In this document: piece after piece, positions 1-64,000 of the stretch
Layout of the letters: every line of letters begins with the position of its first letter
Position numbering within the stretch: position 1 is the first letter of the stretch
Origin: Haliotis rubra
Lineage: Eukaryota
NCBI RefSeq assembly: GCF_003918875.1
Contig: NW_025765336.1
Coordinates: 2,604,001 to 2,668,000 of the forward strand
Length of the DNA stretch: 64,000 nucleotides
Direction: 5' to 3'
The notes under the pieces: model-generated
Told to the model about the DNA's origin: nothing
Database searches by the model: none
The model's input: the letters and a program-made list of their open reading frames with translations, nothing else
Made by a program: the position numbers and the translations under genes

Positions 1-1066
1 TCAAGGTAGCGACAGCTCACACTCCAAACCTGCAGCTGTAGCTGCTAAGGAGGTACAGAAGTCAGAGGATAAATCTGGAACTGCTGAAAAAGAAGGAGGA
101 AGCAAACCTGAAGCAATGGAGGTGTCAAAAGATGGAGATGCGATGAAGATGCAGAGGCATGTGAGTACAGGATTTACACCAAAAGATGGAGATCCTACAG
201 GAACTGCTGAACAGAAAGGTGTTGGTAAGGAATTGGAATCAGTTCCTGAAGAAAAAGGACAGAAGAATGATTTACAGGACATCAAGGCAGACAGTGCTAA
301 GTCTGAAAGTGGTGTAGTGATGCCTGATAGTGATAAAGTGATGCCAGGTGATGATAAGGTGACATCTAGTGATGATAAAGTGCCAGCAGACAAAGGGAAA
401 GATGCAAATGAAGCTGAACAGAAGGACAAGTTGAATGATAGTGTGTTGGTGTTGGATCCTGCCACTGGCCTCATGGTTCCAATGACTGAAGATGACATGG
501 TGGTTGATGATGTGCCAAATATGGAAGATTCAGCTGGTGGGGACAAGTCTAAGGCCAAGACTGCCGAGGATTCTGTAAAGGATCCCAAACCTTCTGCAAG
601 TACTCCAATCTTGGGGAAAGTCCCTCCTGTCCAAGACTTAGATGTTATTGAGATAAGTGATGATGAATCTTCAAATCCTGCTGAATCTACCAAATCCTCA
701 TCAGTGAAGAAGACGTCTGACTCTTTTAAAGATTCTGAAACTAAAGCTGGACCTGAAGCTAAAAAGGAGCTTTTTGGAAAGATTAAGGAGAAAGGCTCTA
801 GTTCTAACTCTCCAAAACCTGCAACTAAGAATACTGATAAATCTAAACCAGATGATGAATCACTGCATGATGAATCATCACGGTTGTCGGACAACTCAGA
901 TGAGTCTGATTCATATCAACAGGACTCCTTGGACACAGAGATCCTCCACACGGAGCTGATCGATAAGTGTATTGACGCACTTCATCTGTGTGTGCAGCGC
1001 TTCCCGACTCACTACAAGTCCTTGTACAGACTGGCTCACGTGTATATGACATCACCATACCACAAG
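1..1066 (+). CDS. CABIN1: CABIN1 (calcineurin-binding protein cabin-1) internal exon; 5' end lies outside the window
   Basis: Frame is open from position 2. An acidic low-complexity stretch is followed by LHLCVQRFPTHYKSLYRLAHVY, which I recognise as matching vertebrate CABIN1 (CLSRFPQHYKSLYRLAFLY). Donor AAG|GTAAGA at 1066/1067, phase 0. Confidence 0.9.
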
Positions 1067-1126
1067 GTAAGACAGAGATCTCATGCCATGTTTATAGCAA
1101 AACAACCCGAAGATCTAGGTTAGAGT

Positions 1127-1671
1127 CATTCTCTTCCCACAGAGGTTACTTGTCATATCTTCCTATGAACCTCTGTTCTAATACGGCCCTTTCATGGTGC
1201 GAGTGTTCAGGATTCGTGATTGGTTGCAATCAGATTTAGTTGTGCAATCAGCGACGTTGTTTCAAAAATGATCATTCGCAAGGCCTCGGTTATTTCTGTA
1301 TGCTTTGTGAAAACTAGAAGCTCTTTCCCTGCGCGATGTGCAAACGTTTCTTATAGACAGAACTCAGTCATGTAAATGGCGGATCAATGGCGTCTCCATC
1401 GCCCTCGTTGTCAACGGACAAGCTAGCCATTAAATGTCTTGTATGTCACATCAACACAAGTTCCTGGCAGAGCAGGGATATTTGTGACCCAACATTTGCT
1501 TGTATTAGTCAAGTTGATGTAACGCGTGTTCTGATTGGACAGAAAGAAGGGAGATAATTCGTGTTGCGATTTTTTGCCGCTAGGGGATTTTACGAGAACC
1601 AGGAAATATGACCGTATTAGAACAGAGGTTCGTAGGGAGAAATGACAAGTAACCTCTGTGGGAAGAGAATG
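1127..1671. mobile_element. MITE with ~60-bp TIRs and 9-bp TSD (Mutator-like size)
   Basis: Ends CATTCTCTTCCCACAGAGGTTACTTGTCAT... and ...ATGACAAGTAACCTCTGTGGGAAGAGAATG, flanked by GGTTAGAGT at 1118-1126 and 1672-1680. Confidence 0.9.
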
Positions 1672-1990
1672 GGTTAGAGTAGGTCTTTGTGACAGTTCTT
1701 GTCTAATAATGGAATTAGGATGTCAGTCTTGCACACTTGTCTGATGTTGGTCATTGTAACCCAGTTGAGTAGATTGATGCACAAGACATCAGTCACTGGA
1801 TTGTTTGGTCCAGATTCTTTGCCGATGATCCTTGATAGTCCAAATATGTCTTGAGGTCAGAAAACGTCAGTTAGTGGTACCTTGTGGACTTTATTTTGAG
1901 TATTACCTCACTAATTGCTAGATTTCGACAGTAATTTCCTAGTTTCAGACTGAGACGAGTCTTAAAATTCCTTTTGAAACATTGTTCCAG

Positions 1991-2101
1991 AACCTGGAGT
2001 ATGCCAGGGACTTGTTGCTAGGCAACAACAACTGGCAGAACCTATCTCACATGCCTGGACCAGGTCTGTTTGCAGAAAGACGGACAGCTAACTTCTTCCA
2101 G
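1991..2101 (+). CDS. CABIN1: CABIN1 exon NLEYARDLLLGNNNWQNLSHMPGPGLFAERRTANFFQ (absent from ORF track)
   Basis: Acceptor ttccag at 1985-1990, donor GTACAG at 2102, 111 nt, phase 0-0. Resembles CABIN1 NLQWARDVLLG...HMPAQGLFCERNKTNFF. Confidence 0.92.
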
Positions 2102-2575
2102 GTACAGTGTTTCAGTTATCTATGTTGTGGCAGTAAGTGAGCAAGCCCACATTGATAAAGGTTGCAGACATTTTCGTATCGTAATGGTGCAACTAGACTC
2201 AAGTATTAGTATCAGAGTGAATCTGTTATTCAGACCCATCCATAATTGATCTTGGAAGTTTTGCTTTACACAGGTGGGTGCCCATAAAATAAAGTGATAA
2301 TGTTTTGAAAGAAGATGTCAGTATGCAACAATTAAATAGGAATAAACATACTTTGGAAATGTTTCCTCCAACAACCCTTAATTTTAATTTCACCTGCTTT
2401 AGCATATTCTATAACTAACCTACCTGAAGCCGAACCCAACATGAATGACTTTTTCAATACTTACTGCCTGAGGTTGTGATTTTAAAAGAATTGAGGTTTA
2501 CTGGAAGATGTTTTTTCTATTATTTCTTCCTGTTTCTTTATGTCCGCCACTGATTTATACCATATCTTCCTCAAG

Positions 2576-2739
2576 GGTATATGGAAGATTCCCATCGAAG
2601 AGATCGATAGATCTGGGAGTTTTGCATCTCACATCCACCGTAGTGTCCGTCTGTTGGTAGACATCCTCACCGAACAGAAGGACATCATGATGCTGTACCA
2701 CATCCACATACAGCTCAACAGATCACTGGACACTGGAAA
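2576..2739 (+). CDS. CABIN1: CABIN1 exon GIWKIPIEEIDRSGSFASHIHRSV...LDTGK
   Basis: Acceptor ctcaag, donor GTGAGT at 2740, phase 0-2. Resembles CABIN1 [23 protein letters not shown]. Confidence 0.92.
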
Positions 2740-2972
2740 GTGAGTGGACAGTTGTCAGTAGGAACAATCACAATCCCGTGACAACCAGTAGTCAAATTTC
2801 CAATAGGCTGATTGGTTGTGGAAGTCCACTAACTCTGTCTCACCTACAACTAGTTTTACTTTAGAAGTGGGATTAATTTCAGATTCATTTTCTGTAGTTA
2901 TTTCTTACAGGTATATATGTTAAGCCGAAGTTATCAGTACTAAAAATACTCCCCATGCAGGTCTGCAGGACA

Positions 2973-3126
2973 GTGGGGTAGTCTAGTGGTTAAAGCGTTC
3001 ACTAGTCACGCTGAAGACCCGGGTTCGATTCCCCACTTAAGTACAATGTGTGAAGCCCATTTCTGGTGTCCCCTGCCATGATATTGCAATATACCAAAAG
3101 TGGCGTAAAAATGACTCACTCACTCT
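2973..3126 (+). mobile_element. SINE family A (tRNA-Asp-like head)
   Basis: A box TAGTCTAGTGG, B box GGTTCGATTCC, shared body GTACAATGTGTGAAGCCCATTTCTGG and (ACTC)n tail. Confidence 0.85.
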
Positions 3127-3339
3127 GTGTAGGTTAAGTCTTCAGCAAAGCATGTAAGTGTTGTCAGGTATGCAGATTCATTGACTGGCTAATTGTTTCC
3201 AGATTGCCTGGAATGATGCTCATTACATCAATCACTTGATTGTCTAGTCCAGACTCGATTATTTACAGACTTCTGTCATATACCTGGTTAAGATGTTTTA
3301 GCTGTAGTGATTTGCATATATGTACATGGTATGTTTTAG

Positions 3340-3574
3340 GAAGTATCTCAGGGACCAGGAGAGGAACTGTTTTGCCAAGTCGTCCTTCAAGGCAATCCTG
3401 GAGGCCATCGGAGAGGAGCTGAGACAGTGGGACCGGAAGAAGCCACGAGACAAGCAGCTGGACTACTTGATGACGGTGTACCGAGTGTGGCACCACTCTT
3501 CTCACAAGCTGAATGCTTTTGTAGATGGTGCGGACCTGTTTGTCAAGACGTACAAACTTGTACAGAAGGATTAT
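3340..3574 (+). CDS. CABIN1: CABIN1 exon (K)KYLRDQERNCFAK...QKDY
   Basis: Acceptor ttttag, donor GTGAGT at 3575, phase 2-0. Splicing completes the GKKYLRD motif. Confidence 0.9.
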
Positions 3575-3788
3575 GTGAGTATTTCATGGTTGTAGTGTAA
3601 ACTCTTAAACTAGCTCAGAAGGATTGTGTGATGTTGCAGGATTGCAGTATGGGAACATACCGGTAAATCAAATAACACACATCTCTGAAACATATTAATA
3701 ACACTTTGTTGCCATTGTGTCATGTAAAAGAAATAAAAAGTATTCTCTGAAATCTGTAAGAGGAAACTTTGAACATTTCTGTTTGCAG

Positions 3789-3869
3789 ATTGATAGCAGC
3801 CAGTCTGTCTTAGAGCAAGCAATCAAATTCTGTCAACAAAGAATAGCAATGAACAGACCCTCATCTCAG
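3789..3869 (+). CDS. CABIN1: CABIN1 exon IDSSQSVLEQAIKFCQQRIAMNRPSSQ
   Basis: Acceptor ttgcag, donor GTAGGT at 3870, 81 nt, phase 0-0. QAIKFCQ motif as in CABIN1. Confidence 0.85.
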
Positions 3870-3881
3870 GTAGGTTACAGT

Positions 3882-4650
3882 TTATTATACCCCCCGCTAC
3901 GAAGTAACGGGGTATATAGCGTTCATTCCGTCCGTCCCGAAACTTTGTCCGGAGCATATCCCTAAAAGTTTACATGCTAGGTTCACCAAACTTCACACAC
4001 GTTAATCATTACCCATTGATGTGCCTTTTGCTATTTTAATTTTTTTTTTCTGAATTTTGTTTTATTGCTGTTTCCATGGAAACACGACTTAGTGCCAAAT
4101 GTGTTTGATGGTTTTGTCCGGAGCATATCTCTTAAACTTTACATGCTAGGTTCACCAAACTTCACACACATGTTAATCATTACCCATTGATGTGCCTTTT
4201 GTTATTTTAATTTTTTTCAGAATTTGTTTTGTTGTTGTTTCCATGGAAACATGACTTGGTGCAAAATGTGTTTGATGGTTACCTGGCCACAGCATATCAT
4301 CGAAACTATACATGCTAGGTTCACCAAACTTAATACACAAGTTAATCATGACCCACTGATATGCCATGTGCTAAAAAACAATCTTCATCTACGTCCACTT
4401 CATTGTGTGCAACAAGTTCAATTGTATGTCAGGTTTCCACGGAAAACACAAAAACATAATGTTTCCATAAATTATTACTGTAATCGGTACATGGCAAAAC
4501 TATTATCTAACATGTATATAAAGTTTAGTAGAGTCAAGGAGAAAGTCTTGTGAGCTGCTGATCCTTGTCACATTATATATATCAATATCATTTCCATGTC
4601 CCAAAGTGGGAAGCGGGGGTATGTGAGCTGTGCTCACTTCTTCACTTGTT
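3882..4650 (+). mobile_element. Non-autonomous Helentron-type element (HINE/DINE-1-like) with internal ~170-bp tandem repeats
   Basis: 5' subTIR TATACCCCCCGCT with nearby inverse CGGGGTATA, CCGT microrepeat, ~2.5 tandem units, 3' subTIR AGCGGGGGTAT, hairpin GTGAGC-TGT-GCTCAC (4623-4637), CTTGTT end, T-rich insertion site. Confidence 0.85.
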
Positions 4651-4963
4651 ATTACAGCTCCTTCAATTCCATGGCACACTATGGAGCTTAGATCAGTGGG
4701 TCGGACACTTGCTTGTGATGTCTCGACATCAGTGTTTATGATTATCTACCAGGGAATTATTTGAAGGGAACTTTGGTAAATATTTCATTCTCAAAAAATA
4801 GTGTTTGTTTCAGTGTTGAATATAAATGGGCAAAGAACTGAGAAAGAATTCTGAGGCCCATTCAGAGTTGTGTCCCTTACATGTGCCAGGATTGATAGAT
4901 CAATGGCATGAATTCAACAAGATATGATGCCTAGTTTGTCAGCTGAAGGGCTGATGTAATGTA

Positions 4964-5665
4964 CAGTCCGTTTGAGACAAAATGATACCGATGAATTGCA
5001 ATCTAACACAAACACAAATAGACGTAAAACAATCAAACCAACGCGGACTGCAATAAAAACAACATACCAACTCTAGAAAAAAATTGCATAATTTGGGTTA
5101 CAAACATAAAAAAGTTGTCATCATTTATTTGTGCGTTTTCCCACTTTGTTACAAGGGCGCATTAGCACGTAAAGGAACAGCGCGAAAAGCGAGATGCACG
5201 TGCATTAACGGGTCCGCAACAATTTTTTGAGCTGGCGAGATGACACGTACCCCAGCTGCACAGGCAGTGTGCTGTATGTACTGAGTAATTCCATACTTGG
5301 GTCACCCTCTGTCATTTTCATCCTTGAAGAAATCATAGACTTTGTAAATTATAGACTTTCATGTGCTCTCACTTCGTCAATCAGCAGTAATCACATGTCT
5401 CTGACGTCACTAATGCATGTGCATCTCGCTTTTCACGCTGTTCCTTTAGTTGCCACCGCGCCCTTGTAACCAACTTGGAAAACGCACAAATTAATGATGA
5501 CAGTTTCTTAAACACTTTTTTATTTTTGTGACAAAACTTCTTCAATTTTTTTCTAGAGTTGGTCTGTTGTTTTTATTGCAGTCCGCATTGGTTTGATTCT
5601 TTTATGTCTATTTTTGGGGCTGTTAGATTGCAATTCATCGGTATCATTTTGTCTCAAACGGACTG
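4964..5665. mobile_element. Tc1/mariner-type MITE with ~245-bp TIRs
   Basis: TA|CAGTCCGTTTGAGACAAAATGATACCGATG ... CATCGGTATCATTTTGTCTCAAACGGACTG|TA; arms about 4964-5208 and 5411-5665. Confidence 0.92.
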
Positions 5666-5725
5666 TAATGGGGCTAAAATGCTGTTCAGTGTGGTCCTAA
5701 ACCCATTCCACTCTCACTCTTTCAG

Positions 5726-6091
5726 TCATCTGATGCGAACAAGTCGGCAAACTTGAGCACAGTTGGATTCCTGTCTCCTCCCCCTAACAAAGCTCCATCC
5801 CAGACGTCCGACCACAGCTCACCTGGGGATCCAGCCTTTCTCTCCCCCAAACATACAGGCCCTTTCTCACCTTCACCCAAAAAGAACATTCTGTCTCCAT
5901 TTTCATCACCCACCAACCCATCTAAACTGCCTGTCCATCCAGATGGCAGCAAAATTCAAAGCAGCCAATCAGATGGCAGCAAGGTGTCCACAAGCCAATC
6001 AGATGGCAGTTCCACTGGAGCTACCAGCCAATCAGATGGGGATGATGCACTGGTGTCTCCGTCGCCAGGGAAACTGACTTCAGCGGTACAG
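5726..6091 (+). CDS. CABIN1: Probable CABIN1 exon, Ser/Pro-rich with 30-nt QSDGS repeats
   Basis: Polypyrimidine acceptor ctctttcag (5717-5725), open phase-0 frame SSDANKSANLSTVGFLSPPP..., donor GTACAC at 6092 (alternative in-frame donor at 6086). Confidence 0.75.
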
Positions 6092-6677
6092 GTACACCTT
6101 CCGCATGGTCCTTATTAATGATGGTGTATATCTCGGTATGGCGGCATGGTGCATATGTCCGTACTTTGTTTTGCCCACAGCTTAGCGAAAGTTCCATCTA
6201 AGTTGTTGCACTTTCTGATGACAAATAAATATTTTTGGAAGCCGCTTTTTTGTGCAGATCATTGTTGTCTTTGTTTATTTTCATCTTTGTTCCTTACGCA
6301 TCTGAATGCTGATTGACTACCATGTATATGCAGTAGATGTTATTTGACAAGTTGTAGCTTGTTTAATCTGTTACACGTGCTGCTAACTGTATGCTGCTTT
6401 ATGTGGCATGTTGACTGAGGTAGTGTGTTACAGAACAGATCACAGTGATACAGAACGTTCCTGTAACCTTCCAAGGAGGATTACCTGCAAAACTGTTTAT
6501 TATCATTTGTCTTACACATAATACAAAATGAGATGAGCTCTTCATCGAAAGAGCCAAAATGGGCTAGACAATTTACGGATTGCCAAATTTCAAGCGGTAT
6601 AACGTTATTGAACGTGAGATGGATTTCCAACGATAAGCTTGAGAAACAGAATCTGAAGAAACACCTTTCTTTTCAGT

Positions 6678-6842
6678 TGGGGCAGTTGGGTAGCCTAGTG
6701 GGGAAAGGATTCACTCATTACATGAAAGGTCTAGGTTTGATTTCCACCGGAGTACAATGTGTGAAGCCCATTCCTGATATCTCCTGCTGTATTTTTACTG
6801 GAATATTTTGAAAAACGACGTAAAACCACACTGACTCACTCC
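6678..6842 (+). mobile_element. SINE family A, diverged copy
   Basis: GGTAGCCTAGTGG...GTACAATGTGTGAAGCCCATT...GTAAAACC...ACTCACTC. Confidence 0.75.
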
Positions 6843-8659
6843 CTTTTATCAAGCTATTGTGTCTCTGATGCTTTTTGACTGTGTTTGCTATTAACTGTTA
6901 TCAAGTATTCACCAGGGATGTATTTGATAAGGAATACTTTCAGAAATGTCAATCTACCACAGGTTCATGTGAGTACCAGATACAAGGAGATTGTGTTGTA
7001 TGAACTTGTATACAGGGGTGTGGTGTAAGAATATCCCTGTGTGGATTCTAGGATGGAATAGGCCTTCAGGAACTTGTGCTGCTAATATGAGGCGAATATG
7101 TGGTCAGAGCGGATGGTGGTGTTGATCATTGCTCAAACTGGATCATTTGCACTCTTCAATCATAGCACATGGATATAAAGCGCTAATAGTTTAAGGAAAG
7201 ATGATTCTGATTAAGATTAACTGTATTCACTACAACGTGTGTGCATCTGTGATGTATGAGAATAGGAAAGGTAAAATTCTCCTTGTAGAATGTTAGAGCA
7301 GGTGAAGCTACAGTTGCTTGATGTGTGAAGCTCTGTCTCTGATCTTCCACCATGTTGAAGTATCCCTTTGATCTGCTCCATCGCTCTTTAGTGTATCTAT
7401 TAGATTTGTTACTTTGCACAAACATTTGTTATTAAGCACGAAACCAATGATCTCAAACATATTTTCATGATGAATTTCAAATTGAAGTCCAGTTGTCAAT
7501 ATATTGCTTTTCATTGTTAAAACTGACACAAATGATTGTAGACGAACGATAAGAGAAACTCACAAAGCTGAAGGTAATTCTGTTGTTTCTTTTGCAATTG
7601 AAGTCTCAATGTATTGAAGAAAATCATGATTAAATCCTTGCAGTCTTTTTTCTGTGTTGTCTCCTATCTTTCTCTGTGTCATCTGGCAGAACAGTCTTGT
7701 GTCTTGTGTAGGAGGAAGACGCTGTCGTGAATGTATTTACCGTGGTGCACAAAGTTTCTATGGTGCTACACGTTTTAGTTTAAGGTGGAAGGATAAAGGC
7801 AAGCTTTTGGTGTGAGCCTGTTTTACCATTTATGATCGTGCCTTTGCGTTTCCATAGTTTCAATGTTGCAGATTCTCAGAGTTGAAATTCCAAGTTAATG
7901 TAGAGTATAATCTCCCTTCCTGCAGATCATTTTTCTCTGGCATTTTCAACACTGGGCACAATGCAGGCACGTGTGTAACTGATTTATACGTGTGTATTTT
8001 TGTTGTTGTATGTATATGATGCAGTAATCTTAGCTACAAATAATCAGCATTTGCAAATTATTTTAGACTCAGTCAACATATTTTGTGAGAACTCTTTCTG
8101 AAATTAAGGTGATGAAATTTGGAGGATCCAAACGTGATTAGATACATAAATTATTTATAAATAGATCAAGCCACTTTGGAAAATCAATTCTTATAAATGC
8201 CTCGCTATCACCATGCAAAGCATTCAAAATTTACCTTCAGAAAACAAAATCTAGTACAACAGGAAACAAAGCTGTGTGTTATGTTTTGAGCAAAGGACGT
8301 AAATTTAATCAGTCTCTTTCTTGGTTGTCAACTGCGCCAATTTGACAGTTTGGTCACAGGATACGTTTGTACGGTTGAGAGATTTGTTGTTTAGAACCTT
8401 TATAGAGCATTGAACATATTCATCTGCGTTTTCTAAAATTTCCAACCTCACTCAAAAGTACTCTTAATTTCAATATATGAAGCCCATTTCTGTTATTGCC
8501 ATGATATTGCTGGAGTATTGCTAAAACTAAACCCAATCGATCGGTCAATACTCATAATTGCATGGTTTATTTTCGACTAAGTCTATTCTGTACAACAAAA
8601 TTACTGCCTGGAAAAGATCAAAATTATCTCTCCTCACCCACAAGTTTCTGTACAACAAC

Positions 8660-9275
8660 AATAGGACGTTTTCGATGGTCTTTGACTTTGTTACATTTGG
8701 CAAAGTTTTCAAAGTCACAACCTAAAAAAAATACCTAAAAAAATGATATCAGTCATATCAGATTATATTTTTGGAGAACTACGGTAGATACGTCTTCCAA
8801 TCATGTACAGTGTCTAAATGCCTAAATTCCCCGGAAAATGCGTTGGGTGTAAAATACAGAACCTCCAATTAGATCTCTGTCCATTGAAACTGGAAAATAG
8901 AAAAAACTGAAAGAAATTGTCCACTTTGTAAAACAACTGATTCAGATGATGAATTTCATTACTTGTTTATCTGTTTACTCTGGAAAATGAGAAAAACACC
9001 TAATTCACACACATTTTGCAATAAAACAAACTTCTTTGAAATGGATTATTTCTTTAAAAACTAGGAACTCAACACAATTATCCAAAATGTGTGAAACCAT
9101 TGTGTTACTAACACAAACAGTTGAATGTTGTACTCTATTATCTGCACTCACTGCTCGTTGCTGTTGCATATCCTATACTTGTGTGTTTAGATGCACATAA
9201 TGATGTAAATGTTGTATCACTAATGCCATGATTAGCAGCCTGAATGTAAATGAACTGAAGTTCAGTTAAGTTCAG
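8660..9275 (+). mobile_element. Decayed LINE 3' end (RTE-X/Tx1-like C-terminal zinc-finger region)
   Basis: Translates to YRTSN...CPLCK...DDEFHYLFIC with stops and frameshifts, and ends in a short tandem tail AAGTTCAGTTAAGTTCAG. Boundaries approximate. Confidence 0.6.
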
Positions 9276-9665
9276 GAAACCAACTTATGTAGTTGTCAGA
9301 CAATTTTTGAAGTTGGTGACAGATTTAGGTGGCGTGCGTTTAGACAATGCTTGATATATTTTAATTCCTGACTGTAGAACATCTACTGGATCGTTAATAG
9401 TAATCAATATGGTGGGGGACTTAAGGTTTGTTTATCACTATATCAGAGAAAAAAGAACGTGAAATGTTGTTAATGTGGATGCATCACAGCTATGAAAGAC
9501 TTGAAGTGTAGGATACGAGGTATTGCTACATGATAAACATCATTTACCCTAGTTTTTCACCATTTTATGAGTGCTATTTTGCTGTATACATGTGATGCTG
9601 CACGAATCTTTCTCAACGTTGTGGTCAACTTTAAAGTATATTTTGTTTCAAATTCTTGACTTCAG

Positions 9666-11372
9666 TCCAAGCTGTTGGACGTGGACACACGCCTTCCTCC
9701 ACTCGGCATGTTCAGCGGGGGTAGCATTGATCCCTACAGGTTTCCCTATCCAGCCAGCCCATCGGCATCCATGCATGACTTCATCCACCCACTGTTCCAC
9801 AGACCCTATAACATACCATCCTTCTTGCATACAGCTGGAGCTCTAGTAAACCCCGAAACTCTGGATCGTAGCGCAGGTTTCCTCTATAACATTCCTGACT
9901 CAACACGTCCTAATCTAGAACCAGTTAACTTAACAAGACCAAGGAAACCAGTATCGTGTACCACTTCAAAGCCACCAATAGCATCGTCTGTTAATTTGAA
10001 AACTATTGCTGATGGGATGAAAATGAAATTGAAAACTGCACTTTTAGCAAGTCCTCGGCTGTTAAATCCTAAACCAGCTACTGTTTCAAGTGCAAAGCAA
10101 GTAAATGTTGCTCCGTCTGAAAAGGACACTTGGCCAAAGACATTGGAGGTCCCGAGAAGCATCCAAGCTACGTCAAATGATTTAAGCATAAAGAGTCTGC
10201 TATTCGGAGAATCAGAGGAAACCCACCATCCATTAATTCCGTCCATGGTTGAAGCTGATGTCTCATGTGAACAACCAGCTAAGAAAAAGCAGAAACTGGT
10301 CTCCCTTTTAAACCAAAAGGTTCATGAAACGGACTATGATGTCACCAAACGGATTTTGAAAGTAGAACCAAATTCTACAGGAAGGAATGTTTTCGCAGAT
10401 ACTACATCATCGAGAGATGTTGACAATGGAGGAAAAGCAGAGTTCTTTCAAAAAAGTCATACGATGACGACTGAGTTGCTGCCATTTGCCAGCACAGCCC
10501 CGATTTCTGAACACAAACAAATACGACAAACAGATAAAGACGGCCTGTATGTCCACATGCTGAAAGAAGGACCAGTTGCAAGAACAGGCGTTGCATCCCC
10601 CAAAACAGACAGTACATCGCCTAATTCTGTGCAAACTAATACCTCTGTGAAGGACAAAGATGCAAAGGCCAGTCACTTATCCACAGTGCCGCAGTACGAA
10701 GCTGTCGATCTTGAGACGATGATTCCCACTTTACAAATACGCGCACCACGATCTGACAGCACCCAAACAGCAGACGGAAAGGAAGAAAACACACCTTCTG
10801 TAACAATAGAAAGTGACGCAACCAGGACTCAGCTTAAGGACACGAAGATCCGTGACCAAGTCTCCTTGACCAGCAATATAACTTTTGATAGCGTTGCTGA
10901 CGAAGGTGAATCTCCTCTTTTAGTTGTTGATAGTGGTGGATGCAGAGGTGGAGAAACAGTTGACCCTACTTCTCAACTAGAATACAAGGCAGACACAAGC
11001 CAATATTGTAAAGTTGATCCAACTGATTGTGAGATGCCACGAGGGATTGATGATATTGTGTGTAGAAAAGACAGTTCTGAAGTTGATGGAGATAAAGGTC
11101 TGGTAAGTGAAACTACTCAAGGTAACGTGACTGACAGTCAGGCGAGAGATCAAAGTGTAACCGGTGGCCACTGCGGTATACCTCCAGCCACTGGTCACTG
11201 CGGTATACCTCCAGACCTCTCATTTGGTGATTCAAGCATCCCGATGGAAGACATCGTGCCGTCTGTGACTCCTGGACAACTATCGTTGGGAGCATATGAC
11301 CCTAATCTGTATGAGTTTCTCTCTGATGATGACACTGATGAACATGCACTGACTATCGACATGGACGGATAG
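9666..11372 (+). CDS. CABIN1: Probable CABIN1 terminal exon (~568 aa, low complexity, lineage-specific)
   Basis: Acceptor acttcag (9659-9665) is in phase 0 with the 565-aa ORF, which ends at TAG 11372. Same strand as CABIN1 and phase-compatible, but no recognisable homology. Confidence 0.65.
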   Translation, partial: SKLLDVDTRLPPLGMFSGGSIDPYRFPYPASPSASMHDFIHPLFHRPYNIPSFLHTAGALVNPETLDRSAGFLYNIPDSTRPNLEPVNLTRPRKPVSCTTSKPPIASSVNLKTIADGMKMKLKTALLASPRLLNPKPATVSSAKQVNVAPSEKDTWPKTLEVPRSIQATSNDLSIKSLLFGESEETHHPLIPSMVEADVSCEQPAKKKQKLVSLLNQKVHETDYDVTKRILKVEPNSTGRNVFADTTSSRDVDNGGKAEFFQKSHTMTTELLPFASTAPISEHKQIRQTDKDGLYVHMLKEGPVARTGVASPKTDSTSPNSVQTNTSVKDKDAKASHLSTVPQYEAVDLETMIPTLQIRAPRSDSTQTADGKEENTPSVTIESDATRTQLKDTKIRDQVSLTSNITFDSVADEGESPLLVVDSGGCRGGETVDPTSQLEYKADTSQYCKVDPTDCEMPRGIDDIVCRKDSSEVDGDKGLVSETTQGNVTDSQARDQSVTGGHCGIPPATGHCGIPPDLSFGDSSIPMEDIVPSVTPGQLSLGAYDPNLYEFLSDDDTDEHALTIDMDG

Positions 11373-11756
11373 AGGCAGACGACCATGGTTGTTGGTACTG
11401 CACAGGGGTAATCTGCCCTCAATTCTAGTTCTTGAAATGAATTATAGGTCTGGGCCCACCTGCACAAATCGATATGAACGCTACGATTATTTTACCTCCG
11501 ATATATTAACGGAAACTAATTTCAAAATATACTCGTAGGGTTAAGATGGCTTTGTGCAAGTGTGCCCTTCCGTGAAGCAAATTCTATCGGTGTCACTATC
11601 TTCTGACAAGATAATCTTTAGTCCATGTGTATTCTAGATATACTCTGCGTCTATTTCAATCATGATCTGAATAAGTGGTTGCTATAACATACTTTAAATA
11701 TATGCTACGTATTATCATATATGATACCACATGCGTATTTCAGCCAGTGTTTCCAG

Positions 11757-11935
11757 TTGCGACTATCGTGTCGCAAGAGGTGATCGGGATGGCTGACTTG
11801 GGTTACGCACATCGTTATGTCGCAATGTTCGCGATGTCTATCACTGGATTGTCTGATGCAGACGCGATTACCTACAGACTGCCTTCTTATACAAAACTGG
11901 AATATAGCTAAGTGGGGCCATTATCAAAAATCAAA
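11757..11935 (+). mobile_element. SINE family B, diverged copy
   Basis: GATCGGGATGGCTGACTTGG...ATCACTGGATTGTCTG...TACAGACTGCC...TGGAATATAGCTAAGTGG, matching the copies at 17.7 and 61.3 kb. Confidence 0.7.
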
Positions 11936-12168
11936 ACGAAGAACATTTTCCTTCTCTGAGAGGCATTCCTTCAAAGAAAATGTTGCATTAACCTTCAAAA
12001 GCCTTCAGTCTCAGAAGAAACGACATGCACATTTCATTAGTAATTTGTACAAGATATTAGAAAGTAAATAAATATATCTATTTATAGCTTGCCTGCGAAG
12101 AAATGGCGAGTCAAAAGCATGTACACCTTTTACAACTGCTATTATCACTATTTGGAAGGGATACACAA

Positions 12169-12169
12169 A

Positions 12170-12205
<36 letters not shown>
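12169..12205. repeat. (AAT)n microsatellite
   Basis: About 12 AAT units. Confidence 0.95.
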
Positions 12206-12207
<2 letters not shown>

Positions 12208-12230
12208 TCAAACCTTTAATACAGCAATAG

Positions 12231-12894
12231 AAGTGAGTGAGTTAATATTTACCGTCACATCGGCAATGTTTCAGCCATCTCGTGACGAGAACAAATTCGA
12301 CGTTGATAAAGAATATGCGTATATTATAAAACCTGTCGTCAAAAGATAGTAAAACAACTAGACTATCACAGTTAGAATTAAAACTAGCATGTAAAGTTAA
12401 AATTAATTGCACTACTTGGACAATACATAATATAAAAACAGGCTATAGATCGCCAACAACTGAAGGTAGATCACCATGCTAGGGTCCATGGGGACTTCCT
12501 GTACTTTTGTTTCCTGCATGGACCCTAGCTGGATTTACACCACCCCATCAGCCATTGGCGATTGTGCTTAGAATTAGCCACAAATTAAAATGACAATAAT
12601 ACTACGATTAAAAAATGTGGTAGGTTAAAATTAACTTTGAATGTTTTGTGATGTATGCTCTCAGGAGGACAAAAATCTTACAATACTTAAAGCCCCTTTG
12701 AGAATACAGCCACTCACAATCTCAGTTACTAATCTAAACTACCAATCATTAAAATACATGTATGTCCAAAACATATGCATCAATATTTATCAATCAGTTC
12801 TATTTCTTTTGATAAAATGATAATTACCATTATTGAAAAGATCCTTAACACTTTTAACACTGAAATATTTATCCCTTGTGATGCAAAAATCAGT
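12231..12894 (-). mobile_element. 5'-truncated I/Nimb-like LINE 3' end (ORF2 tail plus 3' UTR)
   Basis: Minus strand reads DFCITRDKYFSVKSVKDLFN, then UTR ending GGCTGAAACATTGCCGATGTGACGGTAAATATTAACTCACTCACT. Candidate TSD A(C/A)AGCAATAG at 12221-12230 and 12895-12904. Confidence 0.7.
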
Positions 12895-13408
12895 AAAGCA
12901 ATAGGAAAACACCGCTAATTGTATAATTCCGATGTGAACCACTCATAAATAGTGATGATGCCAGGTGTTCGCGAAGAAGTAAGCATATTCTCCCCCACTG
13001 ACTGTATCGTCACAAACACATGCAAATGTCAATAGTTCACCTGTAAAAACACATTAACATCACAGCAATCATGTATTCATGCTTATGGTCAAGTGTAGTA
13101 TCGCACTATGGGCTTTTACTATTTTGTAAATGTTTTACAGTATTTGTGTATTTGATTCAGTTTTGTCAGACGCTGACGTTTGCCTCCTAACAAACACATG
13201 TTTTCATTACATGTAGAAACATGTATGCATTTGTGTTGTTATCATACCCATCTGTGAAATCTGTCATGGAAATAGTACATCTATGTTTGATTGTAGTAGA
13301 CAATAGGCATTGTTAATGCACTTACTTCATGGTAAGAAATCATATGCGAATAAAAATTCCGAAACGCAATCGAAAGTCGTCATTTAGTTTGTGATAATGG
13401 TACATTTC

Positions 13409-13532
13409 ACACTGTTATTACCATTACATTAGGAACCAAAGCCTCGTGAACACATTTTATTTGATAAATATGTCACTGTCATTATCATTAGGAACCAAAG
13501 CCTCGTGAACTCATTTTATTTGTAAAATATGT
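13409..13532. repeat. Tandem duplication, ~59-bp unit x2
   Basis: CATTAGGAACCAAAGCCTCGTGAAC(A/T)CATTTTATTTG occurs twice. Confidence 0.85.
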
Positions 13533-14224
13533 CCGGAATAAACACAGAGTGAAATGAGGATGAAGAGGATCAGTACTCAACCCTGAAGTTGCAGAAGGCA
13601 CAAATGTGCTGCGGGTGACGGTAAATGCTGCGGCCGTTCACCTGGTACCGTTCCGCAGGCTGTGAACCGTCTCTTCCTGTATCCACTGTATTTAAGACCA
13701 GGCGTTTTTCTGTCTATACCCCGACCATATGTACTCTAACCTTTGCATGGTCTCTCTTGCAGTTCTAGCCTATCCAAATGATTTTTGCGTCAAAATTCAG
13801 ACATTGTAAATATTAGGTAATGAGAAACGAGGAGGTTCTTTAAACCTCAGATGCGATCAAAATAGGGCATTTTGATGAAGACTTTCAAAATAACCACCAA
13901 AACGATTTTAGATGTTTGATGTTTAAATATCACTACTTTGGGGGTATAAACGAGCATGCTCCTTTATTAAGATTTAAAAGATCGTGATAAGACACTTGCC
14001 CAGAAGTTCGATCAGGGTTGCAACATTGGTTGTATGGTAGTCATGTGGACATTTCACATTCTGATGTTCTAGGGACAAAAATGTCGTCAGATGCAATTCC
14101 TTAGTTTGACTTGTACCTTGGGTTCCCGAAACTTTTCAGGTGAACAATTGTCTTTTACATACGTTTGTAATGGATGCCACCGGTATGGCTTGAGACGCTC
14201 GCCTTTTTGTAGTCTACAGTAGTA

Positions 14225-14510
14225 CATACATGAAGATATCGGACCTCATGCAAAACAGGTGGGACACCCAAGTAGGATTAAATAGACTTCATGAATTGAA
14301 GCCAACAATTGGTTATACCTACTTGGGTTGTCAGTCGAGATGTTATGAGGTAATTTCACGACGATGTCGTATTGGCCACAGTCGGTTTACTCATGACTAT
14401 CTGCTGAAAACAGATGGAGATGGACCTCCCTTGTGTGTCTCTTGCGACGAAGTGTTCACCATGAAGCATATTCTGCTTTACTGTGCGGACTTTTCAAATG
14501 CAAGACTTGT
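14225..14510 (+). mobile_element. I/Nimb/Jockey-group LINE ORF2 C-terminal fragment
   Basis: RCRIGHSRFTHDYLL...PPLCVSCDEVFTMKHILLYC, the CCHC-containing C-terminus typical of RNase H-bearing LINEs. Confidence 0.8.
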
Positions 14511-15019
14511 TTTCCCACGTGAGCGGGCATCTTATTGTTAACTTCCGGAGGGAAGTTGACCTGTATTATAAACTGTAACTATGTAATGTGCATGACGACT
14601 TGCTTGTTTTATATATGGTGTTTTTTTTAAAAAAAAGACACATTTGGACTTAGTATTTAAAATGTTTATGAATGCAGATTTGATCTCTTCACTATATGAC
14701 TGGAATAATGTCAATGTGACGTAAAGCCCCACTAAATTCAACACAGCATGAAGAAATCCACAACTGATTCAACTGCGGGATTATAATCACAAATATTGGT
14801 TCATGAGCAGATGTGTAATCACATGGTATAATATCTATATATAGGATACCTACAATACACCAAAGGCACGATGGCTGTTGTGCTTATCAAACTTTTGTTA
14901 ACGAAACTAACCACGAACTGGACTATAGTACCTACTTCAGAGAGTGGTACGTTCTCAGATACACTCATTTTTCATGCCAGTATTACTCGGTAATGGCAAA
15001 TGGCATGATCAGTTTTTCA

Positions 15020-15430
15020 ATGAATGAATGAATGAATGAATTATTTCCTCCAAAAGGATATTCGAAGATTACATAAACAAACATCAGTCAGTTACATATA
15101 TGTACATATGATATGTATAAAAGCACGGTTATTTACAACAATGATAGTTCAGAAAGTATACATAAAGGAATCTTTTAAAGAATAGGTATAGTTCGAAAAA
15201 TGAAGTATGATGGTTTGCCATGCTGTTTCATGAAGGCCAGGGATGTGAAGTTTTGCACCACAAAACAGTACAAGGGCATCTTCATCATCAAGCATTTCAA
15301 TAAATACATATAATTCTACGTCCAGTAGGTCAAGTAGTGTCATATAAAAATTATGTCTTTGGCTCATTGCAGATTCACAATGTAAAATGATGTGGGCATC
15401 TCGGTCATAGCAGTTCTTATTACAAAGCAT
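15020..15430 (-). mobile_element. Decayed LINE 3' end with (ATTC)n tail
   Basis: Minus-strand C-terminal LCNKNC..DAHIILHC motif, then UTR ending AATAATTCATTCATTCATTCATT. Confidence 0.55.
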
Positions 15431-15461
15431 ACATTCTTTTGAGAATTTGGCTTTAGAACCG

Positions 15462-16541
15462 TGTTACGACGTAAATTGTAATAACGCGGTAAAATGTAAT
15501 AAACTGCGGCAAATTGTAATAACACCGGAGGCCAAACTAACATTGGAATTCGACTTTCTTTGGAAATTAGAAGGAATCAGAGATGTTATTACATTTTACC
15601 GCGCCAGTTATTACAATTTGCCGCAGTTTATTACAATTTACCGCGCTTGTTATTACAATTTGCCGCAGTTTGTTAGAATTTACAGCACATGGCTCTCAGT
15701 TCGACTGATAGAAATAATCCAAAATATTGCCTTTTTTCGTTCTTTTAACAAGCCAGTGGTGGAATGTGACCATGCTTAAGTCGAACTAACTCTGAAATTC
15801 GACTTTCTTTGGAAATTAGAAGGATTCAGAGATGTTATTACAATTTACCGCGCTTGTTATCACAATTTGCCGCAGTTTGTTAGAATTTACGGCTCAAGCC
15901 TCTCAGTTTGAATGATAGAAATAATCCAAATTATTTTCCTTTTTTCATTCATTTAACATCCCAGTGATGGGATCTGACCATAATGAAGCCAAACAAACAC
16001 TGGAATTCGACTTTCTTTGGAAATTAGAAGGATTCAGAGATGTTATTACAATTTACCGCACCAGTTATTACAATTTGCCGCAGTTTATTACAATTTACCG
16101 CGCTTGTTATTACAATTTGCCGCAGTTTGTTACCGTTTTCGATTAATGCCGATGTTTTCAAAGTCCGGATTTTGATTTTTATAAAGCTGGAATTCGACCT
16201 TCTTTGGAAAGTAGAAGGAATCAGAGATGCCGATGTTTCAAGGTCCGGGTTGGGATTTTTATAAAGCTTAGTCTCTCATTTTAACATCAAGAATGTTTCC
16301 TTGCATAATAGGCAATGAAATGTATTTTATTACATTTTACCGCAGGGGTTATTACAATTTGCCGCAGTTTAAGTTATTACAATTTGCCGCAGTTTTTATT
16401 ACAATTTACCGCGGTTCAGTTATTACAATTTACCGCGTTTTTTATTACAATTTACCGCGGTATTACAATTTACCGCGGTGTTATTACAATTAGCCGCAGT
16501 TTATTACATTTTACCGCGTTATTACAATTTACGTCGTAACA
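15462..16541. mobile_element. Foldback-like non-autonomous DNA element with TGT...ACA termini and TTATTACAATTT(A/G)CCGC subrepeats
   Basis: ~65-bp TIR TGTTACGACGTAAATTGTAATAACGCGG..., more than 15 internal ~19-21-bp subrepeats, and 3-4 copies of a ~230-250-bp block. No TSD visible. Confidence 0.8.
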
Positions 16542-16637
16542 TCCCCCCTCGAGACCAGTAAACAACTTATAGTATTCACACCAGCATTATTCCAGCAATA
16601 TCTGGTGTATTAGACCAGCAATTGATATCATGACCAC

Positions 16638-16768
16638 GAGTGAGCGAGTGAGTTTGGTTCTACGCCGCTTTTAGCAATATTCCAGCAATATCACGGCAAG
16701 GGACATCAGAAATGAGCTTCACACACTGTACCCATGTGGGGAATGGAACCCGGGTATTCGGCGTGACA
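16638..16768 (-). mobile_element. SINE family A, 5'-truncated
   Basis: GAGTGAGTTTGGTTCTACGCCGCTTTTAGCAATATTCCAGC...GAACCCGGG. Confidence 0.8.
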
Positions 16769-17651
16769 TGAGCAACGTATGAAGATGACACGATATAGAT
16801 AGACCACGTCTACGAATCTGACCATTAAGCATAGGAGGCTGGGGACCATCTCAAAATCCCGACGGTGCGACATTGTACATCAAAACATGTAGAACACTTT
16901 GTAAACTGCAATTAATGCCATACTGTGCATGCATGTGCACAAGTTTACAGAATTTCAGAGAAATCAGTTATCCTAAGATAACTGAAACGGGTGAAAAATG
17001 AATTTCAAGTTTGCTGCCTGATAATATATTTTACAAAATCCTCAAATATTTGCGATCCAGGCATTCATATTTCGTCCCTTAGAAACATTTCCACCATATT
17101 AACAACCTCTGCATACATAATTGTTGAACATTTAGAAATAAGCAGCATCGGTAGGCTAGTATTTTAGCCAAATATGTTCAACTAACAACTTTTCATTCTT
17201 CTCATCGTAAGTGAATCAAAGGTTGTCAGAACCGTCACCTCTCGGGTTTTCGTCCAACTTCTGAAAATTGAACATCGGGATTGTCTCCCACAGTCAGCTT
17301 ACACTGGTGATACAAGCTGAACTACTCTTCAAACCTGCTCGTCACCAACGCTCACAACTCGGCAATCCTGTCCAATGTACCTACTCCCTGTCAGAGGAAT
17401 GGTGTGTCAACGGTACTTTTACGGACGCTTCATTTCTTTAGCACATATATTTCAATTTAGCCCCAACGTTCTTTGTTGTCGTTTGTATGAGAATGGGAGT
17501 ATATTCCGTGGTAAGTTACTGACATCTAGGATATGATCAATAAATTGTTACACCATTTTAAGGGGTTGACGAGCATTTGATGTTTGCATTGAACTTTTAC
17601 GACACTTTAGCCAGTCTACTCGTCGGCTGAACACCTCCCTTGTATGTATGG

Positions 17652-17886
17652 GTTGTTGTTTAATGCGGCAATGGGTAATATTCCTGATATATTGCGGCGG
17701 TCTGTAAATAATCGAGTCTGGACCAGACAATCCAGTGATCAACATCATGAGCATTGATCTACGCAATTGGGAACCGATGACATGTGTCAACCAAGTCAGC
17801 GAGCCTGACCACCCGATCCCGTTAGTCGCCTCTTACGACAAACATGGGTTGCTGAAGACCAATTCTAATCCGGATCTTCACGGGTA
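17652..17886 (-). mobile_element. SINE-like family B, full-length copy (non-tRNA structured head)
   Basis: Reverse complement aligns along its whole length with 61311-61555. Confidence 0.85.
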
Positions 17887-18970
17887 TCCATTTTAGAGAG
17901 GTCTTGACAAATAGCCGGTCATGGTAGTGCTCACTTAAAATGCTGTTGCAAGACGTGCAATATTAAGGCGGGCATTATGATGCTGACGTGACGACCCTTC
18001 ATTAGCGCAAATGGAGGAATAGGAACCCAATTCGTCCCGGTGGCATACACCATACAATACACCATTGAACCTTATATGGAGCAATTACTTTTTTCCGTTG
18101 GTATATAAATTTACTCTATTACTGAGTGGTATTAATTGTGTAACATATGACATACAAACGCACGCACGCACGCACAGAAATCGCAAGCAAAAACAAATAC
18201 AGTAAGCTATGTTTGTGACTAACGCGCGAAAAACGGTGGGCTGTTTTTCTACCTGTGACTTGATATATATCTATATATTCCGAACTAAGTTGTAGTGCCT
18301 TTGAGTCCGTTCGTTGTACAGAAAGCCGTCATTAAGATCACGTAACTCATACACATGTCCATCTCTTTAAACAGGATCATTCGATATTACACGCATGGAA
18401 ATATATTTCATGTTTGCCGTTTAAGCATACAAAATCTGTTTTTGCGCTGAGCAAGAAATCCATATTTCAATCTTTGGAAGCCATGACGCCTTCGAATTTT
18501 CGAGGTTTCTTTTGCCACCGGTGAATATTTATTTTACCATTTTTAGATCTACGCCACTTTGGGTTCCCATTAAGCTGACGCACCATACATAATATGAGTG
18601 GAATATTATTCAAGGCAGCACACATTCCACGCACTGACACCGACTGTCGCTGTCAAGAACAATGTGAAGCTCAGCTATTGCCGGCCACAGTGATAGAATA
18701 TGTCTGTGGCACTTTTAGTGACGCTTCAGCACCTTCGGAATATAAATATAAAATTGTTCCTAACGTACTTTGGTGTCATGTGTGGTACAGCAGAAGCATA
18801 CCATAAACATACATTATCATGTTGTACTTACTGTACAATGTTAGTAGTAACAGCTGACTTATATGTCTAGCTTGACAAGCACCAAGGGTTAGCAATGTAA
18901 TTTTACGACGCTTCAATCAATTAAGAAATGACATCGTGAAGAAAACAGCAGGACTTGTTTATTGTTTATA

Positions 18971-19132
18971 CTGACTGAGTTTGGTTTTACGCCGCTTTTA
19001 GCAATATTCCAGCAACATCACGGCGGGGGACACCAGAAATGGGCTTCACACATTGTACCCATGTGGGGATTCGAACCCGGGTCTTCGGCGTGACGAGCCA
19101 ACGCTTTAACCACTAGACTACCCCACCGCCCC
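18971..19132 (-). mobile_element. SINE family A, full-length with 14-bp TSD
   Basis: Head has A/B boxes and anticodon arm TTGGC-TCGTCAC-GCCGA (GTC, Asp). TSD GTTTATTGTTTATA at 18957-18970 and 19133-19146. Confidence 0.93.
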
Positions 19133-19235
19133 GTTTATTGTTTATAACCGCATTCAGCAATATGACAGTGGTTGTAAATGATCGAATCTGGATAAGACAA
19201 TAAAGTAATTGATCTTATCATCTAATGGAGGGTGT

Positions 19236-19900
19236 TATAAGTGCAATAAAGAAATCAGATAAACTTGGTATCCAAATCTGATAACTATGCAAATTACGTC
19301 AATCCACGAACTACTTTCACAAAGTCCATACACACCATGCGAATACTAAAACGTTAACATTTCATTGATGACGTCGTCGAGAGATTACATTGTTTGTTAA
19401 CAAACGTGGCTGCCCCCATTTTCAAAATTGGTGATTCTGTAAGAAATGATGACAGAGGTTCTGGAGTCGTTACTGCAGTAATTGACTTTGGAAAATATGA
19501 AACGGAGTATTTCGTTCAAACTGAAGGTACGGATTGTGAGGCACGACTAAAAGGCAATCGTCAAAGAAAGGTACCAACCAAGGATTTCGATCCATCGATC
19601 ACAATACAGACGACGAATCGATTCCGTGAGGTATCAGAAACTGATATTAATGAGGTGATTACCCGCAATGGAAATAGAAACACTGCCAGGAAAGCCCTGC
19701 CCGATTTGTTTCTTCTTTTTAGACAGAAAGATCTTATTTTAAGCGTCAGTTATGTTTGCACTGTATTAGCGACTAGTCACAACCATATGCTACCGTCATG
19801 AACGACCTTCACCTTGGTGTACCGCTAAGTATTCTTACGCAGAATGCTCGTTTCTTTTCATATAAATTCACGTATGATTTGCTTCTTTATTTAAGAATAA
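19236..19900 (+). mobile_element. Possible Crypton-derived (tyrosine-recombinase transposon) relic
   Basis: ORF 19394-19801 contains NRFREVSETDINEVITRNGNRNTARK, resembling the RF..VS..DI....N.NT.RK leader upstream of the DUF3504 domain in Crypton/ZMYM-like proteins. The recombinase core is absent. Confidence 0.45.
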
Positions 19901-20450
19901 TTTTAAGAATGACATTATATGATGAAGAGATTATTAACAAAGGCTCTTATAATACAATTTTTATTCCCATTATGTGATATTATTGATACGGAAACACACT
20001 CGGTAACCCCACATAACTATGAACAAAGCAGCTGATTTGCTAAGCCGACCTTTCCCATACGAAATGACGTTACAACCAGGTAATTGTATTAGTTCTTCTG
20101 AAAAAGGTAATATATATAAGGTAGGAGCTACGACAAGTAAATATTTCTTTTCTATTTTTCTAATCATTAAATTATATTTTTACCTACTATACATTTGACT
20201 GCAAATTACATCTCAAAGTACTGTTTCACCCTCGGTTAGTTCCGTTTGTAGATACGTCAGCATAAAGAACACCACAACGTTGTTCGTGGTGTCCCCTCCA
20301 ACAATTAATCGTTATTACATTGAGTAATCCATTCGTGTTATTTGCCCTCATGGCGTGATTACTTCAATTCGGTGGTTACAAAATTCAGAATTTACAACAT
20401 TGTGGCTGTACACTTCTTCTCAGCAGGGCAAGTGTTAAACGTGCAAATAC

Positions 20451-20725
20451 ACTTCCTGTTAGTGCAGGGCAATTTGTGGTCGTGTGGCAAACCGCAACAG
20501 GGACGCGAAGACAAACATAAAACACTAGGGTGAGGATAAGGGTTGAGCCTGAAGTTCTTAGATGCGGCGGATATGTTTAAACTTATATAAGTTGCAAGGT
20601 AATAAACAGTACGCTGGAATTAATGACAGAAAACAGACATGCATTGAACATGTCAACAAGACAAGTCTGTACATGAGTATGGCATGCATGGTGTTTGTGA
20701 AGGAGGCGTCACCCAGACCGTAAGT
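20451..20725 (+). promoter_or_regulatory. Candidate promoter plus first exon (ETS/RUNX/GATA/TATA cluster, GTAAGT donor)
   Basis: ACTTCCTG 20451, TGTGGTC 20475, AACCGCA 20490, GATAAG 20535, TTATATAAG 20583, GTAAGT 20720. Confidence 0.35.
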
Positions 20726-21072
20726 AATCTGCGTTCTTGGTTTCATATTCTTTTAGTTGACTGCACTATTGTTTCCACATTCCGAGTATCGTTTAAAGTA
20801 GATTTAATATCCGTTGTAACCCCATTCTTTCTATGATGTTTTTGGAAGAGTCTATTTTATTTATATATGGATATTAGTGGCGCAGCTACTGCTTAGTCAC
20901 AAAATCACTTTGAAAACCTTTGGGAATAGATCAAACTGGGGTTTTCTAAAGTGCAATATTGTGTCCATCAGTCGTTATGTTTTCAAGTTACATAATTTAC
21001 ATCGTGAATACTGTTGCTGATGAATAGGTTGAATACTGTTGTGTTTGCTTAGTTCTTCTCAACGTATCATTA

Positions 21073-21240
21073 GGGGCAATGAGGTAGCCTAGTGGTTAAG
21101 CGTTCGCTCGTCAAGCCGAGAACCCGAGTTCGATTCCCCACATAAGTACAATGTGTGAAGCCCATTTCTGATGTCCCCTGTCGTAATATTGCTGGAATAT
21201 TGCTAAAGGCGGCGAAAACTATGCTCACTCACTTACTCAT
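21073..21240 (+). mobile_element. SINE family A, full-length
   Basis: A/B boxes, body and tail present; flanked by near-identical TCAACGTAT..TTA direct repeats. Confidence 0.88.
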
Positions 21241-21289
21241 TCAACGTATTTATTACAACGTTAAAACTGTTCTTCACTATACAAACGTG

Positions 21290-24200
21290 TCACAATCATG
21301 TGTTGTGTTCTCTTTGGGTTCTTAGCCTGGTAAATGTTGGGCTACAATCAGGTGATGCTTTNNNNNNNNNNNNNNNNNNNNNNNNNNNNNNNNNNNNNNN
21401 NNNNNNNNNNNNNNNNNNNNNNNNNNNNNNNNNNNNNNNNNNNNNNNNNNNNNNNNNNNNNNNNNNNNNNNNNNNNNNNNNNNNNNNNNNNNNNNNNNNN
21501 NNNNNNNNNNNNNNNNNNNNNTTGATTACGATTACTGGTTATTGTAGACTCTTTTGAGGTCATAACCCGTTAAATATTCGCCTAAATGAAATTAGCAGTA
21601 TTATGATTCCATTTTAAAGACGCTACATTTTTTTTTTTTATTTGATAATTATGTCACGAGAGGTCACCATGATCTGATGGTCACGGGTGTTTTAAGAATA
21701 CATGTGTATCAGCGTTGTCGAATAACATACTCATGAGTGATCGTGCTACGTTCAATATATTTATAGTATTTTGCATTCATACAATGTGCACAATAAGCTA
21801 TTTGTGTCAATTAACACTTGACTGAACTACTGTACTATACAAATCATTATTATACATTTTTTACATTAACCTTTTGATTTCCGTCTATGGTAAAGCATTG
21901 AATATGTCTATATAGGATAGGATATGTAACAAACAACAGTACAACAGTACTCACGTTGTTTCACAACACAATGCATCTAATAGCACAGGTATCCAGTCCG
22001 TTTTGGTCGTGCCCCGAACATGCAACCTTAACACACACATTCTCGTGCTAAGCGCCCACATCGTGGTATCTCGCAATGGACATGCGTCGACACGGACACA
22101 AACTCATTACCGTTAACTATGATATGATATAGATATTTTGGGCAATTGAAATGAATNNNNNNNNNNNNNNNNNNNNNNNNNNNNNNNNNNNNNNNNNNNN
22201 NNNNNNNNNNNNNNNNNNNNNNNNNNNNNNNNNNNNNNNNNNNNNNNNNNNNNNNNNNNNNNNNNNNNNNNNNNNNNNNNNNNNNNNNNNNNNNNNNNNN
22301 NNNNNNNNNNNNNNNNNNNNNNNNNNNNNNNNNNNNNNNNNNNNNNNNNNNNNNNNNNNNNNNNNNNNNNNNNNNNNNNNNNNNNNNNNNNNNNNNNNNN
22401 NNNNNNNNNNNNNNNNNNNNNNNNNNNNNNCAATCGTTTACTTGAAATTGACACGTTTACGGCTTCATTTTTAAAGCGCATGGACGCTATGTTTTGATCT
22501 GATAATTATGACATAAGAGGTCACCATGATCTGAATAACATACTCATGAGTGATCGTGCTACGTTCAATATATTTATAGTATTTTGCATTCATACAATGT
22601 GCACAATAAGCTATTTGTGTCAATTAACACTTGACTTAACTACTGTACTATACAAATCATTATTATACATTTTTTACATTAACCTTTTGATTTCCGTCTA
22701 TGGTAAAGCATTGAATATGTCTATATAGAATAGGATATGTAACAAACAACAGTACTCACGTTGTTTCACAACACCATGCATCTAATCGCACAGGTATCCA
22801 GTCCGTCTTGGTCGTGCCCTGAACATGCATCCCTAACACACACACACATTCTCGTGCTAAGCGCCCACATCGTGTTCTGTCGCACATGCACATGCGTCGA
22901 CACGGATACAAATCTTCTCACTACTGTTAACTATGTTTTGATGTAGATATTTTGGGCAATTAATATGACTTTCATTTATAGGCAATTTGAAAACATTATA
23001 TATATGAAATTTCTCGAATTTTCCTTTCACTAAATAGACAAATGTTTTTGTCTTTGTATTTCCTGTTTTACCCCTTTCCTCTTCTGTTTGTTTGATAATT
23101 TCTGTTATGAATGTGACAATAAAAGAATGTCCTTGTTTTGTTTACGCATTATATCATTAAGTTATGATGTTTGTGTGTTCCTATGCAGTTTTGCATCCTC
23201 AAGACCCACTGTCTACTATTTTTGTCACCAGTTTCTAATTTTCGATGTCGGTTGAAATATCACAATATAGACAGGCAGTGGGTACATTTGCTGCAGCACT
23301 TCATTCTAAACACTCAGGTAAATTTGCTCTTTATCAACATCTATTCAAATTTCGTTGTCTGTATGGCAGTTGTGTTTCCATAATGATGTCACTTTTGGGA
23401 TTTTGCTTTTAGAATAGTCCATCTAAATGTACATAGTCTTAAGTAGAAATTAGATATTTTAAGAGTTGAACTTGGATTTTATGATGTGATATGTCTAACC
23501 GAAACTTGGTTAACTTCCGATACAAATAACATTGATATAAAAATTCCTGGCTTCCATCTACCTTTCCGTAAAGACAGACAAACTCGCGGTGGCGGTGTAG
23601 CAGTCTATGTAAAAGATACTATTTGTGCGTTGTTGATGTCTGATTTAGACATAGTCGGACTTGAGGAGATATGGATACAGACTAAATGTAAAACAAGAAA
23701 CTACCTGATTGGAACTTTTTATCGCGCCGACAAGAGCTCCGAATATTGGAATTTGATCGATGAATCAATAGGTAACGCAGTTGATCTTAATATGCAGACA
23801 ATTATTACCGATGGTTTCAATATTGACGTTCTTCATGGCAATAATCAAAAGATAGACTATATACAAAGTTACTACGGCCTTCGACAAATAATCACGGATG
23901 CTACTAGAATAACCGCAAGTAGTAAAACTTTGATCGATTTGATATTTGTTTCTCGCGTCGACGTTGTTAAAGATTCTGGTGTATTAGATCCCATATGCAT
24001 CGATCACTGCCCCGTATTTGTTAACATAGCAGAAATGATGCAGCACAAGAATTCATTCAAAAGGAAAATCTATGATTATTCTTCAATGGATGTTAATGGT
24101 ATGAATGAAACTATCAAAGAGATAAACTCCGATATATTTTTCTCTTCGGGGAACGTAGATAATATCACTGAAAACCTTACATCCTTGTTATTGAATATCA

Positions 24201-25657
24201 TGAATGAATATATTCCAAATAAAACTGTAATAATTAGAACCAAAGATCCCGCGTGGATGAATAACGAAATCCGATCCTTAATAAGAAAACGAAATCGTGT
24301 TCATAAGATTGCAAAAAACAGTAACTTTCCTGATGATTGGACTAAGTTCAGAACACTTCGGAACAAAGGAAGGGCAACAGTTAGAAATGCAAAATGTGCT
24401 TTTGATGCACGAGTTGATGAATCTATAAATAACACTCATGGTACTAAAATGTGGTGGCGATTAGTTAAGAATTATGTAAAAACAAATTCGATAAAATCGT
24501 CCTTTCCATCAATTGTCAGCAATAACATAGTTTATGACAATGAACAAGATATTGCTGATGTACTCAACTCATTTTTCTCAGAACAATCCCAAGTTGCTGA
24601 TCCTAACGCCGATCTGCCTGATTTCGAACCGCGTGAAATCGATCATCCTCTGTCATCTATCACAATAAGTAATGGAGATGTTCGCGATATTCTTCTGAGT
24701 CTAGATACATCGAAAGCCATGGGGCCTGATGGCATTGGAAACATCATACTGAAACTAACTGCAACCTCTTTAAGCCCGTTGTTAGCTTAGTTGTTCAACA
24801 TCTCTTTTCGTAATAAAACGTATCCTACTTCTTGGAAACTAGCCTCGGTGATTCCGCTTCATAAGAAAGGTGATGAACACGATTGCTCAAACTATAGACC
24901 TGTAGCGTTAACAAGCTGTGTCGCTAAAGTTTTTGAAAAATGCACTTTTAAATACGTCTTCAACTTCCTCAGGGATAACAATATTTTATCAAACTTACAA
25001 TCTGGATTTATGCCTGGTGATTCTACAGTAAATCAACTAACTTATCTTTATAATTTTATCGCAAGTGCCGTAGACCAAGGAAAGGAAATCAGAGCGGTAT
25101 TCTGTGATGTAAGTAAAGCCTTTGACAAAGTTTGGCACAAAGGTATTATCAGAAACAGCTAAGTGTTCATGTGGTCATTATAACGAAGACGTCATTCACT
25201 ACCTTTTTACATGTCGGAACTATCAAAGTTAAGAACAACGGTGTATTTTCATATTCAAGGATACGATGTGAAAACTACCTTATACGGTAACCGTGCATTG
25301 GATAACTTGTGACATTCTCAACTCATTACACCAGTTCATTTCTAAAAGTAAGCGCTTCCAGTGATTATCACCTCTACATATACATGTATATTCAATGCAA
25401 GACAAGATTTATATAACTTGATTTTCTGCGGCAGCTCTTGTCGTTGCTAGGCACAACCAACACCATAACCAAATATTTATTATTCAATCATTTTTTTTAG
25501 TGTAATTTTGTCTCAGTATTATTCTTTTCTTGTCGGACTATTTCAATTATGTATCCAGCTATATTGGAACCGTGTACTGGAGCGGCGTTTATATAAGCCA
25601 CTAGGCTTGTTCGCCTATCCAGGTTTCTGCATTGACGGAATAAAAATATGTTTAAAC
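21290..25657 (+). mobile_element. CR1/L2-group LINE insertion with 15-bp TSD, internally deleted
   Basis: Perfect direct repeat CACTATACAAACGTG at 21275-21289 and 25658-25672; 3' end AATAAAAATATGTTTAAAC; contains APE and RT coding sequence. Confidence 0.88.
23415..25363 (+). pseudogene. LINE ORF2 (AP endonuclease plus partial reverse transcriptase), disrupted
   Basis: APE motifs ICLTETWL, RKDR..RGGGVAVYV, TRITASSKTLIDL and DHCP. RT motifs GPDG, NYRPVAL, QSGF and DVSKAFDKVWH. Stop at 24790. Sequence jumps directly to C-terminal CSCGHYNEDVIHYLFTC, so the YADD region is deleted. Confidence 0.92.
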
Positions 25658-28600
25658 CACTATACAAACGTGATTAGGATGTCGTAGTAAAATTTCTCTG
25701 GATGTGTTTGGTTTGTTTGGTATTTGAGGGAAGAAATGATGTGTGATATGTTTGATAATTTACATTCTAAATTCACAAAGATGTGTCCTTTTGCTGAAAC
25801 TTAATTTTGCTTTTATGGCAACATTTACTTTATTGATAAAAAATAGTGAGGGTTAGCCTCTTGTGCACTATAAGTTAATTCCAGCTTATAATTCAAGTAG
25901 ACTGTGCACCTAGAGGGGCAGAATACGTTCACGTTATGTCGAACCCTTGATTTCATTAAGAACTTATCGTGATTCATAAATAAATGCGTCTGATACACTG
26001 AGACCCGTACACGCGTGAATAATTGGTACTGATGAATTCAGCTGATATATATCATTATGGCCTAAATATTACTTTCATTTTGTAGATGTTGTTGAAATCA
26101 GGAAGAAGAATGTCCTAAATGTTATGTTTGTTTCATTCTTTAGGTATATGAATGTTGCTGTCTTTGTAATTCTATTTCTATATGTTCTATAATATTCGTT
26201 CATATATTTTCGTATTGTACACTATGCATATACACATCTATAGTAATTAAGGTTAAGATAATCATCTTTAAAATCAGCAATTTGATATATTTTCTATGCG
26301 TTCCAATGCAATAATTTTCAAGTACTTGTCATTTTGACCACAATCGTTCCTCAGTGGCAGGAGAGAATATTAACTGTTTACTTTACTTTTGTGTGTTGAG
26401 CTAAATCACTAGATGATACCCAGACCATTGATAAAATATGAATGTTTGTGAATGAATTAATGTAACACAAAGTTACTTAGTTTCACTTTCACGTCAATAC
26501 TTAATTTTAGACAACTGGCGCACATGAGCCAATTGTCTGTTGAATATCCATTGAAATCGTAATAGTTTCGATCTATGTGCTTTTATGATAAATGATCTTT
26601 GGTGATGTGAAAGCGTTAAACGAATTGATTTATCAATTGCCTAATTTGAAGTCACAACCGTCTATGTCTTTTTTGTCATAATCCTGTCTTAAATACATGT
26701 ACTTTCATAACCTTGTCACGGGCCTCAACATGTCTTCAGTAACTAGGAAGGTATCAAGTCCTTTAACGTGGGATATGTTTGTCATGCTTAAAGGGGGACA
26801 AACATATTCTCTGTTGCTGTTTGCAGGCTTACACCCCACAATAGTGACAAATACGTTCTCCTTAAATCAGGGTTCCGGGTAGCATTATCGCCTGCCTTTC
26901 TCTACCTCTTGGTCAATCCTTAGTTTCCAAACCTTATTCACATGATCATTTCATTCATGTTGAAATGTTTGGCTGGGAACCGACCACAAATCACATCTGG
27001 GCACAGCACAACATATTCAGCAACTGTGACCCTGTGAATTGTTTGTCCTGTGGAAAACAGCTTTTTGTATTCTATTAAGTTACGTCTCATTAGGGGGTCA
27101 TTTCCCACGATAAAGAATGCACCACATACTAACATGTTTATCACAAAGCAGATTTAATCGTGGTCCTGAGAACATTGGAAGACACAGACAGAAATTGGCT
27201 ACTTAGAAGTTCTAGTCTCATTAAAGAATGGATATATTTCCCTCTAGAAAAACGCCCCAACATTTTGTAACATCATGTAAAAGTATATCGTTGTTATTCA
27301 AAGAGTCGAAACTGCCTTTCCACGTAGCATTGTTGAGACGTCATGTGATTTTAGAGTGTTGAGAGATCACCATATTATGTTTTTTAAATAAACTGACGTA
27401 CAAAAGAAAGTACACACCTGGTGCTTTTGGATTACTTTCCAAAAAAGCGATGTAAATGTTTTGAAAAGAGTTTTTACAGTGATATATAAGGCACAGACAA
27501 AACACCACAGATAGCGTGCCCAATTGCGAAGTTGCCAGTCAAAATCAAAGTATAAAAATATTCCTCTACGCAACTAACCTTCCCCATGCTTAACAAAAAG
27601 GGCTTACAGTAAAGCCATATCTTACAGGCTACAACGCTTGACAGAAAACTTCTGTTTTGAAGAGTATCGGTAGATTAGAGGTGTCGGACTGGAATGTTTT
27701 ATTACCGTTTGTGGATTACCACGTGCACGGATAATCCCCTGGTATTATGAAGCTAAGGCCTGTAACCTTTGTTCTACGACTATAAATCTCGAATCGATGC
27801 ACTGAGGTTTTAGGGAATAATTCATTTGAAGTGCACCTTTATGCCTTTCTGACTTAAGACTTGATTCTATAAGCCGTGTGTGCGCCAACTGATCCCTTAT
27901 CTCACTTTAGTTTTCGAATCTGTATTTGCCTGTAGCAGGTATATTGCATGGATATATGCTCCTTTTATCGAAATATCTAGTTAAAAACTACACTGTATTG
28001 TGGTAGTAATGGCAGTATATGTGATATTTATGAATATTATTAATATGCCCCATACAGACAGATCGTCATTATTTACAGTGTTTAACACAACAGTCTGTGG
28101 CTGAAAAATAATTAATTTGCAAACATTAATAAAATCCATATGTTCGCTGAAACTTAATGTATCACTTAAAACATCAGTTCCCTTGTCAGGAGATTTCATA
28201 CATTGTCCATGTTGCCTTTGTCTGATTTTATGAATTAATCTGGCTTGGCCAAATATTTCAAAGCAATGTCAAGATCTTTACTCTCCAGTTGACACTGTGA
28301 GTTCTTTCATAAGAGTCCATTTTTTATTCCAGCTTTGTTAAAGTGTTTCTGAATCACTATCAACAACTGATGATACAAAGATTTGAATGGTTTTGTGTTT
28401 TTATCATTTTATCTTCATGTTGTGGAAAATTACACCATGGTCAATCAAGTACACCTTGTGTTTAAATACCAGGAAATTACGTTTCATAAATATCACGCAA
28501 ACATTTTCCACGAATTTCGATCAGATATTGTTTTGGCTTGGAATTGACACCATAATTGATATTATGGCAATCATAACATTTGTATTCATAGGTGACCTCA

Positions 28601-29417
28601 GTTGTCAATCTGACTCAGTTCCGTTCACTTTCTTATAATTGTCGCTAAATCATACCGTATTCATAATTTGTGATTTTATTAATTTTCAAGTTGAATTGCC
28701 TTGCTGGTGTCATTACACTTCTGTTTCTGTCTATATAATATGTGTCATCAAAGTCAAAAGTCGTTATTTATTTAGTGCAGTCCATGAGTTATTTGGTCGG
28801 GGCAGTTACGCGAAACCGAAACTGCGTCTTACTGGTTGGCGTAACGGTCGTGAAACAATTGTGCAAATGACGTAGCCGATTTTGATTGTCCTCGGCATGT
28901 GACGTCACATGTGGTCGTCCTGACCAGATGCGTTCAGATGTCGTACCCGTTTGATACACGTGTCCTCAGGTTTTGACTTGTCCGTCTACTGCACCTCATG
29001 ACACGTGCAACAGACACAGTGGACTGGCCAGTGTTGGGCTTGCCAATTTTACGTTCACGTTCAACATTTGTAAGGCACGGTATGAGAACTGTTTATCTTT
29101 CAAGGATTGTTGACGTGTGTTTTTTCGAATCACCAACAATTCATTCCACGTGTTGGTGGTTAGGCACATGGAATTGAGGTCACCTGATCCGTCACACATG
29201 CAAGGTCGCGTTTTCACAAAAGGCATGCTGCATGCACCTTGCGTGGTTCACCACAGTGGGAGGATACGTTTGTTTAGACATGGGCATTACGGTATTCGCC
29301 CATATTAATTACCTTGTACTACCCATTTTCAATATAATTCATTTCTCCAAGTGTGAAATTTCTTTCTGTAGTATATTTTACAGACTGCGTGTGATCATTA
29401 CGTACATTCAAGATATA

Positions 29418-31049
29418 CTCAGCAGCATAAAAAACGTCATACGAATTCAATATTAGATAGGCACTGTAATCAAATCATTACAGAAACGGACATAATAAGC
29501 AGATCAAAAACATTTTTTTGTGTACAATATTTGGACACATCAATGAATAGTGAGTGAGTTAGTTCAGTTTTACGCCGCTTTTAACCATATTCCAGCTATA
29601 TCACGGCGGGGGACACCAGAAATGGGCTTCAGACATTGTACCTACGTGGGGAATACATCAATGAATAATTTCAAGACATGACGTGAACGTTTGCAGTCCA
29701 TTCAGACCCTTGACTTCAGTATCTAGTGTGACCACCACGAGCGGCAATAACTGCAGCACAGCGTTTATGCATGAAGTGCACCAGTCGATTGATGAAGGCC
29801 ATTGGCACCTTGAACCACACTCTGAGAAAAGGCCTGGCACAATAAATCGGCTGTGTTCGGCCTTGGTATGACATTATTCTGTCTCCTCTGAATTTCATCC
29901 CAAAGATGTTCAATTGGGTTTAAATCAGGACGAAGGGCCGGCCACTGCATAATGTTGACACTGTTCTGCTGTAGGAAGTCTCGTGTAGCTCTGGCAGTGT
30001 GGGCCCGGGCGTTATCATGCTGGAATATATTGTTCCAGTGACGTGCGAAATGTGGTATGACATGGGGTCTGAGAGCTCGGTCGATGTAGCGCACCGCTGT
30101 GATGCCATCTCCTCTCCCTGGACCAAGGTTCTGGAACACCACAGGACCCACTCTGGTTCAGGCCTATTCCACCCCATACCATGATGCTTCCACCTCCCCA
30201 TGAGTCTCTTTCCATATCATATTGGTCTGAGTAACGCTGGCCACGTCATCGCCATATTCTTGTTCTGCCATCTGCAGTTGATACGCAGTACCGACTCTCA
30301 TCTGTGAATAGAACAGTTCTCCATTGCCTGTATCGCCAGTTTTGGTGTTGTAGGGCAAACTGTAGACGTTCACGCCAATGACGAGGGGTGAGGATAGGTC
30401 CACGGTAAGGTCTACGGCGATGGAGGTTCCCTCTGTTAAGACGTCGGCGTACTGTATCAGTACTGATTGGTCTTCCGTGTGTTCCCACTGTCTGGCGTGC
30501 TGTTTCGGATGCCTGCATGAAGGGATTATGTACATGCTGTCGCACAACATGGCGGTCTTGTCGTCTTGTGGTCACCCTTGGTCTGCCAGTACGGGGACGA
30601 GCATTTGTGGTGTTGGTGGCCCGGAAACGTTGCTGCAGCCTGTAAATGGTCCGAACGTTGACCTGGAAGTGATTGGCAACGGCTTGTGCAGTGTGGCCAG
30701 CTTCAAGTCTTCCTAGCGCCTGGTTCCTCTCGAGCTGTCGTGAGTCGCGACATCCATCCTTGTGATGTGAATGTTTCAACCAGGTTTGGGGGTGCATTTT
30801 ATAGGGCTGGTCCTTGTGAACAGCACGTGCAGCATGAGTTGCATGAAAAACATGGAGAACACCGTACCATCTCCGAGATCAGGTTGCGTTTATGAAACGA
30901 TTTCCTGGGTTCCATTAGGGAAGAAATGTCTATGCTCAAGTAAAGTCGGAGATGTTGTCAAAAATATACAATCAAAGCATTAAATGAGTTAACATTTATC
31001 CGTTTCTGCTAAGGAAAATTCAAAAACTGACGTTTCTGTTGCTGCTTAG
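29418..31049 (-). mobile_element. Tc1 (DD34E) DNA transposon, near full-length, decayed
   Basis: TIRs CT(C/A)AGCAGCA..A.AAACGTCA with TA flanks. Transposase motifs GRPRVTT, VLFTDES, IMVWGGI, FQHDNARAH and PDLNPIEHLW lie in broken frames 29716-30750. Confidence 0.93.
29550..29654 (-). mobile_element. SINE family A, 5'-truncated, nested in Tc1, 13-bp TSD
   Basis: TSD ACATCAATGAATA at 29537-29549 and 29655-29667. Confidence 0.9.
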
Positions 31050-32883
31050 TATACTTTAGCAAGCGTAAATCATCATACTATACACGGTCACAGCAAAAAC
31101 TATCGTTTTGGTGGATTGGGACGTTATCTACAGGTATGTTCAACCTACAACCGGCATGGTACTCACCGTTGTATTACACAAATGAGTCTCTCAGTGTTCA
31201 GCTTCATAATAGCGTCTTTCCAGGAAAACATCAGTTCGGTTCCAAAGTCAGTTGGACTATTTGATCAGCAATGGGCAGTGAAGTTAATGGAAGACAATTT
31301 CCGCCAGATCGGACTTTGGGGCTTGAGGGATAGTCTTTCTGAACATGTACTACTCGTAATGGGGATTTCTTTTCAAATTAATTGGGAACATATGTACAAT
31401 AGCATTATTTAATACAATTTGTTGAAGTATATTAGTTCATCGAAGTTCCTGTACTTTGCTTGACAGGGTTATGGGGATGTTTTAGGTTGGTTATTATTGG
31501 TCGCCATTGACAGCCTTTGAATACATTCACATTATATGAGGATGCCTCCTTCTTACCTCAATTCGTGACACTTTCACAGACTATGGACACACTTCAATTC
31601 GTGACTTCCTGCATTGTACTCAATGTTCTAAATCTTTTCTATGCTAAAAGACAATAATTCAGGCAAAGTAAATTTGCTTTTCAGAAAATACAGTGTTTGG
31701 TATGTGTAGATATTCAAAAAAAATAACCTGAAACTCCTTGGTGAAGGTATTAAGTGATGTGACATGGGCTGGTGGTTGATTAACGAGGACGTTATTGGTT
31801 GTCTTTGCATGCATCTTAACTATGAATAACGTCTAATATATAACGCATCTAGACCGTCAACTTTTCAAGGTCACTCAAAACAGAAGTATAATTCTAAGTT
31901 ACATGCAAAGTTTCATTAGGATGCAGATATCCCTTTCATCATGTTTCAATATTCCACACAATATTCAACTTGGAAAATGTAGGACGAAACAATGATGGAT
32001 AAAATAATTTTAGCGTGGTGAGAATTCATCTAGACGTGTTCTTGTATTCTCCTTTAATCCTGTCTGAAGTACCGGTACTTTCATAATCTTGTCACTGGTC
32101 TCAACATGTTTCTTTAACAGGGAAGGTATTGATTACTTGAACTTGGTCGCTTTCTGTTACATTGCTGTTTCGTGGGGACCAAAGATATATATTCTTACAT
32201 CAAGATTTGCGTAGCTATATCTTTTTCTGCCATTAAGTCTTGTCGATGCTGTTAATCAAGAAGATTGACACTTTCTTATCAATGAGATATGCCTTTGGAT
32301 ACCAATCGCATATCAGAGCTAGAGCACCATGAGCATGGTAAATGTACGTCGATCTTACCTCGTGAGTTCATCCTCACTTGCAAAAATCGGTGATTTAATG
32401 ACAGGACCAGTATGTCTAGATACGTCCTCACTTAGCTGTGCACACACATCTTTTCTCTACGAACAAATATTNNNNNNNNNNNNNNNNNNNNNNNNNNNNN
32501 NNNNNNNNNNNNNNNNNNNNNNNNNNNNNNNNNNNNNNNNNNNNNNNNNNNNNNNNNNNNNNNNNNNNNNNNNNNNNNNNNNNNNNNNNNNNNNNNNNNN
32601 NNNTGAAAATAGCAATTTCATGTAGCAATGAATTATAACGTGATTCATTTTACAAAAGGTTTTGCTCTGTTTATGAGTCCTATGGTGTTTATGTTTGGAA
32701 ACATCACAACAAAACGCACCATCCGTAAAATACCCGTATTTAACAGCATGATTTTCAATTTCGGCATGTAGTGTCACAGCATACACAATTCACATGCAAG
32801 TTGGGGATCAGATAGTCTCAATGATGGGAATAAACGGTTGATCTCTGTCTGTCTGTATTTGGAATATTGTTGACGAACGCAAA

Positions 32884-33763
32884 ATGCCACGTCTAAGTGA
32901 AGCCAATCGTCATATCGCCATTAATTTGCTTGAAGCTGGCCAGTCTCAACGTGCAGTTGCCCGACGCATGAATGTTCACCAAAGCACCATTTCACGGCTC
33001 TGGGAGATATCGCCGGCAGAATTCGGTAGCAGATGCCCTCGTAGTGGGCGACCTCGAGCGACCACTGCAGCGCAGGATCGCTACATCCGGGAACATCACC
33101 TGCGTCATCGAACAGCTACGGCGACCAGTACCGCTCGACAAATACCCGGATTGAGGAGGCTTTCTGCACAGACCGCCAGGAACAGGTTGAGAGAGGCTGG
33201 TTTATGTGCCAGAACACCTTATTTTGGCCCTGTTCTTCCACAAAAACATCGTCGAGTTCAATGGTGCACCAACGTTCAGGCCTGGAACCTACCGAATTGG
33301 CGTAGAATCTGGTTCAGTGATGATCACAGGGAGCGATCACCTGCCGTAGGAGAAGTGATTTGGTGATGATCCAGGGCAACCTGACAGCTCAACGGTACTG
33401 TGACGAAATCCTACGCCCACACCTCCTTCCAATCATTGATCGCCAGAGGGAGTTGTTTCAACAGAACAGTGCCAGACCCCACACAACACGTCACACTAGA
33501 GACTTCCTCCAGAACCACAACATCAATGTGCTCCCCTGGCCCTCAAGATACCGGACTTAAACCCGATTGAACATCTGTGGGATGCCCTGGACAGACGGAT
33601 GCGACGCCGTAACCCTCAGCCCCAGACACTTCAGCAAATCGCACAGGCACTACAGGCAGAGTGGGCTGCGATTGGGCAACACGAGATTCTGAGACTTATT
33701 CGTTCGTTGCCGAGGCGATGCCATGCAGTTCTGGATGCCCACGGTGGTCACACGAGGTATTGA
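32884..33763 (+). mobile_element. Tc1 transposase pseudogene, second family
   Basis: MPRLS...SGRPRATT..QDRYIR, IWFSD, FQQNSARPH, VLPWP..PDLNPIEHLW, with frameshifts and an internal deletion. The 5' TIR probably lies in the N-gap. Confidence 0.9.
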
Positions 33764-35194
33764 CTTCAGCGCCACCACACGTCTCCATGTGACACTCAAA
33801 CTGACTTTCCTCAAGTTGGCGCCAAAGACGGATAAGTCTGCATTCCCCGAGTGCATTTTCGCTATATTTCATTGACTCATAAAGCCTACAAGATGTTTCA
33901 AAATAAACATAAAATCCATATCTGAATAACTGACGACAGCATCAAGTCACCATTCATTGTGTGTGACCAAAAGGTCCATGGCTGGATGCTGCATTTTGGC
34001 AGAACACAATTAACTGACTTTACACCATGTGATCCATGTCCGGAGACACGTTGGGTACAGTGATGCTGTTTGTGGTACCTGAAATTTGAAACATTGTCAG
34101 ATATTTGAGGGTGCTGATTTTTGTCTGAGAATGGTTCTTAAATTTAAGGTACCAATTCCCTTGTTAGCAAATTTCATATCAGCAACATGTGGCCTCTAAC
34201 CTAATAGAGATTGCGGGGGAAAGGTCAAAGTTAAGAACTCAAGAACTCTAGTCGAGACTGACTGTTCTTTGATGAGAGTCCCTATACGATTACCGCTTTG
34301 TCCCAATAATATGTTTATAGATCATTTTATCATTGATACATGTATTTGTTGAAACCACACACATAACTAATAAAATAAGCCTTGCATCTACCACAAATCT
34401 CACAAAGAATACTTTGTCCACGAATTGTGAAAGCACACTCTGTTATGCTGTACCTGCAATGGGACCACTGCTAGTGATATCACTAATGGTATTTCGGGAA
34501 TAAATATTACTTGTATTTCAATAATATGTAATCACAACACTTCACCTTCACACCCATAGTTGGCTCCAGATATTCCAGGTGACCAAATTACAGCAAGGAC
34601 TGGGGAGTTGACGTATTTGTTAGTTTAATAGTGATATGTTCGATTTATATTCATGTTTAATTTCTTCTTATTCAGATTTGAAAACCCTGACAAATCATAT
34701 GTGAGTATGAATATGTGCCACCACCCACATCTTTATCTTTTCGAGGTATTCAAAGACACAGAGCCTTTTACATTACTCGAAATTACACTGTATTGTAAAT
34801 TACGATAACTGCACATCAGGCTAATAATTCTATGCAATCGATTCTCCCGCAGTAATTTGAACGTTTTCCCTCACCAAATTTATTCAGGCTTAATATATTG
34901 CATATCATCTCCTTGCTGACAGACAGTAGCAGTTATGCCTCAGCATATGACAGACTTTAAGAAACGTTAAAGTTTTGCGGATCGAGGTAAAGCTATGTCT
35001 GGCTTGAGAAAAAAACAAACAGTTCAGCTACATGTCGGGCACAGATAAAATATTAAAGCAGCAATACAGTACGAAATCGTGAAAACAGAAAGCCCTAAAC
35101 AGCCTAGTATGTGCCCCAGTTCTTATTTGTATATCTCCACCCTCGCCCATCGCCAATACACATGCATGACATTGGTCACTATGACAACATCATG

Positions 35195-35203
35195 GTATAT
35201 ATG
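35195..35203 (+). promoter_or_regulatory. Candidate TATA box of the EGF/GPI gene
   Basis: GTATATATG about 45 nt upstream of ATG 35243. Confidence 0.4.
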
Positions 35204-35242
35204 GGCATGGGACATTCGAGAGTTGACAAGAAGGCGAAGAAC

Positions 35243-38200
35243 ATGCAGCTTTTCAGAGTTCCTATTTCCTTACCTTTACTGGGTAAGTTAGTCATCATGA
35301 AAAGTTATTTCCTTTCCATTCTTTAATGATAACTGTAGGGTACAAGAAACGATTGAGTAATGTACATTTACGATAAAATTATGCACTGATAGAAATGTTA
35401 ATTGTGGAATGATTATTACGTACTCTTACATAAAATTAGTAACAATGTTGTATTTATGTAACACTTTATGGAAATATGCAAATAAAACAATAATGCTGGA
35501 AATGTCACAATTTTTTCCCTTTTCTCAGTTTTGTCATGCTGGGCAGTACTTGATGGCGTCTATGGATGTACGGTTCCGGATGATTGCCATCATTCAGGAA
35601 AATGCATAACGGCTACAAAAACATGTAACTGTATCGGTACTGGATATACAGGGGAAACCTGTGACGATGGTTAATGAGTAGAAATATGTCAACACATTTC
35701 AACAAATTTATTTAAACTAATCCGTTACATTTAGCTGGAAATGTAGCTATGGGATTTAAACAGGACACCGTGCGGTTAGTATGTCGAATCTACGTCTTAG
35801 TATGAGTGATGCAAGAAGTGAATCGAAGTCAATTAAATAAATCAATAGTTAGAGTTGAATGTGTTTTGAATCGCTACTGCATCATCAAACCACCAAGATG
35901 GCCTTTGTATTCGTTGTGACGTATAATGGTGTGTTTGCCTTCACTCTAATCACTTATTCTGAGGTAGGAATTTTTTAACTATCTCTCATTTGCAATACCA
36001 AGGATGCTTAAACAATTTGATTTTGTTGATTCCATTCTCCCCCAAATCAAATCTGTAATAATAAACTTTCGAGTTTGTGTCCTCGTACACAATTTCTGCC
36101 ACAAATGTGTGACGATACCAGGATCATATTAAGTTAAAATCATGTAAAATTGCATTTCCAACACTTCTTGTTTATTATTTCAACCATGCACACTCGTAAT
36201 ATTTGCACATTGTATTATATGAAAGCTCTGTGTGCACGTTCTTTTCTAAGTATTCATCAGTATTAATGGAGACGAGTGCATTGTTAAAGAGAGATACCTT
36301 TATGTCCCCTGGGGGTTCTAGGGAGAGAGTGAATCAGTGTGTGTGTAAATGTTCTATTATACAAGTTTCATTACATCAAAGTACATTTGTGTCGACGTAT
36401 TCACTACAACAGAGACAAATGAATGTAAAACCTCCCATGCTCCCTGTGATGAACACGCTGACTGTACAAATACACCTGGATCCTACAACTGTACATGCAA
36501 GCCTGGCTATGCTGGAGATGGAAACACTTGCACAGGTAAAAATAGACGAGACCAACACGTGGTTACTCCGATTTGATATCAATATCTACGTATTGTTTTG
36601 ATAATCATAAAAATATTTAGGTATTAGTCTGATTAATATTGGTATAATTGCATGTAATGTGTGAATTATTGTAGGATTAGTAGCATCTGCAGTATTATTT
36701 GTATGGGCGGAGATATTAACTGCAGCAGTAGTAATTGTAATAGTGGTAGTAATTGCAGGAGAATCACTTGAGTAGTAATAGCAGCAGCAGTGACATCGTA
36801 ATGGTAGTAGCAGTAGTAATGATAGAATCAGCAGTGGCAGTGTAAGTAGTAGTAGCATAATACCAGCTAGCAGTGGTATTAATAGCAGCAAATGTAGTAA
36901 TAGCGGCAGCAATGGCAATGGTAGCAGCAGCAATAATGGTTTCAGCAGTGGTAACGGCTGTGGCGGAGGTGGAGGTAGTGAAAAGCTATAGAATAACAAA
37001 TGTGTCGTGGTATCTCTTAATGAGATATCGAAAGGAATGACCAATATATGTCCGATAAATATGATGTCATATTGTCCGTGTTTGTTCATCCACAAACATC
37101 GTAACCTCGTAGTTACAAGTAGTATATTTTCACTGTTTCGAATTTCGAATTAATTTTCAGTCCAACAATTATGTTTCCTCATTTTCCAGAGGGAGTGTGT
37201 TCTAAGGATGGGAAAGAATGCCTCAATGGAGGAAAATGCGAAACAAGCAAGACTCCCACCACGTGTACTTGTGCAAGCGGTTACAAAGGAGCCAATCTGT
37301 CAAAATGGTGAGGAAACATTTGTAAAGAGCATTAAATCTATGAAATCTTCAAACAACGTCAAAGTTATTTGATCAGGGTTTGATCCACAACCTTCCTAAC
37401 GTTCTCAAACAATTCTTAGTGTAGAAATAGTGAGGAAGATTCTAGTAATGGTTTAGTACCAAAATGGTGTCCGATGCAATTTCCATGTTCTAATTGTGAA
37501 CAATTGACTTGCACTTGCGTGTGTTTGTGACTGCCGTAATCGATTGTGTAGGATACTCAAACGTTTTTGCGAACACCAGGTATGATCGTTATTTAATATT
37601 GGCACGTGATTAGAGCTGGAATCGTACAATGTTTCTTTCTGCAATAATAGAGACTGGTTGTCCTCTTCCTTTGGTGTACTATAATTTCGTAGATTAAATA
37701 TATGTTATCCAACCCGAATAGAATAAGTCGAAGTTTAAACGTCATAGTGTTTATAGATATTAAAGAGTTTTAATGAAAACTTGTTGACGAGTTACATGTA
37801 ACAATCTTGAATACCCCTCACCACTGATATCCGTGATTCAAGCACTGAAAAAGAGCTTCCGGTTACTTGTTCTAATCAATGTTTATGTGTATACTGTTGT
37901 CTGGCTGTACCTTTAACACTTAAATAGCGGGAGAGTGAGATCACTCATAAGAAAGGTTATTATCATATACACATCAGTCTTCTGTTTCAACCGAATTGAC
38001 AATATTAATAATCGATAAACATTTCCAAAAATATAAAGTAACAACTGAGATAAGGTACATGTAAAAACACCAGTAGTTAGAATTGAATGTGTTCTAAATC
38101 GCTGAAGGATTTGTCAAACATTCACAAGAGAGTTTAACGTTGAGACAAAGAAACTGTTTCTAATTCCATAGGAAAGGTGTGAATTCTGTATAACAATTTA

Positions 38201-41200
38201 ACGATGTGTTCACCTAACTATGAATTATTAGTATTTATCAAACTTTTAGCATATTTTAAACAGCATTTTCTCAGGTCCGAAAAGGCGCTACTGCATCATC
38301 AAACCACCAAGATGGCCTTTGCATTCGTTGTGACGTATAATGGTGTGTTTGCCTTCACTCTAATCACTTCTTCTGAGGTAGGAATTTTTTACCTATCTCT
38401 CAGTTGCAATACCAAGGATGCTTAAACAATTTGTTTTTGTTGATTCCATTCTCCCCCAAATCAAATCTGTAATAATAAACTTTCGGATCCTACCTGGATC
38501 CTACAACTGCACATGCAAGCCTGGCTATGCTGGAGATGGAAACACTTGTACAGGTAAAAATAGACGAGACTAACACGTGGTTACTCCGATTTGATATCAA
38601 TATCTACTTACTGTTTTTTGATAATCATAAAAATATTTAGGTGCAGTTAATCTGATTAATATTTGTATAACTGCATGTGATGTGTGACATTAGTTGTAGG
38701 ATTAGTAGCATCTGCAGTATTATTTGTAAGGGCGGAGATATTAACTGCAGCAGTAGTAATAGTAATAGTGGTAGTAATAGCAGGAGAATCACTTGATTAG
38801 TAATAGCAGCAGCAGTAACATCGTAATGGTAGTAGCAGTAGTAATGATAGAATCAGCAGTGGCAGTGCAAGTAGTAGTGGCAGAAGTAATACCAGCTAGC
38901 AGTGGTAGTAATAGCAGCAAATGTAGTAATAGCGGCAGCAATGGCAATGGTAGCAGCAGCAATAATGGTTGCAGCAGTGGTAACGGCTGTGGCGGAGGTG
39001 GAGGTAGTGGAAAAGCTATAGAATAACAAATGTGTCGTGGTATCTCTTAATGAGATATCGAAAGGAATGACCAATATATGTCCGATAAATATGATGTCAT
39101 ATTGTCCGTTTTTGTTCATCCACAAACATACCGAACCTCGTGTTACAAGTATATATTTCCACTGTTTCGAATTTCGAATTTAATTTTCAGTCCAACAATT
39201 AAGTTTCCTCATTTTCCAGAGGGAGTGTGTTCTAAGTATGGGAAAGAATGCCTCAATGGAGGAAAATGCGAAACAAGCAAGACTCCCACCACGTGTACTT
39301 GTGCAAGCGGTTACAAAGGAGCCACCTGTCAAAATGGTGAGGAAACATTTGGGAAGAGCATTAAATCTATGAAATCTTCAAACAACGTCAAAGTTATTTG
39401 ATCAGGGTTTGATCCACAACCTTCCTAACGTTCTCAAAAATTCTTAGTGTAGAAATAGTGAGGAAGATTCTAGTAATGGTTTAGTACTAAAATGGTGTCC
39501 GATGCAATTTCCATGTTCTAATTGTGAACAATTGACTTGCACTTGCGTGTGTTTGTGACTGCCGTAATCGATTGTGTAGGATACTCAAACGTTTTTGCGA
39601 ACAATAGGTATGATCGTTATTAAATAGTGGCACGTGATTAGAGCTGGAATCGTACAATGTTTCTTTCTGCAATAATAGAGACTGGTTGTCCTCTTCCTTT
39701 GGTGTACTATAATTTCGTAGATTAAATATATGTTATCCAACCCGAATAGAATAAGTCGAAGTTTAAACGTCATAGTGTTTATAGATATTAAAGAGTTTTA
39801 ATGAAAACTTGTTGACGAGTTACATGTAACAATCTTGAATACCCCTCACCACTGATATCCGTGATTCAAGCACTGAAAAAGAGCTTCCGGTTACTTGTTC
39901 TAATCAATGTTTATGTGTATACTGTTGTCTGACTCTACCTTTAACACTTAAATAGCGGGAGAGTGAGATCACTTATAAGAAAGGTTATTATCATATACAC
40001 ATCAGTCTTCTGTTTCAACCGAATTGACAATATTAATAATCGATAAACATTTCCAAAAATATAAAGTAACAACTGAGATAAGGTACATGTAAAAACACCA
40101 GTAGTTAGAATTGAATGTGTTCTAAATCGCTGAAGGATTTGTCAAACATTCACAAGAGAGTTTAAAGTTGAGACAAAGAAACTGTGTCTAATTCCATAGG
40201 AAAGGTGTGAATTCTGTATAACAATTTAACGATGTGTACACCTAACTATTAATTATTAGTATTTATCAAACTTTTAGCATATTTTAAACAGCATTTTCTC
40301 AGGTCCAGACGGCGCTACGGCATCATCAAACCTCCAAGATGGCCTTTGCATTCGTTGTGACGTATAATGGTGTCTTTGCCTTCACTCTAATCACTTCTTC
40401 TGAGGTAGGAATTTTTTACCTATCTCTCAGTTGCAATACCAAGGATGCTTAAACAATTTGTTTTTGTTGATTCCATTCTCCCCCAAATCAAATCTGTAAT
40501 AATAAACTTTCGGATCCTACCTGGATCCTACAACTGTACATGCAAGCCTGGCTATGCTGGAGATGGAAACACTTGCACAGGTAAAAATAGACGAGACTAA
40601 CACGTGGTTACTCCGATTTGATATCAACATGTACGTATTGTTTTTGATAATCATAAAAATATTTAGGTGCAGTTAGTCTGATTAATATTGGTATAATTGC
40701 ATGTGATGTGTGACATTAGTTGTAGGATTAGTAGCATCTGCAGTATTATTTGTATGGGCGGAGATATTAACTGCAGCAGTAGCAATAGTAATAGTGGTAG
40801 TAATAGCAGGAGAATCAATTGAGTAGTAATAGCAGCAGCAGTAACATCGTAATGGTAGTAGCAGTAGTAATGATAGAATCAGCAGTGGCAGTGTAAGTAG
40901 TAGTAGCAGAAGTAATACCAGCTAGCAGTGGTAGTAATAGCAGCAAATGTAGTAATAGCGGCAGCAATGGCAATGGTAGCAGCAGCAATAATGGTTGCAG
41001 CAGTGGTAACCGCTGTGGCGGAGGTGGAGGTAGTGGAAAAGCTATAGAATAACAAATGTGTCGTGGTATCTCTTAATGAGATATGGAAAGGAATGACCAA
41101 TATATGTCTGATAAATATGATGTCATATTGTCCGTTTTGTTCATCCACAAACATACCGAACCTCGTGTTACAAGTATATATTTTTTCACTGTTTCGAATT

Positions 41201-42524
41201 TCGAATTTAATTTTCAGTCCAACAATTATGTTTCCTCATTTTCCAGAGGGAGTGTGTTCTAAGGATGGGAAAGAAATGCCTCAATGGAGGAAAATGCGAA
41301 ACAAGCAAGACTCCACCACGTGTACTTGTGCAAGCGGTTACAAAGGAGCCACCTGTCAAAATGGTGAGGAAACATTTGTGAAAGGATTAAATCTATGAAA
41401 TCTTCAAACAACGTCAAAGTTATTTGATCAGGGTTTGATCCACAACCTTCCTAACGTTCTCAAACAATTCTTAGTGTAGAAATAGTGAGGAAGATTCTAG
41501 TAATGGTTTAGTACCAAAATGGTGTCCGATGCAATTTCCATGTTCTAATTGTGAACAATTGACTTGCACTTGCGTGTGTTTGTGACTGCCGTAATCGATT
41601 GTGTAGGATACTCAAACGTTTTTGCGAACACCAGGTATGATCGTTATTTAATAGTGGCACGTGATTAGAGCTGGAATCGTACAATGTTTCTTTCTGCAAT
41701 AATAGAGACTGGTTGTCCTCTTCCTTTGGTGTACTATAATTATGGAATACTTTCGTAGATTAAATATATGTTATCCAACCCGAATAGAATAAGTCGAAGT
41801 TTAAACGTCATAGTGTTTATAGATATTAAAGAGTTTTAACGAAACTTGTTGACGAGTTACATGTAACAATCTTGAATACCCCTCACCACTGATATCCGTG
41901 ATTCAAGCACTGAAAAAGAGCTTCCGGTTACTTGTTCTAATCAATGTTTATGTGTATACTGTTGTCTGGCTGTACCTTTAACACTTAAATAGCGGGAGAG
42001 TGCGATCACTCATAAGAAAGGTTATTATCATATACACATCAGTCTTCTGTTTCAACCGAATTGACAATATTAATAATCGATAAACATTTCCAAAAATATA
42101 AAGTAACAACTGAGAAAAGGTACATGTAAAAACACCAGTAGTTGTTGTGTTATCCTCTTCGTTCACTTGAACGTAATGTTATTTTTTCTGTTATGTTAAG
42201 AAAGCAATTTCATTTTTTAAATTCTAGAAGTATACATGTACCTGTTTATATCTGGATTTATGTATTTTAAAAGTTTGATAAGGCCTTTGAGTTATGCAAA
42301 GGAAACAACTTCCACAATCATTTGAACTTGTTCTCCTGGAACTGGGGAAGATGAAAGTGGAAAAGTTGTTACCGATGGTAGATACAGATATATTTCACAT
42401 AATATACATCTGTTTCATACATGAACGATAATCGGTTCACTTCTCTGTTTCAGCTGGAGGTACGGCGACAATTTCAGCATACCTGCTCTCTCTGACTGTT
42501 GTCACGTTTTTCGTCATCCAGTAA
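35243..42524 (+). CDS. Spliced gene for a small secreted, probably GPI-anchored multi-EGF protein; exons 35243-35282, 35529-35669, 36413-36535, 37190-37307, 39220-39336, 41247-41363, 42454-42524
   Basis: All junctions are GT-AG and phase 1, apart from a +1 indel in 37190-37307. Product: signal peptide MQLFRVPISLPLLVLSCWAVLDGVYG; EGF CTVPDDCHHSGKC..CNC..GYTGETC; cbEGF ETNECKTSHAPCDEHADCTNTPGSYNCTCKPGYAGDGNTC; EGF CSKYGKECLNGGKC..CTCASGYKGATC (3 copies); tail AGGTATISAYLLSLTVVTFFVIQ*. Confidence 0.8.
35846..42143 (+). repeat. Intragenic tandem triplication, ~2.03-kb unit
   Basis: CAGTAGTT junction motif at 38071, 40099 and 42136 (periods 2028 and 2037). Units are near-identical, including an (AGT/AGC)n low-complexity intron block. 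Confidence 0.92.
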
Positions 42525-43409
42525 ACGACCATTCCACGCTGACCGACACACCCAGTTTGAAACTGCGTTCTGCCATGTTTACAGCAAATCAAAGTATACT
42601 AAATTGTAAATCTTTAAAATGACTTGAGTTCACAGATATTTACCATACAAGTAATTTGTTTTGTTATTTGGTTGTTTTTGTATACCCTTTGTTCGAATCA
42701 AAATCTGTATCAGTTTGCAGTGTTGCCTTTGTGTGTGTTATTATGGTAGAGCTATACCGTTTGATTCTTGTTATCATATAAAAGGTCAAATCTCCCCTTC
42801 TTAGCATAAGGTACATGTTGCGTTTATCATTGATTGATTAGATGTGTTTAAGAGACTAGAGGTTACAGTACTATCAGTCAGTTTGCTATACAGGAGCTTT
42901 TAAGTGGATTTTCTTTTTCTGATGACATTTAACAACCATCCCAATAAACAATTTGAAAGATCCATGTACATTTCTCGAAACATATCTCGGGCCTGTCAGC
43001 CAGTGATTCTGATCCTAGTCTGCTTCATGACAATGTTATTACCTCACTGTAGGTAAGAAGACTAAATTCTCCCCTGGTTACCTTTAGGCCATTGATGACA
43101 TGTTACTGATGACGTGGACCTGTCCCCCAGTGACCACTGACACAGAGTAAATGTCATCTACTTCTTATCTATAGTGACACTCACAATCACATGAAAGTCT
43201 GCGGATGTATAGTAATGTGTGCTTGCAACATTGGTAAGTCTTCCGAATAAATATTACCTGCACGTATCTCACTGTCGTTGAGTTCATATATGGGCGGTTG
43301 TAATAGGGCCGTTGCCTGTTAGAAGTATGTTTAACATCCACGAACGCGTGGCACAAGAAAAAGCTAGGGACGATGGTACAAATGTGTGCATGTTATTCAA
43401 CCACACAGA

Positions 43410-43516
43410 TTTCACACCAGTAATGGGCTTCACACATTGTAGCCATGTGGGGAATCGAACCCGGGTCTTCGGCATGACGAACGAACGCTTTAACCACTAG
43501 ACTACCCCACCGCCCG
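43410..43516 (-). mobile_element. SINE family A, head and partial body
   Basis: GGGCTTCACACATTGT...GAACCCGGGTCTTCGGC...TTAACCACTAGACTACCCCACCGCCC. Confidence 0.85.
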
Positions 43517-43740
43517 TTTCGTTGAAAGATGGCACATGGGAACACAAAGTGAGTCCGCTTTACCCGTTATAAGTTTGTCCGTTATATCCATGAATTGTAC
43601 ATGAATAAATATCCGGCACACAGAACAAAGTTCGTTAAATCTGTCAGTTTGTTATGAGCGTGTTCGTCATTAACGTAGTTTACTGTATTACTGTTTTGGA
43701 TAGCTTTGAATGTTATTTTACATACAAACGTAATTTGAGG

Positions 43741-44816
43741 CTGTCCGCCCAGGAAAGCCACATTTCAAAAAATCATTTTGCCGGCAAAGCCACATTTCAT
43801 TTTGAAGGGGAATTGCCGGCAAAGCCATATTTTCAATACGCAAACCAAGTAGAGAGTTACCGACTAGTTAAAAAACGCCCCTGATATATAGGTCGGTTTA
43901 AGAAGATCTCAAATGATGTTTCACCATGGACATGTGGAACCACTCTGGGAATGATGGCCATCGGACTAATAACAACCTTGAGGGTTGGCATCACAAGAGC
44001 AACCAGTTAGCCCGAAAGTGCCACCCCAACATTTTTTGAGATTGTCAAACTGTTCAAACGCGAACAATCAGTTATGGAAGTTGAAGTCATGAGCCGCTTC
44101 AAGACGCAAGAAATATAGAAATATTGTCAGCCGACTAAGGTCGCTGAAGACGCAGTTGGCAAATCAACATTTGACTGATGTAGAGTATGCAGACCACAAG
44201 CATACACATAGTATAGCCTTGTATAGTTCATTCTAAATGGAGCGGGTCGGCGACGTGGTCACAGGCTCTCGTGTTTTTGCGAGGATTAATGATTAAAAAT
44301 ATATTGTTTTTGAGATGATCCCCGACTCGAAATGTTTCACAGTACAATACATCATATAGTGTGAAGCATTTCGAGTCGAAATCATCTCAAATGTTGGTAT
44401 ATATTTTATAAAATCTTTAATCCTCGCAAAGACACTCAGAGCCTGTGACCACGTCGCCGACCCGCTCCATTTAGAATGAACTATACCAGGCCATACTATG
44501 TGTATGCTTGTGATTGATGCTGAGAATTAATTATGAGAATTGATGATGGTGTGAATTAAATATGAGTTATGTGAGTGTTACTATACTATGTTTGTTATGA
44601 TTGTGAATCCTCCAGTGAATAAAACTGAAAATAAATGATCTATATCTTTGCTGTTCTATGTTAAATACGGTACCCTATTCCGGGGCTTACAATGTCGTGA
44701 TAGCATTGCCGCCAAAGCCACATTCCCCCGTTGTTCATCCGTGTCCTTTGCCGGGAACGCCACACGAAGTTCAGCCTGTTCTTTTTCTCAAATGTGTCTT
44801 TGCCGGGCTGTCCGTG
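43741..44816 (+). mobile_element. MULE/Mutator-like transposon relic
   Basis: 43926-44090 translates to WNH..DGHRTNNNLEGWHHKSNQLARKCHPNIF/EIVKLFKREQ, the MULE catalytic-E region, with a frameshift. Degenerate termini and GCCGGCAAAGCCACATT subterminal repeats at both ends. Confidence 0.8.
44195..44512. mobile_element. 318-bp palindromic MITE nested in the MULE relic
   Basis: Arms of ~145 bp (CACAAGCATACACATAGTAT ... ATACTATGTGTATGCTTGTG) around a ~20-nt spacer. Confidence 0.85.
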
Positions 44817-46207
44817 CAGCCTATAGAAGTACGCATTTTCCCCTGCAGCCAATAAGCCGGTATCCTTTCATAACCTGTGTACGATTAACGCCAAAGCTGT
44901 TTGCATTACAATGCAGTAATATCAGGACTTATAGAAGTGCAAGAAAGATCGCGTTTCTCAAATTTGATAATACCATGTGCACTTCACAGCTTACCCACAC
45001 GTAATACATCCTCGCCAGTATGACAAGAATAAGCTCCCCATATGCTGCAGATCTCATACCTGGGAACAACATTTGTAATCTGGAATGTTGTATCCCAAAG
45101 CGTTGCTGGCGCTATATCGGGGGAGTACGTGCGCGATCGGTGAGCACAAGTAGTTTCATCGGCAGGGCGGATGCCCAGTCACTGTCGTGAGAAGTTGTAT
45201 TGACAATTGAAAACCGGAAGTTAAGTTATTTAAAAAGCAAACAAACATCAATATTATTTACCCGAGATCGTTGATACCACTTCAGATGCAAAATCAATTG
45301 CCTTTATAACAAAAAATAGCAAGCGAAAATTCAGTAAGATCATTCGTCTGCAGGTGACAGGCAATATATAAATAGAAAGCCACTTTATCACAACACTCCC
45401 TCGCAGTGCGGAGCGAAAAGTATGGCTCATCGTCGAAAACCCATACAAAATCCACGGATGTGGCGAACAGCAACAGTTTCGCCGATGCGATGTCATCAAC
45501 CTTATTTTTGTAGGAAACACTTGATATTTTTGTGTGAAATAGATGAATATATCCTTTATCACCCAAGGTTAGTAAAATTAAAACTTCAAATGATATTACA
45601 GATAAAAATTACGTTTTTGTCTTACATCGTCGAAAACCCCTGATACCGGGATACTGACTAACATTATGAAAGCCGACATAATGAAGAGATACATTGTTGA
45701 TGAGTCATTTGTATATCTCTCAAGTACCTCATGATTGTCTTTATAACAGTGTTATTCACAAATTGACTTCACTCAGATTGATAAGTGTAAGACCTTTCCA
45801 TCAAAGGTGTTACTGTATGGCCCGCCTCTGCTGCACTGAACCAAAAGTAAAATTAATACTTACAGTCCAGGTAACGTCTCCCCCGACACCTGCAGGTATC
45901 ACACAACCATGTAGCGACATGTCTTGCTCAAACACTCAATACATGCAAGTCTATTTTCTGTCAATCAATAACTCTAATGGTCTTGTTTGTCACAAATGTA
46001 CACATACCCCCGTATCTAAATACTACAGACTCAACCCTTATCCTCCCCCTGGTGTTGTATGTTTGTCTGCGCGTCACTGTTGAGGTTTGCCACACACCAA
46101 TACAATGTTGTCAGTGCGTGTAAGTGCATTACTACAGACACTTTAAACTTCACACGGAAGAAAGCACGCCAGGGGATATGCAATGATAACACAATGTAAC
46201 CAACCAC

Positions 46208-46244
46208 AAACACACGCGCGCGCGCGCACACACACACACACACA
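46208..46244. repeat. Compound (CA)/(CG) microsatellite
   Basis: ACACACGCGCGCGCGCACACACACACACACA. Confidence 0.9.
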
Positions 46245-46261
46245 ATAAGGTGTTTTTTTTG

Positions 46262-47390
46262 GGATAGTACGATCCTCGTTTTACGTTACTGTAGAGTAGG
46301 GTCCACGTGCAATGTTTCAGTTTTTTGGAGAACACGATCCACGTGCAATGTTTCAGGTTTTTGGAGAGTATGATCCACGTGTTATGTTTCGGGTGTTTGC
46401 AGAGTGTGATACACGTACAATGTTTAAGGTGTCCAGAGAGTATGATCCACGTGCAAGAATTCAGGTGTTCGGAGAGTATGAGCCACGTGCAATGTTTCAG
46501 GTGTTCGCCGAGTATGATCCACGTGCAATTTTCGGGTTTTCGGATAATATGAGCCACGTGCAATATTTCCGGTGTTTGGAGTGTGTGGTGCACGTGTTAT
46601 GTTTCGGGTTTCGGAGAGTATGATCCACGTGCAGAGTTTCGGGTGTTTGGAGAGTCTGAACCAAGTGCAATGTTTCAGGTTTTCGGAGAGTATGATCCAC
46701 GTGCATTGTTTCAGGTGTTCGGGGAGCATGGTCCACGTGCGATGTTTCAGGTGTTTGTAGAGTATGATCCACGCATTGTTTCAGGTGTTCGCCGAGTATG
46801 ATGCATGTGCAATTTTCGGGTTTTCGGATAATATGAGCCACGTGCAATATTTCCGGTGTTTGGAGTGTGTGGTGCACGTGTTATGTTTCGGGTTTCGGAG
46901 AGTATGATCCACGTGCATTGTTTCAGGTGTTCGGGGAGCATGATCCACGTGCAATGTTTCAGATGTTTGGAGATTATGATCCACGTGCAATGTGTCGGGT
47001 TTCGGAGAGTATAAACCACGTGCAGTGTTTCGGAGAGTATGATCCACGTGCAATGTTTCAGGTGTTTGTAGAGTATGATCCACGTGCAGTGTTTCGGGTT
47101 TCGGAGAGTATGATCCACGTGCAATGTTTCAGGTGTTTGTAGAGTATAAACCACGTGCAGTGTTTCGGAGAGTATAAGCCACGTGCAGTGTTTCGGGTTT
47201 TTGGAGAGTGCGATCCACGTGCACTATTTCAGGTGTTTGGTCAGTAAGATCCACGTGCAATGTTTCGTGTTTCTGAGAGTATGTGTCACGTGCAATGTTT
47301 CAGGTGTTCGCCGAGTATGATCCACGTGTAATTTTCGGGTTTTCGGAGAATATGATCTGCGTGCAATGTTTTGGGTGTTTAGACAGTATG
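46262..47390. repeat. Minisatellite, ~37-38-bp unit GAGTATGATCCACGTGCAATGTTTCAGGTGTTT/CG
   Basis: About 30 diverged tandem units, with a higher-order block repeated at ~46490-46635 and ~46780-46920. Confidence 0.95.
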
Positions 47391-47501
47391 GTATTCCAGA
47401 ACCGGTCAGGTGAGCTACGAAAAGGCACAAAGGGTACCTTTCCGTGCCTCTGCATCTGCTCAGAGTTACTTCCCTTCATCCAGCGATAATAATGTTTCGC
47501 C

Positions 47502-49500
47502 GGTATTGTTTAAAGGTTCCAGGTCACTGGACATGCTAATCTCTTAAAACAACAGGTGATCACACCGTATTTTGAAGAGATGTTTTAATGCTGATGGAGT
47601 CATCGGTCTGGAGAATGTAGAAATACTCGGCCACCTCTAACATATAATTGGAATATAATGAAGATCTCTTGGCTTTAGAGCCTCACACCTTCACGGGTGG
47701 TATGAAGTTATTCATATTTGCAGATTATTAATAGAAGTTCTGAATGTAAGAGAGGTAAACGTTTTTGTAAAGATAAAGACGTTTATTCAAGTATTTGGTT
47801 TTACGGTCCAGATAAGGTAGCGAACTGGATATATCTGACATCCACTTGTGTTCAAACTGATCTAAATGGAGAAGGTTCTAGAAATATTTCAGATAATCCT
47901 AAACTCATGCAAAAGAAGAAAGCAAACTGATGAGATCGTCAGATCGGTGCCTCAGTTATCACATATCATGGTATCCAAGTTGTATTTTGTTATCCCAGAT
48001 TGATGTTTAATCGCATCACTGGATTATCTGGCCTAGACTCAGTTACTTACAACGGCATTAAAGAACAAACAATCAATGTTATTTTCTGATTTAGACGCGA
48101 TTACTTCTTTCCACCAGGCAGCCAAGATAATGTTTGCTATATATCCACCGTGCTGAAGAAGAACACCAAACCTTCAAACAGTACATGACACGCATGATAC
48201 CACTGAAGCTGCTTTGCTGTTTCAAGAGACAAGACACACAGATATTACGAGTCGAACTAAACACAGCATTATTTCAACGCCAAAATTTGGTAAAAGGTTC
48301 AAGGCAAAAACGCTACGTTAAAGAAAAACACTTAGTTTCTGCAATCTTTTATCTTTGGCACATCTCCAATGTCTGAAACGCTCAAAGTAACAAATTCATC
48401 ACATCTGTTTTTTATCTCAACTAGTTTTTACGTAGCATTCCACAGAAAGGGTACCTTTCCGTGCCTCTGCATCTGCTCAAAGTACAGAAATAAAAGAATA
48501 ACCAAATAGAGTGCTGTTTCTATACCATTAAATGCATATGATATAAATAATCAGGCTTTTCCGTTTCGATAGTCAGGTTGATCATGGAAGCGGGCACCCT
48601 GAAGGCATGAAAACCGAGTCTTTTAACTTCATTGATAAATGTTTTGCAATTCTTTTTTATTTCCTCTTTCGAGGCTGCAGTGCCACCACAAGACTGATCT
48701 CAGGGAACATCAGCTGATCAGTTTTGTTTTTATTTTAATAGGTGTTAGATATCACAGTCACCATCTTAATACGCGGAAACTGGTTTTCAAAGCATATACA
48801 ACACGTAGTGTTTCTCGTTTTATAGTGGGTGGTGCTTGATTAATGTTAATGTGTATATATTGCAGCCTTCGAACCGGATGAAATAGACACAACGTTTGTG
48901 TAATTTACATGGGGTGCCACTTGCAATCGTGTTCACGTTTCATCTGTCACTTAACTAAACACTTGAAGTTTCACTTCACTTGTCACAGATGGTAAGTACG
49001 TGCACTGAGTCCTAACCTTTAGCGTCTTGGCTGTGACGATTGTTCACGCGTCACCTTCAGATATCAATGCCCTGCTTCTATTTCCAACTCTACGGGTCGT
49101 CTCGATATGTTTTTTTAGGATCACATCATGAGGAGACAAAGGTTGATTATTGAGGCGAATCTAGGATGCGGAGCAGCGACCCTTCCATCTTGTGGTGGAT
49201 GTTTCGGGATATAATTCTGCACAGCCTGTTCCGGCGCCTTAATTAGACCTGATGGTGTCTCTGGTTTGACACTGAGCAATATTCGACGTACTGAGAGGCG
49301 GATCTTTCCAAAATTAGCGAGCATCATCATGACAAGCAACATATAGGAACAAATATCATGGAAATAAACCTTCGTTACATTTTGACATAAACATTTTATC
49401 AATTGCTCAATTGTTGACGGTCGGAAAAAATACAAAAATGCCACAAGCTTGTCTTAATTAACAGAAAGTCATTCTTTTGATTTGTATTCCGACTGAGAAA
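47502..49500 (+). repeat. Local segmental duplication, copy 1 (copy 2 at 56994-59755)
   Basis: Collinear similarity from GGTATTGTTTAAAG to ATTCC.ACTGAGAAA; copy 2 carries extra insertions. Confidence 0.9.
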
Positions 49501-49952
49501 AATTGTATGTCACTTTCAACATTGTTTTGTTTCTTTGCAGAGATTGGACGTTTGACCGAAACACGAGTCCTTACACCCCATAGCATTGGATCAGTTTCTT
49601 CAGGTCCAATAAAGGTGTACATACACAGATGTCATATAATTACAACACATTCATTTAATCTCTGTAAGACATTCTCAGATGGAAATGTGTTCATGAGCAG
49701 GCCTTCTGAGTATATGGTCAACATGGGATAGAATATCAGAGTTAGGATCTTTGGCAATGGGCAGCAATGAAGATCCGAAAGATTTTATTGCTTACCATCA
49801 CGATCTCATCCAGTCGACCTCTGATATATCAACTGTGTATAACTCGCAGCTTGTCCAAGCTTGTTTGAGAGCTATTACAAGTCTCACGCTGGTGATTTGA
49901 CTCTTCACCTTTGGAAGACAACAACCAGTTTGAATTCTGTGGATTCATAATG

Positions 49953-50108
49953 AATGAGTGGGTGAGTTGCTGTTTGCAATATTCCAGCAATAACACGGCG
50001 TAGAACACCAGAAAATGGGCTTCACCCAGTGTACCCAAATGGGGAATCGATCCCGAATCTTGGGCTTGACGAGCAAACATTTCAACGATTGGGCTACCCT
50101 TCCATCCC
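49953..50108 (-). mobile_element. SINE family A, diverged copy
   Basis: GCAATATTCCAGCAATAACACGGCG..CACCAGAAAATGGGCTTCAC...GGGGAATCGATCCCG. Confidence 0.75.
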
Positions 50109-51543
50109 GGATTTTACCAGTGCTAGCCCAGAGATACCATTCACCGGTTTAACATACGGGCACACGGTACTGACTCGGAGACGAATAGACCCTCTTGTAT
50201 CCACTAATGAGGGGCGCAAGGCAGAGAAACAACAAGTATCATCTTTTAACATAATGATGTTGGTATGACAGTGCAGGGAAACGAACCACCAACCTACCCT
50301 CTTTTACCTACCTTCAATAAACCACATGGCCGTCCTTCATTACAGATTATTCCCTGGAGATCTTGGACAGATGTGACGTCACTGTTGAATGGCATCTGAA
50401 GGGGATATAAAAGAGGAGTATTGAAGTAATATTTGAGAAGCACAAGATACAAATGAGTGGAAATGAAACCTGTAGGTGTTCAGAATATCAGATTATTCAG
50501 ATTACACGAAAAATGCTTCATTTTTGTGATTGACGTGATCCTACGGTTAGGTAGAAAAGCTGGTCAGTTTACTAATGGCGATTCTTTACGAACAAGAAAC
50601 AATGCTGCAGTGATCATTGATCTTATTTCTTCATTACACATCAGGATCATGCATTTATCTTAACCATGTTGCAAATGATAGTTTTCAATTATTTTTCAAT
50701 TACGGATACGACCAAAACAAATATGCCCATATCAATAATTATTGATCTATAATCAAGGTTACTCAAGACCTGAAGAACACCAGGAGCTGCCGACACCATC
50801 TCTAATTGAGTTATCGTCTCTATCATATCAAGACAAATTATGCCATCTAACCTCCAGCGATTTGACCTCAGAAACCTTGCCGGCAGGACACATGGTGAGA
50901 GAATTTCACGGACGAATGGACAAACAGTCAGCATAGGCAGCGGTCAATAATTCTAGTGCCCTCCCGCTAATCCTCCCAATGCATCTGAGCTAGCAGGCTC
51001 TCCGTGGAGTCTATTTTAAGTCATAATACTCACGTAGTAAAAGATTTTTCTTGTAAGAAACCTTCTGCTTGTCGGTATCTGAGTTCATCCCACAGAATGA
51101 CCTTTCACGTCTTCACAGTTTTTGAGTTGTAATCTTTATTCTAATCTGAGGGAAATAGTGTTTCCAGTCAGGGATGTTTTGTTGTTTTGAAATCGGCTTC
51201 TTCAAGAGGTTAAGGAACTTAAGAGCTGTTTCTCAAGCCAGCTACAGACGCCCTTGGCTGTGACTCTGGTCTTTGTATTGACATCGAATGAAGATTATGG
51301 AAATGGTTTGCTCTCCACACAAGACCTTTATGTATCACCAATAATACCGTTACAGGTCACACGAGTGATAAATTAGCCTTCTCTTGGAGCGCCATTCGAA
51401 AATCAGTGTTGAATACCTCTTTCAGCACTGAAGGATGGACTGGTTTTAATGACGGTTTGTTCGGGATTCCTTTTATATTATGACGAGAGTGCATGAATGA
51501 GAGAATGAGGGAGTGAATGAGTGATATTACAGTTATATCAAGG

Positions 51544-51598
<55 letters not shown>
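51544..51598. repeat. (CTA)n microsatellite at the start of a Thr-rich coding-like stretch
   Basis: About 18 CTA units. Confidence 0.95.
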
Positions 51599-51600
<2 letters not shown>

Positions 51601-52927
51601 CTACTGAAGTTACTTCAAGTGCTACAAATTCCACTACTAGACATACTACTACTCCTTTAACTACTACTACTACTTCTATTTCTTTTGCGACCACTACTTC
51701 AAAAATGTCAATGTTACTACAACTATAAAATCTATACAACAGCGCTACTACATCGACTCCTGTCTGCGAGTCTGAATGTATTCCCATCACACCTAAAAAA
51801 CTTGTTCTCACATCAATTGCGGGCGCTTCTGCAGATGCAAGCCTGTCTATGTACCTGGAAGAGTTTTTCCGTGTAGAGGTCGGATCTTTCACCTATATAT
51901 AGTTTCGTCAAGAGAAAATCTGCTCACTTGAATAAAAAATACAAATCTAAGAATCAGTCAAGCATACAGAAGGATCTGGCAGGGAATCTTCAACAAGATT
52001 ATACCCAGTTTTCCGGCTACGTGGCGTCAAAAACAAACCTCTCGGCAAAAGAGTTGCATCCTGTTATTGCAATGTGCAGACGCTCATCTGACGAACCCTC
52101 TGATAATTGAGTCTTGCGACGTTTTGAAGGCGCATGTTTAGTACAAAAAGCCGCTGACTGAAACACTACTTCAAGATTATGAGATTTCTCCTTCTATCAT
52201 TACTCTTTAAAGATAGTTTGTCTGACACTGATGGGGTGTTTGAATGTTTAATTTCCGTTAATGATAAATAAATGTACTCGTAAATACACTGGTGAGTATT
52301 ACTTTCATCGATAATGACATTATTTACGTTAATAATGACGTTACTTACTTTTATAATGCCACTGCTATTTGGGAATCCCCCGAGGCGCCGGGTCTGACAG
52401 TGGATGGTTTGAAAAGGCAACATTATAGAAATACGTCGCCAGAGTGATTTCTCAAACATTTAAAGGATTTCCAACCTGGCTGAAATATCATATGGTTATT
52501 AAAACGTGTTTCAGGCGTGTATTTCAAAGGTTAGGGTGTATTTACAAGCGAAACATTAAGACGATGATTAACAGAGATGTTCATTTCGTGACTTCATCGT
52601 GCTCGCACGTTCTGAAATGTCTTCTGCCAAAGACAGGTCGCTGAAGAATCAATAGTGTTCATGAAAACGTCCACTTTTTATGTTTTATGTAATTTCCGTT
52701 TGTTTAATCTTCAAAGATAATACTCACTAGTCCAAGGAATCTTATAAGTCAAAAATAACTTTTGTAGCAAATATATTTGTATCTGTTAAACACAGTGGAA
52801 GTGAGGCTGGTGGTGATGTGATTGCTTTCTGTTTAAGCAGATGGTTGAAGGACGTTGGATTTTCCAGCTACGATCATCAAACTTACCAAGTGAACCTGCT
52901 TTGACGGTGATATTTAATGGTGTATAT

Positions 52928-54232
52928 GAGTCATTCTCAAAATTCGTGCAAATTTATGTTATATGTTTGTAACCGACAAACCTAAGTCAAAATCAGTATT
53001 TTTTTAAGGTAACCAATCTATCTCAGTTTATTCTACACTTTACAGTAAAAAGTTGGGATAAAAAATATTTTATATTTATTTTAAACCTCCAAAACCACCC
53101 AATTTTACTCAATTTACATGTGTCACAACTCCAGTGGCCGATGTGCAATTTGACCTTTTTGTCATTTTCATGTTTTTCAAAAGATATTATTTAGTAAATC
53201 ATAATCAATGGTGTTACAGCTACATGCTTGGCGTCGTTTGGTCTTTTATGTATGGAAAATTATTTTGTAGAAAAAGGTCAAACTTTGTCACAAAGTTTGA
53301 TGTCACTACCGTAACAGCCCCCCAATGCAATAATGATTACTCCCTGTACTGTCTTCTAATTCATTTTTCTGAAGTTCAAAATGTGTACAAAATGATATCT
53401 GAGATTTCTGCATGTCCTAACCGTTACGGTGGACTGTCAACTTTGGGGACCAGTTATTGTTTTAAAACTGATATTGTTAGTGGCTGTCACTACCGTTACG
53501 GTCACTGCCGTTATCATTGGTCTTGTTTCGGTAAGGACAGATTTTGTGACGGCAGTGACATTTTTTCTAATTTAGTGTTGTTTGTATCTAAAATTTCATT
53601 CAAAGATATCAAATGTTTTGGAATCTTATTTAACATAAAACTTTTGTATCAAATGAATAAAATCACTATGCATATAAGTATGATTTTGTTGTTACGGTAA
53701 GGACAAGGTTCCTAGTGTAACGGCTATGACAAAGAAGAACACGGCTTAGACATGGCCGTTACTGTAGTGACGTTATATACCATATCACAATGCAGTCTTT
53801 ACCTGCTTTTTACATGACAGTGACATCCATAAGTAAATCTTTTGCCTATTACATATTCTTCAAACATTCTGAAATATCTGACTGACAAATTTAATCAAAT
53901 TATCTTTTAAAGTAAACATACAAAACTGGCTATTAATAAAAATGTCACTACCGTAACAATTAATGCCAATGTCCACGCCATAACATTATCATTTTCCTTA
54001 CTCAATTATAACTGATTTATCTGTTTATGTTTGGAATTTGTAGTGCAAGTATGTTTGGTAGTAGAGCTTCAAGTAAGCATGATATAATTCATATTCATGA
54101 ATTTTGTGCGACATATTACTTTATATTTGCAAATCAGAAAAGAAATAAATTACTTAGCTTGTTGGCCCCTTTAAGCAATAAAATTTACAATTTTTGCCAA
54201 CGTGAAATATGCAAGAATTTTGAGAATGACTC
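52928..54232. mobile_element. Non-autonomous DNA transposon, GAG...CTC termini with 4-bp TSD (Sola-like)
   Basis: ATAT|GAGTCATTCTCAAAATTC ... GAATTTTGAGAATGACTC|ATAT, with an internal TGTCACTACCGT(A/T)AC motif in both orientations. Confidence 0.8.
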
Positions 54233-55129
54233 ATATATTCACGTCAGTGTCCTGGTCCGCTTTGAAATTACTGTGTTAAAATCTTCTGGATGGTAGTCTC
54301 AAGCGTTTACCACTTCGATGTAGGCGGGAGTATGGTGCTGACTAAACATAACCAGCGATTCAAACCCAAATATTTAAGCCCCTAGCGTACCAAAGGGACA
54401 CAACACTTGACTAATCATAGCGCATTTTAAGACTTGGCTAACCCTTCCCAACGAACCAAGGTCAATCACATAATATTCTAGTATATCGGTAAGTTTATAA
54501 GAAGACAATAAGAGTGTTATATTACCCACTACAAGGATGAGCACTGCGATAATACATGGGTAAAAGGACCTAACAATATTAACAAACTCGAATGCAATAC
54601 CTGAATGTTTCTCATTACAGTAGAACTGCTTGTAAACCTGATTAGAGCTAAGATTGTGAGGCGGTTTTGAAAGGACAGTCATCAACACGTTTATAGGATC
54701 CAGTTTGTCAATGATTCCAGTGAAGTTAGCTTTTTAATCTTTGTAATCGTTTTCCAAGCTATGTGGTGGTTATATTGTTTATAGCTGACTGAGCTTTCTT
54801 TGGCAAGTATTTGGTGAAACCCACACATGTGTGTTTGGTGGATTCGGATTCTTCTAAAACGCAACCACCGTCGGTGTTATTAAGCCTAAATTTCAATACA
54901 GTTCACAGGCAAAACATACAAAACGGCTCATAATGACAGTATACTGTGTCATAAAACATATATTAATAACACAAGACATGTTTGTTTATACAGGCAAGAT
55001 CGTTAAGTACTGCCAAGAAATACATTTTGAAGGTTATTAAAAACCCTGACAGATGTTTCAGTGTGGATCATTTAATGTGGACGTCGGCCTGTAGAATGTT
55101 GAAGTATTTGACCATTCATGCTATATATG

Positions 55130-56611
55130 CTGAACATCATTGAAAACGCACCACTTATAAAAGTTCAGATTATGAAAAGCACGTGTAAGGAATTGATATT
55201 TTTTTGAGTGTATAATAACAGATGGACGACTGACAAAAACAACAACACAGAAAAGACGCCCATTCATTGAAATGTTCCACAGTCAGAAAGGATCAAACAC
55301 ACGTGGGGTCAAATCGAAAAGTCAATATCGTGTGTGACCGCCATTTGCATTGACACATGCAGTTCAACGTCTCCCCATTGAGTCAATAAATGTCCGAAAT
55401 GAGTTCTTGAGGACGGCATTCAACTTCTGCAGTAGTGCAGCCTCAAGTTCCCGGATGTTTCGCATCTGTTGTCGCCGCGAAAGACTTTGACCAGTTTCGT
55501 CCAACAAGTGCTCCATGGGGGATACATCTGGCGACTGTGCTGGCCAATGAATAACCTGGATGTGTTGCTTGGCCAGATACTGCATGGAAAGTCATGTTGT
55601 GTGTGCCCGTGCGTTGTCCATGTTGGTGGTGATTGAAGACAGATACGATGTGATTCTGAAGAATCTGCTCACGGTAATAAAGGGCATTAACTCTCCCTTG
55701 ACAGACATGAAAGCAGTCCTGTGATTGTAATTTATTCCATCCCAGACCATGACACTCCCATCACCCAAAAGTCTGTCTGAACCACACACTCATCAGCATA
55801 ATGTTCACCACGTCCACGCCAAACACGTAATCGGCCGTCAGCATTACGTACATGAAGACGTGACTCGTCAGTGACTACCACACCATGCCATTGTTGTAAC
55901 CTTTACTGAAAATGCCTGCTAGCCCATTGTATACGCTCATTACGGTGTCTGCCAGTCAGAAGTGGTCCAACGTAAGGACGTCGAGCATGGAGCTCTGTAG
56001 CGTGTAGACGGCGTCGCATGGAGTCAGCGCTGATGACCCCCACGTCAACCTTGAACTAGTGCAGCAGTCCTGGCAGTCGGCAGTGTTCAATCACTGATAT
56101 GGACATGGTCAATATGGCGATCCTGATGGAGCATCGTAACACGTTGTTGCCAAGGTCATTGAAGGTCACGGGTGCTGCCTGTCTACTGATGTCGTCTATG
56201 AAGCCTAACGATGGTGAAGTGGCCAAGTCCAAGTTGTCGAGCAATATCCCTGCTGCTGGTGCCAACCTGAATCATGCCTAGTGCACGTTCTCTTTCGTGA
56301 GGTGATAACCTCAGCATCTCTGTCTTCGTTTCACAATCGTTAGTGAAGCAATGACAATCGGTTCTCATACACCTGCTTTTAAAATCACAGTCAGTATGAT
56401 TTCGGAATGAAATTCGCGCTTTTTTCATGGCATGGCTGCATGTTGATGCATTTTGGAATTAAGAGTCATACTGTGGTTTCTAAAGCATTTTTTCAACTGG
56501 ACATGCCCTTCGACTTCATGTTAGTTATATTCACTGTTCATTGCCATGCTGAAATCCATTTTGATGAAAATATGGACAATTTTAGACTGGTGCGTTTTCA
56601 ATGATGTTCAG
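55130..56611 (-). mobile_element. Tc1 (DD34E) transposon, third family, decayed
   Basis: 24-bp TIR CTGAACATCATTGAAAACGCACCA. Motifs ERERALGM, TDES, SVMVW, DNARAH and WPAQSPDVSPMEHL. Confidence 0.92.
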
Positions 56612-56615
56612 TATA

Positions 56616-56810
56616 CAGTGGACTCTGTATAATCCGACATCTGAATTATCCGACAATCTGTGAATTTCGACATATTTTTTGGTCCCGGCAGCGTTCTTCT
56701 TTATTATCATCATTTAAACATTGAATTATCCGACATCTGTACATTCCGAATTCCGACACCATTTTCTGGTCTCAATGACACTATTAATCTGTACAATCCG
56801 ACATCCTGTA
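56616..56810 (+). mobile_element. Left end of a pogo/Tigger-like element (orphan TIR)
   Basis: TA|CAGTGGACTCTGTATAATCCGACA with repeated TCCGACA subterminal motifs. No partner end found. Confidence 0.55.
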
Positions 56811-56993
56811 CCCATATTGGACTACAATAGCCAATCAACCCGTCATTGGCCAGCTGACAACTAACATCCTGTTACTGGTAATCTCAGCACTTGCTAATTC
56901 GGAGGTAATTAGCAGTGTGAGAACGTCTGTACCTTTGTATTTTTTCAAGCTGAGTGGCTAATGTGAGGACTGGGTGTCCCCAGTTTGCCAGCA

Positions 56994-59755
56994 GGTATTG
57001 TTTAAAGATTCCAGGTCACTGGACCATGCTAATCTCTTAAAACAACAGGTGACCACACCGTATTTTAAAGAGATGTTTTAATGCTGATGGAGTCATCGGT
57101 CTGGTGAATGTAGAAATACTCGGCCACCTCTAATATATAATTGGAATATAATGAAAATATTTTGGCTTGAGAGCCTCGCACCTTCACGGGTGGTATGAAG
57201 TTATTCATATTTGCAGATTATTAATAGAAGTTCTGAATGTGAGAGAGGTAATCGTTTTTGTAAAGATAAAGAAGGGTTTTACGGTCCAGATAAGGTAGCG
57301 AACTCGGCATATCTGCCATCCACTTGTGTTCACACTGATCTAAATGGAGAAGGTTCTACACATATGTCAGGTAATCCTAAACTCATGCAAAAGAAGAAAG
57401 CAAACTGATGAGATCGTCAGATCGGTGCCTCAGTTAACACATATCATGGTATCCAAGTTGTATTTTGTTATCCCAGATTGATGTTTAATCGCATCACTGG
57501 ATTATCTGGCCTAGACTCAGTTACTTACAACGGCATTAAAGAACAAACAATCAATGTTATTTCTGATTCAGACGCGATTACTTACTCCACCAGGCAGCCA
57601 GGATATGGTTGCTATATATCCACGTGCTGAAGAAGAACACCAAACCATCAAACAGTACATGGCACGCATGATACCTTTGAAGCTGCTTTGCTGTTTCAAG
57701 AGACAAGACACACAGATATTACGAGTCCAACTAAACACAGCCTTATTTCAACGCCAACATTTGGTAAAGGTTCAAGGCAAAAACGCTACGTTAAAGAAAA
57801 ACACTTAGTTTCTGCAATCTTTTATCTTTGGCACATCTCCAATATTCGAAACGCTCAAAGTAACAAATTAATCACATCTGTTTTTTATCTCAACTAGTTT
57901 TTACGTAGAATTCCTCAGGAACGGTATCTTTCAGTGTCCCCGCACCTGCTCAAAGTACATCAATAAAAGAATAACCAAATAGTGTGCCGTTTCTATACCA
58001 TTAAATGTATATGACATAAATAATCAGGCTTTTTCCGTTTCGATAGTCAGGTTGATCATGGAGGCGGGCACCCCCAAGGCATGAAAACCTTTTCTTTTAA
58101 CTTCACTGATAAATGTTTTGCTGGTCGTTTTTATTTCCATTTCGAGGCTGCGGTGCCACGATACATGAATATGTGCGCACACGGACAGTTTCTTTGTCCA
58201 AATGACATTAATTCCACAATTCCGACATGAAACTGAATCGTTTCATCACGCACTCATTTACACTCTGGTTTCCTGCATTGGCTGCGCTTGTGCAACAACA
58301 GAGTACAGGAGGCGCAGCCAACCTTAGGGAACCAAGCTGAAGCATGTAATCCACACAAAATCTAAAAAGATATGGCTCACATATTTACATCACATACATT
58401 CTACAAGTGCCATAACAACGAGGCTGTTTGCTGCTGATCTGAGGGAACGTTTCTGATCAGATTTGTTTTTGTTTTAATATTTGTCAAATATTACAGTTAC
58501 CATTTTAATACGGGAAAATTGGTTTGCAAGGCATATACAACATACATTTATAGTTTATTCGTTTTGTAGTGGGTGGTGCTTGATTAATGTTAATATGTAT
58601 ATATTGCAGCCTTCGAATCCGATGAAAGACACACTTGGATAATAGGGCAAACTTCCAAACCAGACAACCGGACTGGTAACTTTAAAGGTTTCTGAATACT
58701 TTACTGAAGAAAGCCCGACAAATTTCCGTAACATCGTGTGGCCTCACGATAACGAGTACCATTAACCATCTCCAACTCACGCTAGCTCCATTCACTGTTT
58801 GTAGGCATCGCAATGAACTACATAACACTAACAGGTAATGCACCGAGTTTAAGTATACTGAAAGTACACGTGTTGTGATTGGTTATCGTAACATGAACTG
58901 TCCAATCTGTAGTTTAACATAATTATCTTAAACACCTCAAACTGGTGACAAGAGAACCTCCCTGATAATTTAAAATATTTACTGTTAGGGGTGACGGTAT
59001 TAGGGGTAAACATATCTACCAGACCACCAGACAGGCTACTTTTGAAATTTGACCGTCCGAGATGAAAACAAACCGTTTCGGACAGTCGGACAGGCGGGAA
59101 TTTTAAACGCTGTAATAGGGTGCCACTTCTAATCTCGTTCACGTTTCATCCGTTGCTTGACAAAACGCTGGAAGTTTCAGGGCACTTGTCTGAAGCTGAG
59201 GCTGTAAGTACGTGCACGGAGTCATGACCTTTAGCATCTTGACGGTGACGAACGTCCACACGTCACCTTCAGATATCAATGCCCTGCTTTCATTTCAAAC
59301 TCCACGGGTTGTCCCTGTTGAATTTCCCTTTTCCACATACATGTAGTTCGATATACTGTTTTAGGATCACATCATGAGGAGATAAAGGTTGATTATCAAG
59401 ACCAATCTATGATGTGGAGCAGGGACCCTTGAATCTTGTTGCGGGTGTTTCTGGATGTTATTCTGCACAGTCTCTTCCGGAGGCTTATTTAGACACTGTG
59501 GTCTGCCTGGTTTGACACTGGGCAATGTCCGACGTAATGAGAGATGGATGTGTCCCAAACTAGAGAGCATCATCATGAAAGTAACGTTTACAAATGTAAT
59601 GCATCTAAGATTATGTTACGAGTATTTTCGTTGCATTGTGACATCAACATAATCAATTGCTCAATTGCTGACCATCGAAAACGAAACAAACGTCACAAGG
59701 TCGTCTAAGTCAACAGATAGGCAGCTTTCTTTTAATTTGTATTCCCACTGAGAAA
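56994..59755 (+). repeat. Local segmental duplication, copy 2
   Basis: Collinear with 47502-49500. Confidence 0.9.
58648..59112. mobile_element. Insertion with 8-bp TSD (hAT-like MITE)
   Basis: TAATAGGG at 58640-58647 and 59113-59120, CA...TG ends, absent from the paralogous site near 48890. Confidence 0.7.
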
Positions 59756-60379
59756 TGTTTCTGCCTGCAAACATTTACATGTATGTTGCTTTCAGCAATA
59801 CCAAAGTACTATCGTAGAAGAACACAGAATATAGTTTAACTGACACAGGAAGTGAGAAGCGAATCTGCGGACAAAAAATACACGTCTCCTCATGAGTCAC
59901 AATTACATGTAGGAATGGAAGCTATAGAATGGGTCAGGCTTTGTCTGCAGTCCCTCATGTCTTGGATGTGTCTGGGGCAATAGATCGCCAGTCACCAGGG
60001 TTGTCTCCTTCGGGGAATCACGATGGCATGGATGTCATGGACCTAGAGCCTCCACTGGACAATGTATCCAGATGTACCTAGTATTAAATGGTCTAGGACA
60101 TCCGTATGATTGCTTGAATATACCATTAGCCATGGCTGTGGAAACAGCCTTGTACACAATGTCTAAACCAATGTCCAGTGAGGTTTATAATAGCCATGTA
60201 TATACTTCAGACGTGTTTATCACAATCTCACATTAAAATCAGATCAATGAGCTTGTATCTTTCACAGCACGATGTTACCGCGTCCACGTCCGGCACAGTC
60301 CACACAGCAGAAATCCGGTGACCTGTGATATTGCTAGAAGTTTACTGAAAGCAGCCTAACACTAATTTCACTCTCATTG

Positions 60380-61305
60380 TATTCAAGATATCTTGAAATA
60401 ATTTATACATATCCACAAACGCATTAAATAATATCTTTAACTCATTTTGAGATATATCTATTCTGTCCGTTACAAATATCTACAATCACATTATTCATAT
60501 CAGTAATAATTTTGAAGATATCTATAAATCAATTATTGATATCTATAATACAAGTAACAGGAAAGAACGGCAAAATTATCTTATGATATCTTTAATTCAT
60601 GTCAAGATATATCCCATTCAATTCAAGATATGAGCAATTCTTTTCAAGATGTCATTAGTATGCTTCATCATATCTTTATATTCATTTCATTTCGCAATAT
60701 CATGAATTTCATTGCAGATATCTATAATTATCTCTATTCGAGATGTCGTTAATTTATTTCAAGATATTTTTAATTGAATTCAAGATATATGTAAAACACT
60801 TAAGATATCAGTAATGTGTCAGTATACTATCTCTTTAATTCATGTCACATTATCGCCAAATCAATTCAAGATATCAGCAATTCTTTTCAAGATATCGTCA
60901 ATATGCTTCATCATATCGTTAATTCTTTTCACGATATCAAGGATTTCTTTTATTCATTTCAAATTATCTTCAATTCAAGATATCTTTAAAACAATTAATA
61001 TATGAGACATTTTTCAGTATACTATCTCTATTTGACACATCTTTAATTCATGTCAAGATATCTCCAATTCAATTTAAGATATCAACAATTCTGTTCAGGA
61101 TATCATTCATATGATTCATCATATCATTAATTCATTTTGCGATATCATGCATTTCATTGACGATACCCATAATTATCTCTATTCGAGGTGTCTTTAATTT
61201 ATTTCAAGATATCTTCAGTTCAGTTCAAGATATCTTCAATTCAGTTCAAGATATCTTCAATTCAGTTCAAGATTCTGAAAATGCTATTGATGATATCTCT
61301 AGTTT
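60380..61305. repeat. Degenerate GATATC-rich repeat (probable non-autonomous transposon body)
   Basis: Dozens of (TCAA)GATATC motifs, internal ~230-bp duplicated blocks and a 21-bp tandem AGATATCTTCAATTCAGTTCA. Confidence 0.75.
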
Positions 61306-61310
61306 CATTC

Positions 61311-61555
61311 GACCCGTGACGGTCCGGGTTAGAATGAGCCTTCAGTAACCCATGCTTGTCGTGAGAAGGCGACTAACGGGATCGGGTGGTCAGGCTCGCT
61401 GACTTGGTTGACACATGCCATCGGTTACCAATTGCGCAGATCGATGCTCATGATGTTGATCACTGGATTGTCTGGTCCAGACTCGATTATTTACAGACAG
61501 CCGCCACATAGCTGGAATATTGCTGAGTGCGGCTTAAAACTAAACTCACTCACTC
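61311..61555 (+). mobile_element. SINE-like family B, full-length copy
   Basis: GACCCGTGACGGTCCGGGTTAGAA...GCTGGAATATTGCTGAGTGCGGCTTAAAACTAAACTCACTCACTC. Confidence 0.88.
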
Positions 61556-61640
61556 AGGTGAAAATGACTGCCGCAAGAATTTAAGCAGAACAGATAATCT
61601 GGCGTTGCCTTCAGAATCGTTACCAGGAATAGGTATTGTC

Positions 61641-61825
61641 ATGAACATAGAGACTTTTCTGGGTTACATCTTCTTTTTATTCTTGAGTACAACGTTTCAG
61701 GGCTTGTTCTGGCCCCATCATCAGGTAAAACTGAAAACGCTGTACTCAAGAATAGAAAGAAGATGTAACCCAGAAAAGTCTCTATATTCATCAAATAGCA
61801 TCTTCTAAAATGCCAATCAAGCATC
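61641..61825 (-). mobile_element. Penelope-like element remnant (inverted pLTR fragment) with TSD
   Basis: 60-bp inverted arms at 61641-61700 and 61731-61791; direct repeat TAGGTATTGTCATG at 61630 and 61826. Confidence 0.7.
61688..61727 (-). ncRNA. Minimal (Penelope-type) hammerhead ribozyme core
   Basis: Minus strand reads TAC-CTGATGA-T-GGGGC-CAGAACAA-GCCCT-GAAAC-GTT-GTA: both conserved boxes, a stem II and a palindromic AACGTT in place of helix III. Confidence 0.65.
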
Positions 61826-63504
61826 TAGGTATTGTCATGCATCATGGTATCATCATCTTATTCACTGTCATCGTCGATAAGAAAAATATTTGTTTCGCTC
61901 GCAAATTAACTTCTCTGTGTAACACGTTTTCTTTAAAGACACCTCGCAGACAACAGACTCGGACGCTGGAATATAGGCAGAAATCACAAGAAATGAATGC
62001 AAAAGTTGAAACATAAATATGGCGACTGGTAATGGGAAATAATGCAGCAGACAGCAGTGATAAAATGAAATGCAAATTCTAGTTGATTCAAATGAAGCGT
62101 TTCTTTTAAAACTGCTCTATATTTCAAAAGCGCTGTTGGCTGTCAGCGTTATCAATGTATATATTCGACTTGACTAATGTAGCAAAATGCAGTAACCACA
62201 TACTGAAAAATGAGATGAGCTGATGAATATTTCAAACATATTGTTCAAGAAATATAATTTGACTTCATCAGCCTGTCTTCGAGAGTCTCAGATCGATAAT
62301 CTATCTGCCTTACGTAAACAGGACCTTAACCAGTATGTTAAAAGTTCATGCACACTAGTTTACCTTGCATTCATCAGAGTATGTAATAAGGGACCGTTCA
62401 TAATCATCACAAATCCCGAAGCCATAAATTATGCACGGTCCATAAACAATAAAACATCTCCCACGAAAAAAGGTGTTGACGCGGTGTTGCTGGGTTGCTG
62501 TACAGAAATAGATTTATTGGTGCTGTCTTTGTCAAGCTTATACGATCAAACTTTAGGTGTGAAATATGTGTGGAATATTTGTGTGTGAAATAAGTATGCG
62601 TCCACAGTGCGCCTTGGGAGGAATATCCCGTCACTAGCTGAATATGTATGAGACGTTCTGTAATAATTGAGAACATTTGTCTGTGCCGCATTCAGAAATA
62701 TTCCAGCGATATCACGACGACCTATAAAATACACCGGTAGACAGGCGAACCATTGTAACCTTGAACAGCGTCACGACTACGGTCACGACATCGCAGAGTC
62801 ACCCATATAGTCAGTTAAATCAGGGATACTCTACAACAGGCCCCTTATAGAGTCTCCCTGGTTAACTCGAAGCATCGGACAGAACATAGGGGCAAGGTGT
62901 GTTGCAGCCAATTAAAGGGAAGCAACTCTAACAAGACTGCGATCATGACTCAATGGTGACAAGATCCATTTATCAAGCAGATTAAAACATCACATCATAA
63001 AGTACAAACACGTGCATAGCATTTAAATAGATAGTTGTGCCCTGGCTAGCAGAAAATTCTTTACATTCAAATGGAATAAAGAAATCAATAAATGTGATCA
63101 TAATAAAAAGATTTTATTGCTTACAATATTGAGCATTTTCTATGAAACTGGCAGCCCTTATTGGAATGTATCCATTTCATATGGCAAAATAAATTTAATA
63201 CCCATTCATAATATGGGTTCACATGCTGAAAACAAACATGTTGGGGGTCATGAATATTTGAAGAATATACTTTTGTAGACTGAAGACATAACTTTATAAA
63301 AATATCCAAAAAATATTCATGATCCCTAACTCATTCTAATGTTTACATACTTGACAAATATATCATATTATTATGATACATGTCACGGAAATAAAGGTTT
63401 CACAATAAATCTTCAGTTACAAGTTGGGTATCAATCAATCAAGTGTCTAACTGTATATTTGAATGTTACAGCAAATATGAAACTGTAGCTTTGAATCAGA
63501 AAAA

Positions 63505-63880
63505 GGTATCAAACTGTTCATCTGAATCAGGTAGCAAGTATCAAACTGTTCATTTGAATCAGGAAGCAAGTATCAAACTGTTCATTTAAATCAGGTAGCA
63601 ACTGCAGGTATCAAACTGTTCATTTAAAACAGGTAGCAAGTATTAAACTGTTCATTTGAATCAGGTACCAAGTATTAAACTGCTCATTTGAATCAGGAAG
63701 CAAGTATCAAATTGTTCATTTGAATCAGGTAGCAACTGCAGGTATCAAACTGTTCATGTAAAACAGGTAGCAAGTATTAAACTGTTCATTTGAATCAGGT
63801 AGCAAGTATTAAACTGCTCATTTGAATCAGGAAGCAAGTATCAAATTGTTCATTTGAATCAGATAAGAAGTATCAATTTG
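63505..63880. repeat. Minisatellite, 30-bp unit GTATCAAACTGTTCATTTGAATCAGG(T/A)AGCAA
   Basis: About 12 units, with periodic CTGCAG-containing longer variants. Confidence 0.92.
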
Positions 63881-64000
63881 GAGCTTGAACCAGAATGTAA
63901 GCATCAAACTGCAGCTAGTACTTTTGTCAGCCAATCAATGAAAATAATAAATCTGATGTCTTATGCCATATTTCCTCTATCACACACCCGGGGGTCAAAT

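Follow-up and report, generated by a model that had tools for sequence, protein, structure and literature searches.

Does a run of repeated EGF exons in the genome of the blacklip abalone, Haliotis rubra, record a surface protein that is gaining length, or the ordinary turnover of a gene family? We addressed this question for a locus within a window of 64,000 nucleotides (contig NW_025765336.1, positions 2,604,001 to 2,668,000, assembly GCF_003918875.1); all coordinates below are those of the window. The initial annotation had proposed a hidden gene for a GPI-type multi-EGF surface protein whose EGF number is expanding. The gene is not hidden, as RefSeq already carries it as model XP_046559769.1 under the automatic name 'notch 4-like'. 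We conclude that the locus is most likely a case of ordinary gene-family turnover and not of a growing protein, because two of the three tandem copies of its EGF exon are broken in the assembly.

Exon structure and encoded domains

The region of the locus is free of N runs. Inspection of the splice sites confirmed all seven of the proposed exons at their coordinates, with AG acceptors and GT donors. They are listed here together with one exon that appears in the RefSeq model only.

35243..35282, + strand: exon 1, the ATG and the first 13 codons of a predicted signal peptide; donor G/GTAAGT, phase 1
35529..35669, + strand: exon 2, the end of the predicted signal peptide, then a six-Cys EGF-like module at the N-terminus; phase 1-1
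36413..36535, + strand: exon 3, a calcium-binding EGF (cbEGF) module; phase 1-1
37190..37307, + strand: exon 4, 118 nt, carrying the EGF of unit 1; extra A at 37294-37295, exit in phase 2
39220..39336, + strand: exon 5, 117 nt, carrying the EGF of unit 2; phase 1-1, the sole intact copy
41247..41363, + strand: exon 6, 117 nt, carrying the EGF of unit 3; one A too many (+1) at 41274-41276, one C missing (-1) at 41312/41313
42454..42524, + strand: exon 7, 23 codons for A-G-G, a short spacer and a 15-residue hydrophobic tail, then the stop
43055..43087, + strand: extra 3' exon of the RefSeq model, after an out-of-frame exon 7

The RefSeq model begins at an upstream ATG (35162), follows exons 1-4, enters exon 7 out of frame and ends in the extra 3' exon. 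We consider the methionine of exon 1 to be the conserved start, since paralogues L013 and L015, in which the 13 residues of this exon are identical, lack any upstream in-frame ATG.

Exons were searched separately against Pfam, and the full-length sequences used were public proteins only. Exons 3, 4 and 5 score above curated cut-offs for EGF-type domains. Exon 3 matches EGF_3 (2.3e-13) and EGF_CA (2.2e-10; 41 bits versus a cut-off of 27) and contains the motifs T-N-E-C at its start and C-T-N-T-P-G-S-Y further on, which identifies it as a cbEGF exon; exon 5 matches EGF (3.3e-8). Exon 2 falls slightly short with EGF_2 (18.1 bits versus 22.1), and exon 6 reaches only 16.4 bits with EGF, under the cut-off, because of its indels. 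The phase-1 junctions that had been proposed throughout hold for the phase 1-1 EGF exons but not for exon 4, which at 118 instead of 117 nt leaves in phase 2. Likewise, of the three EGF modules predicted after the cbEGF, the exon is indeed present three times, but one copy is intact and two are damaged in the assembly.

By inspection, the putative signal peptide of exons 1-2 has a basic residue, then ~16 hydrophobic residues in a row and small residues at its end, all conserved in paralogues. The predicted hydrophobic C-terminus was also recovered: in exon 7, small residues are followed by a hydrophobic run that reaches the stop codon. Its layout (A-G-G, a 6-residue spacer and 15 mostly hydrophobic residues with a mean Kyte-Doolittle value of 1.9) matches that of a GPI signal in a rule-of-thumb check. 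Exon 7 is kept in seven other loci with dN/dS of about 0.1-0.4. Two different tail sequences with one layout occur in the family, and public Haliotis models end in the same kind of tail. Judging from sequence, the proteins of this family are probably secreted, GPI-anchored and made of EGF modules only.

A tandem array of three units

The three EGF exons lie in a tandem array, found by seed extension and alignment. Its features are as follows.

35872..42143, + strand: three-unit tandem array, ~2.03-kb units with ~207-nt linking segments
36077..36472, + strand: segment present in unit 1 only (alignment A1)
38493..38553, + strand: cbEGF exon stump of unit 2, its 20 final codons with the donor still in place; the acceptor is deleted
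40520..40580, + strand: cbEGF exon stump of unit 3, a dead remnant

The units are ~2027 bp long, with cores at 35872-38078, 38286-40106 and 40313-42143, and are pairwise 97.7-98.4% identical over 1.1 kb. Tandem Repeats Finder does not report the array, the longest period being 500 versus a unit of ~2.03 kb. The tree of the units is close to a star and gives no indication of which unit begot which. Since the segment 36077..36472 is missing from units 2 and 3, their cbEGF exons have no acceptor and are 60 nt short at the 5' end. A two-unit form that includes the cbEGF stump is common to paralogues. Near-identical duplicates elsewhere hold one or two units, so unit number varies among copies, probably through unequal crossing-over. 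The idea of an EGF number expanding by tandem duplication is thus half right: a unit bearing the exon was duplicated in tandem, but growth of the protein is not borne out, with two of three exons frame-damaged in this assembly and duplicates that have one or two units.

Single-base indels in the duplicated exons

The extra A in exon 4 removes Cys6 along with shifting the exit to phase 2. When exon 4 is joined to exon 5 or 6, a TGA arises at the junction; when it is joined to exon 7, the tail is shifted and no longer hydrophobic. In exon 6 the +1/-1 pair shifts 13 codons and removes Cys2 and Cys3, and the outer frame is kept, so that this exon could still be read. Acceptor and donor sites are identical in all three EGF exon copies. 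On alignment A1 we counted 3 indels in the duplicated exons versus about 0.7 expected; indels in the exons are therefore no rarer than in the introns between them.

Do these indels belong to the genome or to its assembly? The assembly was built from 30x Nanopore reads, using Racon and one round of Pilon, and single-base run-length errors in near-identical repeats are a typical residue of such Nanopore assemblies. If all three were errors, the locus would be an intact gene for a signal peptide, an EGF, a cbEGF, three further EGFs and a GPI tail, with more units than any of its close relatives. The R9-era data and single polishing round fit this reading. So do the one-nucleotide size of all three indels and their position within same-base runs, the identical splice sites, and the open frames of nine paralogous EGF-exon copies on contigs C469 and C2470 (the C469 copy being one cysteine short). 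We also aligned contigs from public runs to 36530-42529 (two DNA runs of one organism, one run of another, and one presumed RNA run). They are short and cross-placed; there is no unit-sized joint among them, and the three indel sites have no row. Exon 5 lies within 39041-39389, a stretch that one 349-nt contig of an independent DNA run matches with no gaps. Contigs of run X2 are absent from the exon-4 bin, have a depth of 1.35 on the first of two exon-6 bins and are intact on exon 5, a pattern that errors at exons 4 and 6 could give; a hole in placed contigs, however, proves nothing. Moreover, the runs concerned are only 1-3 bases long, where Nanopore consensus errors are less common, the close duplicates are broken by larger lesions beyond base-calling error, and the RefSeq pipeline neither flagged nor corrected a frameshift. 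We consider an intact gene obscured by assembly errors possible but doubtful.

Taken at face value, the RefSeq model offers another product: exons 1-4 spliced directly to exon 7 with a shift of frame, for a protein that would be secreted, hold three EGFs and end in a novel hydrophilic tail instead of an anchor. The deposited protein maps exactly in this way, including a downstream exon beyond what a bare open-frame search requires. Yet the shifted tail is unlike every other tail in the family, and it is the in-frame tail that paralogues and other species keep, with purifying selection acting on it. The one-nucleotide insertion forces a gene predictor from exon 4 to exon 7, because joining exon 4 to exon 5 or 6 yields TGA. 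An anchorless product of this kind is quite improbable. The final frame of XP_046559769.1 is most likely wrong, and the result is of value chiefly for annotation.

A Haliotis-specific family of EGF-module proteins

The H. rubra genome holds at least 11 loci of the family, most of them arranged head to tail in one cluster on a different contig. Contigs C2470, C440 and C469 carry the same signal-peptide and tail exons with varying cbEGF and EGF exons. Exon-by-exon matches to seven other loci (first, N-terminal EGF and tail exons, with agreeing phases) place the locus in this family. In the RefSeq model of one paralogue (P0124) two tandem EGF exons are spliced in series with the tail in frame. 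The closest duplicates of the locus are incomplete too. The C469 copy has lost exons 1-2 and carries a Cys-to-Tyr change in its EGF, a duplicate at C2470:606-612k has lost exons 1-3, and the C440 copy (L015) contains frameshifts. We considered whether the C469 copy could be the other haplotype of our locus. Its flanks align over 26912-43784 at 96-98%; beyond that, order is lost or there is no match, and we therefore treat it as a segmental duplicate.

These fragmentary sister duplicates would suit a whole locus that is an untranscribed pseudogene copy and owes its structure to a working parent gene in the C2470 cluster. The presumed RNA run placed nothing on 36530-42529, no RNA run was matched in a weak search (a long stretch and few runs of the species), and every family protein that we found is a genome-derived model, with no transcript assembly among the sources. 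But no lesion affects exons 1-3, 5 and 7 or any splice site, and we regard a wholly silent locus as very improbable.

Relatives are found in four other Haliotis species. Public models from H. rubra, H. rufescens, H. cracherodii and H. asinina have 2 to 8 EGF-type modules and share the signal-peptide exon and the tail type; they include XP_046547196/7 (H. rubra), XP_048242677 (H. rufescens) and XP_071104963 (H. cracherodii), besides further H. rufescens and H. asinina models. The proteins are 146-385 aa long, contain EGF-type domains only and are automatically named notch-like, NELL2-like, NEL-like or uromodulin-like. Outside Haliotis, no family-like match came up when a profile was searched against 1.84 billion proteins. 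The proposal of a lineage-restricted protein with a variable domain number thus agrees with the data, with matches in Haliotis only and 2 to 8 modules. Automatic names such as notch-, NELL2- and uromodulin-like mask what is one coherent abalone-only family. In the papers on abalone that we searched we found nothing specific to this EGF-module family, which is apparently undescribed there.

The tail exon and the cbEGF exon are under purifying selection (dN/dS). The EGF part of exon 2 differs from paralogue L013 at 18.4% of sites versus 6.3% in flanking non-coding sequence (Fisher test, p = 6e-5), with dN (0.17) close to dS (0.16), and is the fastest-evolving part of the gene.

A model for the locus

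We suggest, with a probability of roughly 0.6, that the locus is a dispersed, recent copy of the Haliotis family that is most likely decaying or, at best, carries one extra EGF. Decay is favoured because units 1 and 3, as assembled, have EGF exons that are disturbed in frame, and because transcripts with exon 4 would lose the anchor signal or stop early. The ancestral unit would have consisted of a cbEGF exon and an EGF exon and was most likely triplicated by unequal crossing-over; units 2 and 3 would then have lost most of the cbEGF exon. A family-typical protein could now be made only along the exon path 1-2-3-5-7, inclusion of exon 4 being predicted to cost the anchor signal or to bring a premature stop. 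As read from the sequence features, the signal peptide of such a protein would be cleaved on entry into the secretory pathway, each EGF module would fold with three disulfides, and the cbEGF modules may bind calcium and stiffen the chain. The C-terminal signal would be exchanged for a GPI anchor, leaving a short rod on the cell surface. Its membrane-distal tip, probably the end that makes contact, would be the fast-evolving N-terminal EGF.

A bolder reading makes this an abalone-specific family for surface recognition, in which the N-terminal EGF diversifies and rod length is adjusted as exon units are added or dropped, much as in the evolution of the gamete-recognition pair lysin/VERL or of invertebrate immune receptors, with the present locus a polymorphic member of fast turnover. 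The argument for diversifying selection is that divergence in the N-terminal EGF is three times that of the introns beside it. We think this reading unlikely.

EGF modules, a GPI-like tail and unequal crossing-over are textbook material and will not surprise a specialist. The Haliotis family is nevertheless a clean example of how phase 1-1 exon units are added, lost and broken, and an N-terminal EGF that outpaces its own introns is a lead worth following in these commercially important molluscs.

Comparison with known EGF proteins

The automatic names point to Notch, NELL2 and uromodulin, which also contain EGF and cbEGF modules. Their defining parts are LNR and ankyrin repeats with a transmembrane segment in Notch, LamG and VWC in NELL2, and ZP in uromodulin. 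The abalone family has no LNR or ankyrin repeats, LamG, VWC or ZP, only EGF-type domains, and we rejected these identities; the names arise from EGF similarity alone.

In design the locus resembles the Plasmodium ookinete surface proteins P25/P28 and MSP1-19, MSP4 and MSP5, which have a signal peptide, one to four EGF modules and a GPI anchor. What they share is a design, a small EGF-only surface protein with a GPI anchor (predicted for the abalone family), and there is no specific homology between them. The Pfam models Pvs28 and MSP1 EGF match exon 3 weakly, beneath the stronger generic EGF_3 and EGF_CA matches, and the Plasmodium proteins differ from the abalone locus in lineage and exon structure.

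The shell-matrix proteins EGFL and EGFZP (Gigasin-2, LUSP-17) are likewise molluscan and secreted, with a signal peptide, tandem EGF-like modules and tandem gene duplicates (PMC9290575). In them two EGF modules are followed by a ZP or ZP-like domain, to which EGFZP adds a transmembrane domain, and EGFZP alone was found in gastropods (PMC9290575). Neither the exons of the locus nor the full-length family members have a ZP domain, all Pfam matches being EGF-type, and we do not assign the family to this group.

The closest comparison is with the other Haliotis members, which have the same first exon, the N-terminal EGF, alternating cbEGF and EGF modules and a short hydrophobic last exon. The locus differs from them in its triplicated unit, its two damaged exons, its two cbEGF stumps and its RefSeq end out of frame.

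Exon structure of the EGF gene

The initial annotation described a hidden gene for a GPI-type multi-EGF surface protein at 35243-42524, assembled from seven phase-1 GT-AG exons. All seven exons were found on the plus strand of this AT-rich eukaryotic DNA, with AG at every acceptor and GT at every donor (sequence reading and script check). N runs are absent from the region and, as had been stated, open reading frames (ORFs) there are only fragments.

Exons of the gene (window coordinates)
35243-35282, plus strand: exon 1, start codon, 13 codons, donor G/GTAAGT
35529-35669, plus strand: exon 2, end of predicted signal peptide and EGF-like module
36413-36535, plus strand: exon 3, cbEGF
37190-37307, plus strand: exon 4, EGF, unit 1
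39220-39336, plus strand: exon 5, EGF, unit 2
41247-41363, plus strand: exon 6, EGF, unit 3
42454-42524, plus strand: exon 7, tail with TAA stop at its end

Pfam was run on each exon separately with curated cut-offs; other searches likewise used single exons, and full-length comparisons were made with public proteins. Exon 3 matches EGF_3 (2e-13) and EGF_CA (2e-10), and exons 4 and 5 match EGF over the cut-off. Exon 2 encodes an EGF-like six-Cys module slightly under the cut-off, and exon 6 also falls under it. The model proposed initially fails at exons 4 and 6. An extra A at 37294-37295 abolishes the sixth cysteine of exon 4 (118 nt), which exits in phase 2 rather than phase 1; splicing it to exon 5 or 6 leads to TGA, and splicing it to exon 7 yields a frame-shifted, non-hydrophobic tail. 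In exon 6, one surplus A (41274-41276) and one missing C (41312/41313) cancel out in length, but the pair puts 13 codons out of frame, with loss of Cys2 and Cys3. As assembled, exon 5 is the only intact duplicate EGF exon. The exon 7 peptide bears out the predicted hydrophobic C-terminus: A-G-G is followed by a short spacer, then by a hydrophobic run of 15 residues up to the stop (mean Kyte-Doolittle 1.9).

In the alignment of the three tandem units, exon indels number 3 versus ~0.7 expected and are not rarer than in the surrounding intron; hence, there is no sign of constraint on the duplicated exons at this locus. Each indel is a one-base length change in a short same-base run, as would suit assembly errors concealing a real five-module protein. 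The published blacklip abalone assembly (1,378,265,264 bp, 2,854 scaffolds) was built from 30x Nanopore data with two rounds of Racon, one of Pilon and haplotig purging (PMC6774278), and short-read polishing is weak across 98%-identical tandem units. We regard an intact five-module protein masked by such errors as the less likely reading, though a substantial possibility. The run search matched DNA runs of two organisms and no RNA run. Reads of two DNA runs from organism A, one run from organism B and one presumed RNA run were placed on 36530-42529, where the presumed RNA run gave nothing and the others gave short contigs, many cross-placed from paralogues. None of these contigs carried a unit-sized joint or covered the three indel sites, so the indels can be taken only as features of the assembly. 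Exon 5 is covered gap-free by one 349-nt contig from an independent animal.

Gene identity and selection

A profile of the exon-2 peptides of this gene and three paralogues was searched against 1.84 billion proteins. Only four hits extended over both the EGF and the signal-peptide end, all from abalone (4/4), and outside Haliotis the search returned generic EGF proteins only, in line with the lineage specificity proposed initially. One of the four, RefSeq XP_046559769.1 (Haliotis rubra, 'neurogenic locus notch homolog protein 4-like'), is this gene's own model; therefore, the gene is not hidden. The model starts at an upstream ATG (35162), follows exons 1-4, jumps to exon 7, which it reads in a shifted frame, and takes in a further small exon at 43055. 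It is the extra base in exon 4 that forces a predictor to take this path. The family-conserved tail is the in-frame reading of exon 7, and a useful point is that the RefSeq 3' end of this gene is wrong. As neither of the two closest full-length paralogues has the upstream ATG, the start at 35243, as first annotated, is the better one.

The tail and cbEGF exons show dN/dS of ~0.1-0.4 versus more distant paralogues. Relative to the closest full-length paralogue, 18.4% of sites differ in the EGF part of exon 2 versus 6.3% over 1.3 kb of non-coding flank (P = 6e-5), with dN (0.17) close to dS (0.16). This divergence may reflect diversifying selection acting on loops in the N-terminal module; a patch converted from a more distant paralogue would fit equally well, exon 2 being too short to separate the two. 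The N-terminal module is thus possibly fast-evolving, which is useful to know.

Tandem units and their paralogues

Exons 4, 5 and 6 lie in three tandem copies of a ~2027-bp unit (cores 35872-38078, 38286-40106 and 40313-42143; unit-to-unit identity 97.7-98.4% over 1.1 kb). The unit originally comprised a cbEGF exon and an EGF exon. A ~397-nt deletion common to units 2 and 3, equivalent to 36077-36472 of unit 1, removes the acceptor and first 60 nt of the cbEGF exon, leaving stumps with the donor kept.

cbEGF stumps
38493-38553, plus strand: unit 2, 20 codons left after the deletion
40520-40580, plus strand: unit 3, 20 codons left after the deletion

Upstream of each stump the frame is open to a possible AG acceptor, giving a potential phase 1-1 cryptic exon (38404-38553, 40431-40580); the RefSeq model of a paralogue with the same stump leaves it out. 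The intron of each unit also contains a GCA/GTA-rich low-complexity stretch (36660-36990, 38680-39020, 40700-41050), which gives spurious minus-strand Leu/Pro-rich ORFs of up to 169 aa and at which public contigs break or rearrange.

On contig C2470, the paralogue at 398k has a two-unit form, in which a complete cbEGF-EGF unit precedes a stump-EGF unit, and stump units are also found in the 522k and 606k copies. The stump therefore predates the gene copies or has spread among them. The window locus has one unit more than the two-unit form. A segmental duplicate at C469:1751000-1760900 matches window 26912-43784 at 96-98% identity with a single unit, lacks exons 1-2 through a 2.87-kb deletion (window 32825-35690 absent) and carries a Cys-to-Tyr change in its EGF exon; since colinearity is lost further out, this duplicate does not qualify as a simple second haplotype. 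C2470 holds a further partial duplicate, which begins within the unit 1 intron and contains two units. The tree of the units is nearly star-shaped, with just two firm pairings: one joins both units of the 398k gene, and the other places the C469 unit with the final unit of the 606k copy. Tandem duplication itself is borne out by the three copies, but unit number differs among copies (one, two or three), probably via unequal crossing-over, and the picture is of a family quickly duplicating and decaying rather than growing directionally.

Elsewhere in the window, a ~1.5-kb interspersed repeat (55124-56616; at least 40 genome copies, 88-95% identity) has short opposite-strand matches at both ends. 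These point to terminal inverted repeats of ~30 nt, such as a non-autonomous DNA transposon would have. An element at 15463-16542 is bounded by 66-nt inverted repeats, and its inner part matches long ~460-bp satellite arrays on small contigs (C1370, C966, C684, C1560, C1717). Upstream of the gene, transposon-derived ORFs (23486-24787, plus; 30249-30797, minus; 32884-33363, plus) comprise an endonuclease/exonuclease/phosphatase domain (LINE-like, under the Pfam cut-off) and two Tc1/mariner-type HTH transposase fragments.

The abalone family and its predicted products

In the Haliotis rubra genome, at least 11 places match the first-exon region and 8 match the tail exon, most of them in a head-to-tail series over ~600 kb of C2470, with others on C440 and C469. 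Exon maps of seven loci share the signal-peptide exon, N-terminal EGF and tail; their cbEGF and EGF exons vary in number and order. Some copies are dead: the C440 copy is frameshifted in exon 2 and tail, one tail is without its stop, and several cbEGF exons are missing the last cysteine. As the initial annotation anticipated, domain number is variable: public models from H. rubra, H. rufescens, H. cracherodii and H. asinina (146-385 aa) have no modules other than two to eight of EGF type. The tails have two different sequences in one layout of small residues, spacer and hydrophobic end. In the RefSeq model of one paralogue, two tandem copies of the EGF exon that is triplicated here are spliced in series with the tail in frame; thus, in gene models at least, tandem units make the family's proteins longer.

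As judged from sequence features and existing knowledge of EGF and GPI proteins, the predicted signal peptide would route the protein into the secretory pathway, where the modules would fold into disulfide-bonded EGF domains and the cbEGF would bind calcium, stiffening the junction with the preceding EGF. A GPI anchor would take the place of the C-terminal signal. The product might be a short rod on the cell's outer face, with the variable N-terminal EGF directed away from the membrane and rod length governed by the number of exon units. What the sequences themselves establish is the exons, the domains, conservation of the tail, the family and the tandem units; surface location and anchoring are predicted. 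Overall, the initial observation is confirmed in part and its interpretation partly supported. The gene is real but ordinary and belongs to a known kind, the small predicted surface proteins built from EGF modules only, here in a lineage-restricted, fast-turnover family.
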